In this document: positions 1 through 64,000 of the stretch, piece after piece
How positions within the stretch are numbered: the first letter of the stretch is position 1
Layout: each line of letters opens with the position of its first letter
NCBI GenBank assembly: GCA_044226015.1
Contig: JBGAHS010000001.1
Span: forward strand, 576,001-640,000
DNA from: Candidatus Obscuribacteraceae bacterium
GTDB lineage: Bacteria > Cyanobacteriota > Vampirovibrionia > Obscuribacterales > Obscuribacteraceae
Direction of reading: 5' to 3'
DNA length: 64,000 nucleotides
Notes under the pieces: generated by a model
Told to the model about the DNA's origin: nothing
The model's input: the letters and a program-made list of their open reading frames with translations, nothing else
The model's database searches: none
Position numbers and translations under genes: made by a program

Positions 1-270
1 GCTTCCCGCTAAAACTGAACTGACACCGCTGGTGATACCGTTGTCGCTGCCGCCGTTCTGACTAATGTTTACGGGATGCAGAGCAGGGCTATATCTAGGA
101 CCGCTGCTGGGCGCTCCGTTGTTTAACACACCCTGCAACACCGATGAGCTGGCACCTGGTCGCTGCATCGAACCCGTCGTCAGTCCTTCTGCCTGGGCCG
201 GAACCATCGTCATGGGATATATGCCAGCGGACAGCGCTGCCAGCATGCTCGACAACCTTTTTACCTTCAA
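1..270 (-). CDS. N-terminal part of a secreted protein (runs off the left edge; not in the ORF track)
   Basis: Hand translation from TTG at 270: MKVKRLSSMLAALSAGIYPMTMVPAQA-EGLTTG..., open for 90 codons to the edge; Sec signal-peptide pattern (basic N-terminus, hydrophobic core, AQA site). Confidence 0.6.
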   Translation of the reverse strand, partial: MKVKRLSSMLAALSAGIYPMTMVPAQAEGLTTGSMQRPGASSSVLQGVLNNGAPSSGPRYSPALHPVNISQNGGSDNGITSGVSSVLAGS

Positions 271-959
271 GGTTTGTTTCTGTCCGTCATAACGTACGTT
301 CTTTTTCATTTTGGCTCCTGGCAAACCGCCACACGCGTTGCACAAATGCGTTCATGCATTTGTTTTGTATCTACGAAAAATGAATCTCCTGCTCGAGGAT
401 TCTCCGGTGAATCCAGAGTGACCCATCCTCTGAACATCAAAGGTCAATGATAAAACACCGCAGATTAAATGGTAAGTACTTTGTAGCAAAATTTGCGACT
501 TTCTTAGCGTATTTCCGCTAGGGTCTCCGCGGCATATCCGTAATCGCTTCGAGATTGCCATGAGCAGTTGCGGGCGCCCCGAAATAGTCATTCCCTCTGG
601 TTTGTAATAGGACCAAGAGCATTCGTTTGCGCCAGCGCTATTAGAGCATTGTGCTTTAGAACAGAAAACTTACCAACTCTGCGCTAATAGAGCTCTCTGT
701 CAGGCACCCTCATGTGTCCCGCAGTGTGCCCCTTTTCTCTTCTCAAGGAGCAAACCGCACGTTGTCATCCCAGCTCCAAAATTTTGAAGCAAATCGCGCT
801 AACCATAAATTGTTAAATGGAAAACAATCCTGAATTCACCACGACATGGGGGCACATCGCGCAGCCAATGTATCAACATGGATTCTGGCAGAGTTCAGCT
901 CGCTTGTGCTGTGCTCGCCAAGCCACAAGTAAGCTAAGCTATCAGTAATCGCGTTGCGT

Positions 960-1253
960 TTATTTTTTCTCGCAGGTTTTATCAGTGGCTTTCGCTAAAG
1001 GAATAACGACAGCTGGGTTTGAGCGAGCTAGCCTGAAAATTTGCAAAGACTCAGAGCCGTCCGCACTTTCGCTGGAACTTGTGATCGTATAGGGACGCCA
1101 TCCTGATGCTTCACGTGTCTTCTGAACCAGGCTTGGCCAACCACAAGAACCAACTTCTTCCAGCAGATGGCGCGCTGTAATGCCGTCGCCCTCCTGAAGT
1201 GATTTGTTCAACTTGTCAGCCTGCGTATCAGTTACTTCGAAATTTTCTGCCAT
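960..1253 (-). CDS. Small hypothetical protein (~97 aa)
   Basis: Open frame MAENFEVTDTQADKLN..., AGGT upstream of the ATG at 1253, protein-like composition; no recognised motif. Confidence 0.5.
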   Translation of the reverse strand: MAENFEVTDTQADKLNKSLQEGDGITARHLLEEVGSCGWPSLVQKTREASGWRPYTITSSSESADGSESLQIFRLARSNPAVVIPLAKATDKTCEKK

Positions 1254-1368
1254 TCTTGCTACCTGCAATCTTCCAACGCCTGTTTTGAGAATACACTTTC
1301 TTTCAGCTTCGGAAATGTGTATCTTACGCAGGTTTTGGGCTGTGGCTGGGCCGATTTATTTCAAAAAA

Positions 1369-2133
1369 TTAGCCCTTGCGCCTTCTGCCAGCAAGCTGCC
1401 GAGCAGCTTGAAGTCCTCTCAGAAGCTGCAATGGATGCGGAGGACAGCCAGGAATGAACAGGTCGACGGGCAGAATACTCTGAACTCCGTTAGCCTCAGC
1501 ATAGCCGTGTTCGTGCATGCCCCCTGAGATAGCACATGTACCACATGCAATCACAATTCTTGGGTCTGACATTGCGTCATAGCAAGACAATAATGCGTGA
1601 TGCATTGCTTTTGGTACTGGTCCTGTGACCACCAGAGCATCTGCATATCTTGGTGACGCCACGACGTGAATGCCAAAACGTTCAGCATCAAAAATAGGGT
1701 TGTTTGCTGCGGACAATTCTAAGTCACACGCAGAACAGCCAGTCGAAACTACTCGAACAGCAAAAGATGATTGAAACAATCCTCCTTGCGCAGCGCTGTC
1801 TTCGGCTGCTTTGCTTTTGCTGCTAAAAAGTAAATCTTCTCGTTTGAAGGCATATGTTGCTGTTGAAAGGTCGTTTGCAAAAATTTTCTCGGGGCAAGTA
1901 TCGATGCATTGCGCACAGGTTATGCACGCCCCCCTATCGACTACAATGCCACCGCTTTGATTTTGCGTGATTGCGTTTGTAGGACAGAGATCGATACATT
2001 CTGTGCATGAGTCTTTGCAATCATCAGATGTGACAAGTGGAAATCCCAGAAGTGACTTATCCTCCAAGGTTTCAGGAAGTTTCTTGTTGGTGACCACACC
2101 GTTCTGAATCAGGTAAGAGAGTAGGCGAAGCAT
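1369..2133 (-). CDS. Ehr/hydrogenase-4-like small subunit (NuoB/HyfI-like) fused to an N-terminal 2x[4Fe-4S] ferredoxin domain (HyfH-like)
   Basis: CKDSCTECIDLCP and CITCAQCIDTCP ferredoxin motifs; GCSACDLE, ASPRYADALVVTGPV, ACGTCA and PGCPPHP motifs of the NuoB/HycG family. Confidence 0.9.
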   Translation of the reverse strand: MLRLLSYLIQNGVVTNKKLPETLEDKSLLGFPLVTSDDCKDSCTECIDLCPTNAITQNQSGGIVVDRGACITCAQCIDTCPEKIFANDLSTATYAFKREDLLFSSKSKAAEDSAAQGGLFQSSFAVRVVSTGCSACDLELSAANNPIFDAERFGIHVVASPRYADALVVTGPVPKAMHHALLSCYDAMSDPRIVIACGTCAISGGMHEHGYAEANGVQSILPVDLFIPGCPPHPLQLLRGLQAARQLAGRRRKG

Positions 2134-2143
2134 TTTTTTTACC

Positions 2144-3616
2144 TCACAGGTCGTGGCCGCTATAGGACAGTGCGAAACTTTTATTGCATATTGGGAAATC
2201 TGCCACCAGGTTGTTGCGCACAGCGATGGCGAGAGCGGTCCAATTGTTTACGCTGGGATCTTTTATGCAATATCGTTTTATTGCTCCGTTTGAGTCAGTG
2301 AATAATAGATGAATCAGTTCGCCGCGGTGGGCTTCTGTGATGCCTACAGCAACTGCATTTTTTGGCAGGGTTTTCAGTGCAGGGGGAATTTTAAGTGTTG
2401 AACAATTGATGTCCTCCACAAGCAATTCCAATAGATTCAAGCTAGATTTTATTTCTCGAATTCGAACCTTTGCACGTGAGAAGACATCTCCATTTGGCTC
2501 GGTCACGAGCTCAAATTTCTCTGCAGGAAATTTGCCATCACTGTAAAACTGTCTGCAATCGTAATTCACTCCTGAGGCACGAGCGCCAACTCCCACTATG
2601 CCGAAATCTAGAGCAAGTCTCTGAGATACCTTTCCGACTTTGTCCATTCTGTCGGCTAGAACTTGATTGTCAAAGAAAAAATCAAAAACCGGTCCGAGCT
2701 TCTTTCGCAAATCAGCAGCCGTTTCTTTGAACTCACTCAATGCCTCTTTTGATGGAACACGAGTAACACCGCCGGGGCAAACATAGGCGCGCATAAAGCG
2801 ATTGCCGCCGAGCAATTCACCAAGTCGCAGGGCTATACCCCTTAGTCTTGCCATTGAAGATGATATCGCAAGAAAACCGACGTCCCCAGCCAGTCCACCA
2901 AGGTCTGCAATGTGCATCGCGATTCGCTCTACTTCGAGTGCTGCGTTGCGAAGTAGAGACATGCTCGCTGGCACGTCGATTTCTGCTAGTGATTCCAGTA
3001 CTGTGGCGTTTGCCAGTGCATTGGCGACTGCCATGTCACTTGCAGTGGCTTCTGCCAGGAAGCGCGTCTTTGCAATTGGCACCTCTGTCATGCGTTTTTC
3101 GACACCTCGATGAAGGTAGCCCAATCTTATTTCCAGATTGAGGATGATTTCACCTGAGCAACTAAATCTAAAATGTCCCGGCTCGATGATGCCAGCGTGA
3201 ATTGGACCCACCGGTATCTCATAAATGCCTTCGCCTTCGACATCGAGAAAGGTGTACTTGCGATCATTGGCTGTGCGTTCAAGCTTTGCCAGGGGAGGCG
3301 GCACAAAAGCAAAGGGCTCATGCAGGTGCGTGTGTTTGAGCCTTGGATGTCCCTCTGGCATCAGTCCAAACATATCCCAGATAGTTCTTTCAAACCAATG
3401 AGCCTGCGGAACAGATGGAGTGATGGAATGATAGTTGTCGCCTGTGATTGGCGTTTCAAAGCACTGAATATGGTGCTTCTCTGGCGAAACTAGCAATGTG
3501 ATAAGTTGGCTTCCATCAATTGAGGTAATGGCTGCAAGTCGATTGCCAGCACCAAGTTGAGATTTGATGGATGACGTTCTTTCATCTAGTTCGAGATGTT
3601 GTAGCTCTATTTTCAT
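2144..3616 (-). CDS. Ehr large subunit (NuoC+NuoD/HyfG-like) lacking the Ni-binding cysteines
   Basis: WFERTIWDMFGL (NuoC-like), VGPIHAGIIEPGHFRF, GYLHRGVEK, EAHRGE, DPS, and C-terminal DFPICNKSFALSYSGHDL; neither CxxC Ni motif is present. Confidence 0.9.
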   Translation of the reverse strand: MKIELQHLELDERTSSIKSQLGAGNRLAAITSIDGSQLITLLVSPEKHHIQCFETPITGDNYHSITPSVPQAHWFERTIWDMFGLMPEGHPRLKHTHLHEPFAFVPPPLAKLERTANDRKYTFLDVEGEGIYEIPVGPIHAGIIEPGHFRFSCSGEIILNLEIRLGYLHRGVEKRMTEVPIAKTRFLAEATASDMAVANALANATVLESLAEIDVPASMSLLRNAALEVERIAMHIADLGGLAGDVGFLAISSSMARLRGIALRLGELLGGNRFMRAYVCPGGVTRVPSKEALSEFKETAADLRKKLGPVFDFFFDNQVLADRMDKVGKVSQRLALDFGIVGVGARASGVNYDCRQFYSDGKFPAEKFELVTEPNGDVFSRAKVRIREIKSSLNLLELLVEDINCSTLKIPPALKTLPKNAVAVGITEAHRGELIHLLFTDSNGAIKRYCIKDPSVNNWTALAIAVRNNLVADFPICNKSFALSYSGHDL

Positions 3617-3620
3617 CTTA

Positions 3621-5042
3621 CTACCACAGTAATTTTGGTGCGGATGTTAAGCCGCAAATGATACTCAGCAAAATCAAAATGGCAGGTATGATACTCGATT
3701 GAATGACTGGTAGAGCCACCACACCTTGCTTCGGAGTGCCTGAGACCATTTTTCCAACGTGCATTGTCACAGAAAGGAAACTCAGCACCAGGGCGATAAG
3801 CAAGACAGCAACAACGCCCCACATATTGTGCTCGGCTCCATTTGCAAGCAAAAGCCACTCTGCTGCAAATGCACCGAATGGTGGCGCTCCTGTAACTGCA
3901 AAAGCGCCCAGCAAAAGACCTATTGCCCAGGCAGGGTTTGCCGCGAATAGTCCTCTGATCTCATTAAGTGATTTTGTTCCAGTTGCTTGAATTATATTGC
4001 CTGAAAGGAGGAACAAGGCAACTTTTGGTGCACTGTGATTGAGTGCCAAAATAAATAAAAGTGGACCAGAATCCAGCCCGATTGCAATTAGCATCAGTCC
4101 TGCGCTCTCTATACTCGAATATGCAAACAATCGCTTGATTCCGTGTTGTCTGATCAAGAAGATGCTTGCCATCAGTACAGTTATTACACCCATTGCGATA
4201 GCCGTGTTTTCTATGAGAATCTTGTGACCTGAAGCGAAAACTATCTCGGACACGCGGAAGATTGAAAAGATTGTGCAGTTCAGGAGTCCGCCCGAAAGCA
4301 TGGCTGATGCTGGCGCTGGAGACTCCGAGTAAGCATCTGGAAGCCAGCCGTGTAAAGGGAAAATTCCAGCTTTTGTGCCGTAACCAAGCAGGCAGAACAG
4401 GAATCCTAACCGTAGCAAAGGATACTGAAGATGTTTTGCATTGCTAATGAGGGTTTGCAAATCGAGAGAACCCTCCGGCGTGGCACCATATTGGCTGGAA
4501 GCGAAAATGCACATCGTTCCGAACAGTGCAAAGGCTATGCCCACGCTGCAAATCATCAAGTATTTCCAGGCGGCCTCAAGCGCGTGCTTATTGCGGTGAA
4601 AATAGACGAGCGGGGCTGAACAGAGGGTCGTAGCTTCAACGCTAATCCACAAGAAACCAAGATTGTTGCAAAAGAATACTGAGGTCATCGCAAGCAGAAA
4701 TAAGGTGGCGCAAGTATAAAAGATACGCAGCTGTATGAGCCTGTCGCTTGCCTGCTCATCGTCTCGTTGAAAAAATAGATGAGCATGCGTCATAGACGAC
4801 GCCACCACAAGTTGTATCAGAACGCAAAAGCTGGCACCCAAATGCGAAATGCTGAACTCTTTAGCAAGTGTGAATTCAGGTACTGTGCCGCTGAGCACCG
4901 GCATGAGGACATAAACGACTATTCCCATTTGCACCCAGAACAGCAAAGCTGAAAGGGAGCTTATGATATTAGTTTGTTTGATTGTCCAAACAAGTAGCAA
5001 TATCACTGCCGGTATGACTAAAAGAAGAGGAAGTGCTGGCAT
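3621..5042 (-). CDS. hyfF: Hydrogenase-4 component F-like proton-translocating membrane subunit
   Basis: Multi-TM; WISVEATTL, LEAAWKY, GYGTKAGIFPLHGWLPDAYSESPAPASAMLSG, IKRLFAYSS. Confidence 0.85.
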   Translation of the reverse strand: MPALPLLLVIPAVILLLVWTIKQTNIISSLSALLFWVQMGIVVYVLMPVLSGTVPEFTLAKEFSISHLGASFCVLIQLVVASSMTHAHLFFQRDDEQASDRLIQLRIFYTCATLFLLAMTSVFFCNNLGFLWISVEATTLCSAPLVYFHRNKHALEAAWKYLMICSVGIAFALFGTMCIFASSQYGATPEGSLDLQTLISNAKHLQYPLLRLGFLFCLLGYGTKAGIFPLHGWLPDAYSESPAPASAMLSGGLLNCTIFSIFRVSEIVFASGHKILIENTAIAMGVITVLMASIFLIRQHGIKRLFAYSSIESAGLMLIAIGLDSGPLLFILALNHSAPKVALFLLSGNIIQATGTKSLNEIRGLFAANPAWAIGLLLGAFAVTGAPPFGAFAAEWLLLANGAEHNMWGVVAVLLIALVLSFLSVTMHVGKMVSGTPKQGVVALPVIQSSIIPAILILLSIICGLTSAPKLLW

Positions 5043-5045
5043 CAG

Positions 5046-5699
5046 TTACTCCTTCAAGTCGGCGAGCATTGTCACATCAATGTGCTCGAAATTCTTCTTG
5101 ATTCTGAATGCAATCAAACCTGCAATCATCACGCCTGCAAGCACATCGAGGAAAATGCCGGTTTCAACAAGCAGCGGCATGCCATGTGTTTGAGTCAACC
5201 CAAAAAGATATATGCCATTTTCTAGAACCAAAAATCCGATTATCTGGCTCAGCGCAATTCTTCGCGTTAGCATCAAGACCAGTCCAGTGCAAACCAGAGA
5301 TATCGCCGAGGTGGCACTTGGCCAGCCAGCTCCGCTAAGAGCAGGAACAGGAAGTTGTTTAGCGAGAATATATGAAAGCGCCATGAATCCGATGGATAAG
5401 TGCATCGCCAGTGGTGAAGCCAGGAGGGTACCGCTATCTCTTTGAACATCTACCTTACGAATGATGAACATCAAAAATACGGGAATGCCTATGGCTTTAA
5501 TCGCATAGAAAGCGACTGCAATCAGATACAAATGTGTGCTTGCTCGTTTTGCCGCAAAGAGGGCTGTAACAATTGCCAGCAATATTGTTTGAATCGAAAA
5601 CATTGATACATTCAGGCGTAAATGCGTTGAGCCCACCATTAGGGCGGCTACTACTGCCGAGAGCAAGCAAATCAAGTCTATGGAAGATAGGTGCGTCAT
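5046..5699 (-). CDS. hyfE: Hydrogenase-4 component E-like membrane subunit
   Basis: SQIIGFLVLENGI and MPLLVETGIFLD motifs; start at ATG 5699, overlapping the upstream TGA (ATGA), with GGAG upstream. Confidence 0.85.
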   Translation of the reverse strand: MTHLSSIDLICLLSAVVAALMVGSTHLRLNVSMFSIQTILLAIVTALFAAKRASTHLYLIAVAFYAIKAIGIPVFLMFIIRKVDVQRDSGTLLASPLAMHLSIGFMALSYILAKQLPVPALSGAGWPSATSAISLVCTGLVLMLTRRIALSQIIGFLVLENGIYLFGLTQTHGMPLLVETGIFLDVLAGVMIAGLIAFRIKKNFEHIDVTMLADLKE

Positions 5700-6616
5700 A
5701 TGATTGTTACTCCTATTGCCACAAGAGAAGCGATCAGGGCAAAGGTCAGAGCGTAAGCGATGAACTCTGGTGCTTTGCGCCAGTTGAGTTTTACCACCAG
5801 AGACTCGAAGACGCCGACAGTTAGAGCCACGCTGCAGGTCGCCGCAATGCTTGCCAGCGACAGTTGCCAGTGATTGAGTCTTTGTATTGATGACAATGAA
5901 TGAAGGTAGCACTGAGCTGACAGACCAAACAAAATCGTCAAGCGTAAGCAATGTCCATATTCGAAAAGCGCGAGGTTTTTTCCTGAAGCTTCAAGAATCA
6001 TCGCTTCGTGAACCATCGTGAGTTCAAGGTGTGTGGTCGGGTCATCGATTGGCATTCTGGAGAGCTCTACCAGGCTTGCTAGCAAGAAAGCTGTTGCGGA
6101 CATAACCCAAATAGCTGGATTGCAATTGGTTTGTGCAAAAATCACGTTCAAGTCTGATGAATGCGCTGACACAGCTAATGCAGCCAGGCTAAGCACCGCT
6201 GCCGGTTCTGTCAAAAATGAAAGGGTTGCTTCTCTGCTAGCTGCAAAGGCTCCGAAGGCAGAGCCTGTGTCCATAGCTGCTAGCATTGTCACAAGTCTGA
6301 TTCCAGCAAACATGTACAAAACCAAGAAAAGATCACACGGTCCCAAATTTGGTTTCGGCGATATCCAGGGCAAAATCATTGATAAATAAACTGAGCCAGC
6401 GACACCAAATGCAGCTGAGAAACGAAATACCCATGATGCTGTTTCGCTCAGTGTTTCGTTTTTTCGAAGCAACTTTACGAGGTCTAGCAACGGCTGCCAG
6501 ATAGGTGAACCAACGCGGTTTTGTAATCGAGCTTTTGTTTTGCGAAGCAGACCCAAAACCAGCCCAGGCAAAATCAGCGTATAAACAAGTAAGCATGCAA
6601 AATCGATGCTTACCAT
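5696..6616 (-). CDS. hyfC: Hydrogenase-4 component C / NuoH-like membrane subunit
   Basis: KARLQNRVGSPIWQPLLDLVKL, GSAFGAFAASRE, RMPIDDPTTHLELTMVHEAMILE; start at ATG 6616 overlapping the hyfB-like stop. Confidence 0.87.
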   Translation of the reverse strand: MVSIDFACLLVYTLILPGLVLGLLRKTKARLQNRVGSPIWQPLLDLVKLLRKNETLSETASWVFRFSAAFGVAGSVYLSMILPWISPKPNLGPCDLFLVLYMFAGIRLVTMLAAMDTGSAFGAFAASREATLSFLTEPAAVLSLAALAVSAHSSDLNVIFAQTNCNPAIWVMSATAFLLASLVELSRMPIDDPTTHLELTMVHEAMILEASGKNLALFEYGHCLRLTILFGLSAQCYLHSLSSIQRLNHWQLSLASIAATCSVALTVGVFESLVVKLNWRKAPEFIAYALTFALIASLVAIGVTII

Positions 6617-8568
6617 AGCAATGTACCTGCGAGCACCAGGACAACCAGCGTTACGCAAACGTACATCAGATATAGATGTATGCTGCCAGCTTGCAGTTTT
6701 GCCACGAGCTGTGAAAGGCGAACTAAAAACGCAGCTGCGGGCTCATAAACCCTTGATTCAAGCAAAGATACCATCGATGGGTCAACGACAATCTTCTCTG
6801 GAAAGTGTCTTCGGTCTTGTCCTGTGATTTCTACTGTGAGGTGGTACTGCAAAACCGGAGTGAAAATTCTTGCGATAGGTTGGGCAAAGCTGTCTGCTGT
6901 AACCTGGCTCTTACTCGTTCCTGAGCCAAAGCCACAATCCCAGGTTATGTATTTGTCTGGAGCACGCTTCAAAATGAGAATGTAAATCAATGACAGGGTG
7001 AAAACGAGAGCAATTGCAACTTGCCAGAGTGGTATTTGAGCAAAAGAGATTGCCAGTGCTTGATTCCCAAAAGCCTGATTAAGCAGAGGCTTAATTGGCG
7101 CGATCAGCCATTTAGCGCTAACGCCGGTGCCGATGCAAGCAAGCGCCAGAATAATTTGCGCTGCAAGCATATCTCGTGGAACTTCGCTTGCATTTTTTGT
7201 TCTAGTTGAACGTGGATTGCCGAGAAATGCAACACCGATGGCTTTTGCATAAGTTGCAATCGACAGCGCCCCGACTGCGGCCAGCACGCCTATGGCGGCG
7301 ACAGCGATGGCTCTGTCTAAGAGTGTTGGCATCGTAAACGATGATTGTAGAAGTGCCTGGTAGAGGCACCACTTACTTGCAAAAATGTTTAATGGCGGCA
7401 ATGCGCAAATCGCTGCGCTACCGAGGAAGAAACAAACCCCCGTGAATGGCATGTTTTTGTTCAGTCCACCGAGTACGGCAAAATCACGCGAGTGCGTTGC
7501 GAAATCTACTGAGCCAGCGCTCAGGAAGAGCAAGCTTTTGCAGAGCGCGTGAGCAAAGCAATGCAATAAAGCTGCTAAGAGTGCAATTTCGGCAAGCGCC
7601 GCTAGCCCCATATTTTTAGCCCAGATGCATAATGCCAGTGACATACATATGAGACCGACATTTTCAACGGTGCTGTATGCCAGAAGTCTTTTAAGCTCGC
7701 GCTGGTTAATTGCGAACAGGACACCCCAAAATGCTGAAACTGTTGCCATGGCAAACGCAATGTATGCCAGTACCTGGGAACTTAAATTTCCGAGTACAAA
7801 GAATCTGATGATGGCATAGATAGCTACCTTAACCATTACTCCGCTCATTAAGGCTGATACCGGACTTGGTGCCTCTGGGTGCGCGTGTGGTAGCCAGATG
7901 TGAAAAGGCCAGACTCCAGCTTTTACAATAAGTCCGAACAGAATCAGTCCTGCAGCCAGGTAAGTAGATGGTTCGGCGAATTGCCAGGACGAAAAGTCGA
8001 CGCTATGGAACTTTGCATACATCATCAAGAAACCCGCGGACAAAAATGCGCTGGCGAGCCTGGTGGCAACCAGGTATATGAAAGATGCATGTTGCGCTCG
8101 TTGTTTTCTGTACTCAGAAACCACAAGTAATGCTGATGACAGTGACATCATTTCCCAACAAACAAGAAAGACGACTGCATTTGCAGAGAGGATTACACCG
8201 ACCATTCCAGCTACAAAAGCGAAGATGGCAGTCCAGTATATGCGTGAATTTATCGTCTCTTTCAAATGATCTAGATATGGCGGCGAGTAAATTGCACAGC
8301 AAGAGCAAACGATGCCCAAAATCAATACGAAAAAGTTTGCAAGTAGATCCGCCCGCAGAACCACTGGTACGAAGCCAATCGCGACCCAGGGCGGAGCCTG
8401 CCATGCAATGTTAGTGTTCCATGTGATCAGCGCCCCCGAAGCAAGCGCTACGCCAATGATTAGCAGAAAGAATGAGGAAATGCGATTTCCAAGTTTCAAA
8501 AATGCAGAGAGGACTGCAAAAACTGCGGGAGCAAAAAAGGATACTGCTGGGACTAATTCAGTCGTCAT
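6610..8568 (-). CDS. hyfB: Hydrogenase-4 component B-like antiporter-type membrane subunit
   Basis: WEMMSLSS, KAGVWPFHIWLPHAHPEAPSPVSALMSGVMVK, LKRLLAYSTVENVG, WDCGF, LQAGSIHLYL. Confidence 0.9.
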   Translation of the reverse strand: MTTELVPAVSFFAPAVFAVLSAFLKLGNRISSFFLLIIGVALASGALITWNTNIAWQAPPWVAIGFVPVVLRADLLANFFVLILGIVCSCCAIYSPPYLDHLKETINSRIYWTAIFAFVAGMVGVILSANAVVFLVCWEMMSLSSALLVVSEYRKQRAQHASFIYLVATRLASAFLSAGFLMMYAKFHSVDFSSWQFAEPSTYLAAGLILFGLIVKAGVWPFHIWLPHAHPEAPSPVSALMSGVMVKVAIYAIIRFFVLGNLSSQVLAYIAFAMATVSAFWGVLFAINQRELKRLLAYSTVENVGLICMSLALCIWAKNMGLAALAEIALLAALLHCFAHALCKSLLFLSAGSVDFATHSRDFAVLGGLNKNMPFTGVCFFLGSAAICALPPLNIFASKWCLYQALLQSSFTMPTLLDRAIAVAAIGVLAAVGALSIATYAKAIGVAFLGNPRSTRTKNASEVPRDMLAAQIILALACIGTGVSAKWLIAPIKPLLNQAFGNQALAISFAQIPLWQVAIALVFTLSLIYILILKRAPDKYITWDCGFGSGTSKSQVTADSFAQPIARIFTPVLQYHLTVEITGQDRRHFPEKIVVDPSMVSLLESRVYEPAAAFLVRLSQLVAKLQAGSIHLYLMYVCVTLVVLVLAGTLLW

Positions 8569-8810
8569 TTAGAAATCGGTTTTCCTCTTTGCTAAGCCAA
8601 TCACAAAGTCCCCTCCATTACTGAATAACAGAAAAGTATTTAGTGGAAATCATTATTCCGGTTGATTGGAAGGTTGATTTTGCTTCTCGAAGGGCTGATT
8701 TGCTTGTGATTGGGAATCCTGTGTCAGTATGACTGAGAAGTAAAGTGCCCTGGATGTGCTTTCCTGTGTGCATTGTGCGATCTTTCATTGCTTCTTGCGG
8801 CTCTTTGGAG

Positions 8811-8848
8811 GCATCTGCGAATATACGTATATTCGAAGATGCTAACAC
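8811..8848. promoter_or_regulatory. Putative ArsR-family operator, copy 1 (32-bp near-perfect palindrome upstream of the ehr operon)
   Basis: GCATCTGCGAATATACGTATATTCGAAGATGC (8811-8842), one mismatched pair; contains the shared ATAT-N4-ATAT core. Confidence 0.65.
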
Positions 8849-8926
8849 GCAATTGTGGCCGCCATGTGACCACCGGAAACCTATGAACGTGTTCCATTGC
8901 AAAGAGCAAACTGTTTTTTTTGAGTC

Positions 8927-9244
8927 TTAAAGTGATTCGAGCATGTCTTTCACACCAACCAGGTGGTTGTTGAAAATTTCCTTTGCCACATCAAGCATTT
9001 TGAATATTGTCGGGTCAGTGCAAGCGTAGTAAATGTTGCTGCCTTGTTTTCGACCGACGACAATGTTTTTTGAGCGAAGTATGGAAAGCTGCTGCGAAAC
9101 ATTGGCAGCTTCTACATCTAGTCGAGACTTAAGTTCAGATACAGTCAGTTCGCCATTTCGCAATTCGTCCAGAATATTTATTCTTAGCGGACTGGCAAGC
9201 GCCTTGAAAAATTCGGCTTTAAATTCCTGCAATTTGTTCGGCAT
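8927..9244 (-). CDS. ArsR/SmtB-family transcriptional regulator (Rv0081-like)
   Basis: KAEFFKALASPLRINIL...ELTVSEL...NVSQQLSILR...GSNIYY; resembles Rv0081, which heads the M. tuberculosis hyc/ehr operon; same orientation as the ehr genes. Confidence 0.9.
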   Translation of the reverse strand: MPNKLQEFKAEFFKALASPLRINILDELRNGELTVSELKSRLDVEAANVSQQLSILRSKNIVVGRKQGSNIYYACTDPTIFKMLDVAKEIFNNHLVGVKDMLESL

Positions 9245-9277
9245 AAACTTGACTCGCGATACGTTGATTATTTGATG

Positions 9278-9305
9278 ATATACGCATATTGAAAAATTTT
9301 GTAGT
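9278..9305. promoter_or_regulatory. Putative ArsR-family operator, copy 2 (upstream of arsR1)
   Basis: ATATACGCATATTGAAAAATTTTGTAGT, ~34 bp upstream of the arsR1 start; more degenerate than other copies. Confidence 0.45.
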
Positions 9306-9577
9306 GCATTTTGTATTGCTCAGCAGCAATAATAGCCATCCTTTTAATGTATTTTGTCGAGCATTAGCAACAGAAAGATTTGATCGACAAAAATGATCTA
9401 GAAAAAGTGGATCGCTCACTCTTCGGAAACAAGAATTGATCACCATATGTGGTGGCGGTATGAGTCTGAACTCGCATGCCGTAAACAAGTCTTTCGCCAG
9501 TCTTTCGCCAGCTCTCTTATGCAGGAAGGCTTTGCGAAAGCCTGATGAAAGGCTCGTGAAAGCTTTGAAAAATCTTG

Positions 9578-9605
9578 ATATGCATATATTCAAACTCTTG
9601 CATAT
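9578..9605. promoter_or_regulatory. Putative ArsR-family operator, copy 3 (upstream of the ABC exporter operon)
   Basis: ATATGCATATATTCAAACTCTTGCATAT; the last 20 bp reverse-complement to ATATGCAAGAGTTTGAATAT, matching the other copies. Confidence 0.65.
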
Positions 9606-9658
9606 TTACATGCGTCATGTTAATTTCAATCTTACGACCTTCAGTGGTGACATAAGAA

Positions 9659-11443
9659 ATGAACAACCCGGCGCAGAAGAAAATCCGACCGCTAGAGCGC
9701 TTTTGGGCTCTAGTAGCTGCCGACCATCAGGATTTGATTGTTCTATCTGTACATATTGTATTGACCGGACTGATCTCACTAGCGGTGCCGCTAGCTGCTC
9801 AGTCTCTTGTAAATACCATTGCTGCCGGTATCTTTTTGCAACCATTGATAGTACTCTCCTTTTTACTATTAGGCGGATTGTTGTTCGGCAGTATTCTGCG
9901 AATGCTTAAATTCTGCCTGGTTGAAACATTGGAGCAACGCATCTTCGCGCGCATCACCTTGCAGCTTAGCGAGCGCATTCCATCGATTAAGTCTTCCGCC
10001 CTCAACAAAGAATACATGCCAGAGCTAATCAACAGGTTTTTTGATGTGATGAACATCCAAAAATCTTGGGGTAAGCTGCTGCTTGAAGTTCCAACAGCAT
10101 TGCTGCAGGTTCTCATAGGACTTCTGCTCATGGCGTTTTACAGTCCATTCTTGTTGGCGTTCGATTTGCTCATAATTGTTTTTGTTTTTTTTGCAGTGAG
10201 CGTCCTTGGAATCGGTGGACTTTCATCCAGCATCAGAGAGTCGGCTTCCAAATATCGTGTCGCGGAATGGCTCGAGGACATGGGCAGATGCCAGACCAGT
10301 TTGAAGAGTTTTGGTATTCCAAAATTCTTGCTCAGGCGCTCTGACAGTCTGGTTCTCGATTATTTGAAATCCAGGAGAGAGCACTTTTCGGTTTTGTTCA
10401 GGCAAGCTTTTGGCACTTATATTTTCCAGGCATTCGCGAGCGCTGGGGTTTTAGCAATTGGAGGATGGTTGGTTATTAACAGGCAGCTGACTCTTGGACA
10501 ATTAGTCGCGGCGGAAATAGTTGTGTTGAACGTGTTGTCTGCACTGGAAAAACTCGTTCGCAATTGTGACACTTTTTACGACCTGCTTACGGGATTAGAC
10601 AAGGTTGGGCACATTAGCGATCTTCCACTTGAGCGCGATGGTGGTACCAGCCTCTCTGAAGATGGAGATGGGTTGACGGTAGAATGTCTCAAACTTCACT
10701 TCTCATACGATTCAAGAGAGGTTCTCTCTGGAGTAAATCTCTCAATTGCATCAGGCGAGCGAGCCAGTCTTGTGGGGGCGAGTGGTGCCGGGAAAACCAC
10801 GCTTGCTTCTCTGATTTGTGGACTTCAAGACGCCAGTCAGGGCACTGTGGAAGTTGGTGGATATGACGTCAGAGATCTCAATCTTAAATCGCTTCGCAGC
10901 CAGCTGGGTCTCGTGGGTGATAGCAATGAAATTTTTGAGGGAAGCATTGAAGACAATATCAGCCTTGGGCGAGCAAATGTTAACCATCAGGACATACGGT
11001 GGGCGCTCAATGTTGCCCAGTTCACTGATGATTTGATTGAGCTTCCGCAGGGTTTGAACACAGTTGTGATAAGTGGCGGACGAAATCTATCAAGGGGTCA
11101 GGTTCAGCGTCTTCTGCTTGCCAGGGCTATTGTTGAACGCCCACGTTTGCTGATACTCGACGAAGCTTTTGTAGGAATCGATGAAAAAACAAAGTTGAAA
11201 ATTCTGGATTCACTTTTTGCTAAGGAAAACAAATGGACAGTGTTGGATATTTCGCATGATGCAGAAGTTGTTATGCGATCAGACAAGGTATACGTTTTGA
11301 GTGCAAGCAAGATCTCAGAGTCTGGACATCCAGCAGACCTCGCCTGGCGTGCAGACAGCGAGTTCGCTGTGCTGTTTCCTGAGTTAGCGATGCAGATTCG
11401 CTCTTCTGAAAGAAGGAGAAAGGAAAGAGTTGGTCAAGCGTAA
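9659..11443 (+). CDS. Type I secretion-like ABC exporter (TMD + ATPase, no C39 domain)
   Basis: TM domain, LTLGQLVAAE, Walker A GASGAGKTT, signature LSRGQ, Walker B LLILDE, ISH. Confidence 0.9.
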   Translation: MNNPAQKKIRPLERFWALVAADHQDLIVLSVHIVLTGLISLAVPLAAQSLVNTIAAGIFLQPLIVLSFLLLGGLLFGSILRMLKFCLVETLEQRIFARITLQLSERIPSIKSSALNKEYMPELINRFFDVMNIQKSWGKLLLEVPTALLQVLIGLLLMAFYSPFLLAFDLLIIVFVFFAVSVLGIGGLSSSIRESASKYRVAEWLEDMGRCQTSLKSFGIPKFLLRRSDSLVLDYLKSRREHFSVLFRQAFGTYIFQAFASAGVLAIGGWLVINRQLTLGQLVAAEIVVLNVLSALEKLVRNCDTFYDLLTGLDKVGHISDLPLERDGGTSLSEDGDGLTVECLKLHFSYDSREVLSGVNLSIASGERASLVGASGAGKTTLASLICGLQDASQGTVEVGGYDVRDLNLKSLRSQLGLVGDSNEIFEGSIEDNISLGRANVNHQDIRWALNVAQFTDDLIELPQGLNTVVISGGRNLSRGQVQRLLLARAIVERPRLLILDEAFVGIDEKTKLKILDSLFAKENKWTVLDISHDAEVVMRSDKVYVLSASKISESGHPADLAWRADSEFAVLFPELAMQIRSSERRRKERVGQA

Positions 11444-12854
11444 TATGAATCTAGAAACTAAATCATCCAATAGTTCATCGTTAAGTGCTTCATCCTATGA
11501 GTCATTGAAAGCTGTGCAGTCACCTCAAGCCTTTGGCACCATTGCGATATTGCTTTTTGTAGTTCTCATTTCCGTTATTCTAGTGCTGGCTTATGTGCCA
11601 TGGCAGCAAAGTGTTTCAGCTTCGGGAAAAATCATCATTTTTTCTCCTATGCAGCGTCCTCAAAATATTGAGGCTCAGATTCCTGCAAGATTGAAGAAAT
11701 GGTATGTCCAAGACGGACAGGTCGTTCACAAAGGCGAGTTGATTGCTGAGTTGTCTGATCTAGACCCGAAGTTTCTTGACCCACAATTAGCTAAGCGCTT
11801 ATCTTCTCAAATACAAGCTCTAACTGCCAGGCGCGAAGCAGCAGCTACACGAAGTAGCGCTCTGACCAAGCAACTTGAGAGTTTGCGTCGCTCGCAGAAA
11901 GCTGCGATTCCTTCTGCAGGGGAAAGAGCCCAGCAAGCGGAAGACAGAGTGTGGGCAGCTTCGCAGGCAGTGGATGCGGCAAAGCAAAACATAATAACTA
12001 CCGAAGCAAATTTGAATCGATTGAAAGATCTCTATTCGAATGGATTGCGCTCTAAGCGAGATCTTGAACTTGCTGAGCTTGAGCAAACGAAGGCAGCTAC
12101 TGAGCTTGAACGTGCGCGAGCTGCTCTAGACGTGGCAAAAAGAGATAAGACTGTTGCTGTCTTAGATCAAGACAAAGTTGCTGCAGATACTGATGCTGCT
12201 CTGAGTAATATTGGTGCATCCATAGCTGCGGCTCAGGAGACGATCGAAACAACATCGAGTGACATATTCAAACTCGAAATTGAGTTGCAGAATTTTCAAG
12301 GACGTGCAGAACAAAGAAAAGTTTTTGCTCCAACAAATGGCAAGATTGTCAGACTTTTGAAAGTAGGTGCTGGCGAAACGGTTGATGCTGGAATGGTCTT
12401 AGCAGTCATCGCGCCTGAGACGCAAGATCTCGCTGCAGAGCTGAATATCAGCGATAACGATGCCCCATTGGTTGCTGTAGGCAGACCTGTAAGACTTCAG
12501 TTTGCTGGCTGGCCGGCATTGCAATTCTCTGGCTGGCCCTCGATTGCCGTTGGAACCTTTGGTGGCAGAATTGCAGTTATCGATGCTATTGATGATGGAC
12601 GCAATAATTATCGGGTGATAGTCAAACCTGACAAAGAGGCAATAGCGCAGGGTAGAGATGAGCCGTGGCCTGATTCAAAATTTCTGCGACCAGGAGCGGA
12701 AGTTTCTGGGTGGATTATGTTAGATCGAGTTAGCCTTGGATTTGAGTTATGGCGCCAATTTAACGCGTTCCCACCGACAGTAAAACCGGAAGAGCTTGGC
12801 TTGCACAAGTCGCCTCAAGGTGAAAAGCCGGACATAAAGAGAAAGTCCAAGTGA
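11430..12854 (+). CDS. HlyD-family periplasmic adaptor (membrane fusion protein)
   Basis: Single N-terminal TM, WYVQDGQVVHKGELI lipoyl half-motif, long coiled coil, APTNGKI, VRLQFAGWP. Confidence 0.9.
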   Translation: MVKRNMNLETKSSNSSSLSASSYESLKAVQSPQAFGTIAILLFVVLISVILVLAYVPWQQSVSASGKIIIFSPMQRPQNIEAQIPARLKKWYVQDGQVVHKGELIAELSDLDPKFLDPQLAKRLSSQIQALTARREAAATRSSALTKQLESLRRSQKAAIPSAGERAQQAEDRVWAASQAVDAAKQNIITTEANLNRLKDLYSNGLRSKRDLELAELEQTKAATELERARAALDVAKRDKTVAVLDQDKVAADTDAALSNIGASIAAAQETIETTSSDIFKLEIELQNFQGRAEQRKVFAPTNGKIVRLLKVGAGETVDAGMVLAVIAPETQDLAAELNISDNDAPLVAVGRPVRLQFAGWPALQFSGWPSIAVGTFGGRIAVIDAIDDGRNNYRVIVKPDKEAIAQGRDEPWPDSKFLRPGAEVSGWIMLDRVSLGFELWRQFNAFPPTVKPEELGLHKSPQGEKPDIKRKSK

Positions 12855-12864
12855 GGCAGCAAAA

Positions 12865-14340
12865 ATGTGCTTGAACTCGCAAAAATTGTTTTTTGTGGTT
12901 TTGTTGTGCGCAACAGAATTGCTAACTTGTGCTGCAACGTTTGCGCAAAACGAAGCAATTGAACCAAATGTTGTTTTGCGAGAGCTTCCCACTTCGACTA
13001 GCACTCAGGGTCAACCATTCTCTTTAGATTTTTTCTTGAAGGCTGTGGAAAGAAATTATCCAAAGCTGAAAAGTGCCGACGCGGAGAAGCGTATAGCGAA
13101 TGCTAAGCGCCTGGAGAAAGCTGGTGCCTTTGACCCTGTTTTGACTAGCGTGAACGAGTATCTCAGAGTCCAAGATTCATTCATTCCGGGAAAACCGAAA
13201 AACGCAGTACATAATGAATCGCGTGTTGATCTCCTCACTAGATCTGGCATAAAACTATTTACCGGCGCTCGTTTGAACCCCAACGATACAAAGACACCAT
13301 TTGTGCCAACAGGAAGAGCTGGCGAATATTATGGTGGCGTTGCTGTCCCGCTGCTTCGCGGCTTGCGCATCAATGAGAAAAAAGCAGCTGAAGACCAGGC
13401 CAAGCTCGGTGAGCCACTAGCAGGTCATGTATTTGCTTCCACGCGTCTTGAATTACTTTTGAAAGCCGCAGCTTCTTACTGGGAATGGGTCGGAGCAAAA
13501 GCGCGCATCGACATTTCTCGAAACCTCCTCAATTTAGCACAGGCAAGGGTTAGCCAAATCAAGCGACGTGTAGATAAGGGTGACTTGCCTGCTCTTGATG
13601 TAGCGGAGTCTGAGCAAGAAATTCACCGGCGTGAAGCGGCACTTGTGAAAAGCGAACGCGAGTTCCAAAAGTACTCATTGCTTCTTTCTGTATTTTTGTG
13701 GGATGAATCGGGAAACCCTTCTCCTGTCCCCACTGAGAAAGGTGTTCCGTCCTTAGAGCCTGAGCCCAGCAAAATCTCAGAGGCGGAATGGAGCGAAGGA
13801 AGAAAGCGAGCTATAGAGCTGCGACCTGAACTGAAGCGAATTTCGATGGAACGAGAGCAAGCCAGAGTTGATTTGCGATTAGCCGAAAATATGATGCTTC
13901 CGGTTATGGATGCTTATCTTGCCCAGGGGGCAGATACAGGCACTCAAGGCATCGGCCCTGTCGTGAGAGGCGGAGTCTCTCTTTCCGTTCCGCTGAGACA
14001 AAGGACCGCTAGAGGTTTGGTACAGGCCGCTAAGTTGAAGATTCAGAAGCTAACTTTCGATGAAACTGCGGAGAAACAGCGTATACAAGCTGAAGTCGAC
14101 GATGCTGTCTCTGCTGTGAATACATCATGTGAACGATGGAATGCGACTCTTCTCGAGGTGAAAAAGGCAAAACAAGTTGAAAATGGCGAGCGCTTGCGTT
14201 TCGGCTCAGGTGATAGCACCTTATTTCTCGTCAACCAGCGAGAGCGTGCCTCAGCCGAAGCGCAGATGCGACTCGTTGAAGTACATACGGAGTACTTACA
14301 GGCGCTGGCAGCGTTTCGTGCTGTAATCTGTCGACTGTGA
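12865..14340 (+). CDS. TolC-family outer membrane efflux protein
   Basis: Signal peptide, AIELRPEL, GDSTLFLVNQRE; follows the ABC and HlyD genes. Confidence 0.88.
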   Translation: MCLNSQKLFFVVLLCATELLTCAATFAQNEAIEPNVVLRELPTSTSTQGQPFSLDFFLKAVERNYPKLKSADAEKRIANAKRLEKAGAFDPVLTSVNEYLRVQDSFIPGKPKNAVHNESRVDLLTRSGIKLFTGARLNPNDTKTPFVPTGRAGEYYGGVAVPLLRGLRINEKKAAEDQAKLGEPLAGHVFASTRLELLLKAAASYWEWVGAKARIDISRNLLNLAQARVSQIKRRVDKGDLPALDVAESEQEIHRREAALVKSEREFQKYSLLLSVFLWDESGNPSPVPTEKGVPSLEPEPSKISEAEWSEGRKRAIELRPELKRISMEREQARVDLRLAENMMLPVMDAYLAQGADTGTQGIGPVVRGGVSLSVPLRQRTARGLVQAAKLKIQKLTFDETAEKQRIQAEVDDAVSAVNTSCERWNATLLEVKKAKQVENGERLRFGSGDSTLFLVNQRERASAEAQMRLVEVHTEYLQALAAFRAVICRL

Positions 14341-14351
14341 AAGAATTGATC

Positions 14352-14394
14352 TTGACCAATATGTTGATATATAGATATGCTAATGTTTGAACAT
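14352..14394 (+). promoter_or_regulatory. Sigma70-like promoter of arsR2 overlapped by operator copy 4
   Basis: TTGACC(14352)-N18-TATGCT; operator ATATATAGATATGCTAATGTTTGAACAT at 14367-14394. Confidence 0.6.
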
Positions 14395-14412
14395 TACAAA
14401 ATGAGGTCGCCC

Positions 14413-14796
14413 ATGCCTTACAGAGCTGTGGTAAGCGCGGAATTGGCAAAGCTATTTGGCATTTTGTCTCATCCCATACGTATTCGAATCATTGAAGAGT
14501 TAAAGAAAGAAGATCTGACTGTTGGAACCTTGAAAGATATCCTTGGCATAACTCATTCGGCAGTGTCACAGCAGCTAGCCGTCTTGCGCACCAATCATTT
14601 GGTAGCTGAAATGCGGCAAGGTCGAAACGTGTTTTACCATCTTCGCAAGCCGGAATTGGCTCAGTGGATCATGGATGGTGTCAGCTTTATATCACCCGAT
14701 GCTTCCGAGATGGAGCAGATGATGTCTGCAATTCAAAACGTGAAGTCTGTATGGGGCGAAGAAGAGAAGCCAAAGCGCAAGAAGCGCGGAGCCTGA
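14413..14796 (+). CDS. Second ArsR/SmtB-family transcriptional regulator
   Basis: LFGILSHPIRIRIIEEL...LTVGTL...SAVSQQLAVLR...GRNVFY; start moved to ATG 14413 (GAGG upstream; the ORF-track start lies inside the operator). Confidence 0.9.
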   Translation: MPYRAVVSAELAKLFGILSHPIRIRIIEELKKEDLTVGTLKDILGITHSAVSQQLAVLRTNHLVAEMRQGRNVFYHLRKPELAQWIMDGVSFISPDASEMEQMMSAIQNVKSVWGEEEKPKRKKRGA

Positions 14797-15049
14797 ATTC
14801 TGATTTCGCTGTCCTGTTGCATGCAGCTTAGAGCCAGTGGTAATTTGAGTGCTCGGCTAATTCGCCTGAGTGCTTTATATGATCCTGCCGAATTGCTCGT
14901 GTTTGGAATCTTGTGGCGCTAATTGAAGGCAAGAGAATATGCTGAAAAATGCAACGTTCAACCACTAGAAACAATTTTGTGTAAATGCTGCAGTCATCTT
15001 ACAGGAACTCTCTTTCTGTATGCTTTCAATGGAAATATGCTTTGATAAT

Positions 15050-15077
15050 ATATGCAAATGTTTGCACATCTAAATAT
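15050..15077. promoter_or_regulatory. Putative ArsR-family operator, copy 5
   Basis: ATATGCAAATGTTTGCACAT followed by CTAA-ATAT; 19/20 identical to the core of copy 6. Confidence 0.7.
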
Positions 15078-15151
15078 TTAAGGATAACCCGCGCTGTTTT
15101 GCGTACGGCTGTTTCCGGACTTTGAAGCTATTTGAGAGCACTGTGCCATTA

Positions 15152-15179
15152 TTGACACGCCATAGCTTGCGGTTATACT
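15152..15179 (+). promoter_or_regulatory. Sigma70 promoter of the murF-like/dabB/dabA unit
   Basis: TTGACA-N16-TATACT. Confidence 0.6.
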
Positions 15180-15192
15180 TCTAATTATTGTG

Positions 15193-15220
15193 ATATCTAA
15201 ATATGCAAATATTTGCACAT
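15193..15220. promoter_or_regulatory. Putative ArsR-family operator, copy 6 (between promoter and RBS)
   Basis: ATATCTAAATATGCAAATATTTGCACAT, just downstream of the -10 and upstream of GAGG. Confidence 0.7.
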
Positions 15221-15234
15221 AAAGCGAGGTGCTT

Positions 15235-16215
15235 ATGTACGCTGAATTTACCGCGAACGAAATTTTGAATGCAACTGTTGGTCGTCTCGAATCAGGAAGT
15301 CCCGATGGTGGAAAGGGCAATCTGGTTTGGGATTTCGGCGAAATTAAAGAGGGTGATTGGTTCCTAGCTCTCAGCTCAGCAAGCGATGATCCACACGATT
15401 GTCTTGACCTTGCCTTTCAGTGCGGTGCCCGCGGAGTGATAGTGAATCGGAGGAATCGCTATGCTTCAGCACCACGAGGCTCGACTATCATCACCGTAGC
15501 TGACACCACTACCGCGCTGATAGATCTCGCACGCCACTGGCGCCATACGCTTAACCCCAAAGTTGTAGGGGTGACAGGCAGTTTCGGAAGACGTGCTACC
15601 ATGCTCTTGCTGAATCAATTGCTGCAAAGTAAATTCAGCACTCATCTTGCCTTTGTTGGAAGTATGGGGCGCCTTTCATGTGCGAAGGAAGTCCTGGCAA
15701 TGCCAGTGGGCACCGAAGTTCTCATATTCGAGGCTGGTGCAATAGAACGAGGTGACATCACAAGAATTGGTGGTGCACTCGAACCAGACCTCGCCGTTTT
15801 GACCCAAATTCGACATCCATTGCCGTCCGCTGCTCGTGATACCTTCGTTTCTGCCCTCTACTGTGAGTTGCTCGAGACTGTCTCAAGTCAGGACGAAGAC
15901 TTACCTTCTGCTGTAATTTACGATGACAATACTTCTGTTCAAGCGCGTGTGGATTCCGTAGCAAAAGATATGAATCTGCGACGCTTTTCGCAGGGTGAAC
16001 TTGGAATTGTCAATTCACTGTCAGAAAGTTTTGTGCGAGATCTGAGTCAGGCGATGCAAACAGCAATCGGTCATGCTGTCTCGCGTGCAGAAATTTGGTG
16101 CGCTGTGGAAGCTGCACAAGTTTTGGGAATCGGCACAGACACCTTGCAAGAGATCTTTGAAGTGCGTGCCTCGGCACAGCAGTCTGATGCACCGTATTGT
16201 GAACTTCTTATATAA
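15235..16215 (+). CDS. Degenerate, truncated MurF/Mur-ligase-like protein
   Basis: MurF-like N-domain (IKEGDWFLAL..DPHD..AFQCGA..ITVADTTTALIDLA) and VVGVTGSFGRRAT P-loop remnant; no C-terminal domain; GAGG before ATG 15235. Confidence 0.75.
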   Translation: MYAEFTANEILNATVGRLESGSPDGGKGNLVWDFGEIKEGDWFLALSSASDDPHDCLDLAFQCGARGVIVNRRNRYASAPRGSTIITVADTTTALIDLARHWRHTLNPKVVGVTGSFGRRATMLLLNQLLQSKFSTHLAFVGSMGRLSCAKEVLAMPVGTEVLIFEAGAIERGDITRIGGALEPDLAVLTQIRHPLPSAARDTFVSALYCELLETVSSQDEDLPSAVIYDDNTSVQARVDSVAKDMNLRRFSQGELGIVNSLSESFVRDLSQAMQTAIGHAVSRAEIWCAVEAAQVLGIGTDTLQEIFEVRASAQQSDAPYCELLI

Positions 16216-16226
16216 CGTGAGGAAAA

Positions 16227-17705
16227 ATGACTACAGAAATTTTTGTTGTTAATGAAATACTCGCTTTGTTAGTGCTTCCGCTGGCACTGCTGGCAAGCTT
16301 TCTTCTACCTGGCGAGTCGAAAGTAAAAGCCTTATTACTCAGCCAGTTATGTGCATTCGCTCTGGCACTAATTGGTGGGATTTTGAGGCTTGCAGTTCCA
16401 CAGCTGCCAGTCCTTGCAGGAGCCGAGTTCTTCTCCTTTCATTTCAACGCTATGTCATCTTGTCTGCTGGCAGCAGTTCTTTTCATAGCCTCAGTGGTTT
16501 TAGTGTTTAGCGAAAGATATTTGAGTGGTGAAACAAATCGCTTGAATTTCTTGCGGGGTATCATGCTGCTAAGTTCTGCTGCTTCACTTCTTACAGTCAC
16601 TGACAGCATTGTCACTGCAATAGTTTGCTGGCACGTTCTGTCCTTGGGGCTCTGGTCTTTGATGCGAATGCAGCCTCTCAGTTCGCGACAAGCCGAAGGC
16701 GTCATACTCTTTCACCTGTCGAGTGATTTGTTGATGCTGCTTGCAAGCGTGTTGGTCATTGTTTATGGTTCTTGCACGAGATTTAGTGAATTGAGTGCTG
16801 ATGCTCATCTCAGTGGAGTCCAAAATGGAATTGTATCTTCACTACTAGTGCTCGCTTTCGGAATTAAATCTGCACTTTTCCCTTTCCATAAGTGGTTGTT
16901 GAACACGCTGAATGCTCCTACACCCTTGTCTGGACTTTTGCATGCGGGTGTGGTGAACGTTTCGGCTGTGATGGCTCTCAATTTCAGCCCGATATTATCT
17001 GGGCAAACGATGGTGATGCTTGCTTGGGCATCTTGGGCTGCAATTTCTGCAATGCTGGGTACCCTGAGTATGTCAGCGCAGCCCGATGTGAAAAGAAAAC
17101 TTGTCTACTCTACAGTTGGGCAGATGGGATTCATGCTGTTGCAATGCGCTAGTGGTGCATATGCTGCGGCCATCTTCCACTTAATCGCTCACGGAATGTT
17201 CAAATGCCATATGTTTCTCCAGTCAGGAAGCGCAGTTGCAGATGGAATAGCTAAGCGCAAGTTTGCATATGTTGGAGATTCGAATCTTGCGAATTTGCTC
17301 TGCGTAACACTGCTGTCTACAGCTTGCTGCGTCGGAATGCTCTTTCTAAGAGACTTCAACTGGACAGTGATCTCAGCTCTGATAACTGCTGCTGCCGTGT
17401 CCTGTGCTATTCCGACTCTCGGCAGAGTGCGATTTGCCACGCTGTCTGCTTTCTGGCTTCTTTGTATTGGAGTTGTTTCACTGGCGGAACTATTCAGTCT
17501 TAAACTCGAGTCACTCTCAGTGGTGACCCAGGGGGATAATTCACTCTTCTTGGCTCTAGCGCTATTGGTCTTTGCCCTTGGCTCAGTTTTTCTGGCGTTC
17601 ATTCGTGAGAGCCGCTTGTCTAAATGGATTTATGTTCAGGGACTGAATGGTTTCTATGCCGATGAGATGGGTGCGGCGGTATTGCGCAGTATCAATGGCA
17701 AGTAG
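16227..17705 (+). CDS. dabB: DabB, NuoL/ND5-like membrane subunit of a DAB inorganic carbon transporter
   Basis: FPFHKWL..TLNAPTPLSGLLHAGVVN, DVKRKLVYSTVGQMGFMLLQC, FHLIAHGMFK; directly upstream of a DUF2309 gene. Confidence 0.88.
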   Translation: MTTEIFVVNEILALLVLPLALLASFLLPGESKVKALLLSQLCAFALALIGGILRLAVPQLPVLAGAEFFSFHFNAMSSCLLAAVLFIASVVLVFSERYLSGETNRLNFLRGIMLLSSAASLLTVTDSIVTAIVCWHVLSLGLWSLMRMQPLSSRQAEGVILFHLSSDLLMLLASVLVIVYGSCTRFSELSADAHLSGVQNGIVSSLLVLAFGIKSALFPFHKWLLNTLNAPTPLSGLLHAGVVNVSAVMALNFSPILSGQTMVMLAWASWAAISAMLGTLSMSAQPDVKRKLVYSTVGQMGFMLLQCASGAYAAAIFHLIAHGMFKCHMFLQSGSAVADGIAKRKFAYVGDSNLANLLCVTLLSTACCVGMLFLRDFNWTVISALITAAAVSCAIPTLGRVRFATLSAFWLLCIGVVSLAELFSLKLESLSVVTQGDNSLFLALALLVFALGSVFLAFIRESRLSKWIYVQGLNGFYADEMGAAVLRSINGK

Positions 17706-17742
17706 ACCACATTTGCTTGATAGTTTTTTTTCTGGAGGAAAC

Positions 17743-20154
17743 ATGATTAATAGTCCTACGAAGTCGGCTGACACATTGACTGATGCAATTGAAGAAGCTA
17801 CAGCTTGTCTTGGTTTTCTTTATCCACTAAGCAATTTCATTGCATGTAATTCTCTGAAAGGATTTGAGGATCTGCCCTTCCACGCTGCTATGAGGGCTGC
17901 CAGGGAACTCTTCGGATGTCGCGGATTCCTGCCCCTTGCAGATTTCAGAGCCATGTATGAGTCGGGGCGAATTTCTCCTGCTAACTTGCAGCTGGCTTTC
18001 CACAAAAACCAGCGTGCAAAAGCAATTACTCCAAGCTATTCAAAACGACAATTTTGTATCGCTGAATTGTTGGATAAGAACGCAGGTACAGATATCGTAG
18101 AGACGATCAACAAGCAAATGATCAAATGGTGTAACGCCTATTTGGATAGTACTCAAGCTCAGAATAAGCCTCACGTAAATGGCGGTTTCTTCATGTTCTG
18201 GAAAAATCTGGCGAGATACGACTTTTCTTTGATCTTCAAGCAAGTTCCCTATTCTTCTGAAGTTATTGATTATTTGCCTGAGAACTCAGAAGATGCGCTT
18301 GATGGTTTGCTCTCAGAGTTGGAGTTAAAGAAAGAGCAAATCGCAGCGTATTTGACTCGCCATGCTGTTCACTTGCCCGGAATTACGAGCCACCTGAAGT
18401 GGCGCGACAAGGAAGGCATTGAACCTGGAATTCTCACTGACTATCTGGCTATTCGACTTTATTATGAAAAGATACTGAGCCAGTCTATTAGCCGCAAACT
18501 TTATCGTAGTGTTGATCTGGCTCTTGTTCGCTCACTTTTAGAGGCAGAACTTGGTGAGGAAGTTGAAGAGTCAGAGGACTATGGACCCGTTTGGCTTGAA
18601 GCATACGAACTGAATTTCCGAGACAAGTTGCTCGCTTCTCTCAAACCAAAAGACGACAGCACCCAGGAGTCCAAAGACTGTCAATTAGTGTTTTGTATAG
18701 ATGTTCGCTCTGAACCTGTTCGAAGAGAACTAGAAGGAACGAATAAATATTCGACTTTCGGATTCGCGGGTTTCTTTGGTATGGCGATGCAATTGACCGA
18801 ACTTGGCAGCAAATTGCCGCTCGATCTCTGCCCTGCGTTGATCAAACCTGATAAGAAGGTAAGAGAGTATGCCACCGGTGACGGTGCCAGCAAGAAGCTC
18901 GATTGGCAGGCATTGAAGACCTCTGCCTTGCTGCTAAAAAAGCGGCTTAAGTGTGATCTTGCAAGCGCCTTCGGACTTGTCGAATCCATAGGAATATTCT
19001 CGGCGCTGCCGCTTGCGGCAAAGACTTTCTTTCCTGAATTTTCTCTAGGGCTTGTGGACGAACTAGAGCAAAAACATGCGGCGTGCTCGCCAACGAAACT
19101 AGACTGCTCTGCGATATCTGTGAAAGATAGAGTTGCTATGGCTGAAGGGGCTATTAAAGGAATTGGACTCAAGCAGTTCGGGAAACTGATAGTGCTTTGC
19201 GGACACAGAAGTAGTTCAGTGAACAATCCCTTTGCTGCTTCTCTCGACTGTGGTGCTTGTGGTGGCAACGGCGGTGGCGCTAGTGCAAGACTGGCGGCTG
19301 ACATATTGAATGACACTGAGGTCAGGCTCAGGCTTGTAGAGCGTAAGATTCTAATACCATCAGGCACTTTGTTTGTCGCTGCTGAACATGACACCACCAC
19401 TGATGAGTTCACCGTTTTTGAGCCTGTGAAGGTTTCAGTCGAGCAGCTGCGAATTTTGGATGAACTGCGTGATGACCTCGCGATAGTTGGACAGAAAGCT
19501 CGCGCGAAAAGGGAAAAGCTACTTCCAAAAACCTGTTTGCCTAAACTCAATGCGCCAGAAATTCGTGCGAAAGATTGGGCGCAGATTGCTCCTGAGTGGG
19601 GCTTAGTTGGAAACGCTGCCTTTATTGCTGCTCCGCGCTGGGTTTCGAAAGACGCAGACCTTGAGTCTAGAGTCTTTCTGCATTCCTATGAGTGTGATAA
19701 TGACCCCGGCAACAAGGTGCTTGAATTGATAATGACTGCACCGCTTGTGGTGGCGCAGTGGATAAATGCACAGTACTACATGTCTACTGTCGATAATGAA
19801 ACTCTGGGTAGCGGTAGCAAGGTGTTTCATAATGTCGTTGGCGACTTTGGTGTGATGCAGGGTGAGTCTAGTGATTTGAAGATGGGACTTCCCCGGCAGT
19901 CGGTGATGACCGTGGAAGGGATAAGACATGAACCCATGCGCTTGCTTGCGGTAATTAGAGCGAAGTGTTCTTCAATCGATAGCGTTTTGCGGGCTCACCC
20001 AGAAGTCAGAAAACTTGTCGTGAATCAATGGATTCGCCTGGTTGCAATAGAACCTGAAACAGGAGTTTTCTTTGAAGCTGAAGATTGCGAGAAATGGTTC
20101 CCGCTGCATCTAGGGAGTTCACAGGTTGCCGTTGACCTGGCTATGAGCGTGTAG
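17743..20154 (+). CDS. dabA: DabA (DUF2309/UPF0753), beta-carbonic-anhydrase-like subunit of the DAB pump
   Basis: FCIDVRSE, GFAGFFG, CGHRSSSVNNPFAASLDCGACGG, PEWGL, FLHSY, HEPMRL; putative Zn ligands intact; GGAGG before ATG 17743. Confidence 0.92.
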   Translation: MINSPTKSADTLTDAIEEATACLGFLYPLSNFIACNSLKGFEDLPFHAAMRAARELFGCRGFLPLADFRAMYESGRISPANLQLAFHKNQRAKAITPSYSKRQFCIAELLDKNAGTDIVETINKQMIKWCNAYLDSTQAQNKPHVNGGFFMFWKNLARYDFSLIFKQVPYSSEVIDYLPENSEDALDGLLSELELKKEQIAAYLTRHAVHLPGITSHLKWRDKEGIEPGILTDYLAIRLYYEKILSQSISRKLYRSVDLALVRSLLEAELGEEVEESEDYGPVWLEAYELNFRDKLLASLKPKDDSTQESKDCQLVFCIDVRSEPVRRELEGTNKYSTFGFAGFFGMAMQLTELGSKLPLDLCPALIKPDKKVREYATGDGASKKLDWQALKTSALLLKKRLKCDLASAFGLVESIGIFSALPLAAKTFFPEFSLGLVDELEQKHAACSPTKLDCSAISVKDRVAMAEGAIKGIGLKQFGKLIVLCGHRSSSVNNPFAASLDCGACGGNGGGASARLAADILNDTEVRLRLVERKILIPSGTLFVAAEHDTTTDEFTVFEPVKVSVEQLRILDELRDDLAIVGQKARAKREKLLPKTCLPKLNAPEIRAKDWAQIAPEWGLVGNAAFIAAPRWVSKDADLESRVFLHSYECDNDPGNKVLELIMTAPLVVAQWINAQYYMSTVDNETLGSGSKVFHNVVGDFGVMQGESSDLKMGLPRQSVMTVEGIRHEPMRLLAVIRAKCSSIDSVLRAHPEVRKLVVNQWIRLVAIEPETGVFFEAEDCEKWFPLHLGSSQVAVDLAMSV

Positions 20155-20179
20155 GAGGAGCGCTCGGTTTCTGAGACTA

Positions 20180-20207
20180 GCCCGGGGGGGGGGACTTCCT
20201 CCCGGGC
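20180..20207 (+). other. GC-rich hairpin containing a G10 run between dabA and cysD
   Basis: GCCCGGGGGGGGGG-ACTT-CCTCCCGGGC; no U-tract follows. Confidence 0.5.
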
Positions 20208-20212
20208 GATAT

Positions 20213-21031
20213 ATGAGCAGGTTGCTTATGAATAAGGAACTAAAAGAACTAGAGAACGAAAGCATCTTTATCATTCGAGAGGCTTTTGCTAAGGTAAAAG
20301 ATCTCGCTATCTTGTGGTCAATGGGCAAGGACTCTACCGTCTTGCTTCATCTGGTAAGAAAGGCATTCATGGGGCATTGCCCGCTTCCTCTGGTTCATGT
20401 GGACGAAAGCTACGAACCTGAAGAAATGATCAAATGGAGAGATGATTATGTAAAACGTCATGGGCTTCGTTTGATTGTTGGGCAGAACAAGAAAGCCCTG
20501 CAAGAGGGAATGGGACCTGGTAAAGGACGTCTGGTCTGCTGTACCGCTCTCAAGGCAGTTGCACTGCAAGAAACTATTCAAGAGCACGGAATTCAGGGGC
20601 TAATGGTGGGCATCAGACGGGACGAAGAGGGCGCCCGTGGCAAAGAAAGAGTGGTCTCACCCAGAGCCACGAATGGTGAATGGGATTATAAGGACCAGCC
20701 CGCCGAACTGTGGAACTATTACAATTTGCACGTGCCTGGAGATGTGCAATTGAGAATTCATCCTATTTTGCAGTGGACTGAGCTAGCCATTTGGGAGTAC
20801 ATTCAGAGCGAAGCTATCGAAATTATTCCACTGTATTTTTCGCGTAATGGAATGCGTTACCGCAGCCTGGGCTGTGCTCCCTGCACAGGTGCCTTTCCGT
20901 CCAATGCCTCGACTATCGAAGAGATAATTGCTGAGCTTAAGTACACTAGCGTGTCTGAGCGAGCGGGTAGAGCGCAAGATAGTGCCGATACTTACGCCAT
21001 GCAAAAGCTTAGAAAGAAAGGTTTTATGTAA
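20213..21031 (+). CDS. cysD: Sulfate adenylyltransferase subunit 2
   Basis: LENESIFIIREA, LWSMGKDSTV, GIRRDEEGARGKER, RIHPILQWTE, RYRSLGCAPCT, ERAGRAQD. Confidence 0.88.
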   Translation: MSRLLMNKELKELENESIFIIREAFAKVKDLAILWSMGKDSTVLLHLVRKAFMGHCPLPLVHVDESYEPEEMIKWRDDYVKRHGLRLIVGQNKKALQEGMGPGKGRLVCCTALKAVALQETIQEHGIQGLMVGIRRDEEGARGKERVVSPRATNGEWDYKDQPAELWNYYNLHVPGDVQLRIHPILQWTELAIWEYIQSEAIEIIPLYFSRNGMRYRSLGCAPCTGAFPSNASTIEEIIAELKYTSVSERAGRAQDSADTYAMQKLRKKGFM

Positions 21032-21059
21032 TCCTCTTTTATGCCTGAAGGGCACTATT

Positions 21060-21524
21060 CTAGAGCTGCGCTATTATTTTGAGCAGCTCTTCATTCTTAG
21101 GCATGCCATCATGCACGTGCCTTAGTATGCCTTTCTTGTCTATGATGAAAAGTTTGCGTTCTGCATTGCTGCGCCCTTCCCTCAAGGCACCGTAAAGACG
21201 TCCAATCTCGCCTGACTTGTCGCAGATTAGTGGAACCCTCAAATTGTGTTTCTCAGTGAATTTTTGATGGCTTTCCATGCTGTCGCAAGAGGCACCGAAT
21301 ACTGCAGTGTCGTTTGACTCAAACTTGCTAATATCAGCACTGAACGCGCACATTTCTGCTGTACATCCCGGAGTATTGTCTTTCGGGTAAAAAGCTATGA
21401 TGACATTTTGCTTTCCACGAAGTTCTTTCAAATGAAGTGTTCCGATTGGGTAAAGCTCGCTTTTGAAATCAGGCGCCTCTTCGCCTTGTTTTAGTGCAAC
21501 AAGCTTTTCTTGTGGCGATGTCAT
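21060..21524 (-). CDS. bcp: Peroxiredoxin (BCP/PrxQ family)
   Basis: FYPKDNTPGCTAEMCAF. Confidence 0.88.
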   Translation of the reverse strand: MTSPQEKLVALKQGEEAPDFKSELYPIGTLHLKELRGKQNVIIAFYPKDNTPGCTAEMCAFSADISKFESNDTAVFGASCDSMESHQKFTEKHNLRVPLICDKSGEIGRLYGALREGRSNAERKLFIIDKKGILRHVHDGMPKNEELLKIIAQL

Positions 21525-21570
21525 CGTTTTCTCCTTTCTTTTGTTCTACCTGATTTATGTTCTAGCTGAT

Positions 21571-23589
21571 TTACTTGCTTGGTCCGGCTTTGTCCAAAGC
21601 TTCCAGCACTATTTGTTGGTTCAGCGCTTCTGGCAACACTTCAGGGGTTTTGCTTCCAGCCGCGTAAATTACATAAACTGGCACGCCCGATCTTCCAAAT
21701 GAGCGTAAGAGATCGCTTATCTCAGGATCTTGTGCGGTCCAATCTGCTTTCAGCGGCACCACATTAAGTGCTTTGAATTTGTCTCGTACTGGTGCAGTAT
21801 CAATTATGGTGGCTTCGTTTGCTTTACAGGTCAGGCACCATTTTGCCGTGAAGTCGATGAAAACAGTTTTGTTTTCAGAAAGTAATTTATCGAGATCAGC
21901 CTGTGTGTACTTTTGCCATTGAATGCCGTCTTTGGGAGGAGCTTTTGTCAAACCAATCGTAGCTTTTGTGCCCAGAAGTTCTGGAAAAGGCTTAAGGAAA
22001 AACCAGTATCCGCCAAGTGCAAATGCTGCTGCAATTGACCAGACAGTTATGCGCCGTTGCGTTGAAGAACTCAGATTTATAAAGCTACCTACAATCCAAC
22101 TGCAGAGCGAGAGAACTAGCAGAAAGCTCACCGCCGCCACAACAGCATCGGGGTCGACCAGTCCTGTCAGAACTGAAACAAGCCATACTGTTGTCGCAAG
22201 AAGCAGGAACCCGAGCGATTCTTTGAATCGCTCCATCCATGTTCCTGGCTTGGGCATAAACTTCATCCAGTTTGGTTTCAGTGCCAGTACCAGATATGGT
22301 GACGCCATACCTATTGCAATAGCGCTGAATATTGCCAGAATTTCCCACCATGGTTGAGCGAACGCAAAGCCGAGGGCAGTGCCTAGAAAAGGTGCTGTGC
22401 AGGGAGTCGATAGTACTGTCGCCAGAACACCCTTAAAAAATGTTCCTGTCAGACCTTCAGAGCTAGCCAGTTTGTCTATCTCTTTCTGCCCGCCGAGGTC
22501 TATGTAGAATACGCCAAACATTGACAGAGCGAAAACTGTCACAACGCTAGCCATTCCCATGATAAAGATTGGATACTGGAACTGAAAACCCCAGCCTATC
22601 TTTTGTCCTGCACCTTGCAGAGCGATTACAACTCCGCCCAGAGCAAGAAAGGACATCAAAATTCCAGCTGCGAACGTCATTCCGTGCTGAAATACTTTCT
22701 TCGGGTCGTCGCCGGCTTGTTGCACCAGGCTGAAGATTTTGATTGAGATGACAGGCAAAACGCAAGGCATGAAGTTGAGGATAAAGCCGCCTATGAAGGC
22801 AAATCCTAAATATGCAAATAGCCCGCCAGCAGCCTCTTCTGGTTTGTTTTCACTGAGGTTTGTTGAAGCTTGAACCTCAGTGCCCTCTTTTTTTGGGGTG
22901 GCTGCAGCCTTGCCTCCTTCTCCTATTGCTTGGGAAGCCGGTCCATTAAAATTTATTGGCGCAAAGGTTGCGGCATGGTCAGCTTTCGCATCTGCTGCAT
23001 TTGACACTACAGGCAGTGTCAACTTGAGTTCGGCTCCACCGGGAACGCAGGCATCTTTGCACGCGAGCCATTTTACTTTTGCCTTAAATTCCAGTGTTTT
23101 TGCTTCGATATTTGCCGGCACTTCAATTTCGGCTGCCATAGCCGTGTGGTCATTGTATCCGTAAGTGACGATGCCGGAGTCTTCCATTTTGTGTGGGCGC
23201 TCCCACATAAACTCTCCAGCTTTGAATCCTGCTGGCAGCGTCCATTCCACTCGTGTGGGCATTCCAGCTTCGCCGGCTTCCTTATAGTATGTGTGCCAGC
23301 CCGGTTGCATTTTCAGCTCAATTCCAAGCCTGATTTTTTTTCCTGGCACAACAGCAGTGCTATCAGCAATAAGTGCCGCCTGAACCATATTGGTATCTGA
23401 ATCAGCCAGAGCCGGCGCTAGCCCTTGAATGAGATGAGCACTGCCTGGCAAGGCTCCAATATCACGTACTGCTTCGGCCGGAATTTGAGGCGGCGCGAAT
23501 ATGTTTGGAATCGATGGAAAAATGCCCAGAGTCCAGGCTATGGCTATTGCCGCGGCCCATTGACAAGTGCTAAGAGGGGTTCTTCTCAT
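21571..23589 (-). CDS. dsbD: Thiol:disulfide interchange protein, DsbD family
   Basis: N-domain GWHTYYK..GEAG and ACKDACVP; TM domain LNFMPCVLPV and STPCTAPFL; thioredoxin domain FTAKWCLTCK. Confidence 0.88.
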   Translation of the reverse strand: MRRTPLSTCQWAAAIAIAWTLGIFPSIPNIFAPPQIPAEAVRDIGALPGSAHLIQGLAPALADSDTNMVQAALIADSTAVVPGKKIRLGIELKMQPGWHTYYKEAGEAGMPTRVEWTLPAGFKAGEFMWERPHKMEDSGIVTYGYNDHTAMAAEIEVPANIEAKTLEFKAKVKWLACKDACVPGGAELKLTLPVVSNAADAKADHAATFAPINFNGPASQAIGEGGKAAATPKKEGTEVQASTNLSENKPEEAAGGLFAYLGFAFIGGFILNFMPCVLPVISIKIFSLVQQAGDDPKKVFQHGMTFAAGILMSFLALGGVVIALQGAGQKIGWGFQFQYPIFIMGMASVVTVFALSMFGVFYIDLGGQKEIDKLASSEGLTGTFFKGVLATVLSTPCTAPFLGTALGFAFAQPWWEILAIFSAIAIGMASPYLVLALKPNWMKFMPKPGTWMERFKESLGFLLLATTVWLVSVLTGLVDPDAVVAAVSFLLVLSLCSWIVGSFINLSSSTQRRITVWSIAAAFALGGYWFFLKPFPELLGTKATIGLTKAPPKDGIQWQKYTQADLDKLLSENKTVFIDFTAKWCLTCKANEATIIDTAPVRDKFKALNVVPLKADWTAQDPEISDLLRSFGRSGVPVYVIYAAGSKTPEVLPEALNQQIVLEALDKAGPSK

Positions 23590-23666
23590 GAAAACTCCGG
23601 CGAGAATCTACAGCCTAATTATAGAGGCTAAAATGCTTCTCAGCATGAAAAGGATGCAGTTGGAAA

Positions 23667-25262
23667 CTAACTTTGAATTCTCACAAAGTTTGCCGCCAGC
23701 GCGTTTTGCTGCGCGACCCGTTTGTAAATAAGTGCGCTCTTTCGCAAGGTTCGTTTTAGAGTCGGATAGGAGACTCTCACCAGCCCGAATCTTGCGCGAA
23801 GACCTTCCGCCCATTCAAAGTTATCGAGCAGCGACCAGTGTAGGTATCCTTTTACATTGGCACCATCTGTGATGGCTCTGTACAGTGACTCCAGGTGTGA
23901 TACCAGATAGCGTATGCGACCAGAATCTTCAAGTGACCAATCACCTTCAGTCAGGTCTGCTTCGTACATGTTGGCATGACCGTTTTCGGTGATGTAGATG
24001 TCACGTTCTTTTCCGCTTGCATCAAATCTGTATGGCTTAAGCTCATGCACAAGCAAGTTATACAGACCCTGAGGGTATGACTCCCAGCCCAAGCCGGAAA
24101 GCTCATTCTCTGCGATTTCTGATTTGGTACCGAATATATCTATTGGCCATTTCCATTCAAACTGGCAAAATTGACGGGTGTAGTAGTTGATGCCTATGAA
24201 ATCCATGCTTCCAGCCAACCCCGGAAGGTCGCCGCTGAGGTCTTTCAGTCGCGGGTCCATGTTTGCAGGCCAGGGCCAGGCGAGTCGACCAGAATGCATG
24301 GCTGACATAAAACAATGGTTGAATACCGTATCGCGCATGTAGCGGGTGAGATGATCCATCGGGTTGAACTTATTTCTTGGTGAGAAGCTCATCCAATGAT
24401 GTGTGACGCTGACCCTTGCCTCAGGGGATTCTTCGTGAATTGCTTTGTAAGCCAGTGCATGTCCTCTGAGCATATTGCGAAGGCAATCAAATCCCTTTAA
24501 GTAATTGTGCTCATAACCTGGTGGCCAGACGGCAGCGATGTAACCCTGGTAAACGTAAGCCAGCGGCTCGTTCAGCGTTAACCAGAAGTCCACATATTCG
24601 CCCAATTCACGTGCTGCAAATTTGGCAAAACGTTCAAACTCGGTTATGGTCAGTTCGTTGTTCCAACCTCCAATATCCGCCAACCAGCTCGGTAGACAGA
24701 AGTGAAAGAGCGTGACAAAGGTTTTGAATCCCTTCGCTTTGAGTAGCTTAAGCATGTCTCTGTAGGTGTTAAGCGTCTCATCATCAGCTCTGTATTCGTG
24801 ATTGGGACCTGGGCACATTGCTGGCCAGTTAAGGCTCAAGCGGAAGCTATTCAGATTCATTTCTTCGCAGAGTTCAATGTCTTGCTTATAGCGAGCGAAG
24901 AATTCACAGGCTTTGTCGGCTGTTGAGCGGTCAAGTATGCGCCCCTCTTCTTCCGTCCATTTTGCCCAATCAGACATTCGATTGTTTATTTCTTCAGGAT
25001 GCCCTTCAACTTGAAAGTGTGATGTGGCAACACCCCAGAGGAAGCCTTCCGGGAATTTGAAATCGTTTTTGTTTTTGTCCACTGCCGAACTCTCTATGAG
25101 CTGATCTTCCAACTGCTTTTCGAAAGCCACGGAGAGGCTATGCTCGATTGATAGAGCTTCGGCTTTCTGCTGTTCAAAAATTTGAACCGATTCTAAATGA
25201 GTCTGGTTCTCATTTTTCATTACTTTTTCGCTTGCTAGTAAAGGATCTTGATTGTTGGACAT
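23667..25262 (-). CDS. Glycoside hydrolase family 1 (beta-glucosidase-like)
   Basis: FPEGFLWGVATSHFQVEG, TLNEP and ITENG catalytic motifs, WSLLDNFEWAEG. Confidence 0.93.
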   Translation of the reverse strand: MSNNQDPLLASEKVMKNENQTHLESVQIFEQQKAEALSIEHSLSVAFEKQLEDQLIESSAVDKNKNDFKFPEGFLWGVATSHFQVEGHPEEINNRMSDWAKWTEEEGRILDRSTADKACEFFARYKQDIELCEEMNLNSFRLSLNWPAMCPGPNHEYRADDETLNTYRDMLKLLKAKGFKTFVTLFHFCLPSWLADIGGWNNELTITEFERFAKFAARELGEYVDFWLTLNEPLAYVYQGYIAAVWPPGYEHNYLKGFDCLRNMLRGHALAYKAIHEESPEARVSVTHHWMSFSPRNKFNPMDHLTRYMRDTVFNHCFMSAMHSGRLAWPWPANMDPRLKDLSGDLPGLAGSMDFIGINYYTRQFCQFEWKWPIDIFGTKSEIAENELSGLGWESYPQGLYNLLVHELKPYRFDASGKERDIYITENGHANMYEADLTEGDWSLEDSGRIRYLVSHLESLYRAITDGANVKGYLHWSLLDNFEWAEGLRARFGLVRVSYPTLKRTLRKSALIYKRVAQQNALAANFVRIQS

Positions 25263-25343
25263 TGCAATCTTTGAATCGATGGTGATAAAAGGGTCCTGAT
25301 AGAAGCGTACTGTTGGGGCTATAATTGAGCCTTAAAGTCTGAA

Positions 25344-27845
25344 ATGGGACTAAGATTCTTATGGAATCCTATTGTCATCTTACTACTGATCATTTCTTTT
25401 TATCAACGTAGTATGACGCAAACGACAGATGTAAATTCCTTTTCGGACGCTCAAGACCCGGATGGACATTCTTTGACTTCGACAAGTTCACTCCCAAGCG
25501 AAGCGACAGCGGCGACAGTCCCAAAATCGACGCTAGCTCTCAATTTTGCAGCCTATGCCATTCTAATTTTTCTTAATTTGCTTTGCTACTTGCGGACAGT
25601 CGGTGCCTACTACCTTGCTGACGATTTTGTCCATGTGGCTTATCTAGCTGATGTCTTCAATAACCATTTCTATCGTTTGTTGGAGAACTTCACGGGAAAC
25701 TGGATGCATGCCTGGGGAACGCAATTTTATCGCCCTCTAATATCAATAAGTCTGGCGATAGATTATGGACTCGGCTCTGGTGACGCCCTTCCCTTTCACA
25801 TATCAAATACTGTTTATCATGTCTTAAGCAGCTGCTTTCTCTTCTTGTTTGTAAGAAGGCTGCTATGCGAATTCAGCCCTATGCGAGCATATTTCGCGGC
25901 ATTGTTCAGCGCGATTTTCTTTGCCGTCTGCCCCTTGCACACCGAGGTGGTCAGCTGGGTTATTGGGCGTGTCGATGGACTCTGTCATGTATTTTTCATG
26001 GCTTCGCTTTATCTTTTCCTGAGACATAAGCAAGATGGCGTGAAATGGGCGCAGGTTCTAGGTCCTCTTGCTTTTGCAATGAGCTTGATGTGCAAAGAAA
26101 TGGCCGCGACTCTGCCACCGCTGCTGGTGCTTCTGGGCTTTGTGGCTTCTGCACAGGGTTCTTTAACGCAGCTGCTAAAGAATTCCATTAAAGATAGCCT
26201 GAGCTATTGGGGCGTTTTACTTGCATATCTGGGCGTGCGCGTTTTAGCCCTCGGTACTTTTTCGGGAGGATACGGCGGTTCTGTAGGGGAGGGCTTGAGC
26301 AATGCTTCATGGACAGAGAGATTTCGAAGTGCAAGCAAAATTTTTATGCCGTTCAATGGTGAAATTATTTCGCCCTTCGACTCACTTTCAAAGTCTCTAG
26401 TCTCCCTCTATAAGGCATCTGCTGTATTTCTTCTGCTGCGAACTCTACTATTACCCTGGCAAGTTCGCGAATTGAAAGTAATCGCATTTTGCATCGGCTG
26501 GTTTGTTCTCTCGCTGCTGCCAACCTATTCTGTCTTCAATATCAGTGATAGTCTTATGTGCAGTCGATTCGCTTATTTTGCAACTGCACCGTTCTGTACC
26601 TTTCTCGCTATTATTTTATTTCCTTTCTGGCAAGCTCCAAAGCGCAGTTTTCTTAAGACTTTTGAGCCCTGGTTAGCTCGCTTTTCAGTCGCCTTGCTTG
26701 TCTGTTTCTCTCTGGTTTTCTGTGGAACTACCATAAAGAACAACAAGCCCTGGGCTGATGCTGGAAAGCAACTACGTGCTTTCAGAGCCGCTGTCGCAGG
26801 TTGCTTTGTCGCAGCTAACCCTCCTGAAAAAATTGCGCTTCTAAATATTCCACATCGGTTGGAAGGCGCTCATATGATTTACAACGGAGCTATGCTCTGG
26901 GTGCTTTTGAGTGAGCCGCTTACTAAGCCGTCCGTCGCGGACAGAGTGCTGAATTTCGAACCACCTACTTATGGCGACCCTGAGCTGATAAATGTAAGTC
27001 GACTGCGACGCATCGTCAAGGCTGACAAGTTTCCAGTCAAATATTGGGATGCCGATAAGAAGAGCCTATTTGAGCTAAAGCTCGACCCACAGCCAAAGGA
27101 AATTAGCTTCGACCTTTCGACAATGAATACGTTGTTGGGTAAACAATCTGGTGATTCACTGAATTTAGAGTCACCAAAGATGGATTTGAACAGCGCTGCT
27201 GCTGATTTCGTGACCTGCACTCTCCGCTTTGAAAAAAACGAATCTGCAAAAGGTTTTGTGACCTTGTACTGGTCTTCTCGTCTCTACCCTTCTTATTCAA
27301 TTAAACGGTCGCTGAGTCTTGCGGTGAACTACGATGGACTTGAGCATGAATACGCATTTCCTGTGTCGGAAAGAAAAGCTTGGATTGCTGGCGAAACAAT
27401 TAACGGTTTGATGCTTCAAGTTCCGAACGCTGCCGGGTCAAAAGTTGAATCTGTTGGGAAGATGAATGTACTGTCCGCGCGATCAATTATGCCAATACTT
27501 GAGCCGCAAGATATGGCTCTTGGAGTAGATGGAATTGATCGAATGAGCGGAACTCGCTTTCAAATTCGTTGTGATGCCAGGCAGATTCCCGCATGCCAGA
27601 GTATTCGGTTGGAGCTTTCAAAGCCAAATTCATGGTTCGAACACTACTCCGGTACTTTGCGAGACAAAACTCTGTCAGAGCAATGTCTTGCAAAATTCAC
27701 AAAAGTGGGGCAGCAGGCAAAATTTGAATTTACCCGACAGGATTTCCCTCAGTCGGCATATTACGAGTTGAGAGCCTTTGCTCTCGATAAGCAAGGCAAG
27801 CCGATTGGAATCTGTTCTGACCCCATCAATTTACAAATTGACTAA
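25344..27845 (+). CDS. Polytopic GT-C-like membrane glycosyltransferase with a C-terminal soluble domain (paralogue A)
   Basis: YYLADDF acidic loop after TM1, FYRPL, PLHTEVVSWVIGR, CKE; start may be ATG 25413. Confidence 0.65.
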   Translation: MGLRFLWNPIVILLLIISFYQRSMTQTTDVNSFSDAQDPDGHSLTSTSSLPSEATAATVPKSTLALNFAAYAILIFLNLLCYLRTVGAYYLADDFVHVAYLADVFNNHFYRLLENFTGNWMHAWGTQFYRPLISISLAIDYGLGSGDALPFHISNTVYHVLSSCFLFLFVRRLLCEFSPMRAYFAALFSAIFFAVCPLHTEVVSWVIGRVDGLCHVFFMASLYLFLRHKQDGVKWAQVLGPLAFAMSLMCKEMAATLPPLLVLLGFVASAQGSLTQLLKNSIKDSLSYWGVLLAYLGVRVLALGTFSGGYGGSVGEGLSNASWTERFRSASKIFMPFNGEIISPFDSLSKSLVSLYKASAVFLLLRTLLLPWQVRELKVIAFCIGWFVLSLLPTYSVFNISDSLMCSRFAYFATAPFCTFLAIILFPFWQAPKRSFLKTFEPWLARFSVALLVCFSLVFCGTTIKNNKPWADAGKQLRAFRAAVAGCFVAANPPEKIALLNIPHRLEGAHMIYNGAMLWVLLSEPLTKPSVADRVLNFEPPTYGDPELINVSRLRRIVKADKFPVKYWDADKKSLFELKLDPQPKEISFDLSTMNTLLGKQSGDSLNLESPKMDLNSAAADFVTCTLRFEKNESAKGFVTLYWSSRLYPSYSIKRSLSLAVNYDGLEHEYAFPVSERKAWIAGETINGLMLQVPNAAGSKVESVGKMNVLSARSIMPILEPQDMALGVDGIDRMSGTRFQIRCDARQIPACQSIRLELSKPNSWFEHYSGTLRDKTLSEQCLAKFTKVGQQAKFEFTRQDFPQSAYYELRAFALDKQGKPIGICSDPINLQID

Positions 27846-27848
27846 ACC

Positions 27849-28532
27849 TTAGACGAGCTGCGCTGGACGACCCCACACTGATTGCAGGTTCGCCATCTGT
27901 TTTTGCAGTTCATGCCTTACGCTCTTGTCGCGGCAGCTGTTAGCTTCCCAGTAAAGCTGGCACCATTTGCGGTGTGCTTTCTTCTTACCTTCGGAAGCCT
28001 CTTCCTCGCAAATCTCGTACATTCTGTCCAGAAACGCAATTGCTTCATTGGCATCTGCCAGCTCGTCTCTTTCGCCATCAAAAATAGACGGGCTAATGTT
28101 TTGCCTGTCTTGTGAGAAGCACCAGCGGAGAGTGCTCAGTGTTTGTGCATCGATGCGACTACATTCTGAAGTGTAAGTTTCGAATCGACGAAGAATTTTT
28201 TCAGGATAGAATTCAATGTAGCTATTCTCCGGCCAATCATCGCCGTACTCAATAGGTTCGCTGCTACCCTGTCGGTAAGCCAGGAAGTATCCTGGAAAAC
28301 TTGTGATCAGTATCTTGAACAACTGATCTCTTACTTGTGACCATGCTTCAAGCGAAACATGTGACTTACTACTAGTGTCTTCCTCTGCCTCTGGCGACAG
28401 CGCAAGATCAATAGTTCTAATTGCGTTGCAAACCTTGAACAGAGCAGGTCTTTCGAGCTTCAGCTCCAACCGTCTGCAATAGAAGTACGCTTCGTCTAGA
28501 GGCATCCCCTTTCTTCTTTCACTCTTAGCCAT
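27849..28532 (-). CDS. Hypothetical protein (227 aa)
   Basis: Long ATG-started ORF filling the gap between the paralogues; no recognised motif. Confidence 0.65.
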   Translation of the reverse strand: MAKSERRKGMPLDEAYFYCRRLELKLERPALFKVCNAIRTIDLALSPEAEEDTSSKSHVSLEAWSQVRDQLFKILITSFPGYFLAYRQGSSEPIEYGDDWPENSYIEFYPEKILRRFETYTSECSRIDAQTLSTLRWCFSQDRQNISPSIFDGERDELADANEAIAFLDRMYEICEEEASEGKKKAHRKWCQLYWEANSCRDKSVRHELQKQMANLQSVWGRPAQLV

Positions 28533-28828
28533 AATGCAGCCCTGCCAACGCTCAACGACCTTTTTATACCCGCGGATGTCAAGCTTCTCTCGGCCCCCAA
28601 AAATTTAGGAGAAAAAGGCTGGAAACGATGCAGAGTGCCTGGAAAATCCCCGGTGTGTAGCCGATATCCTCTGGGGAACCGCTTGAATGGCTGGTTGACA
28701 ATTTTGCGATTCTGGCAAAGTTCTCTCTGAAAGCTTGGGCGCTTCAACTTTCAGGGTTTGATGAAATCTGGCTAGCAACCGAGCAGATTTCAATCCATAT
28801 AATGAATGCTTCTTGGGGAGAGTGAAGC

Positions 28829-31012
28829 ATGAACTCCAGTGTAAAAGACGAACCGCGTTTAACGCTGAGACCCGCCCGAATTGAGCCATTCTCTGTCAAG
28901 TTTCAGATGGTCGTCGCTGCCTGTGCCTTCTTCCTTATCACGTTGCTGGGCACCGGACCTGCACTAAATGTAGGTTTCCTGCTGGACGACTACCTTCATT
29001 TGGACTACATCTACCGTGCTGCCACTCTTCACGATTGGTCTGATTTTTTGCACAACTTTGTAGGAAACTGGGCGAACTCTCCACTTATGCAGAGCTATCG
29101 TCCGCTAGTCTCTGTGAGCTTGTTTCTTGATTATCTTATTTGGGGCGCAAATGCCTGGGGATTTCATTTCTGTAATCTTGTTTTGATGGCGCTCTGCTCT
29201 TTAGGAGTCGGGCTCATCACCCTTGAGCTAACAGGAATGAGGGGAAACCGATTAGGCGCGGCGCCGGCGTTCTGGGCTGGTCTGCTTTTTGCCATATATC
29301 CCGCACATTTGGAAGCGAGCGCTTGGATAATTGGCAGGGTCGATCTGCTCTGCACAGTGTTTTTCCTCAGCAGTGTTTTTTGCTACCTGCGATTTCGACT
29401 GCTTCGTGAAAGCGGTTTCCTATGGGTTTCGGTGATAAGTTTTATCGCTGCATTGCTTAGCAAAGAGATGGCAGTGGTACTGCCTGTGGTGATAACTGCA
29501 ATTGAGCTTTTGCTATATCCTTACTTTCGCGAACACCCCGATGCCGCTAACAAAACTAGAAGGCAGAATATAAGACTTCAGTGTGTCTTTATCTTCTGGT
29601 TTGTCTTAGGTTTGTATTTCACGCTTCGACTGGCAATATTAAACACGCTTGTCGGCGGGTATGGCAGCAGTTCTATTCCATTGCCTCTGATTATCTCGCG
29701 GCTCTGTGACAAATCAAGTTGGGACCAACTCTTGTATCCGGTTAACCTGGATATTCTTAGTAGAACTGCAGAATGGAGTTTTAAGGAACAACTGGTCAAA
29801 TTGTCGCGCGGGCTTTATATTGGAATGTTGTCAATTGCCGGACTTCGCGCTTTTACCGGCACTATTAGCTTTCGCATACTTGCACTGCTTCTTGTCTGGC
29901 TATTGGTGGGCATCACGCCGACCTATCAGATATGGAACATCAGTCCTAATATGGTCGGAAGTCGCTTGTTTTTCTTGAGTTCGGCACCGTTTGTGATTCT
30001 TCTCTCTGTATTTGCGTTGCCCTGCATTGACGCAGTCAAAGCGAAATTCGCAAAAGCATTTGCCTGTGTTGGCAGTCTTATGCTTTTAGGGCTGGTACTT
30101 ATCTGGTCTTACTGGATGCAGGTGGACCTCGCCTCATGGAAAGGTGCTGCTGCAGAACTTGGGTCTTTCAGGCAGCAACTTGCCGCCAAAATAAGAGAGC
30201 TGCCCGATGGAAAGAAGTTGATTCTCCTAAATTTGCCTTCTGATTATTCTGGTGCTGGCGAGTTAACACGCAATCAGTATTTGAAGTTCATCGAAAGTGC
30301 GCCCATTTCCAAAGCTGATGAGCGCAATTTGGTTGACACTCTTGTGCCAGATGATCCGGCGCCAGATTTTGATTTCTCCAGTGCGATAAAGGGCAAGTTG
30401 CAAGACGGCTCGATTGCAGCGTTGCTCAGCTGGGAGGCTCCAAAAGGGAACTCGCAAACCGGGCGCTTGAGTGCCTGGGTTAAACCGCTTGAAGCGCAGA
30501 ATCATACTCAGATTGATATTGGAGCACAGTCAGAGTTGCCTTTTGTCGTTCTTGATGCGGGTTCGAACCTTGAGTCTCTTGAGCTTGGAAAATCATTTGT
30601 AATTCAGAAAACTCCTGACGACCAGTGGACAGTATCAGCAGATGGAAATACTTATCGCTTGGACAATGGTGGACTGCGCGTTCGTCCGTTAAAGTCTGGC
30701 GTAACTGTTTTGTTCAAGGTGGAAGCACTGTCTCCGCTATTATGCAAAAATGCTTCTCTGAATTTGCAGCTGAATGGAAAAGAGACTATCGCTCTGGATT
30801 TCCTATTTAGTGCGGACGAAGCCAAAGCTGAGGCTGGCTCATTTGTTTCATGTAAGAGTTTGCCTCTAACGGTCAAGAAGGACAGTGAAGATGCTTCTAT
30901 TGATTTAGGCAGGTTTAAAACCTGGTGCCTTTCACAGAACGTGCACACGCTTGGTTTGCATTTGCCGGCTGGTGATTACGAAGTTCTTCTAAAATCAATT
31001 GGAATCAAATAG
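28829..31012 (+). CDS. Polytopic GT-C-like membrane glycosyltransferase (paralogue B)
   Basis: FLLDDY, SYRPL, PAHLEASAWIIGR, SKE; clear paralogue of 25344-27845. Confidence 0.65.
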   Translation: MNSSVKDEPRLTLRPARIEPFSVKFQMVVAACAFFLITLLGTGPALNVGFLLDDYLHLDYIYRAATLHDWSDFLHNFVGNWANSPLMQSYRPLVSVSLFLDYLIWGANAWGFHFCNLVLMALCSLGVGLITLELTGMRGNRLGAAPAFWAGLLFAIYPAHLEASAWIIGRVDLLCTVFFLSSVFCYLRFRLLRESGFLWVSVISFIAALLSKEMAVVLPVVITAIELLLYPYFREHPDAANKTRRQNIRLQCVFIFWFVLGLYFTLRLAILNTLVGGYGSSSIPLPLIISRLCDKSSWDQLLYPVNLDILSRTAEWSFKEQLVKLSRGLYIGMLSIAGLRAFTGTISFRILALLLVWLLVGITPTYQIWNISPNMVGSRLFFLSSAPFVILLSVFALPCIDAVKAKFAKAFACVGSLMLLGLVLIWSYWMQVDLASWKGAAAELGSFRQQLAAKIRELPDGKKLILLNLPSDYSGAGELTRNQYLKFIESAPISKADERNLVDTLVPDDPAPDFDFSSAIKGKLQDGSIAALLSWEAPKGNSQTGRLSAWVKPLEAQNHTQIDIGAQSELPFVVLDAGSNLESLELGKSFVIQKTPDDQWTVSADGNTYRLDNGGLRVRPLKSGVTVLFKVEALSPLLCKNASLNLQLNGKETIALDFLFSADEAKAEAGSFVSCKSLPLTVKKDSEDASIDLGRFKTWCLSQNVHTLGLHLPAGDYEVLLKSIGIK

Positions 31013-31015
31013 AAA

Positions 31016-32236
31016 ATGAAAAAAACTAGCTCTACCTTGCTCTTCTGTCTTGCTGCAATTGGATTTTTCCAGGCAGCAGCTTTCGGGCAAGACAATGCCT
31101 CTGGTCTAAGTGCCGGTGGAAATTTTGTGCCGGGCTTTTCCCAATCTTCTGAGCAGGAGCAGGGTCAGGTTCAGAAGATTGAACGGTATGTTAGAGCGCA
31201 ACTGAACCAGCAGAATTGTCCGGCTTATCATTTGACTGTCATAAAAAACGGGAAAGTGATTTTGCATCATGGATATGGAACCCTGAGTCTAGACTCAAAC
31301 GTACCTGTTACAAGTCAGACAGTTTTTGGGCTAGCTTCGCTAACGAAGACATTTACAGCGCTTACATTGTTGTCCCTTGTTGATAAGGGATTAATTGGTC
31401 TGGATGACCCTCTTTCAAAATATCTAGATGATTTAACTCCAGAGTATAAGTCTTTGACGATAAGGCAGTTAGCATCGATGACCGCTGGCGTCCCGAAAAC
31501 AGTGCCAGAGGAAATAAGGTGGCCAGAACAAATTAAACCGCTGGTTCATTTACCTTTAGTTTCGCAACCGGGTTCGCAATTCCTATATTCTAATTTCAGC
31601 TATCGCTTGCTCGGTAGTGTTATCGAAAAAGTCACGGGTAAGCCATTTCTTGAGGTGGTGCGCGAAAAAATTCTATTAGCTCTGAATATGAGTTCAACTG
31701 CCACCACTGAGATTCTTCAATCCACCGGTAATCTGGCGCAAGCGTATGGCGACAACAACGGCAAGGGCCCGCTGCGCGCGATCGAATATAAGGATCCCCA
31801 CATATCTTTTTCAGCCGGTATGTTAGCTAGTTGTGGCGATGATCTGCTTTCGTATGTGCGAGGCATGTGGTCCGGCAAAATGTTATCTCCTGACGGATAC
31901 AAAACGCTCTGGTCTTTTCGACCTCCGCTTTCTACTGGAGAAGCGTCGAATTGGGCCTTCGGTTGGTCATCAGTAAGCAGCCCTAATTATGCTGGCAAAA
32001 ATTTGATCTCAATGAATGGTGGCACTCCGGGCGTGGCTTCGACAATCATAATGATTCCATCAGAAAACTGCGCTGTGATCAGTCTGGCGAACCTGAGAAA
32101 ACCCCCTGTTTATGCAATCGCAAAGATAGTTGCGAGGATGGCTTTTGGAGATCTCGCTCAGGAAGGCGCTGCTGATCCAAACGCTATGCAACCAGAATTC
32201 GGGAAATTGCCTGGAATGCAAGAGAGCGAAGACTGA
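31016..32236 (+). CDS. Secreted serine hydrolase, beta-lactamase class C/PBP family
   Basis: Signal peptide; SxxK (ASLTK), YxN (YSN), PGSQFLYSN. Confidence 0.87.
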   Translation: MKKTSSTLLFCLAAIGFFQAAAFGQDNASGLSAGGNFVPGFSQSSEQEQGQVQKIERYVRAQLNQQNCPAYHLTVIKNGKVILHHGYGTLSLDSNVPVTSQTVFGLASLTKTFTALTLLSLVDKGLIGLDDPLSKYLDDLTPEYKSLTIRQLASMTAGVPKTVPEEIRWPEQIKPLVHLPLVSQPGSQFLYSNFSYRLLGSVIEKVTGKPFLEVVREKILLALNMSSTATTEILQSTGNLAQAYGDNNGKGPLRAIEYKDPHISFSAGMLASCGDDLLSYVRGMWSGKMLSPDGYKTLWSFRPPLSTGEASNWAFGWSSVSSPNYAGKNLISMNGGTPGVASTIIMIPSENCAVISLANLRKPPVYAIAKIVARMAFGDLAQEGAADPNAMQPEFGKLPGMQESED

Positions 32237-32272
32237 ATTTCAGTTTGCTCAATTGCCAGGCAGTTTGATTAC

Positions 32273-33358
32273 TTAGCTGCCGCGCTTTTTCAGATCAGCC
32301 AAAGTAAGTCCCTTTTCTTTGAGAATCTCTGCTAGTTCTTCGCAAATCAGTTTAACTGTCGATGGTCCTCGATAAACAAAGCCTGTATAAACCTGCAGCA
32401 ATTCTGCGCCGGCGTTCAAATAATCAAAGGCATCTTGCCCCGTCATTATGCCACCGACTCCGATAATCACTTGTCCGTCCTTTTTAAGCCCCTGTACGAG
32501 TTTTGTTAGATTCAAATTGCGTTCTTTCAACGGCTTTCCGCTGAGCCCGCCATTACCTATCTCTTTGAGTCTATCATTACTTGTTTTCAAGCCATCGCGG
32601 GTGGTGCTGGTATTTCCGCAGACAAAACCTTTGACCTTATAAGCGATAGAAAGATTCACAAGCTCAGTAATAAATGAAGAGTCACTGTCCGATGAGAGCT
32701 TGACCAATAAAGGCAAGTTTAGCTTATTTGCTGTGGGCGAGATTCTATCAAGTACTCGTGCGAGTTGCTCGCTCTCTTTTAGACAACCCTCGTGAGTGTT
32801 CGGGCAGCTTGTATTTATAGTGACGTACTTGAGGTTTTTTATTTCTTTGACTCGCTCGAAGGTATAGCTAATGTCGTCGACGGCTGCATCGCCTTTGATT
32901 TCGGCTTTGTTGGTTTTAGCGATATTGATACCAAAATGAATTCTGCAATCCTTCAATCGTTCAAGTCTGCTTGCTACTACTTCAGCACCTAGCCCATTTA
33001 AGCCCAAGCGATTAATCAAACCTGAGTCTTCTGGTAAACGAAAAAGTCGTGGTTTGTCATTTCCACCGAATGGCTGCGCGCACACTGAGCCGATTTCAAC
33101 GAAGGAAAATCCGAAACAGTGAAGTTGCTCAATTAAGGATGCATTCTTGTCAAAGCCTGCAGCAAGCCCGATAGGGTTGGAGAAGTTTGTATCCAAAGCG
33201 CTGACCGCCAGGTCGCTCTTCCTATAATTTAGTGACAATGCTGGAAGAACTGGAGCCAGAGCCTTCATTGCAGTTTGTGCGAAATGATGTACTTCTTCTG
33301 GATCGCTATTGAAAAGTAGCGGTCTTATCAAGCTGTCGTATAGAATGTCACGGCTCAT
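32273..33358 (-). CDS. pyrD: Dihydroorotate dehydrogenase, class 2 (quinone)-like
   Basis: NPIGLAAGFDKNA, KPRLFRL, INRLGLN, NTSCPNT, GGLSGKPL, GVGGI, LQVYTGFVYRGP; AAGGAG before ATG 33358. Confidence 0.93.
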   Translation of the reverse strand: MSRDILYDSLIRPLLFNSDPEEVHHFAQTAMKALAPVLPALSLNYRKSDLAVSALDTNFSNPIGLAAGFDKNASLIEQLHCFGFSFVEIGSVCAQPFGGNDKPRLFRLPEDSGLINRLGLNGLGAEVVASRLERLKDCRIHFGINIAKTNKAEIKGDAAVDDISYTFERVKEIKNLKYVTINTSCPNTHEGCLKESEQLARVLDRISPTANKLNLPLLVKLSSDSDSSFITELVNLSIAYKVKGFVCGNTSTTRDGLKTSNDRLKEIGNGGLSGKPLKERNLNLTKLVQGLKKDGQVIIGVGGIMTGQDAFDYLNAGAELLQVYTGFVYRGPSTVKLICEELAEILKEKGLTLADLKKRGS

Positions 33359-33447
33359 TGGCGACTCCTTCACTAACAATCATAACCCGTATGGGCGCTG
33401 ATTCATTTCGGCAAACTAAGGTGTAAACTTTCTATTGAAGGATTTCG

Positions 33448-34143
33448 ATGTCAACAGGCGAATATATGAGACGCGCTTACGCACTAGCATTCAGACCGTC
33501 ACCGCACCCTTGTGGCGAGTTCATCACCAAGTTTGGCGGGCAGCCTGTCTGGTTACAGCAACCCGCCTGGCCAATAAGCAAGTCGACTGGCGAGCCTATG
33601 CGCTTCATCTGCCAGATAGCGTTGTATCCGGAAATTTTTGGCAATGTCATCGGGCGCATGGCATACGTGTTCATGACCGATCTTGAAAAGCATGTCGTGC
33701 CCGCTTGGGATGCTGACTCGGGCGAAAACGCCATAATAATTCAACCTGGTGCGCCCTGCAGATGGGAAACCAGGGAGGACCATATCGGCCCAACGATCTA
33801 CGAATATGTTGAAGTGCCAGGAGATGATGAACTTCATGCCAGGTCCTGCGAATATCTAGTAGATGTGTTCCGAAGAACAGATCCTGAGTTTGTTAATGAG
33901 ACTATTCGCAACGCGATGGATGAGCCAAGCTTCGAGCGATATTCAAAGGAAGTCGAAGGGAATAAAATTGGTGGAACCCCTGGCTTTTTACAAGAGGACG
34001 CTCTTCCCGGACCTGGGCATTTGCTGCTTCAGCTTGATTCGAGAAAAGTACCTTTCTATCTCAATTTCGGAGACAGTGGAGTAGGGTATGCATTCATTTC
34101 CCCTGATGGAACGATGGGCAAATTTCTTTTCCAGAGTTATTAA
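33448..34143 (+). CDS. DUF1963/YwqG-like protein
   Basis: TKFGGQPVW, PMRFICQI, KIGGTPGFLQ, LLLQLDS, NFGDSGVGYAF. Confidence 0.7.
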   Translation: MSTGEYMRRAYALAFRPSPHPCGEFITKFGGQPVWLQQPAWPISKSTGEPMRFICQIALYPEIFGNVIGRMAYVFMTDLEKHVVPAWDADSGENAIIIQPGAPCRWETREDHIGPTIYEYVEVPGDDELHARSCEYLVDVFRRTDPEFVNETIRNAMDEPSFERYSKEVEGNKIGGTPGFLQEDALPGPGHLLLQLDSRKVPFYLNFGDSGVGYAFISPDGTMGKFLFQSY

Positions 34144-34161
34144 AGCTGGTTCGAGCTGCTT

Positions 34162-36237
34162 ATGAGTTTGGTGCTAAACCCTGGTGACATTTTTCATACT
34201 CGATATGAAATTGTTTCGCGCCTCGGTGAGGGTGGCGTCGGTACAGTGTACTTAGCAATACAACAAGATAGCGGTCGTGAAGTCGCTATCAAATTATTGC
34301 ATGCCGATGCCCTGGCGTCAGAGAAAGATAGGGCGCGGTTTCTTCGCGAATTCAAAATTCTATCCCGCCTTTCGCATGAACATATCATAGAGTTTTACAG
34401 CGCTGCGCTTACAGAGGACGACATTCCTTACGCTGTTTGTGAGTACATAAAGGGAAGAAGTTTGCTCAGCGTTATACAGTCTGAGCAAAAACTCTCGTGG
34501 GAGCGCACCTGGAAAATTATGGAACAGGTGTGCGCTGCCATGCAATATGCTCACGAAAATGGAATTGTTCATCGTGATTTGAAACCTGAAAATATCATGC
34601 TTTTGGATCACCCTCAAGCAGATTGGGTGAAGGTATTAGATTTTGGGTTTGCTCATGTCGCTTCGCCTACACAGACAATGCAACGCTTAACGGCCACTGG
34701 AATAATTGTGGGAACTGTTTGTTACATGAGTCCTGAACAGTGTCAGTCAATTAAGGTTGATGGACGCAGTGACATCTATTCTCTTGCCTGCATTATCTAT
34801 GAATGCTTGTCGGGGAACTTATTATTTAAGGCGATGAATCCCCTTGATGTTGTGCGCATGCATATAAAGGATGATCCTTCAGCGACCATTTTGACCTTGC
34901 GTTCGCAGGTACCCGATGAAGTTTTGAATGTTCTGTTGAAGGCTCTAAGTAAGGACAGAACTGCGCGATACAAAACGATGAATGAATTCGCCGAGGCAAT
35001 GAAAGGTGTAATTGAAAATCCTCGCAGAGTATCAAGCAAGATTGCATTCAGCCCGAAAAAGAATAATTCAACCTTGCTTGTTGGCGGAGTAGTTGCTGTT
35101 CTTGTGCTCATGGTTGTAGCGGCGCTGTTTCTTTTCTTTCAGGGAAATTCGGCGGAGTCTGGGCGAACAAAAGCCGAGAGTTCTTACTTGGAAAATATTA
35201 GTTCGAGACAAAATCCTGAAACCTTGTTTGCTAAAGGCGAAGCCTTTTTCAAGCAGCATAAGTTTGAAGAAGCTGTTCCGCTTTTAGAAAGCGCAATGAA
35301 AATAAAACAAGACCGTAAGCAGCAAATGTATAAGTGTGCACTGGTGCTAGCTCGAGCTTACCTTGCTTTGGGAAATGTAGACAAATCCACTTGGGCTGCC
35401 ATGGAAGCCTATGATGCAGCAAAGAAACAATATGGTTCTAACAGCAGAGAGTGTGTGGAGGCTCTTCACATGAAAGCGCTTGCTTTGCAGCAAATAGACA
35501 GGAAAGAAGCAAAGGCTGCTGCAAAGGAAGCTCTAAATATTCTCTCAAATCTTCAAGCTCCGGCAGATCTCACGCTTGTGGAAAACCTTTCAATCTATAT
35601 TAAACTTTTGCTTGACGAGCCGAATTCTACCAACAGCATTAAAATTGCAAATCAGGAACTGCAACGTTGGAAAAGCGCAGTCGGTGCACCGTCAACCCCG
35701 CTATTCATAGTTGAGTCCTACATGCTTCTAGATGCGCTTTGTGCATTGAAAGCCGGGGATAGCAAACGCGCTATGTCCATCGCAAATGACGCTGCCACAA
35801 AGTTGAAGAGCCCCGATCAAGTGGATACAAATGACGACCGTTTATTTGTAATCTACACGAATCTGTCTGACGTCTATATTCACGCTGGTAATAAAGAAAA
35901 GGCCATGCGCACCCTGGAGCAGGCCCGGGCGCTTTTCAAAGATAAAGACGCTTATACTCAATTACAACCCTATATGTCCGAAGGGCGATTCCTATTTCAA
36001 CAAGGTTCAATCGATCTTTCGTTATTGGTTTTGAAAGAGGCAGAGAAAGTTGCTTCAAAATTGCAATCGCCTGAAATAGCTCTTTCAGAAATTGCATTCT
36101 CTTCTGCAAAATGCTACCAAAAGCAAAAAAATACAAAGCTTGCTGTTCAAGAACTGTCTAAGGCTCAAAAATTGAATAATGATGCTGCCTTTACGAGCAA
36201 ATGCGAGAATCTAAGACAGCAGCTGGCTGCGAACTAG
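34162..36237 (+). CDS. Hanks-type Ser/Thr protein kinase with a TM helix and C-terminal TPR-like domain
   Basis: GEGGVG, VAIK, HRDLKPEN, DFG, YMSPEQ; TM LLVGGVVAVLVLMVVAALFLFF; helical repeats afterwards. Confidence 0.93.
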   Translation: MSLVLNPGDIFHTRYEIVSRLGEGGVGTVYLAIQQDSGREVAIKLLHADALASEKDRARFLREFKILSRLSHEHIIEFYSAALTEDDIPYAVCEYIKGRSLLSVIQSEQKLSWERTWKIMEQVCAAMQYAHENGIVHRDLKPENIMLLDHPQADWVKVLDFGFAHVASPTQTMQRLTATGIIVGTVCYMSPEQCQSIKVDGRSDIYSLACIIYECLSGNLLFKAMNPLDVVRMHIKDDPSATILTLRSQVPDEVLNVLLKALSKDRTARYKTMNEFAEAMKGVIENPRRVSSKIAFSPKKNNSTLLVGGVVAVLVLMVVAALFLFFQGNSAESGRTKAESSYLENISSRQNPETLFAKGEAFFKQHKFEEAVPLLESAMKIKQDRKQQMYKCALVLARAYLALGNVDKSTWAAMEAYDAAKKQYGSNSRECVEALHMKALALQQIDRKEAKAAAKEALNILSNLQAPADLTLVENLSIYIKLLLDEPNSTNSIKIANQELQRWKSAVGAPSTPLFIVESYMLLDALCALKAGDSKRAMSIANDAATKLKSPDQVDTNDDRLFVIYTNLSDVYIHAGNKEKAMRTLEQARALFKDKDAYTQLQPYMSEGRFLFQQGSIDLSLLVLKEAEKVASKLQSPEIALSEIAFSSAKCYQKQKNTKLAVQELSKAQKLNNDAAFTSKCENLRQQLAAN

Positions 36238-36465
36238 TTGCGGACATTTGCATGTTCGCTGCATAAATGAATAGTTAGTTGTGTGCATTAGCACCATTGA
36301 GATGTCAGAATCGTGCGGTCAGCTCATGCTTGCAATACTAGACTTTCATAAACATTCGTTCTGCTTGTCTATCCTCAGCTTTCAGCGTGTAGAACCTCTT
36401 ATTGAATTGACATTACGGCGCCAGAAGTGGTGCTGGTTTTCGTTCAACATTGTTGTGAGGAGTAG

Positions 36466-38025
36466 ATGATTGAAGATAATAATATAAACAAAGCACCTGC
36501 TGTGGATTCTGCTAAACCCACATCTCCATGGGAAATGGTGGCAGCTGCAATTAATCAGCCCGGCATAAATAAAGTTGAATTACCCGCCGCTGAGCGCGTA
36601 GATAAAGCGAGCTCAAACAAAAGTGATGATGCAAGTACAAAGCTTTTACTTGATGCTCTTCACAATGAAATTAGTGAGCACGAGAATTTTGACAGGAATA
36701 AGTCATATCTGGCGAAAGCTTTTGACCTGGTTTATAGTCCTGACTCAAAGTCAATGAAAGAGTTGAAATCGCTTAGTGATGAGTACTCTAACGCTATCAA
36801 GTCGGGGGATACTGTTGCCGTTGAGAAAATGAAAGGTCGAATTGAAGATAAAATCAAATCTGACATGCAAGCTGTAATGGACAAAGCGCAGGCGGATCAA
36901 TTAGCCAGTACCTTCACGAAGACTATGTTTCTGTTTCTGAATGGTTATGCCGGCTGGGCTGGAACTGTTGCCGCTTATTCTCTTGATCAGATGAGACCTC
37001 AAAGCTCTGCCGTGGAACAATTAATAGATGGAACTACCGGAGCTGCTAAGGGTGCTTTGATGAAGGGACTTACCCAGATAATCGGTAATTCAGAACTGCC
37101 TCTTGCTGCAAAGGGAATGGCGCTGGGTGCTTCCTCGCGTGTCCTTGAGCTGGCACTGAACCAAAGAACCTATTTAAATGCTGATTCAAATTCTTTTGAT
37201 TTGAAGCGCGGTTTATCGAACACATTACTTGCCAGCATCAATCCAATGGCGCTTGCAACTGATGCAACAGTGTTCACAATCGCACAGGGCTTAAATAGTG
37301 GTAGTAACTATTTGATGGGGGCAAATTTTGCCACTAGTCCTTTTGTCAAGACCGTCTCAACCGGTTATGTCTTTGGTGCTACCAGCGGTGCTCTGACTGA
37401 ATTGCAACGCGAACGCGCTGCAGGCGAGAATATAGACATTGCTGCGATCGCGTGGCATGGTGCTCGTGATGGCGCGCTTTCGGCATTAGCCGCAAGCCTT
37501 GGTGGAGTTCAGGCTGAGATGGCATGGCGAAAATCGAATGAGTTTCTTTTCCAGAGAGAAGGCGAAAGTGGTCGCTTCAGCTTTGCTAAAACTAAATATT
37601 ATGAGGTCAAAGCAAATCAAGTCAGCAAGCCTGAAGGTGAATATGTGCAGACTCTGGAAAATGGTAAGCAAGGCGAGTTCGCTGCGAAGGGTTCGTGGAT
37701 AGTGGAGCGCTCACCCAGCGAAAAGTATCCAATAACAGAGGCCGAATTTGCAAAACGCTGGCAACCGGTTGCAGGCAAACCTGGTGTCTTTAGCCCCAAG
37801 CCTGTTCCCACTGATATGGTAGAGCTCAGCAAAGCCGTTGACATTAAGACCTCGTGGGGTGATATGCATGGTAATGCTGGTGACTTTCTTGTGAGATATG
37901 GTGATGGCAATTTCGCAATTGTTGCTCGCAATGTCATGCCAGAGACCTACGCGGGAATGGACCCTGCTTCGATCGCCAAACTCAATGCCATCAAATTGCA
38001 GCCGAGTGCTGTTCCTGTGTCCTGA
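36466..38025 (+). CDS. Hypothetical protein with a hydrophobic central region and a C-terminal PGDYG-like domain
   Basis: 519-aa ORF after GAGGAG; C-terminal QTLENG...GSWIV...EKYPI and TSWGDMHGNAGDFLV half-repeats. Confidence 0.6.
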   Translation: MIEDNNINKAPAVDSAKPTSPWEMVAAAINQPGINKVELPAAERVDKASSNKSDDASTKLLLDALHNEISEHENFDRNKSYLAKAFDLVYSPDSKSMKELKSLSDEYSNAIKSGDTVAVEKMKGRIEDKIKSDMQAVMDKAQADQLASTFTKTMFLFLNGYAGWAGTVAAYSLDQMRPQSSAVEQLIDGTTGAAKGALMKGLTQIIGNSELPLAAKGMALGASSRVLELALNQRTYLNADSNSFDLKRGLSNTLLASINPMALATDATVFTIAQGLNSGSNYLMGANFATSPFVKTVSTGYVFGATSGALTELQRERAAGENIDIAAIAWHGARDGALSALAASLGGVQAEMAWRKSNEFLFQREGESGRFSFAKTKYYEVKANQVSKPEGEYVQTLENGKQGEFAAKGSWIVERSPSEKYPITEAEFAKRWQPVAGKPGVFSPKPVPTDMVELSKAVDIKTSWGDMHGNAGDFLVRYGDGNFAIVARNVMPETYAGMDPASIAKLNAIKLQPSAVPVS

Positions 38026-38046
38026 TAGTACCGATAGAGCTGTAGG

Positions 38047-38085
38047 GAAAGTAGCGCAGAGAAAATGCTGCGCTACTTTCTTTCT
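38047..38085 (+). terminator. Intrinsic terminator after the 36466-38025 gene
   Basis: 13-bp stem GAAAGTAGCGCAG/CTGCGCTACTTTC followed by TTTCT. Confidence 0.65.
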
Positions 38086-38237
38086 AACTCCATGAGCTTT
38101 ATTTCACTTTTACATCCATTGCAAAGTGTCCAGTTTTCTCAGCCTTCGAATAGATACAAAACCTCGGCAGCGAGTAGGGGAGCATAACTGCTGAGATTCC
38201 TTTAAGGGGGGAAGTGTCACGCGGAGGTGAGTCTCGG

Positions 38238-39440
38238 ATGGATAGGATTGATTTAGCGCAAGAGTCTTTAAAGGCAAAAAGTAATAGTTTGAATGATGAG
38301 CTTGCTGCTCGTTTTCACGATGATATAGAGGGAGTGATTCCACCAGATCTATTGAAGGATCTGGCGAAGCGAAACCCATCTAATTCCAGCTTTTCAAAAA
38401 CAATAGATGAGATGGACAAAATCAACAAACAAGGTCTCGTGAAACCACGTCTAAGCAGAGATAGCAACGGTGCTAGAGAAGTTTACGATGCTGGCGGTCA
38501 GGAACTTGGGCGCGGTGAATTTGGTGAGAAGGCAAGGTTTGAAGGCGAAGCTAAAACTGGCGACGTAGAAGTTGACAGTGTTTATGATTACACCGGAAAT
38601 GTTCGAAAGTTCTACAAAGAAGTCTTCAACAGAAATTCTATAGATGACAATGGTATGAAGTTTATTTCTCGCGTTAACTACGGAGAAAACTTTCAGAACG
38701 CATATTGGGACGGGGTTTCTATGACCTATGGACGCCCCGGAGAGGAAAGCCCATTCAAAACATTCGCATTGCAAGATGTAACGGGTCATGAAATCGCCCA
38801 TGGTGTCACGCAATATGAGTCGAACCTGGTTTACCGAGGTCAGGCTGGTGCTCTAAATGAGAGTATGTCTGATGTCTTTGGTGAAATGGTTGAACAATGG
38901 GTCAATAAAACACCATCCCGAAAAGCTGATTGGGTAATTGGTAACGGCATTTGGAAAGATGAAATAAATGGCAGAGGTCTGCGTGATATGTTACATCCAG
39001 GCACCGCATATGATGACCCGAAAATTGGGAAAGATAAGCAACCTGCTGATATGGATCACTACGTTGTGACTACCAAGGATAATGGAGGAGTTCATACCAA
39101 CAGCGGAATTCCAAATAGAGCATTTGCTGAATTTGCTAACGCTGTAGGTGGCTACTCTTGGGATGAGCCCGGTCATATCTGGTTTAAAGCCAGAGAGATG
39201 GCAGGAAGCAATCCTAGCTTTGCTCAGTTCGCTTATGCAACCGTTGAAGCTGCTCGTGAACTCGGCTATGAGAATCTGGTACCGAAGCTGGAAAAATCTT
39301 GGGCTGCTGTCGGTGTTGAACCATCGAAATCTGCAAAGGATGAATTGACTCCTGCTGTAGAACCGAAGAAGAGTCCGTTTCCGTTTCCATTCCCGGCGTC
39401 CGTCACAAGCGTCATGATGGACAAGAAACCAGCTGCATAG
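38238..39440 (+). CDS. M4-family zinc metalloprotease, protealysin-like
   Basis: NAYWDG, HEIAH, GALNESMSD, DNGGVHTNSGIPN; short propeptide with VIPPDLL; no signal peptide; GGAGG before ATG 38238. Confidence 0.9.
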   Translation: MDRIDLAQESLKAKSNSLNDELAARFHDDIEGVIPPDLLKDLAKRNPSNSSFSKTIDEMDKINKQGLVKPRLSRDSNGAREVYDAGGQELGRGEFGEKARFEGEAKTGDVEVDSVYDYTGNVRKFYKEVFNRNSIDDNGMKFISRVNYGENFQNAYWDGVSMTYGRPGEESPFKTFALQDVTGHEIAHGVTQYESNLVYRGQAGALNESMSDVFGEMVEQWVNKTPSRKADWVIGNGIWKDEINGRGLRDMLHPGTAYDDPKIGKDKQPADMDHYVVTTKDNGGVHTNSGIPNRAFAEFANAVGGYSWDEPGHIWFKAREMAGSNPSFAQFAYATVEAARELGYENLVPKLEKSWAAVGVEPSKSAKDELTPAVEPKKSPFPFPFPASVTSVMMDKKPAA

Positions 39441-39457
39441 CTTCTGCTCGCACCTCA

Positions 39458-39812
39458 TCATCGTCCACTCTGCGACTCTGGTATCGCAGAGTGGTCCGTT
39501 GCAGATTGAGAATTTTGCAAGCTTTGCGTATGCTCTTCCAGCTCCTTGCGGAAAGCTTCGCTTGCATACTTGCTCCCGCGATCAGAATGCACCATGATTT
39601 GATTTGAGAACTCGTAAGATCCTGGGCGAACCATACGTTTCACGCGACTGCTTATGCGCTTTCGTAATTTCGCTCAGGAGTTCTTTTTGTCGGCGTTCTC
39701 GTTTGCTGACCACGCGACCGTCCCAATCGTAATATCCGGATCGAGATACTTCTAGCACGGCACATGTGTTTCCCATACCAAATCTGAGCAACAAAAAGCC
39801 CCTAGCCCTCAA
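39458..39812 (-). mobile_element. IS3-family transposase (OrfB) relic, internally deleted and frameshifted
   Basis: CAVLEVSRSGYYDW...SRETYGSPRI abuts, in another frame, IMVHSDRGSKYASEAF (integrase core); the intervening part and the ends are missing. Confidence 0.8.
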
Positions 39813-40144
39813 GTGAAGCGAAGCTTCAGAAAGAACACTCCGGGAAAACTCTCACTCGTCTGGTTGGATTTCAGTACCCTCGTTAATTCAAAATACCCGC
39901 ATTTTTATGACAATTGTCGATATTAAATCACTGAATAGCCCTATTGACACCAAAACCCTGCTCCAGGGTTGGGTTTTCGGAACATAAAATCTGAACGGAT
40001 ATTTTGGTCTGTGCAAACTAGTCTCTCGCTTCTACTTAATTACACATCGCTGCGTGTCAATGATAACGTTCCAGCTGCACAAGTTCCCATAATTTCGAGA
40101 TAAACGTCGGAATCCAGTTGGAGTTTGTATAGAGACAGTCGCTG

Positions 40145-42742
40145 GTGAACTGGATGATTTCAGAAATGGCTATCAATGAACTTGCTGAAAAAGTTAGTGT
40201 TGAATCAAGCACTTCAGATACAAGGGCTAAGCTCAGTGAGAGTGCTTTTGATTTCGCGGTTCGTGACTCAGTGCAAAAATCCGAGCCTGCGGATAAGCAG
40301 AACACTTTTGACAACCCGTACTTTCACATCTCCCTGGCCACAAGCGCTATGCGCGAAATGCAGATATTAGCTGGGCGAAACCCCGAAGACAAAATAACTG
40401 TGCTTGATTCTGCAGGTAAGTCTACTGAGCAGGCTGTTCGTGAGCGAAGGGACGCCCTTAACTCGATAGCGGAGAAGGAATTTGCGTCTGCGGTAAGAGC
40501 CGCTGATATGGTTGCCAAAAACGAGGTTGAAAAATCGCTTGCAGTAATTGGCTTGAGATTGAAAGAAAGTGCTGATGAAGCTGAAAAGACTAAGTTAAAT
40601 GAACAGTACAGCGCATTATCAGCGTTGCGCCATGCACCAAGTGCGAGTCGCTTTGCGTTTGCTATGTATTTTGCTTCAAATTCTCAGTTGGATAAGGCTG
40701 CGGTTCTCATGGACGAAGCAGCTACTCTAGATCCAGAGGCTGCAAAAGATGCGCAGTTCAATTTTTTTCGTAAACAAGTCAGCGATGCTCTCTTGATGCA
40801 TCAGACTAAGCTGGTCGATAGCTCAGAATATATGTTACCTCTGTTGAATCTGCGAATTGCAAATGAGTTTCGTCAAAACGGTGACCTGGCGTCTGCCGAA
40901 AAATATTTGATTGATTCTATCAGTCGGGCTGATAAGTTGGACAAGCAGGTGATTGCTACTCAACTAAAGTCGCTTGATGAACTTTTGACAGACAATAAGC
41001 AGAATGCGGATGCACTGCAATCATACGGAGAACAAAAAGTCGCCTGGATGGCAGTTGCAAATTCGCCTGCTATTGCTCGAATGAACTACGCTGATCTTCT
41101 GCTTCAAGAAAAACGCTACAAAGATGCTGAATTGCAGCTAAACGAAGTTAAGACTCGTTTCCCCGAATTCGTGAAAGGGCAAAAACAATTTACGGATATG
41201 CTCGAACTTGCCAGGTCTGAGGGGAAATCTGCACCTGATACAAATCCATTCGCTCATTTGGAAGGGTTTCAAAAGGCACTAGAAAAAGGCGACATTGCTG
41301 CTGCTAGAAACGAATTGCTTGCAGCAAAAAAGGCAGCAGACTCTATCGACCGAGAATTGATGCAACACAACAAAAAGGTGATTCAGGATCAATTAGCACG
41401 TGAGACAAATTCTGAGAAAATTTCCCAGCTCAAACAAGTCTGGCAAATCTACGATGCTTTTGATCATGCTGCCGCATTCGCGCGTGTAACTCTGGGTAAA
41501 TTTGAGCTGGCGGCGAAAAACTACAATCTGGCAAGTGACAATCTAAAACAAGCTCGTAGCCTCGACCCTTCTTTCACAGCCAGACCAGAAATTGGCTTTG
41601 ACAAATTGCTTGAGTCTTCTAATGAACCATCGCTTTTTTCAAAAGTTTTGGATTTCACGAAGAACATGTTGAAGGAGTTAATGGCTGACGCCGCTGCGGT
41701 GGCTGCAGGTGCAGGGGCTGTTGTTCTCACTGGCTGGTCGGGACCAGCTGCAGTTGCCGCTGGTGCGGTTTCTGGGGCAGCTGTCTACACAGCAGTAAAG
41801 GCTTTGATGGGAGACGAGATTCACTGGTACACACCACTCTGGGGAGCTGTAGATGGCGCAAGTGGTGGATTGGGAATGCTAGCACGGCAGACCCTGGTGA
41901 ATGTTGGTGGAAAAATAGTAAGCCAGGAAGTCGCGCAGGCTGCTGTGCTTCGCACAGGAGGCTCCCTTTCGAGTCTTGTCGGGTTAGAGGGCGTTCAAAT
42001 GGCTGATGCGGCTAAAGAGCTGGCTTCTTCTGGTTTGAAGGCTATGGGTAAAGATATCGGATTTTGGTCCAGAATAGCTAGCTCTGTACCTTTTGTAGGC
42101 GCTGGAAATGCTGAATACAGGGCTGCGCTCTCAGCCTATCGTGCTTTGACGGTTACTGATGCTGCAGTTCACGCCGGAATTAATCTAGGCACAGCCGCTG
42201 CTATGTCAGCAAGCTATAGGGCTGCTCGCGAAGGTTACAGCTGGTATTCTGGTGAGCATGCTAACTTTGCTGAGTTCGCGAAAGCCTACGGAACAGCTGT
42301 TTTGCGAGATAGTGTTAGCGGAATGGTAATGGGTGGATTCTCAGATGGATACACTGATGGACTAGTTTTTACTGTCACCACTAATGGTGTCAAAGCTGCA
42401 TTCTCTAGTCCAGCAAATTCTATGGAATTTTTCAATAAATGGGCTACTGGCAGTTCGCAGGACCTTGCTTTTGGTACAGTGTCCTACTTGCTTGGCATGG
42501 GAGCACATGCGGGCGGTCGATGGATTAATCCAACTATTCCGGGTAACTTTCGCAATATATACAGCCCCAGTGTTCCCCTCTGGTCTCAAGCTTATTACAC
42601 CAGAGATTACATTCAAAGCACAGTGACACCGCTTGTAAATGAGATGCAACGCGTTCCAACAGTGCAGGAACTTGTTGGACGATATAAGACCTACCCAGGT
42701 CCTTATTTCTCATTTCCAACTGCAGCAGTACCAGTCGCTTAG
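40145..42742 (+). CDS. Large hypothetical protein: three helical (TPR-like) repeats plus a Gly/Ala-rich hydrophobic C-terminal half
   Basis: 865-aa ORF; repeated NPxxH / AxxAADxxD / ARxxxA / AxxLDP units; AAAVAAGAGAVVLTGWSGPAAVAAGAVSGAAVY. Start may be ATG 40166. Confidence 0.8.
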   Translation: MNWMISEMAINELAEKVSVESSTSDTRAKLSESAFDFAVRDSVQKSEPADKQNTFDNPYFHISLATSAMREMQILAGRNPEDKITVLDSAGKSTEQAVRERRDALNSIAEKEFASAVRAADMVAKNEVEKSLAVIGLRLKESADEAEKTKLNEQYSALSALRHAPSASRFAFAMYFASNSQLDKAAVLMDEAATLDPEAAKDAQFNFFRKQVSDALLMHQTKLVDSSEYMLPLLNLRIANEFRQNGDLASAEKYLIDSISRADKLDKQVIATQLKSLDELLTDNKQNADALQSYGEQKVAWMAVANSPAIARMNYADLLLQEKRYKDAELQLNEVKTRFPEFVKGQKQFTDMLELARSEGKSAPDTNPFAHLEGFQKALEKGDIAAARNELLAAKKAADSIDRELMQHNKKVIQDQLARETNSEKISQLKQVWQIYDAFDHAAAFARVTLGKFELAAKNYNLASDNLKQARSLDPSFTARPEIGFDKLLESSNEPSLFSKVLDFTKNMLKELMADAAAVAAGAGAVVLTGWSGPAAVAAGAVSGAAVYTAVKALMGDEIHWYTPLWGAVDGASGGLGMLARQTLVNVGGKIVSQEVAQAAVLRTGGSLSSLVGLEGVQMADAAKELASSGLKAMGKDIGFWSRIASSVPFVGAGNAEYRAALSAYRALTVTDAAVHAGINLGTAAAMSASYRAAREGYSWYSGEHANFAEFAKAYGTAVLRDSVSGMVMGGFSDGYTDGLVFTVTTNGVKAAFSSPANSMEFFNKWATGSSQDLAFGTVSYLLGMGAHAGGRWINPTIPGNFRNIYSPSVPLWSQAYYTRDYIQSTVTPLVNEMQRVPTVQELVGRYKTYPGPYFSFPTAAVPVA

Positions 42743-42834
42743 CTAAATGCCGGCGGCAATAGTAAAAGACAGCTGACCGCGAGGCAGAGTGTCTTTAGCT
42801 GTTAACTAGATTCGTTCAATTCAAAATTGCTAGC

Positions 42835-43476
42835 TTACTTCCAATTGATTGTTTTCATCGCGCGATCTGAGGCACCAATATACTTGCCGAATTTGTCTTT
42901 TGGCGCCTGGAAGAATAGTTCTTGCACTGCTGTACCAGTTCCGTCGGCATCGAGGAAAACGTGTTTTGCATCGTTTTGATTTGCGTTGTAACGTCCTTCA
43001 ACCACGAGCACCATTTTTCCGTTTAGTTCTTCGGTGTGAGCACCTTTAAGTGTGAAATCGGCAGACTTTGCTTTGTCTCTTACAATCTCTTGCAAGGATG
43101 CGTACTCTGCTCCGCTCAGCTGATGTGGTTCTTGATCGAGAGTGTTCTTAAACAATTCGCCAGCACTCTCTGAGGTGCGTCTGCCTCTGTAATAGAATCC
43201 TAACTGGCAATCTTCCTGCCCTGGTGGGTGAAACTCCTGATAAGTGCCAGAATGCAATCGCTTGCTGTAATCTGGACCAGCTTGCCACCCGCCGGGCATT
43301 TCCATGTGTTTTATTTGTCCATGCTCATTCAGTTCTTCTGTAGGAGGCTTTATACCGGACATCATTACTGACCTCATTACTGCATCAAGCAAAATTTGAT
43401 TTGTTGTCTCTTCCGCTTCGTTTGTCTGGTTGTTCTGCGGGTGATCTAGCTCTGCTCTGCTAAATTCATTTGCCAT
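42835..43476 (-). CDS. Hypothetical protein, paralogue of 46460-47095 (PsbP/DcrB-like fold suspected)
   Basis: MPGGW, EFH, YYRG, VRDKAK, LNGKMVLVVEG, VQELFFQAP; GGAG before ATG 43476. Confidence 0.75.
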   Translation of the reverse strand: MANEFSRAELDHPQNNQTNEAEETTNQILLDAVMRSVMMSGIKPPTEELNEHGQIKHMEMPGGWQAGPDYSKRLHSGTYQEFHPPGQEDCQLGFYYRGRRTSESAGELFKNTLDQEPHQLSGAEYASLQEIVRDKAKSADFTLKGAHTEELNGKMVLVVEGRYNANQNDAKHVFLDADGTGTAVQELFFQAPKDKFGKYIGASDRAMKTINWK

Positions 43477-43516
43477 TGTTGTATTCTCCAACTTTATTGA
43501 TGCTAACTACGGAAAA

Positions 43517-46315
43517 TTAAGGGGTTGGTACCGGTGCTGGTGGCGTGGCCGGTGTCGGCGCCAATTTAGCAAGTACTGCATTTCGCCTGTCTTCTGGAAG
43601 GCTGAGAACCATGACATAGAGGCGTGCAGCGTAAGCTGCTGATTCTGCTGCGGTGTGGGTCTGGCTCGTAAAGTCTTGAGTCGTTTTCACAAGCAGTTCG
43701 TCGTATTTAGCATCTGTTATCATGCCAACTTTCGTTTCCATGGCCAGCATGTCTAGCATTTTTGTAGGGTTGTTTATGTTGTCGTGAATGAAATCCTTGA
43801 ATGGTTGCTGCCAGGCTGTATCAAAACCATCAGAAAGTGTTTTAACTCTGTTCATGAAAGCTTCTGCTTGTGCTGTCGTATGGCTTTGTGTTGTGTCTGT
43901 GAAGTAAGCCATGGTTTCCTCGGCGATAAAATTCACATACTCTTTTTGATCGATCATTCCGATATCTTTCATGTCTTTGTAAGCTTCAATTCGTTGATCA
44001 TGAGGCATCACAGCAACCATATCGTTCAGCTTGGTTCTGGCGTTGTTGTATTCATTTTGATCAAATGTGCCATCTGCCTTTTGCTGCTCCCAACGAGTGT
44101 GAGCAGAATCAAGAGTTTTCTTCAACTCAGTTTGGTACTCTGCATCGCCCATTCCATCATATTTATGCTTTAGGCGAAGTAGCTCCAACTCTTTTTGCGT
44201 ATCAACGGTGTTGTGAGCTCTATCCCAATCAACAACTTTTTGCAGTTCGAGAACTGTTGAATTCTCTACCTTGTCAGCCTGCCATGGCTTGTACCATGGG
44301 GCTTCTTCTGTCACCTCTGTGCGCGCCGGATTGCGAGACGCTCGATATAGGTCGCTGATATGGACGCCTTTATCGCTGAGGTGGTCAGCGCTAGAGCCCC
44401 ATTGATTATCGATTTTTACGCGACCTGTCGATTCATCATAGTCAGTGATTGTGACTACGTGTCCACCGCCAGAGCCACCTGCAGAGCCGTTGCCAGAATC
44501 ATGCAAGAACGGCTCTTGTCCTGTATGAACTCCAAGAACAATTGGCAATTTATGGTCAGCTTTAGCTTGTTTGATGTAGTCTTCCATTTCCTTCTGCGTT
44601 TCGAAGGTTTTGACTCCGGTCTTATCACCGTAGACCTCGCGCGAATGTTCGATCATGATCGTGTCAGAAGTGTTTGTGATCATATTGGGCACATCGACCA
44701 TAGCTCTGTCCGCAAGTTCTGGCGACTCGATTGGCTTGTTATTTTTCCAGTCACGAATGTGAGTCGGAGGGGTGGTGGAATTGTCCCATAGCTCTTCAGA
44801 GCTAGCCACTGGAGGAATAGTCCCCGGCTGTTCTACCGATTGTTTATATTCCAGTTGTCCAGCCGGAACTGTTCTCTTATTTCCTGCTGCATCTGTGTAT
44901 GTAAACGGTTGGGTTTGGTAATACAGATTCACCGCTGTGACCTGAAATATTTGGCTTGCATGGCTTCTATCACCATCATTTGGCGGGTTGCCTTTCGCTT
45001 CACCATCTGCTGCTGTCGGGTCAATTTTCACATGTACGCCACCGGGGGTGGTGTATTCTCCTGTGGTGGCCACATCAGTAACCAGCTTCATCGCATCGGA
45101 AGGATGTTTTGTGTATACCTGTACTTCTGAGGTCGTCATGTTGCAGGTCTCATGTTGACCCTGGTCTATTGAACTCGGGTTGGCCACTTGAGACATAGCT
45201 TGCTCAGCAATTGCGATTCGGTCTGCCTGCTTTAGTGGCGTGTCACCGCTTGCATTGAGCAAACGCTCTGCTTCTTTGTATGTCTTTATGATTTCCTCAG
45301 GGCTAAGAGGTGGGTCTTGTTTCTTTGCACGCTCTTCAAAGCGCAGCATGTCTGCCTCGAACTTAGCACGTTTTTCAGGGTCGTCTATTTTTGCAGCTGC
45401 TACTTCCATTAGCTTTTGGCGCTCTTCACCTACTTCAGGCGTGGCTGGAGGAACCTCTCTGGCAGGGGCGTCAGCGGAGTCCTTTAGCTTTATTTTTCCA
45501 TCTACTGTCTTGATCAACTCGAAGTCGTCACCGGGCCGAGGACCCCAATGTTGTTCGTCCGATCCACCTTTTCCATCAGGTGATGAAGCCCAGCCTCTGT
45601 TGTTCGGCTCTTCAATGATTACTGTACCGTCTGTGTAGGTAGTAGTCTTGACGTGGTCTTTGCTTTCAATGACCATGCCACCAATACCATCATGTCCTGG
45701 CAAAGCCAGCTCTTTGCCTGCAAGGTCTCCAGGATTTTTCGGGTCGAGCTTGTTAACTATGGCTATTTCTTTTTCGTATTCAGCAATCTGCTTTTGCGTT
45801 GCGCCTGCTGGCAGATTGTCTCGTGCGATGGAAGCAAGTGTATCGCCAGCTTGTGCAGTGTAGTTCTGGTAAGGATTTTCTACTTCGATGCCTTTGCCTG
45901 CATAGGGAGGTGCTTTCACCGTGATGTTTTCGGGATCCATCACAATTACATCGGCTCTTGGTTTGGCTTTGTCGCCCTTCGCTTCGGTCGACTCGCTTGC
46001 AGCTGTGCTGCTCTCCGCTTTCTGCGACTCGCCGGCGGCTTTAACTGATTCTGCGCTTTCGCCTTTAAATACCTTGGTAAATTCGTCCGCAACTTTTTTA
46101 CCGATGTTCTCCAGTTCTGTGAGAATTGGTTTTCCGAAACTTTCAGAAATGCCACTTCTGCCGCCGCCCTTCAAATATTCGGTCTGCTCTTTTTGTTTTT
46201 CGATAAGATCTGATTTGCCTGCACTGGCTTCTTTGTTGGCTTCAGAATCTTTGACTTTGCCTGAGCTTTGAGATTCTGCTGTTTCAATCTTGTTTTCTGG
46301 TTCACCAGGAGCCAT
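43517..46315 (-). CDS. LysM-containing putative papain-like cysteine protease with C-terminal helical repeats
   Basis: LysM YTAQAGDTLASIAR...LALPG; IDQGQHETC, GGGHVVTITDYD, IDNQWG. Confidence 0.75.
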   Translation of the reverse strand: MAPGEPENKIETAESQSSGKVKDSEANKEASAGKSDLIEKQKEQTEYLKGGGRSGISESFGKPILTELENIGKKVADEFTKVFKGESAESVKAAGESQKAESSTAASESTEAKGDKAKPRADVIVMDPENITVKAPPYAGKGIEVENPYQNYTAQAGDTLASIARDNLPAGATQKQIAEYEKEIAIVNKLDPKNPGDLAGKELALPGHDGIGGMVIESKDHVKTTTYTDGTVIIEEPNNRGWASSPDGKGGSDEQHWGPRPGDDFELIKTVDGKIKLKDSADAPAREVPPATPEVGEERQKLMEVAAAKIDDPEKRAKFEADMLRFEERAKKQDPPLSPEEIIKTYKEAERLLNASGDTPLKQADRIAIAEQAMSQVANPSSIDQGQHETCNMTTSEVQVYTKHPSDAMKLVTDVATTGEYTTPGGVHVKIDPTAADGEAKGNPPNDGDRSHASQIFQVTAVNLYYQTQPFTYTDAAGNKRTVPAGQLEYKQSVEQPGTIPPVASSEELWDNSTTPPTHIRDWKNNKPIESPELADRAMVDVPNMITNTSDTIMIEHSREVYGDKTGVKTFETQKEMEDYIKQAKADHKLPIVLGVHTGQEPFLHDSGNGSAGGSGGGHVVTITDYDESTGRVKIDNQWGSSADHLSDKGVHISDLYRASRNPARTEVTEEAPWYKPWQADKVENSTVLELQKVVDWDRAHNTVDTQKELELLRLKHKYDGMGDAEYQTELKKTLDSAHTRWEQQKADGTFDQNEYNNARTKLNDMVAVMPHDQRIEAYKDMKDIGMIDQKEYVNFIAEETMAYFTDTTQSHTTAQAEAFMNRVKTLSDGFDTAWQQPFKDFIHDNINNPTKMLDMLAMETKVGMITDAKYDELLVKTTQDFTSQTHTAAESAAYAARLYVMVLSLPEDRRNAVLAKLAPTPATPPAPVPTP

Positions 46316-46459
46316 TCGCTATAACCTCATTATTTTGAAGAACGACCGCCGTCCTATAGATCGCTTATACGTCTGCGATCCCAAAATTAGGACTATTCTT
46401 TCTATGGATACCGAATAGCTGAGATTATATAGGGTTTCGGGGGCTGAAGCCTTAAATCG

Positions 46460-47095
46460 TCACTTCCAAGTGATTTTTTTGAACGCCTCTTCCACTTCGT
46501 TGAGATAGAGAGGATAAGAAGCCGTTGGCGCCTGATAGAAAAGTTCTTGCACAACTTCGCCTGAGCCTTCGGCATCAATAAATATAGCGTGCGCTGACTG
46601 CTTGATTTCTCGATAAGTACCTTCGACTAGCAAGACTGTTTTACCGTTCAAGTTAATGGTTTCGCTTTTCTTCAGCTCGAAGTCTTTGTCTTTCGCTTTG
46701 TCTCTAACGACTTCACCAAGTTGAAGAAACTCCTCCTGGCTTAATTTGTGAGGAGCCGCTTTCACTAAACTTTTGAAAGTCTTTCCTGCAGACGGCGAGA
46801 TTCTGTGTCCACGGAAATAAGTGCACACCTTAGCTTCTGGCGTCTTCTCATTATGGAACTCAACGAAATTTGCAGTAGCAGGAAGCGTATGTTTTTCAGG
46901 GCTCTGCACCCAGCCTGCAGGCATGTCTAGTCTCACAATCTGCCCCTGGTTAAGCATTGAGATTTTATCCTTCTGAGTGCCTGTCTTCTTTATTTGCTGC
47001 ATCAACTTATCAAGCTTTTCGTTGCTTTCCGATTTCATTTTACGAATTTCCGCTGGCTTGTTGTGTTCGACTGGTGGCACATCATTCGCACCCAT
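46460..47095 (-). CDS. Hypothetical protein, paralogue of 42835-43476
   Basis: MPAGW, EFH, YFRG, VRDKAK, LNGKTVLLVEG, VQELFYQAP; AGAGGA before ATG 47095. Confidence 0.75.
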   Translation of the reverse strand: MGANDVPPVEHNKPAEIRKMKSESNEKLDKLMQQIKKTGTQKDKISMLNQGQIVRLDMPAGWVQSPEKHTLPATANFVEFHNEKTPEAKVCTYFRGHRISPSAGKTFKSLVKAAPHKLSQEEFLQLGEVVRDKAKDKDFELKKSETINLNGKTVLLVEGTYREIKQSAHAIFIDAEGSGEVVQELFYQAPTASYPLYLNEVEEAFKKITWK

Positions 47096-47306
47096 TGTTG
47101 AAGTCCTCTTTGTTTTGAAACTTGATAATAGCATGGACAGTAAAGGCTTCGATTTTAGTCGAAGTGGATTATGCGCTGCTTTCGCTTGCCCTGACTGGCT
47201 ATTGGAACTTGTTCACACTCCGTTCACCCAGTTTTTGTAACGTAGCAGGCGTCGGTGTATGGAAAAGCAATTTGTTTTGTTGACTTGTTAGTCTTGAAGA
47301 AAACTT

Positions 47307-47693
47307 ATGGAAAATGAGTTCAATCACCGGGCCAGAGTCTCAGGCATTCAAAGTAAGAATAGCGAAGTGAAGTCTGTGGCAAATCATATTGTGGAACTTG
47401 AAAGCATGATTGCTGAGTTAGAGCATTTGAGAATCGTGCAGGCTGATTTCAATTCTCTGGAAGTAGTTCTTGCAAAAACTAAGGTTCGGGAAACACTGCT
47501 GCGTACTTACGGAGCCGATTCTCCAGAGTACCTAGACAATCTCGGAGCTGAAATCTTCTCTCGTGAGTTCAGTCGTGTTGGGCTGACTCGAGAAGACGTG
47601 CAAGAAGCTTTTCTTGCTGCCTTGCCAGAAGCAATCGAAAAATATCGTAAGTTAATTAGACGCTGGAAAGCATCCGAAGGTCCTCTTAGCTGA
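47307..47693 (+). CDS. Hypothetical helical protein (128 aa)
   Basis: ATG-started ORF with a natural amphipathic composition; no firm family assignment. Confidence 0.55.
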   Translation: MENEFNHRARVSGIQSKNSEVKSVANHIVELESMIAELEHLRIVQADFNSLEVVLAKTKVRETLLRTYGADSPEYLDNLGAEIFSREFSRVGLTREDVQEAFLAALPEAIEKYRKLIRRWKASEGPLS

Positions 47694-47980
47694 GCATCAT
47701 TGGCGGTGCTTGCCCAGGACGTAGCCCGAGCGGGCACTCTGCCTGACTTGTAATGACCTGTTTTCATAACATCAAGTTATCTATAGTCAGTCATTCGACT
47801 AAATGGTTTATGTGTCGTCTCATATTGGGATCTTGTTCCTTCCATGGACTTTAGTCTGGAGCAAGACTTTAGTATGAAATCAGGTGCACTGCTGTGCCTT
47901 ATATCATCTATTTTGTCTGGGTTGGGAACCAATTACTCAGTCCTGAATCGTAACTCTATGTCTAGAGAGGAATAAGGGTT

Positions 47981-48499
47981 ATGTCGACGAAAGAACTTAG
48001 CAAGCAGGTAGCAGCGAAATGCTCTCGCTGTGGCTATTCCAATGAGGAATGTGAAGCAGGCACAAAAAAGAAGTCATCCATGGGAAAAACTTTTGATGAG
48101 CTCGCTAAAGCTGCAGCGGTAAATAGTGGACGACCAATCACTTTTATGGCTGCTTTAGCGGTTATTTTCCTTTGGGCAGTTACTGGACCTGTATTCAAGT
48201 TCAATGACACCTGGCAATTAGTGATAAATACAGGAACTACGATTATCACTTTCTTGATGGTGTTTTTGATTCAGAACAGCCAAAATCGTGATGGTTGCGC
48301 TGTGCAGATTAAGCTTGATGAGATCATTAGATCCCTAAATGGCGCAAAAAATGATCTTATTGATCTAGAAAACAAATCGGAGGAAGAGCTGGAGGAACTG
48401 CGCAGCGATTATCTTAAAATTGCGCATGAGGCTGGCGAGCAAATAGAGGACCTTCACGAAGAAGAACATCTGAAGCAAAATAGATCAGAGGCGGCCTAG
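47981..48499 (+). CDS. Low-affinity iron permease (Fet4-like) family small membrane protein
   Basis: WAVTGPVFKFNDTWQLVINTGTTIITFLMVFLIQNSQNRD..AVQIKLDEII. Confidence 0.85.
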   Translation: MSTKELSKQVAAKCSRCGYSNEECEAGTKKKSSMGKTFDELAKAAAVNSGRPITFMAALAVIFLWAVTGPVFKFNDTWQLVINTGTTIITFLMVFLIQNSQNRDGCAVQIKLDEIIRSLNGAKNDLIDLENKSEEELEELRSDYLKIAHEAGEQIEDLHEEEHLKQNRSEAA

Positions 48500-49593
48500 C
48501 TGAAACGATTTACCATTTTCATGCCGCGTAAAGTTTCTTCGGTGGCAAGCTCGATGCGAATTCGAGTAGCTTCTTCATTCTCATCTAGGTCAAGGTGAAC
48601 AGGGAAAAAGCCATCGCCCCAGCTTGTCATAAACCCGCAGCACTTGCTATCACCGAGATCCATAACACCAGATTCAGTTTCGCATACCGAAAGGGCTTTC
48701 AGCATTCGCCAGTGGTCTGAGTGTGGTCGGAAATCGGTTGCTGCGACAAGGTGGTGCAACTCTACGTGTTCTTGAACTTCCAGGGCAATTTTTGCGATTT
48801 TATCAATTGGCTGGTCTACAAATCCATAAATTGATCCGTCAACCTGTGGTGCCGAGAATTTATTTACTAGCCGCTGAGAGTCCTTTCCCCAGAATACGAA
48901 ATCAGCCAATCCATCAATGGTATCTTCGTGGTGCCAATGTGCTGCGCCTTCCACATCACAAAACATGAGGCGCGCCATGTCAACCGCCACGTGTCCGATG
49001 TATCGACTTGATTTCGTCTCAACATTGTCTTGCAACACGAGCATTATTTCTTTCCAGTGATCTTTCCATTGAGGGTCATCCATTCTCACCGCTTCAACTG
49101 TCAGCGGTTTGTTATTTGGGATGCCACCAACAGCGATAACGTGTATGCCGTGCAAGAATACTTCGCCGGCGCCTCTGCCATGATCAAGGCTATGGTTGAC
49201 CCTGGTTCGTGGCGGAACGCGCTGTGGAAGCTGCTTGAGTTTCGCTTGCAGTCCTGTCTCCTGCATTTTGCGCTGAAAGGCTTCTTTGATTTCTTCTATT
49301 CCATGCCTGGGAATGTCATAGAGGTAGAGTGGATGAGGTTGCCTGTCGAAGGCTCGTCCTGCCCTTTCTGCGTCTGGTCCTTCAATGACAAAATCGCAGC
49401 CTTCATTTGCTGATTGCAGCGCAGAGGGGCTCAATACTCCATTCATCACCAGCAGTGGTGGCTGGTCGTGAGTCCAGAGATCCATTAGTCCGAAATCAAT
49501 GAGCATGACGATGCCTGACGGCACCGTCACCTCTCCGAGTTTGAATTTATTCTCTTGTTGTGCAGATGACATGATTAGCTTGGTCTTCGACAA
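48496..49593 (-). CDS. Hypothetical protein (DUF4241-like motifs)
   Basis: LGEVTVPSG, VAVDMARLMFCD, TSWGDGFFPV. Confidence 0.6.
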   Translation of the reverse strand: MSKTKLIMSSAQQENKFKLGEVTVPSGIVMLIDFGLMDLWTHDQPPLLVMNGVLSPSALQSANEGCDFVIEGPDAERAGRAFDRQPHPLYLYDIPRHGIEEIKEAFQRKMQETGLQAKLKQLPQRVPPRTRVNHSLDHGRGAGEVFLHGIHVIAVGGIPNNKPLTVEAVRMDDPQWKDHWKEIMLVLQDNVETKSSRYIGHVAVDMARLMFCDVEGAAHWHHEDTIDGLADFVFWGKDSQRLVNKFSAPQVDGSIYGFVDQPIDKIAKIALEVQEHVELHHLVAATDFRPHSDHWRMLKALSVCETESGVMDLGDSKCCGFMTSWGDGFFPVHLDLDENEEATRIRIELATEETLRGMKMVNRFS

Positions 49594-49632
49594 GCTGCGC
49601 TCGCCATTCGCATGATAATTGCACCTTTTGAA

Positions 49633-50970
49633 CTAATGGATGTGTATATTCGCTTCTTTGCGATACTCTTCCATTTTATCCCACTCCAGAACCTCTGGGC
49701 GTTTTGTGGTCAATTCATTCCATGTGATATGTGGTCTACCAGTGTCAATTGGCACCATCGAGATGCAATCATCAACCGGGCAAACCTTTGAGCAGAGGTC
49801 GCAACCGACGCAATCTTCTTCGCGAACGACAGGTTGCAGAGCTGCGGACATCTCACCGTTAATTTTGAGTGTCTTCATATCAATGCATTGGTGTGCTGCA
49901 TCATTGCAAGCTATATAGCAGAGGTTGCAGTGAATACACTTTTCAGGATTGATTCTCGCGACGGTTTGGAAGCCGAGGTCAAAATCGCCGAAACTAGAGA
50001 TTCGTGGCAGCGACTTACCTATGAAGTCCGAGCAGGTCTTGAAACCTTTGTCGTCCATCCAGTTTTCCATGCCTTCGATCATATCTTCGACGATGCGGAA
50101 GCCCCACTTCATTACAGCAGTGCAGACCTGAACAGATGTCGAACCTAGAAGCATGAACTCAACCGCGTCTCGCCATGTTTCGACTCCACCAATTCCGGAA
50201 ATAGGCAAGCCCTTTCCGCGAACAAGTTCATCGCCTGCTACTGATGAAAGCAAGTGCAGTGCGATGGGTTTTACTGCGTACCCGGCGTATCCACCGTGCC
50301 CACCTTTGCCGCCAACATTTGGTTTGATTTCGAAGGTGTCCAGGTCGACGCCCATGATACTGTTGATGGTATTGATGAGAGAGAGTGCATTTGCACCGCC
50401 TCTGACAGCTGCTCTAGCTGGCTCTACTATGTTGGTAACGTTTGGTGTCAACTTCACGATGACTGGCTTCGTCGCAACGGACATGACCCATTCAGTGACC
50501 ATGCAGGTATATTCTGGAACCTGACCCATCGCCGAGCCCATGCCGCGCTCTGACATGCCGTGTGGACAGCCAAAGTTCAACTCGAAACCGTCAGCACCTG
50601 TGTCTTCTACTCGTTTGATGATTTCTTGCCATGCTTCTTTCTTTGACTCAACCATCACGGAAACAACAACCGCGTGATTTGGGAAATTGCGCTTTGTTTC
50701 TGCAATCTCTTTGAGGTTCAATTCAATTGGTCTATCGCTAATCAGCTCAACGTTGTTCAGTCCAACTACTTTCTGGCCTTTGTAATCGATGGTTCCATAT
50801 CGATTGCAAACGTTTAGAACTGGTGCTCCAATCGTTTTCCAGACTGCACCGCCCCAGCCTTGTGAGAATGCTTTCTGCACCTGGTACGCAGAGTTCGCCG
50901 GAGGTGCTGAAGCCAACCAGAAAGGATTTGGTGACTTGATACCACAAAAATCTATCTCGAGATTTGCCAT
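49633..50970 (-). CDS. preA: NAD-dependent dihydropyrimidine dehydrogenase subunit PreA
   Basis: NPFWLASAPP, NNVELISDR, LNFGCPHGMSERGMG, VKLTPN, CIHCNLC and CVGCDLC ferredoxin motifs. Confidence 0.95.
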   Translation of the reverse strand: MANLEIDFCGIKSPNPFWLASAPPANSAYQVQKAFSQGWGGAVWKTIGAPVLNVCNRYGTIDYKGQKVVGLNNVELISDRPIELNLKEIAETKRNFPNHAVVVSVMVESKKEAWQEIIKRVEDTGADGFELNFGCPHGMSERGMGSAMGQVPEYTCMVTEWVMSVATKPVIVKLTPNVTNIVEPARAAVRGGANALSLINTINSIMGVDLDTFEIKPNVGGKGGHGGYAGYAVKPIALHLLSSVAGDELVRGKGLPISGIGGVETWRDAVEFMLLGSTSVQVCTAVMKWGFRIVEDMIEGMENWMDDKGFKTCSDFIGKSLPRISSFGDFDLGFQTVARINPEKCIHCNLCYIACNDAAHQCIDMKTLKINGEMSAALQPVVREEDCVGCDLCSKVCPVDDCISMVPIDTGRPHITWNELTTKRPEVLEWDKMEEYRKEANIHIH

Positions 50971-50991
50971 CTCTTGCTCCTCTTTTGTTCT

Positions 50992-52410
50992 CTATGTGAC
51001 GGGGGAAAGTACGGGTTCAATATGCTTTTCGTTAGGAGATGGTGCTCCTACAAGTTGGCGATGAATTGCCGCTGCTGCAATTTTTCCATCTTGCACTGCA
51101 GCAACTGTCGATGCCTCGCCTACGTGACGAATGCAATCTCCGCCCGCGAATATTTTGGCGTGACCTGTGCGTAAGGAGTCTTTTTCAACTTCTATATAGC
51201 CATTTTTGGTTGTCTTTACGCCCATCTTGTTTAAGGATGTGATTACATCAGAGTGCTTTTTCTGACCGATAGCTTTTACTAACATGTCGCACGGAATGAC
51301 GAATTCGCTTCCTTTTGCAGGAACTGGAATGCGTCTTCCTGAGTGGTCTGGCTCACCGAGTTCCATACGCAAGCACTTCAAGCCTTCAATCTTTCCGTCT
51401 TTGCCTACAACCTCAACTGGCTGTGTGAGGAACATGAAGCTTACGCCTTCACCAAGAGCGAACAAATATTCGAAGTGGTAGGCTGGCATTTCGGCTTCAG
51501 AGCGGCGGTAGATGATGGTGACTCTTTCTGCGCCTAATCTACGTGCTATGGTGGCACAGTCGATGCCTGTGTTGCCGGCTCCAATTACACAGATGCGATT
51601 TCCAAACTTGATGTTTTCGAGCTTCTCAACTTTGGTTGCTTCGATGAAGTCGAGCCCGTCAACCACACCTTCAAGATCTTCTCCTGGAATACTCATGTCA
51701 GGAACTGCGCCGAGTCCAACTCCGATGAATACTGCGTCGTATTGATTTACTAGCTCGTCAAAGCTGACATCTTTTCCGACTGTGCATTCTGTTTTAATTT
51801 TGACTCCGAGGTCTTCGATCATTTTGACTTCAGAGAGGCTTACTTCTACCGGCTCTCTAAACACGACGATGCCGTATGTATCTAGCCCGCCTGCCATCTT
51901 CTTTTTCTCATAGCAGGTAACTTCAAAGCCGAGTTTGGCTAACTCTCCAGCGCAGGACAGTCCCGCGGGTCCAGTGCCCACAACGGCGACCTTGAAGCCG
52001 TTAGCTTTGCCTGGTTCGAAGAATTTGATCTTCTTCTCTGTTGCATAATCCATCGCATAGCGCTGTAGGCGTCCGATGGTGATAGGCTTGCTGTCATGCT
52101 TCATGACGCATGCACCTTCGCAAAGCACGTCTACTGGGCAGACACGAGAACATGTGGCTCCGAGTAAGTTCGCTTCGAGAATTCTTTTTGCCGACCCTTT
52201 GGTGTTGCCGGTGGCAATCTTCTTGATGAAGGTTGGAATGTCTATGTGTGTTGGGCATGCCACCATGCATGGTGCGTCATGGCAGTACAGGCAGCGGTTA
52301 GCTTCCAGTACTGCTTCGCGTTCTGTATATGGTGGGTAATATTCCTGGAAACGCTCTTCCAGTGTCATCTCCCATGCTTTGTACTTGACTGGTTTGTAAT
52401 GCTCTGCCAT
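50992..52410 (-). CDS. preT: Dihydropyrimidine dehydrogenase subunit PreT (GltD-like)
   Basis: EANRCLYCHDAPC..ACPTHIDIP, CSRVCP..LCEGAC, GTGPAGL, GAGNTGID; adjacent to preA. Confidence 0.92.
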   Translation of the reverse strand: MAEHYKPVKYKAWEMTLEERFQEYYPPYTEREAVLEANRCLYCHDAPCMVACPTHIDIPTFIKKIATGNTKGSAKRILEANLLGATCSRVCPVDVLCEGACVMKHDSKPITIGRLQRYAMDYATEKKIKFFEPGKANGFKVAVVGTGPAGLSCAGELAKLGFEVTCYEKKKMAGGLDTYGIVVFREPVEVSLSEVKMIEDLGVKIKTECTVGKDVSFDELVNQYDAVFIGVGLGAVPDMSIPGEDLEGVVDGLDFIEATKVEKLENIKFGNRICVIGAGNTGIDCATIARRLGAERVTIIYRRSEAEMPAYHFEYLFALGEGVSFMFLTQPVEVVGKDGKIEGLKCLRMELGEPDHSGRRIPVPAKGSEFVIPCDMLVKAIGQKKHSDVITSLNKMGVKTTKNGYIEVEKDSLRTGHAKIFAGGDCIRHVGEASTVAAVQDGKIAAAAIHRQLVGAPSPNEKHIEPVLSPVT

Positions 52411-52460
52411 TTAGACCATTCCTTCGTTGTGCAATGTCATTTAGAAGTGTTGCCGTGTAC

Positions 52461-52505
52461 AAGAAAACGGAAGCAAGCGTTGCATGAACGCGCCGCTTGC
52501 TTCCG
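52461..52505 (-). terminator. Intrinsic terminator-like hairpin inside the pyrimidine operon
   Basis: 12-bp stem CGGAAGCAAGCG/CGCTTGCTTCCG followed on the minus strand by TTTTCTT. Confidence 0.65.
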
Positions 52506-52515
52506 AGTTTAGTGT

Positions 52516-53403
52516 TTAGAGCTTAACGAGTTCAGCGTAGGTTTCTGGACGTCTGTCTCTGTAGAACTGCCAGGTGTTGCGAACTTCTTCGATCTGGTCG
52601 AGGTCGAGGTCTGCAACTAGCAATTCTTCTTTGTCGCGTGACGCTTGTGCTACGAATTCACCGCGTGGGCTGCAGAAGTAGCTTGAGCCATAGAACTCAC
52701 CGATACCCCAGGGGGCTTCGGTTCCAATTCTGTTGATTGCGCCGATGAAATATCCGTTAGCGACAGCGTGTGCTGGTTGCTCAACTTTCCAGAGGTATTC
52801 CGAAAGTCCGGCTACGGTAGCTGATGGGTTGAATACAACTTCTGCACCGTTCAAGCCTAGAGCACGAGCGCCTTCTGGGAAGTGTCTGTCATAGCAAATA
52901 TAGACGCCGACTTTTGCGTAGCGAGTTTCAAAAACTGGATAGCCGAGGTTGCCTGGACGGAAATAGAATTTTTCCCAGAAGCCAGGGTTGACCTGCGGAA
53001 TGTGGCTCTTGCGATATTTGCCGAGGTAGGTTCCGTCTGCGTCAATAACTGCAGCAGTGTTGTAATAAACTCCAGTCTGCTCTTTTTCATACATAGGAAC
53101 AACAATGACCATATTGTGTTTCTTTGCTGCTTCTTGCATCACCTTTGTGGTCGGTCCATTTGGAATTTCTTCCGCCAGGTCGTACCAGCAGGTTTGTTGC
53201 TCTGCACAAAAGTAAGGTCCATTGAACAATTCTTGGAAGCAGAGGATTTGTACGCCCTGTTTTCCGGCTTCGTCTATCAATTTCAGGTGCTTGTCGAGCA
53301 TTGCCTGAGCGATTTTGGCAATCGTTGCCTTGTCTGATCCACCTGCTGGTGCTATCACTTCGTTCTTAACCTGAGTCAAGGCGCAACGTACTTTGCGTGC
53401 CAT
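52516..53403 (-). CDS. Nitrilase-family carbon-nitrogen hydrolase, probable beta-ureidopropionase
   Basis: CFQELF, YRKSHIP, ICYDRHFPE (E-K-C triad), FYRDRRPE; context next to preTA. Confidence 0.88.
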   Translation of the reverse strand: MARKVRCALTQVKNEVIAPAGGSDKATIAKIAQAMLDKHLKLIDEAGKQGVQILCFQELFNGPYFCAEQQTCWYDLAEEIPNGPTTKVMQEAAKKHNMVIVVPMYEKEQTGVYYNTAAVIDADGTYLGKYRKSHIPQVNPGFWEKFYFRPGNLGYPVFETRYAKVGVYICYDRHFPEGARALGLNGAEVVFNPSATVAGLSEYLWKVEQPAHAVANGYFIGAINRIGTEAPWGIGEFYGSSYFCSPRGEFVAQASRDKEELLVADLDLDQIEEVRNTWQFYRDRRPETYAELVKL

Positions 53404-53455
53404 CTTCTGTGTTCTCCTTTAGATTTTCAGTAAATCAAATTATTGTTTAGGTCTT

Positions 53456-54769
53456 TTATGAGCATGCGCCAACTTTGGAAACCGATTCCAGAGCCTTTCG
53501 CATTGCTCCTAAGCATCTGTCTGCGTCGGCTTTTGTCACCGTCATTGGTGGCTTCAGGCGTATGGTGTTGCCCCAGAGTCCGCCCTTACCGATGATAACT
53601 TTATTGTCTTTGCAAACTTCGACTATCTTGGCGCATTCTGCTGGCATTTGCGCTTTCGTTTCTGGGTCTGCGATTTCGATGCCCAGCATCAAACCTTTAC
53701 CGCGAATATCGCCGATTATTGGGAACGATTTTTGAAGTTCTTTCAAGCCTTCTACAAGGTACTCGCCCACAACGCGAGCATTCTCTTGCAAGTTCTCTTC
53801 TTGAATAACGTCAATTACGGCAAGAGCAGTTGCGCTCGATACAGGGTTGCCGCCGAAGGTGTTGATCAGATTTTTGCTTTGCTTTTCGCCTATTGAGCGC
53901 TTCATTACGCAAGCACCGATCGGAGCGCCGTTGCCGAGTCCTTTCGCCATCGTCATCATGTCCGGTTGCACGTCCCAGTTGCTAATTCCGAACATATGTT
54001 TGCCGGTGCGTCCGAACCCGGTTTGAACTTCATCAGCGATGAAGAGTACGCCGTACTTATCCAGAATCTTTTTCACTTCCTGGAAATATCCATCGGGTGG
54101 GCAGATGGCTCCGCCGACACCTTGAATCGGTTCTGCAATCATAACTGCAGGGGCACCGCTGGTTTGTGTTTGAATAACTCTTTCAACATCTTTCGCGCAT
54201 TCCAGGCTGCAATTGTCTGGCGTTTTCTTGAATGGGCAACGATAGCAGTAAGCGTTTTCGGCAAAGGCTATTCCCGAAGCCGGCATAGTTGCTTGTCTAT
54301 AGTTGTGATTTGAAGTCATCGAAGTCGCTAGATGCGATTGACCATGATACGAATGCTTCAGCGCAATTACTTCGTGCCGACCTGTTGCAACTCGGGCCAT
54401 GCTGATTGCTGCTTCATTTGCTTCTGTGCCTGAATTTGTGATGAAACTCATGTTCAGGTCACCCGGCGTGATTTCAGCAAGTTTCTCTGCGAGATCAACC
54501 ATTGGTTGGGTCATAAATATAGTCGAGGTGTGCTGTAAGGTCTGCAGCTGGTCGATTGTGGCTTGAGTGACCTTCGGGTGGCAATGTCCCACCGACACCG
54601 TCACGATGCCAGCAAACATGTCGAGATACTCTTCGCCTTTTTCGTCATAAAGGAATTGCGCCTTCCCCTTAACGAAATTCGGAGCATCCGTATACATGTG
54701 TTTGAGACCGGGAACCAGGTACTTATCGCGCTTCTTCTTTAGCTCTTCGCGTCCTAATGGTTTAGTCAC
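53456..54769 (-). CDS. Class III PLP aminotransferase (probable beta-alanine transaminase)
   Basis: YLDMFAGIVTVSVGHCHP, NSGTEANE, AEPIQGVGG, IADEVQTGFGRTG, MAKGLGNG; GGAGG before GTG 54769. Confidence 0.88.
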   Translation of the reverse strand: MTKPLGREELKKKRDKYLVPGLKHMYTDAPNFVKGKAQFLYDEKGEEYLDMFAGIVTVSVGHCHPKVTQATIDQLQTLQHTSTIFMTQPMVDLAEKLAEITPGDLNMSFITNSGTEANEAAISMARVATGRHEVIALKHSYHGQSHLATSMTSNHNYRQATMPASGIAFAENAYCYRCPFKKTPDNCSLECAKDVERVIQTQTSGAPAVMIAEPIQGVGGAICPPDGYFQEVKKILDKYGVLFIADEVQTGFGRTGKHMFGISNWDVQPDMMTMAKGLGNGAPIGACVMKRSIGEKQSKNLINTFGGNPVSSATALAVIDVIQEENLQENARVVGEYLVEGLKELQKSFPIIGDIRGKGLMLGIEIADPETKAQMPAECAKIVEVCKDNKVIIGKGGLWGNTIRLKPPMTVTKADADRCLGAMRKALESVSKVGACS

Positions 54770-54872
54770 AGGTTCCTCCAATTATTTAGCAAATCTCACG
54801 ACGGCAAGGTCCGCCTTAGTCAAGTGGGAGCTTCCACTGACATATGCTGGCTACCTTCACCTAAATTTACAA

Positions 54873-54901
54873 ATGGTACTGCTACGGATATACAGCGTCA
54901 A
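54873..54901 (-). promoter_or_regulatory. Sigma70 promoter of the pyrimidine degradation operon
   Basis: Minus strand TTGACG-N17-TACCAT, ~100 bp upstream of the aminotransferase start. Confidence 0.55.
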
Positions 54902-55125
54902 GGAAGCGGGATTAATGCTGTCTAAACTTGTCTCGAAAATGTAGCACCAAATGCGGTGCAAGCGCGGCAGCTTTCTTGTCAGCCTGGCGTTTGTTCTGTG
55001 AGCTGTCTGGATTTATAGCTTCGGTTTGGGAAGAGGATGCTATGAGTTGCTAACAGAGAGGGAGTATTAATGGCTTCCCATGAACTCTGCCTTGAGCCAT
55101 TTGCGAAATGCTTGCACATAGTTCC

Positions 55126-55155
55126 TTGACACCCCGAGAGTTTGATTGCTAGGAT
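55126..55155 (+). promoter_or_regulatory. Sigma70 promoter of tRNA-Lys
   Basis: TTGACA-N18-TAGGAT with an extended -10 TG. Confidence 0.6.
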
Positions 55156-55173
55156 GAGAACCTTGCTGGCTAC

Positions 55174-55245
55174 GCGCCCGTAGCTCAGTGGTAGAGCACT
55201 CGGCTTTTAACCGATTGGTCGTGCGTTCGAATCGCACCGGGCGCA
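55174..55245 (+). tRNA. tRNA-Lys (anticodon UUU), CCA not encoded
   Basis: Acceptor stem GCGCCCG/CGGGCGC, D-arm TAGCTCAGTGGTAGAGC, anticodon loop CTTTTAA, T-arm GTGCG-TTCGAAT-CGCAC. Confidence 0.96.
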
Positions 55246-55252
55246 AATAGTT

Positions 55253-55287
55253 AAAACAGAAGGTGCAGTGCGCCTTCTGTTTTTTTA
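55253..55287 (+). terminator. Intrinsic (probably bidirectional) terminator after tRNA-Lys
   Basis: AAAACAGAAGGTGC-AGT-GCGCCTTCTGTTTTTTT. Confidence 0.8.
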
Positions 55288-55344
55288 TGTCTATTTTCTT
55301 TTAGTTCAAGAACCTTGCTCGCTGAGGCATGGCAGCTTCTTTTA

Positions 55345-55803
55345 TTACCAGGGGAAATTTACCCGAACGTAAAGAGGTACACCCTGACTGCTCAGACCGC
55401 CGGCAAAGTCGATGACGCCGACCTGAACACCGCGGTCTTCCACCGATTGCGGGTATAGATAGAGCGCTGCGCTAAAGCTTGCCAGTCGAGCATGTTTGGT
55501 GAGACCGGGTCCCAGCCAGAAAACTGCTTCCAGTCCTCTTGGTGATTTCACCGGATGGTCGAGTTCGAAATATTTTTCAAGCAGTCCATCATCACCGTAG
55601 GGCGGTGGCTCATCCTCTTCGATGATTGTGTGGCTCGACCAGCGCCATAGCACCTGATCTGAACCAGACTTCTTCAAAGTTATTTTCAACTGGGGGAACC
55701 AGTCGTCATGAGTTATTGACTCACGAAAAACAGCTAAACGACCGCGCGTCAAAAGCGGGCGGTCAATCAACATTTGGCGTCCGACTGCATCAATTTCGTC
55801 CAT
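55345..55803 (-). CDS. Hypothetical protein (~152 aa)
   Basis: GGAGG before ATG 55803; open frame converging on the tRNA terminator. Confidence 0.65.
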   Translation of the reverse strand: MDEIDAVGRQMLIDRPLLTRGRLAVFRESITHDDWFPQLKITLKKSGSDQVLWRWSSHTIIEEDEPPPYGDDGLLEKYFELDHPVKSPRGLEAVFWLGPGLTKHARLASFSAALYLYPQSVEDRGVQVGVIDFAGGLSSQGVPLYVRVNFPW

Positions 55804-55905
55804 GATTTCCTCCAAGCTATGAAAAGCATATCACTTTGGATGGGCAAGTCTTCTCGTCATTGAGTTAAGATGAAGAGTACTTTCTGGAACAGTTGTTGAT
55901 AACTC

Positions 55906-57030
55906 ATGCTGATGCGCCGAAAAAACTATTTGTTTATTTTGCTTATGCTTGCGTTTTGCTCATTTTGCACGCAGGAGTGCTTGGCGCAATCTGAATCAGA
56001 TGCTGAGCATAAACCTCGCTCTATTGCTGTTTTGAACTATCTGACTGGCTGGAGTCTTGATTCCTTTGGTTACCACCCTGCTGTGTACATGTTGCTGGAA
56101 AATATAAGTGGAAGAGATCTATCCCTTGTCACCATCAAGATGCAGGGGAAGTTCACCGACATCCATACATTGGAAGTATCCACGGCCAAAATTGAAGTAA
56201 GGCGCAGCTTGAAACCTCATCAGCAATTTCCCGTGGCTCTTATTTCACCGCGCGAATATGAGCTGCCCCGTGATACAAATTTTTGGCCCGTTATGGAATG
56301 CAAGGCGATGGCTCGCGTTGGAACTGTTGGAGACGAAGGAACCGAGTACCTTCTAGTTACAAAAGTCGATTCCACCACAGCCACGCAAGACGAGTCTTTC
56401 CAGAAGCTTAACGAGTTAACCAGTTTCAATCGTTCTGCTGCCGTAGGGCATCATCACAGTGGCAGTACCGTGCCCAGCACCAAGCCATTGTTAGCTAAAG
56501 CCGATCGCATAGGTGCGACACCATCAGCGGTGCAATCGAATGACTTCTTCAGCATCAAGCCCATGCCTGGACTTGGCGACGACTTCTATCAGTTTGAAAA
56601 AGTGTTTGGTTTGCCTACTCAAATAGACGCTAAGAAGAAGGACTTCACCTGGGCCAAATACAAGGCAAATCGTGGTGTCGAAGTTATTGTGGGCTCAAAA
56701 GAGCGCACCGGCAAAGTTGATTTGATTAGCTTCGTTCTGCCTAAAGACAGCACTGGCAGCGAACAAAAGCTGGTTGACCAGTGCAAACTGCTTGCCGGAA
56801 CACAGCGCAACGTAAAAATATCACCAGCAACAAGGTCTGTCCGATACCTTCCATCAGGACGTGTAGAGATTACCCAGGCTTCGGGTCCTGGTTTGAAAAT
56901 TGAAGCTATGAGTGTCGGCGGAGAGTCTAAGATCATAATGATGACGCGCCTTTCTCAAGATCCCTCCGACCTCCTGCATTCACATCAGGCTGGCAACGAC
57001 GTTCTGAAATCATTGCCTCTGGGCGATTGA
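55906..57030 (+). CDS. Secreted hypothetical protein
   Basis: Signal peptide (RRKN-hydrophobic-CLA); 374 aa. Confidence 0.7.
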   Translation: MLMRRKNYLFILLMLAFCSFCTQECLAQSESDAEHKPRSIAVLNYLTGWSLDSFGYHPAVYMLLENISGRDLSLVTIKMQGKFTDIHTLEVSTAKIEVRRSLKPHQQFPVALISPREYELPRDTNFWPVMECKAMARVGTVGDEGTEYLLVTKVDSTTATQDESFQKLNELTSFNRSAAVGHHHSGSTVPSTKPLLAKADRIGATPSAVQSNDFFSIKPMPGLGDDFYQFEKVFGLPTQIDAKKKDFTWAKYKANRGVEVIVGSKERTGKVDLISFVLPKDSTGSEQKLVDQCKLLAGTQRNVKISPATRSVRYLPSGRVEITQASGPGLKIEAMSVGGESKIIMMTRLSQDPSDLLHSHQAGNDVLKSLPLGD

Positions 57031-57226
57031 GACTAATTTAGACAGTGTCACATATGAACTAAATTTACAGTCGCTGAAAGGCCATCTGTGGCTTGCTTTG
57101 CGCTCTAATTAGTATTCCTACCCTGGCAATAGAATCAAAAATAAGAAAAATAGAAGACGGTTGGCAAGTAATTACAGCGAGAATTTGAAGTTCTCAAATC
57201 GTTTGTTATCAATATAATTAGAGCAG

Positions 57227-58321
57227 GTGCAAAGTCTTATGCCCGTAGCAAGTCCAGTCAATCAATCGGCTCAAGGGAACACCGGTCACGTGCAAACGCC
57301 TCAGCAAATGTCCATCGTTGATACGATGCCTTTGAAATTGGTCATGATGTTAGCAGCTCCCTACCTGGCAGGCAGAACTGCGGAGGATGCGCTGGCAAAG
57401 GCTCATAAAGTTTATAGGGAATCTCGTTTTGCATCGACCATCGACATTCTAGGTGAGGACGCCACAGTCGAAGCTGATTGCGATCGGTCAGTTGAAAACT
57501 ACAAGCAGCTTATAGACCTCATCGCTGGCAACCTGATTCCATGTTCTCGGGCTCAAGAGCAAATAACAGTCTCTTTTAAGCCTTCTATGTTTAGTACCAT
57601 TTCGCCTGCCTCGGACAAGGCAGACAAGCGTAAGCATCTAGACCGCGCTTATGATCGAATTGAAAGCATCGTTAAGCATGCGCAAGACAAACAGTTGAGA
57701 GTCACATTGGAAGCCGAGGACCATACTTGGACAGACTTCCATTTGGACACATACTATGCGCTTATCGATAAAGGATTTCACAATTGTGGAACTGTGATTC
57801 AATCTCGCCTTTTCCGCACAGAGCAGGACATCAAACGATTTGATGAGCGCATGCGTGTTCGTATGGTTATCGGCATCTACAACGAGCCTTCGAATATTGC
57901 AATGACTGAAAAGCCACCAATGAAAATTAAGGCTGTTGAATACGCAAAAGAATTGCTTGCTCGCGGTGTTTATGTTGAGCTAGCCTCACACGACACAAAC
58001 TGCATGGCAAACTTCATTCAAGATGCGGTGCTGCCAACAAGGGCTCCATCAACTCAGTTCGAGGTTCAACATCTGTTGGGCGTGCCAAGACGCGATATTC
58101 AAATTGCGTTCAACAGCGGTAAGTTCTTCGTTGAAATGGCGCAAAAAGAAACTGGTGCTAATCGAGAGCATCTAGAAGAGTTGGCAAAGACCGGTGTTCT
58201 AGTTCGTATGTATTTGCCTTATGGAACAGATAATGTTGCTGGTCCGTATTGCAAACGGCGCTTGAAAGCGAATCCGAACATGATAGGCTATGGAATAAAG
58301 AACTTCCTGCATATCAAGTAG
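57227..58321 (+). CDS. Monofunctional proline dehydrogenase-like flavoprotein
   Basis: YLAG, DILGE, SFKPS, VIQSRLFRT, ASHD, QHLLGV, RMYLPYG, YCKRRL. Confidence 0.8.
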   Translation: MQSLMPVASPVNQSAQGNTGHVQTPQQMSIVDTMPLKLVMMLAAPYLAGRTAEDALAKAHKVYRESRFASTIDILGEDATVEADCDRSVENYKQLIDLIAGNLIPCSRAQEQITVSFKPSMFSTISPASDKADKRKHLDRAYDRIESIVKHAQDKQLRVTLEAEDHTWTDFHLDTYYALIDKGFHNCGTVIQSRLFRTEQDIKRFDERMRVRMVIGIYNEPSNIAMTEKPPMKIKAVEYAKELLARGVYVELASHDTNCMANFIQDAVLPTRAPSTQFEVQHLLGVPRRDIQIAFNSGKFFVEMAQKETGANREHLEELAKTGVLVRMYLPYGTDNVAGPYCKRRLKANPNMIGYGIKNFLHIK

Positions 58322-58335
58322 AGGACCAGTCCTGT

Positions 58336-58896
58336 TTGAATAAACCGCTCAAAAGCCAAGCTCTTTCTATTCTTGCGCTGGTGGTCTTGGCTGTTCTCGG
58401 CTTCTTTGCTGCAGAGGCTATTTCTGGCATGGTTGAGGTCCGTTTGAAAAAACGGGTTCAGCCGTCTAATCAGGTGCAGGTCAACACCAAAATAAATTGG
58501 ATAGCACCGCATCAGGCTTCTGTGCGTGCGCTTGATGAGCAAAAATCGATTCTCTGTGTTTTCACCAGCACCCTCGACAATGCAGAGTGCAGAAAGCTTG
58601 AGCAAGAATTTTTGGCAGACGAAAAAGTTTGCGAGTATATCAACAAGAATTTCATCGCGGTAATTGTTATAGATAATCCGTCTTTGCCAGACTCATCAAC
58701 TGAGAAAGTTGTGGAGAAAAATTATGGAATCAGCACTTTCCCGACTGTACTTGTGACGGATCCCGATGGGAAAATTCTTGAGCAGAAAAATGGATTCAGC
58801 TCCAAAGATGATTTATTCAAGCTGCTTACCGTGCATGCCAAAACGCACCAAGTAGAAAAAATCGACCCGGCGGCTATTAATCCGCCTCAGCCCTGA
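58336..58896 (+). CDS. Membrane-anchored thioredoxin-fold protein (single Cys at the motif)
   Basis: N-terminal TM; INW, KSILCVFTS..NAECRKL, YGISTFPTVLVTDPDGK; GAGGA before TTG 58336. Confidence 0.7.
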   Translation: MNKPLKSQALSILALVVLAVLGFFAAEAISGMVEVRLKKRVQPSNQVQVNTKINWIAPHQASVRALDEQKSILCVFTSTLDNAECRKLEQEFLADEKVCEYINKNFIAVIVIDNPSLPDSSTEKVVEKNYGISTFPTVLVTDPDGKILEQKNGFSSKDDLFKLLTVHAKTHQVEKIDPAAINPPQP

Positions 58897-59024
58897 GCCG
58901 TGTTTTGCTAAATGCCAATCTCCTTGCAGTCACGATGACCTTTCGTATTGGAGCTTTGGCTTGATTTATTGGTAGTACAATTGTTGAGGCAGGATTTTTC
59001 GAGCTAGTTAGCGCGAGGCATTAC

Positions 59025-60170
59025 ATGAATAAGAAAAAGCTATTTGCGTTACTTTTACTACTTTTATTTAGTCAGAGAGAGATTCTGGCGCAGGAGCCAG
59101 GTCGGAGTATCATGACACGACGGTTTTCCTACGTGAAAAATTCCGCTCAACATACCATTATGTGTGTGCCGTTACTCCAGTCAAAGAGCGAATTCTACAT
59201 TCTTGAATCTCGTGTTTTTGGGATGTTAGCGGAAAAGAAAGCTAAGGAAGCCGAGACGTTAGTGCATGCCGAGATTGCGAACAACAAGTCAGTGAAGTCT
59301 CGGCCGGTTCTAAGAGTTGCCTACGCTGGACTATTAGGTAGTATTTTGAACCGGTCTGAATATCCAGACTCAGAGAAAATCAAAAGAATGACTGAGCAGT
59401 TGCAAGAATGCATCGACTTGAAGATCGCACTGAACGAGACTTATGATGCGTCAGAGCGCGAGCAGATTGCCTTGGGAATATATCGCTTGCGCAATTTTGT
59501 GAATCGCTTTGAGAAGTTTAAAAATGCGATGCATTACAAATCCGAGTTGCAAAAGTGCCCCTGGTTCTCAGAGCTTGAGAAGAATGGTCCCCTGAGAGAG
59601 ATTGTTTTGCCTGCTTCCGATAGTAATTTGGTAGCAAAGGTCTATTTGCCGGCTTTGTATTGGGGGGTTCTTGCTGACAGAGGTCCTATAGTGGGATCAG
59701 ATAAAGAGCGTATTGAAAAAGGACTTCCGGGCGTGTGCATGGAGGCACTAGAAGCAGATCATTCTTCCACCCTTTCCTTTTCTGTGGCACCTATCTCCTC
59801 CGATTCTAGTACTGATAGAGAAACCTTCAACAAATCGCTCAATGGGTTTCGCGAGCTTCAGAAGCTGCCCGATCCGTTGAAGTGGTTTAATCGCTCTTTT
59901 CTTTCCTACAAAACTAACGGACAGATGACCGACAATCCGGAATCCATAAAGATTTCAGGGATAGATGGAATTCTTTACAAGCTGGAAGGTTCTTTTATTG
60001 TAACGGCCGTGCTAGGAAACGATTTCATTACTTATGTTCTATATCTTCCCAAGGAAGATATAGGACAAACTTGGAAAGACTATTCAAAAGCCTATCTCGG
60101 TACTGTTTTTGTCTCAGGCAAAGTCGATACAAATTCAAAACCGGCGGAGGCAAGAAGCAGCTCGAAGTGA
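59025..60170 (+). CDS. Secreted hypothetical protein
   Basis: MNKKKLFALLLLLLFS...ILA signal peptide; GAGG upstream. Confidence 0.65.
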   Translation: MNKKKLFALLLLLLFSQREILAQEPGRSIMTRRFSYVKNSAQHTIMCVPLLQSKSEFYILESRVFGMLAEKKAKEAETLVHAEIANNKSVKSRPVLRVAYAGLLGSILNRSEYPDSEKIKRMTEQLQECIDLKIALNETYDASEREQIALGIYRLRNFVNRFEKFKNAMHYKSELQKCPWFSELEKNGPLREIVLPASDSNLVAKVYLPALYWGVLADRGPIVGSDKERIEKGLPGVCMEALEADHSSTLSFSVAPISSDSSTDRETFNKSLNGFRELQKLPDPLKWFNRSFLSYKTNGQMTDNPESIKISGIDGILYKLEGSFIVTAVLGNDFITYVLYLPKEDIGQTWKDYSKAYLGTVFVSGKVDTNSKPAEARSSSK

Positions 60171-60245
60171 CCAATTTCCTTTGTGTTCTAGTCCTGAATA
60201 ATGGTAGATTATTCAGGACTAAATGTACTGGTTTGAGGTCTATCT

Positions 60246-60866
60246 ATGGTAGAGCACAAAATCGCTGAACGAGACATGATACGCCTGGTTGAGGAAGTAT
60301 CGAAGCTCGACAACGAGCGTAAAGACCAACTGGATAAGGCTGAAGTCGCAAGAATTCTCGACAGCCTGGGATTGCCTACAGAGTTGCTTGATGATGCACT
60401 TCTGCGCTTGCGCAAGAAGCAGAATGCGGAGCAATCGAGGAAGTATGTGCTGATTGGTGTGCTGGGCGCTTTGATAATCGCTGCCAGTGCCTTCTTTTTC
60501 ATTAGTACCAATAATGGTGTTGTGCAAGGACTGTATGCGAAAGTGACTGCCACTGATGCGTACTTCTCTCAAAATGCCGAAGGTTCGGCGCAAATTTCAG
60601 ATGTCTCGCCGGGACAAACGGTTTACGCTCAAGTGACATTGCATAATGTACCTGTAAATAGCAAACTACCCATGCATGCTAAGTGGTATAAGCCTGATGG
60701 ATCCATTCTGAAAGAAAATAGTTGGGTCACTCGCGAGACAACGTCCTCAAATTGGAATACTCATGCTAAATGTGTGATTCCTTCAGATGCACCCGTTGGA
60801 AAATGGATGGTCGAATTCTCACTTGGTGGTCGTCCTGTTATCAGCAAAATCTTCATCGTTAAATAG
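60246..60866 (+). CDS. Membrane protein with a C-terminal beta-rich (DUF3859-like) domain
   Basis: Helical N-terminus (ILDSLGLPTELLDDAL), one TM, then VTLHNVPVNSKLPM..W..PDG, WNTHAKC, PVGKWMV. Confidence 0.65.
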   Translation: MVEHKIAERDMIRLVEEVSKLDNERKDQLDKAEVARILDSLGLPTELLDDALLRLRKKQNAEQSRKYVLIGVLGALIIAASAFFFISTNNGVVQGLYAKVTATDAYFSQNAEGSAQISDVSPGQTVYAQVTLHNVPVNSKLPMHAKWYKPDGSILKENSWVTRETTSSNWNTHAKCVIPSDAPVGKWMVEFSLGGRPVISKIFIVK

Positions 60867-62544
60867 AATCGCCGAACTCGGATTGACTGGTTCTTTTCAC
60901 TTTGCCGAGACTGGGGAAGTAGAAGTAGATCTAGATAAAGTTGGAAGCAGGCACGCGCGCGTGGTTAAGCTAGGAGAGCGGGTAAGTTCCATTGAATTTG
61001 CTATTTCAGGTTTAAGTGAAGAAGCTGATTTGAAACTTGAATTTGGAGTTAATCGAGTTGAAATCACTCGGAATCACTTCGGCAGAATGCAGCTCTTCTG
61101 GGCGCAGATGGGAGCAAGAACGTATTTTTCGACTAGTGCGATTTCGCTAGCACAGATACTCAAGTCCCCAATTTCAAGCAGAGGATTTTATTCCTATTCT
61201 TGCTTTTCATTCATCGCTGCGCCGCTAAGCCCATTTGAAAATATCCATGCACTTGCTGCTGGCTCAACGATTTCTTTCACTCGTGATGAAAGCGCTGAGA
61301 TGCAGCTGACGGAATCTTCGAACGTGCCATGGACAGAGTCAGTGCGCTACACCGAGCCGTCATCCGGTTTGAACTCTGAGCTTAGAGGCTTACTTCTGGG
61401 CGCCATTGAAAAGCAATGTGCTGATCTGGCTGGGCGCAAGACTGCTATCTTTCTTTCTGGTGGTCTAGATTCTGCATTAACGGCGGCACTGCTCAAGAAG
61501 ATTGGTTGCGATTTAACTGCTTATAGCCTTGATTTTGGAGAATTCGGTCGCAGTGAATTGCCTGTTGCTGAGGAGATTGCCAGGTATCTAGGAATTCCAA
61601 TGACAGCAGTGCGTTGTTCACCATCAGACGTAGAACGTTCGTTTCGAGCGACGGTAAGTCGATGTGATACCGTATTTGGTGATGGTGTCACTGTGCCCCT
61701 GAACCTACTCTGCCAGAAGGCGGCAGAGGATGCTTGCGACGTTGTGTTCAACGGTGAAGGTGGAGACCAGCTGTTTGGTGGTTGGACGAACAAACCTTTG
61801 ATAGCATCTACCGTTTACGGCACTGATTTCTTGTGCAACTTGAAGGACGATGATGCCTTCTTCACAAAGTATATGGCGACTTTCCATAAAGTTTACGGTG
61901 CTGAGGGCGTTGCGTTTAACCCTAAGCGGCTGAGTGAGGCTGTATCTGATTTGCATCCATTTTTCAAAACCGCATTTGATTCAAGCAAAAGTAAAACACT
62001 TCTGCATTTTTTGCGGCGCGCCAATCTCCTTTTGAAGGGTGCTCAAAACATTCAGCCTCGTGCCAGCAATCTTGCCCTGTCTCATGGGCTCAGTCTGAGA
62101 ACTATATTTTGCGATGACGATCTTGCAAACTTCACTTTTTCGCTCAGTCCAGATTTGCTGTTAAAAGGTTCTTGTGAGAAGTTTATCCTCAAGCAGTGTG
62201 CAGAAGAGTTTTTACCAGCAGAATTCATCTGGCGTGAGAAACGAGGAATGGGTGTACCTTCAACGCAGTGGTTTCTTGGACCACTCTGGCATTTCGCTGG
62301 CAAATACTTAAATTCTGGACGACTTCAACATTCTGGCTACTGGAATAAAGATATTGCAGAATTACTTGCTCTTGGACAGGCTCACGCCGCCTGGCAAGGA
62401 CGTCGAATAGGAGAGATTCTATGGATGATTCTAAGCTGGGAACTCTGGTCGTCAAACCTGTCTTCTGAGAACCTGAGCAAGTATAATTCCTTCTGGCCCC
62501 CCTTATTGTATTTGAAAGTCAAGAAAGGGGTTATGGAAAATTGA
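60787..62544 (+). CDS. Asparagine synthetase-like ATP pyrophosphatase with a degenerate glutaminase domain (start uncertain, possibly TTG 60883)
   Basis: RNHFGRMQLFW, LSGGLDS, GEGGDQLFGGW, EKFILK, REKRGMGVP; no N-terminal Cys of the Ntn domain. Confidence 0.8.
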   Translation: MHPLENGWSNSHLVVVLLSAKSSSLNRIAELGLTGSFHFAETGEVEVDLDKVGSRHARVVKLGERVSSIEFAISGLSEEADLKLEFGVNRVEITRNHFGRMQLFWAQMGARTYFSTSAISLAQILKSPISSRGFYSYSCFSFIAAPLSPFENIHALAAGSTISFTRDESAEMQLTESSNVPWTESVRYTEPSSGLNSELRGLLLGAIEKQCADLAGRKTAIFLSGGLDSALTAALLKKIGCDLTAYSLDFGEFGRSELPVAEEIARYLGIPMTAVRCSPSDVERSFRATVSRCDTVFGDGVTVPLNLLCQKAAEDACDVVFNGEGGDQLFGGWTNKPLIASTVYGTDFLCNLKDDDAFFTKYMATFHKVYGAEGVAFNPKRLSEAVSDLHPFFKTAFDSSKSKTLLHFLRRANLLLKGAQNIQPRASNLALSHGLSLRTIFCDDDLANFTFSLSPDLLLKGSCEKFILKQCAEEFLPAEFIWREKRGMGVPSTQWFLGPLWHFAGKYLNSGRLQHSGYWNKDIAELLALGQAHAAWQGRRIGEILWMILSWELWSSNLSSENLSKYNSFWPPLLYLKVKKGVMEN

Positions 62545-62547
62545 GCG
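62459..62547 (+). repeat. Imperfect direct repeat, copy 1 (3' end of the asnB-like gene)
   Basis: TGTCTTCTGAGAACCTGAGCAAGTATAATTCCTTCTG...GTCAAGAAAGGGGTTATGGAAAATTGAGCG. Confidence 0.9.
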
Positions 62548-62575
62548 TCGCGAAGACATTTGAGGATCTGCCACT

Positions 62576-63688
62576 TTGAAGTGTATCAGTTGTAGCCAAG
62601 ATAATCTCTTGCGTGACCGGCAAAACGGCAAGTGTTCCCGCTGTTCTCATCCGTTCGTTTTTGATCCGCGCGCAAAAAGCGATTCCTTCAATGACGTGCA
62701 ATTCAAGAGAACTTTAGATGCTATTTCAGTTTCTGGAACTTTGAAGTTCACGACTGAGCAGTTTCAGTATTATTTGAACCGAAGGAAGTTCGTCCAGTCG
62801 AAATCGGTCATGGTTGTGCTATTTGCTCTATTCGGCTTCTTTTTGTCAATTCCTATTTCAACCATTCGGGGATACGGTCCTAACATATTGCTTTTCTACT
62901 GGTTCGTGATATTTCCACTTGTTATTTTGCTCGCCAAGTACAAGCAAAGTAAAGCAGAAAAGTATCCGCAGATGAAATTCAGTTATCGGCAAATTGAAGC
63001 GTTCTTCTCTTCATGGGAAACTACAAATGGGCTTGTTGACTCACTGTTGACAGATCCCTCTAAACTCATTAAAGGTTGTGCGGCAGTACCTGCAGAGGTC
63101 TTGGACTACAGCTTTGATCGTTTGATCGTTACTCAAACAGATGATATTGCTTATTTCCTGATTTCTAACAACTTTCATTTTGAAAACAATTGCGCTGTTT
63201 TGAGTATCAATCAATATCCAAGCAATATTTTCTACACCGTTATGAAAATGTTGCGCAACAACGAGTCTTTGAAGGTTTACGCATTGCATGACTGTACCTG
63301 GGCTGGCTTGAAGATGCTCGACAAGTTGAGCACAGACCCAATTTGGTTTGCTGAACATCCGAATACTCAAATAATTGATCTTGGTTTGTTGCCTCGACAA
63401 ATCATGAATAGAAAGCCTTTTGCGCAAGTGCCTGGACCTGAGGACTTTGAAGAGGAGAAGGAACTTTCAGTAAAGGTACGAAGTGCTCTGACAAAAGAGG
63501 AACGCGATTGGATGGCAAAGAACTATGTCAGATTGGTATCTGTGGCGCCGCAGGCCTTGCTAAGAATGATAAATGCAGGCATAGCCAAAAGTAGAGACCC
63601 AGAACAAGCCAACGCCCTTGTTGCTGTTGATGATGGCTACGCAGGTGACGGTGGCTTGTATATGTATTCTACAGAGAGTTTTGGTTAG
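62576..63688 (+). CDS. Zinc-ribbon + 2 TM + degenerate Toprim-like (TopoVIA/Spo11-type) membrane protein
   Basis: CISC...CSRC, two TM helices, RLIVTQ, VYALHDCTWAGL, DLGLLPRQI. Confidence 0.65.
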   Translation: MKCISCSQDNLLRDRQNGKCSRCSHPFVFDPRAKSDSFNDVQFKRTLDAISVSGTLKFTTEQFQYYLNRRKFVQSKSVMVVLFALFGFFLSIPISTIRGYGPNILLFYWFVIFPLVILLAKYKQSKAEKYPQMKFSYRQIEAFFSSWETTNGLVDSLLTDPSKLIKGCAAVPAEVLDYSFDRLIVTQTDDIAYFLISNNFHFENNCAVLSINQYPSNIFYTVMKMLRNNESLKVYALHDCTWAGLKMLDKLSTDPIWFAEHPNTQIIDLGLLPRQIMNRKPFAQVPGPEDFEEEKELSVKVRSALTKEERDWMAKNYVRLVSVAPQALLRMINAGIAKSRDPEQANALVAVDDGYAGDGGLYMYSTESFG

Positions 63689-63695
63689 AGCTTAA

Positions 63696-63782
63696 TGTCT
63701 TCTGAGAATCTGAGCAAGTATAATTCCTTCTGTCATCAGTATTATGTTTGAGAGTCAAGAAAGGGGTTTTCGAAATTGAGCG
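63696..63782 (+). repeat. Imperfect direct repeat, copy 2 (supplies the RBS and TTG start of the lysA-like gene)
   Basis: TGTCTTCTGAGAATCTGAGCAAGTATAATTCCTTCTG...GTCAAGAAAGGGGTTTTCGAAATTGAGCG. Confidence 0.9.
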
Positions 63783-64000
63783 CTTCTATACTTTCTTCTG
63801 ATGCGCGACGCTTTTGCCCATCTGCAGAGCTTGCTAAGCAACTCGTCGAGGAGTATGGCTCTCCACTTTATGTGTACGACGAGCAAACTCTGTTGAATGC
63901 TATAGAGACTGTCCAGGGTGCTTTCAATTACGAAAATTGTCGCTTTGCTTTTGCGGCGGTAACCAATGGAAATCTCAACCTGCTAAAGATATTCAAGAAT
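63776..64000 (+). CDS. N-terminal part of a diaminopimelate-decarboxylase-like protein (runs off the right edge; not in the ORF track)
   Basis: Hand translation MSASILSSDARRFCPSAELAKQLVEEYGSPLYVYDEQTL...FAFAAVTNGNLNLLKIFKN; YGSPLYVYD is a LysA hallmark. Confidence 0.8.
   Translation, partial: MSASILSSDARRFCPSAELAKQLVEEYGSPLYVYDEQTLLNAIETVQGAFNYENCRFAFAAVTNGNLNLLKIFKN

Follow-up and report, generated by a model that had tools for sequence, protein, structure and literature searches.

A gene island in Candidatus Obscuribacteraceae places an Ehr operon, an exporter, two ArsR repressor genes and a DAB inorganic-carbon pump side by side within the 64,000-nucleotide stretch of DNA analysed here (the window), and raises the question of whether these units form one regulon and to what signal they might respond. 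ArsR/SmtB repressors bind AT-rich inverted repeats over promoters. A sequence-only reading had described one operator motif in six intergenic copies, five of them as ATAT-N4 followed by a 20-bp box, and had proposed that both ArsRs co-regulate the whole island. All six site strings are present, every transcription unit has a site, and the two placements relative to sigma70 promoters (one overlap, one just downstream) are correct. The six sites do not fit one matrix in one register.

Gene content of the island

The features of the island are listed in Table 1. The exporter adjoins arsR2 in 44 of 80 ArsR2-family loci, and a MurF-like gene occurs in 23 of 39 DAB-containing loci. DabA carries C-x-D, H and C motifs that fit what we take to be the zinc ligands, and DabB is adjacent, as in a DAB pump; cysD is possibly read through from dabA. 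The DabA-DabB pair is like DAB2 (DabA2/DabB2) of Halothiobacillus neapolitanus and MpsAB of Staphylococcus aureus. Unlike in H. neapolitanus DAB2, the operon here has a predicted ArsR box and a MurF-like leader gene, and no RuBisCO was found in the genome (92% complete). The H. neapolitanus screen, in the part accessible, names LysR and Crp/Fnr types as the needed regulators and leaves the role of DAB in heterotrophs open; the term ArsR does not occur in it (10.1101/476713).

The Hyf-like set of six genes is that of an Ehr complex: the large subunit has seven cysteines, none of which forms a Ni-binding CxxC pair, and thus no Ni site. It is like the complexes of Melainabacteria and sibling lineages, described as Hyf-like membrane complexes without Ni ligands (PMC6349859). 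The accessible part of that paper proposes a pairing with formate dehydrogenase, gives no demonstrated substrate and contains no link of Ehr to carbonic anhydrase (CA), SulP or DAB. A tie of hyf genes to SulP or CA in Esparza 2019 (PMC6458275) was discarded, as "hyf" has no occurrence there. An Rfam scan of 8400-16300 gave no match.

Table 1. Genes, promoters and predicted operators of the island (window coordinates).
Feature	Coordinates	Strand	Remarks
Ehr operon (Hyf-like, hydrogenase-related), six genes: hyfB, hyfC, hyfE, hyfF-like, large and small subunits	1369..8568	-	Pfam/NCBIfam
Predicted ArsR1-type tandem operator	8813..8840		20-bp boxes at 8813-8832 and 8821-8840, shifted by 8 bp, both within the 8811-8842 palindrome
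arsR1, Rv0081-like ArsR/SmtB repressor, 105 aa	8927..9244	-	recognition helix EAANVSQQ; PF01022 and NF033788 above cut-off
Weak ArsR1-type tandem site	9270..9297		26-53 bp ahead of arsR1
Predicted ArsR2-type operator, exporter promoter	9586..9605	+	over -35 TTGCAT 9598-9603; -10 TAATTT 9621-9626; genome rank 4
ABC-HlyD-TolC exporter	9659..14340	+	adjoins arsR2 in 44/80 loci
arsR2 promoter TTGACC-18-TATGCT	14352..14394	+	predicted ArsR2-type operator 14375-14394 spans -10
arsR2, Cys-free ArsR/SmtB repressor, 127 aa	14413..14796	+	helix THSAVSQQ; extra C-terminal helix
Second ArsR2-type box	15050..15069		151 bp ahead of 15201; genome rank 2
DAB operon promoter TTGACA-16-TATACT (15152-15179)	15152..15220	+	predicted ArsR2-type operator 15201-15220 immediately downstream; genome rank 1
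Truncated MurF-like protein, leads DAB operon	15235..16215	+	TIGR01143 under cut-off
dabB-dabA inorganic-carbon pump	16227..20154	+	PF00361, PF10070, E 8e-228
cysD	20213..21031	+	near arsR2/DAB in 3/80 loci only

Four strong boxes of a predicted ArsR2-type operator

The sites at 9586, 14375, 15050 and 15201 have a common form, the 20-bp palindrome ATATGCAAA-N2-TTTGCATAT. With a leave-one-out palindromic 20-bp matrix, 4, 3, 1 and 1 of 921,300 intergenic positions, respectively, score at least as high, and the four take the top four ranks across the 8.19-Mb genome with a matrix from 67 sites of relatives, themselves picked with a window-trained matrix. Scanning orthologues with the four-box model gives a box ahead of 33/37 exporter genes, 38/44 arsR2 genes and 29/32 DAB units, and ahead of 0/113 cleaned controls (15 of 154 raw control regions had a match, and 41 regions near regulon-gene starts were removed), counts that overstate independence since the relatives are kin. 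A de novo motif search on the relatives alone returned the ArsR2 box ahead of ABC genes and murF-like genes, and ahead of hyfB a different palindrome, AATTGCGAA-N2-TTCGCAATT (information 21.5 vs 9.6-10.5 in shuffles). Upstream of arsR2 alone, the search settled on a shifted AT-rich register, and the arsR2 box was recovered by matrix scan instead. Flanking the strong boxes, the ATAT-N4 prefix is conserved in part: 8/30, 17/33 and 3/26 sites have it exactly, and 21/30, 29/33 and 16/26 keep at least three of its four bases.

ArsR2-type boxes overlap or come after conserved sigma70 promoters. At the exporter box, a -35-like hexamer stands at the same offset in 29 of 30 relatives and a -10-like one in 24 of 30; the -35 of the arsR2 promoter is at offset -23 in 23 of 33. 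Position 7 of the box is T in 32/33 arsR2-promoter boxes, in line with the demands of the -10, vs A in 30/30 exporter boxes. A 10-sequence alignment of the DAB promoter shows little or no variation in TTGAC, TATACTT and the box. The 15050-type box in many relatives faces a leftward arsR2 paralogue, which is absent at the present locus; a search of 14781-15240 for its remnant found none (best E 0.21).

Elsewhere in the genome, no clear box precedes the beta-CA gene or the three SulP genes. Four further ArsR2-type candidates (C10:431739, C3:222297, C5:111757, C10:432288), beside cytochrome c/Usp, hydrolase and GntR genes, were not accepted.

Two weak sites in a different register

The boxes read at 8829 and 9286 fail the intergenic scan in that register: 3,540 and 3,769 of the 921,300 positions score as high, so they are not copies of the strong 20-bp box, and the relatives-derived ArsR2 matrix gives them -11.6 and -9.7 bits. 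As 28-mers that include the ATAT-N4 prefix, the two do better, with 33 and 155 positions scoring as high, since this prefix is part of a site in another register. After a 16-bp shift, 8813-8840 and, weakly, 9270-9297 match the hyfB-type palindrome from the de novo search, a sister operator that accompanies ArsR1 and the Ehr operon.

A relatives-only 28-bp ArsR1 matrix gives 8813-8840 15.1 bits (16th among all genome positions, with 3 intergenic positions as high) and 9270-9297 10.2 bits (31 as high), and it is not very specific: 9578 (11.6) outscores 9270, and the best genome match (C12:37431) precedes a MarR-GNAT gene and is probably a MarR site. The 8813-8840 site is flanked by TAGC on the minus strand, as are 9/14 de novo hyfB sites. 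The 9270-9297 site, identical to it at 20 of 28 bases, probably serves arsR1 autoregulation. Both have G at half-site position 7 in the correct register, as in most ArsR1-type boxes. Upstream of its own gene, arsR2 has a conserved inverted-repeat box on the -10, and arsR1 a weak site only.

The 32-bp palindrome described around the 8821 site is confirmed at 8811-8842, with 30 of 32 bases paired. If one mismatched pair is allowed, 32-bp palindromes without a loop occur 20 times in the genome, so this one alone is no proof of an operator. It lies about 85 bp past the arsR1 stop, and the single-box scores of the two sites are modest (8.7 and 3.6 bits), as would suit a terminator-like hairpin after arsR1 and, at 9278, AT-rich promoter DNA. 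We nevertheless regard it as improbable that the weak sites are no operators: the palindrome has no T-run and drew no terminator call, the same-layout loci L143, L148 and L167 hold non-palindromic Ehr boxes of ArsR1 type at the same position, and 23 of 28 bases fit the L167 arsR1 site (by eye).

Two repressors, each probably with its own boxes

Both ArsRs score above the cut-offs of PF01022 (38.3 and 33.3 bits; cut-off 22) and NF033788 (80.3 and 78.8; cut-off 55). Only ArsR1 has the features of the Rv0081-like group, with Rv0081 as closest solved relative (best PDB sequence match, E 3.9e-15), a KAEFFK helix and Hyf/Ehr linkage; Rv0081 is fifth in the ArsR2 profile ranking. The AlphaFold2 model of ArsR2 (pLDDT 88.8) predicts a winged HTH plus a helix at 97-114. 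In ArsR/SmtB proteins, helix alpha4 is described as determining specificity (PMC10054925). When the matrix ignores half-site position 7, G stands there in 44/72 half-sites beside Asn-helix ArsRs vs 13/170 otherwise.

The strong boxes go with ArsR2 (exporter, arsR2, DAB) and the weak sites, re-registered, with ArsR1 (Ehr, arsR1), which suggests two pairs of repressor and operator, each ArsR likely repressing its own promoters. In relatives, the two modules are mostly unlinked, each with its own box, and the island therefore likely comprises two autoregulated repressor units rather than one shared regulon. The idea that these are ArsR-type operators with the local ArsRs as likely binders holds up; joint control of the whole island probably does not, as the boxes split by repressor. 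The ArsR1 matrix scores the ArsR2 boxes at 15050 and 15201 with 16.7 and 16.0 bits, and the ArsR2 matrix gives the ArsR1 sites at most 1.5 bits in all registers. ArsR1 may thus also read ArsR2 boxes; the reverse is probably not the case.

Such cross-scores would also be expected if both ArsRs, or a heterodimer of them, recognised a single degenerate operator, which would make the island one regulon after all. The same reading draws on the A..T-N4-A..T-N4-A..T frame common to both box types, on ArsR2-like boxes in 2 of 14 hyfB upstream regions (L041, L044), on the modules lying within about 55 kb of each other in G102:C36, and on Bacillus ArsR1-clade proteins whose ArsR2-like helix goes with ArsR2-type boxes. 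We consider it unlikely, given the failure of the weak sites with the ArsR2 matrix, the retention of separate box types even in G102, the distance between modules in G054, G065, G069 and G076 (other shared contigs, compared by eye), and the 37% identity of ArsR1 and ArsR2, which fall in separate clades of a quick tree without outgroup.

Gene neighbourhoods and the candidate signal

Both repressor families adjoin DAB, SulP, CA or Ehr, other phyla included. Carbon genes occur in 54 of 80 ArsR2-family loci, and 34 of 41 ArsR1 copies have Ehr or CA/SulP no more than 4 kb away, vs 0/6 other ArsR matches of the present genome even at 8 kb. CA, SulP or Ehr are annotated next to ArsR1 homologues on six of nine plasmids examined, and the ArsR1 box family is also found in actinomycetes of 66-70% GC. 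Outside the present order, the steadiest ArsR2 partner is the exporter: in the phylum of G120 (301 genomes), all six ArsR2 matches flank it, with no DAB, CA or SulP within the stretch examined. On three annotated Bacteroidota plasmids, the surroundings of exporter homologues contain no carbon genes, and a supposed exporter-CA pairing in that phylum finds no support in these records. An ArsR2 search of the plasmid collection at 1e-12 gave no match.

Neither ArsR has the metal-site motifs sought (CxC in alpha3, which reads ELTVSEL and DLTVGTL; DxH...H..H/E in alpha5). Aligned to what we take to be the NmtR ligand positions, ArsR1 has D77 and H94 and misses the two inner His. The alpha2/alpha5 Cys pair of persulfide sensors is absent, ArsR1 having one Cys and ArsR2 none. 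Together with the carbon-gene neighbours (DAB, SulP, CA, Ehr), the missing metal and persulfide motifs point to CO2/bicarbonate as the signal. We think it probable that the two modules, which are likely under separate repression by their respective ArsRs, both respond to cellular CO2/bicarbonate rather than to metal; the ArsR pair likely tunes carbon uptake, possibly by sensing CO2 or bicarbonate itself. SulP also transports sulfate, and cysD comes after dabA; both count against a carbon signal.

Less likely, though a real possibility, is that the two operators are as described but that the signal is pH, oxygen or redox state, sulfur, a protein partner or a modification. CA, SulP, DAB and Ehr serve pH balance too, cysD and SulP also act in sulfur metabolism, ArsR1 retains its Cys75 within this order, the exporter is the steadiest companion of ArsR2 beyond it, and Rv0081 has been called hypoxia-linked and possibly phosphorylation- or formate-controlled (10.1101/465575). 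Against this, the BigR model gives the two ArsRs 56.7 and 52.7 bits (cut-off 155), Cys75 is missing in six homologues from other phyla, the 71 scanned neighbours include no sulfurtransferase or metal pump, bar one Metal_resist domain, and unrelated carbon-handling families keep recurring as neighbours. For the inorganic-carbon reading, Rv0081 transcript is described as shifting with CO2, a small response (1.7-2.75-fold) that is an induction by high CO2 (PMC11895460). An uptake pump would need the reverse response, and the effect may be indirect.

Proposed mechanism

We infer that ArsR2 dimers would occupy the four strong boxes at the promoters of the exporter, arsR2 and the DAB unit and obstruct RNA polymerase: a dimer would mask the -35 at the exporter and the -10 at arsR2, and at DAB it would lie immediately beyond the start site. 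Low inorganic carbon would release ArsR2 and switch on DAB in a bacterium that appears to lack RuBisCO. The in-phase 15050 box could be an auxiliary looping site or a leftover of the lost paralogue. ArsR1 would occupy the tandem sites with 8-bp offset ahead of Ehr and arsR1, two dimers sitting over the Ehr promoter; high CO2 or an acid load might release them, by analogy with induction of the Rv0081 locus in Mycobacterium tuberculosis. In addition, ArsR1 may bind ArsR2 boxes, and ArsR2 binding to ArsR1 sites is improbable.

Relation to known systems

The closest parallel is the Rv0081-Rv0088 (hyc/Ehr) locus of M. tuberculosis, where an ArsR described as without a metal site heads a Hyf-like operon and binds an upstream inverted repeat, the binding being that of Rv0081 (10.1101/465575). 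The published Rv0081 probe contains a 20-base stretch in which 12 bases agree (by eye) with the ArsR1 consensus, A..T frame included. Unlike that locus, the present one has separate arsR1 and Ehr sites, an 8-bp-offset tandem, and DAB and a second repressor adjacent. The signal proposed for Rv0081 in the accessible part of the same source is formate or phosphorylation, not CO2. The Rv0081 cluster is described as largely uncharacterised in a sequence-network study (PMC10054925), whose figure S2 and table S2 may already contain carbon genes near the cluster.

Like SmtB, CzrA, NmtR, CadC, SqrR, BigR and HlyU, the two ArsRs have a predicted winged-helix fold and probable autoregulation through an AT-rich inverted repeat on the promoter. 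Unlike ArsR metal and persulfide sensors, they have no alpha3 CxC, complete alpha5 ligand set or alpha2/alpha5 Cys pair and have carbon-handling neighbours, and ArsR2 has an extra conserved C-terminal helix.

The locus offers matched candidate repressor-operator pairs, predicted promoters and one ligand hypothesis, CO2/bicarbonate, under which the inducer of the Rv0081 group could be tested using small proteins and short stretches of DNA. It also turns the one regulon of the sequence-only reading into two, with a candidate recognition code. More tentatively, and with considerable doubt, we suggest that ArsR1, of the widespread Rv0081 group, and ArsR2 are branches of an undescribed ArsR class that senses CO2/bicarbonate directly, has a one-residue helix code (Asn for G, Ala/Gly for A at half-site position 7) and runs a heterotrophic carbon/pH system of DAB, SulP, CA, exporter and orphan Ehr. 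Should CO2/bicarbonate prove not to be the ligand, the locus would reduce to two autoregulated ArsR units of an ordinary kind whose sites are newly defined; if such a class exists, the Ehr complex would gain a role in inorganic-carbon handling.

Two sister operators in the island

The island comprises the six-gene Ehr operon, arsR1, the ABC-HlyD-TolC exporter genes, arsR2, a truncated MurF-like gene, dabB, dabA, and cysD; RuBisCO was not found in the window's genome (assembly 92% complete). The sequence-only reading had proposed one operator, repeated six times, through which both ArsRs control the whole island. Its six motif strings are present where it placed them, and its palindrome and both of its promoters were located (see the table). 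The repeats are genuine and well conserved, but genome scans and comparison with relatives indicate two sister operators rather than one. In a leave-one-out test over 921,300 intergenic positions, boxes 9586, 14375, 15050, and 15201 were equalled or exceeded by 4, 3, 1, and 1 positions, and sites 8829 and 9286 by 3,540 and 3,769, which speaks against a single shared motif; these figures count background positions and should not be read as ranks, because the intergenic mask was built from crude ORF calls and hides some true sites.

Coordinates of operator sites and associated features (window positions unless a genome and contig, G000 being the window's own genome, or a relative's locus, L, is given)
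Feature	Coordinates	Remarks
Strong box	9586	
Strong box	14375	
Strong box	15050	Second DAB box
Strong box	15201	
Weak site	8829	Re-read as 8813-8840
Weak site	9286	Re-read as 9270-9297
32-bp palindrome	8811-8842	One mismatched pair
Promoter	14352	TTGACC-18-TATGCT
Promoter	15152	TTGACA-16-TATACT
Truncated MurF-like gene	15235-16215	Heads the DAB operon in 23/39 DAB-containing loci
ArsR1-matrix match	36236-36255	18.1 bits
519-aa ORF behind this match	36466-38025	No Pfam match
Loop-less 32-bp palindrome	G000:C12:37429-37460 (L226:6430-6461)	At most one mismatched pair; just past promoter-like sequence of a MarR-GNAT gene
Second ABC-HlyD-TolC paralogue	G000:C1:439303-444080 (L219:6303-11080)	HlyD identity 54%; between kinase genes
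Second, distant complex-I/hydrogenase large-subunit homologue	G000:C1:161221-162597	22% to Ehr large subunit
Divergent beta-carbonic anhydrase	L033:8652-9341, L029:7516-8181, L021:8669-9304	Directly before longer dabB variants; CSD and HSxC motifs retained
DUF6671 (PF20376)	e.g., L027:14907-15743, L028:142-1035	After dabA in many relatives; none in the window's genome
Runs of four to seven strong ArsR1-type boxes	L191:5449-9864, L179:16410-19120, L192:15186-18797	Before small unannotated genes

The strong boxes and ArsR2

A matrix of the four strong boxes (threshold 10 bits; range, the 300 bp before a gene) was applied to 80 loci kept from 419 confirmed, and counts are restricted to these because earlier loci overlap them. 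The box is conserved upstream of orthologues: it precedes 33/37 exporter genes, 38/44 close arsR2 genes, and 29/32 first genes of DAB units, compared with 15/154 control regions, or 0/113 once regions near regulon-gene starts were removed. It also precedes distant (20/22) and middling (21/38) arsR2 paralogues, and none of 15 SulP or carbonic anhydrase (CA) genes, many of which sit directly behind an arsR2 gene. A de novo search confined to relatives recovered this palindrome from 5 sequences upstream of ABC genes and 8 upstream of murF-like genes, and with a matrix from 67 distinct relative sites the four window boxes take genome ranks 1-4. At the exporter, the box takes in the -35 in 29/30 relatives. 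At arsR2 it takes in the -10, which forces the T found at box position 7 in 32/33 relatives, and 23/33 have a -35 at the corresponding distance. The DAB promoter is nearly invariant among relatives, with the box just downstream. ArsR2 very probably represses the exporter, arsR2 itself, and DAB. The second exporter paralogue has no nearby ArsR2-type match of at least 14 bits among the matches listed.

When 27 DAB promoters are aligned by the -10, a further box appears 148-177 bp upstream in 15 of them, with distances grouping at 148-151, 160-161, and 167-171 (p 0.007 using distinct values; the relatives are non-independent kin). A leftward arsR2 paralogue was flagged at this position in 11/27; no remnant of one was found at the window's 15050 box. 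DNA looping and a leftover divergent promoter both fit this box. Among relatives, the spacing of the paired boxes (15050-15220 in the window) shifts by ~10-bp steps, suggesting a DNA loop.

The truncated MurF-like protein conserves the DxHD, HPLP, and CE motifs, its ATP-binding loop is apparently degenerate when set against the MurF motifs, and it is possibly an accessory or regulatory subunit.

The weak sites and ArsR1

Before hyfB in 14 relatives, de novo search found AATTGCGAA-N2-TTCGCAATT (information 21.5; three shuffles gave 9.6-10.5). Of its 28 halves, 19 carry G at half-site position 7. In 17/34 distinct ArsR1-type sites there is an overlapping further box offset by 8 bp, and no other offset in the range 1-12 was seen, partly because the motif itself has an 8-bp period. 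A 28-bp matrix built from these 34 sites gives 8813-8840 a score of 15.1 bits, which is 16th in the genome and equalled or exceeded by 3 intergenic positions; for 9270-9297 it gives 10.2, which is 150th and equalled or exceeded by 31. The two share 20/28 bases, and neither exceeds 1.5 bits with the ArsR2 matrix. In the three other loci seen where arsR1 precedes a co-directional hyfB (L143, L148, and L167), the box lies 72-105 bp past arsR1, and in the window 89-97. Against an ArsR1 assignment, the 28-bp matrix also scores 9578 at 11.6, its top genome match precedes the MarR-GNAT gene, and ArsR2-like boxes occur in 2/14 hyfB upstream regions. The weak sites nevertheless appear to follow ArsR1, which probably uses 8813-8840. 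The MarR-GNAT palindrome is probably that regulator's own operator, and the tabulated box runs suggest a larger ArsR1 regulon.

With a matrix blind at position 7, G occupies that position in 44/72 half-sites next to ArsRs whose recognition helix contains Asn, and in 13/170 of the others (121 sites of 181 rows, with some genes double-counted and kin not independent). ArsR1-clade Bacillus proteins with an ArsR2-like helix have the ArsR2-type box, so a helix code fits better than ancestry alone.

Among 107 genomes of the order, 74 yielded ArsR1 and 49 yielded DabA. By eye, on shared contigs, the two are close only in the window and on contig C36 of genome G102; in G054, G065, G069, and G076 they are separated by 0.3-2.5 Mb. 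Many assemblies are fragmented. G102 keeps an ArsR1-type box at Ehr and ArsR2-type boxes at the exporter and DAB.

Gene neighbourhoods and a candidate signal

Metal sites and Cys pairs are absent from both ArsRs; ArsR2 is modelled as a winged helix plus an additional helix at 97-114. Rv0081 lacks a metal site and has a possible anion site, with formate or phosphorylation proposed (bioRxiv 10.1101/465575). In PMC11895460, 5% versus 0.5% CO2 induces Rv0081 2.75-fold at pH 5.7 and 1.71-fold at pH 7.0, and the hyc locus is among the induced genes; the Rv0081 cluster is described as largely uncharacterised (PMC10054925). Neither ArsR nor Ehr occurs in PMC10880623, and searches of open-access literature turned up no study of these boxes or of an ArsR controlling DAB, CA, or SulP.

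A DAB, beta-CA, SulP, or bestrophin-like gene is present in 54/80 ArsR2-family loci and the exporter in 44, with both in 22 and neither in 4. For 41 ArsR1 copies from 36 stretches, picked from best matches, neighbours within 4 kb include Ehr (30), CA or SulP (10), or either (34); none of the six other ArsR matches of the window's genome has Ehr, CA, or SulP within 8 kb. ArsR1 homologues are on 97 plasmid records; in the nine neighbourhoods examined, SulP accompanies them in Streptomyces and two Bacillus, CA in Streptomyces, Pseudonocardia, and one Rhodococcus (there together with PEP carboxykinase), and Ehr in Allomeiothermus, with no CA, SulP, or Ehr annotated nearby in Granulicella, Nostoc, or a second Rhodococcus, the last having a SulP-like fragment. 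Contrary to a carbon signal, all six ArsR2 matches in the phylum of genome G120 (301 genomes; box at 4/6) flank an exporter without DAB, CA, or SulP, exporter homologues in 3 Bacteroidota records lack carbon-gene linkage, and the CA and SulP genes of the window's genome have no clear upstream box. We give inorganic carbon roughly an even chance of being the physiological signal.
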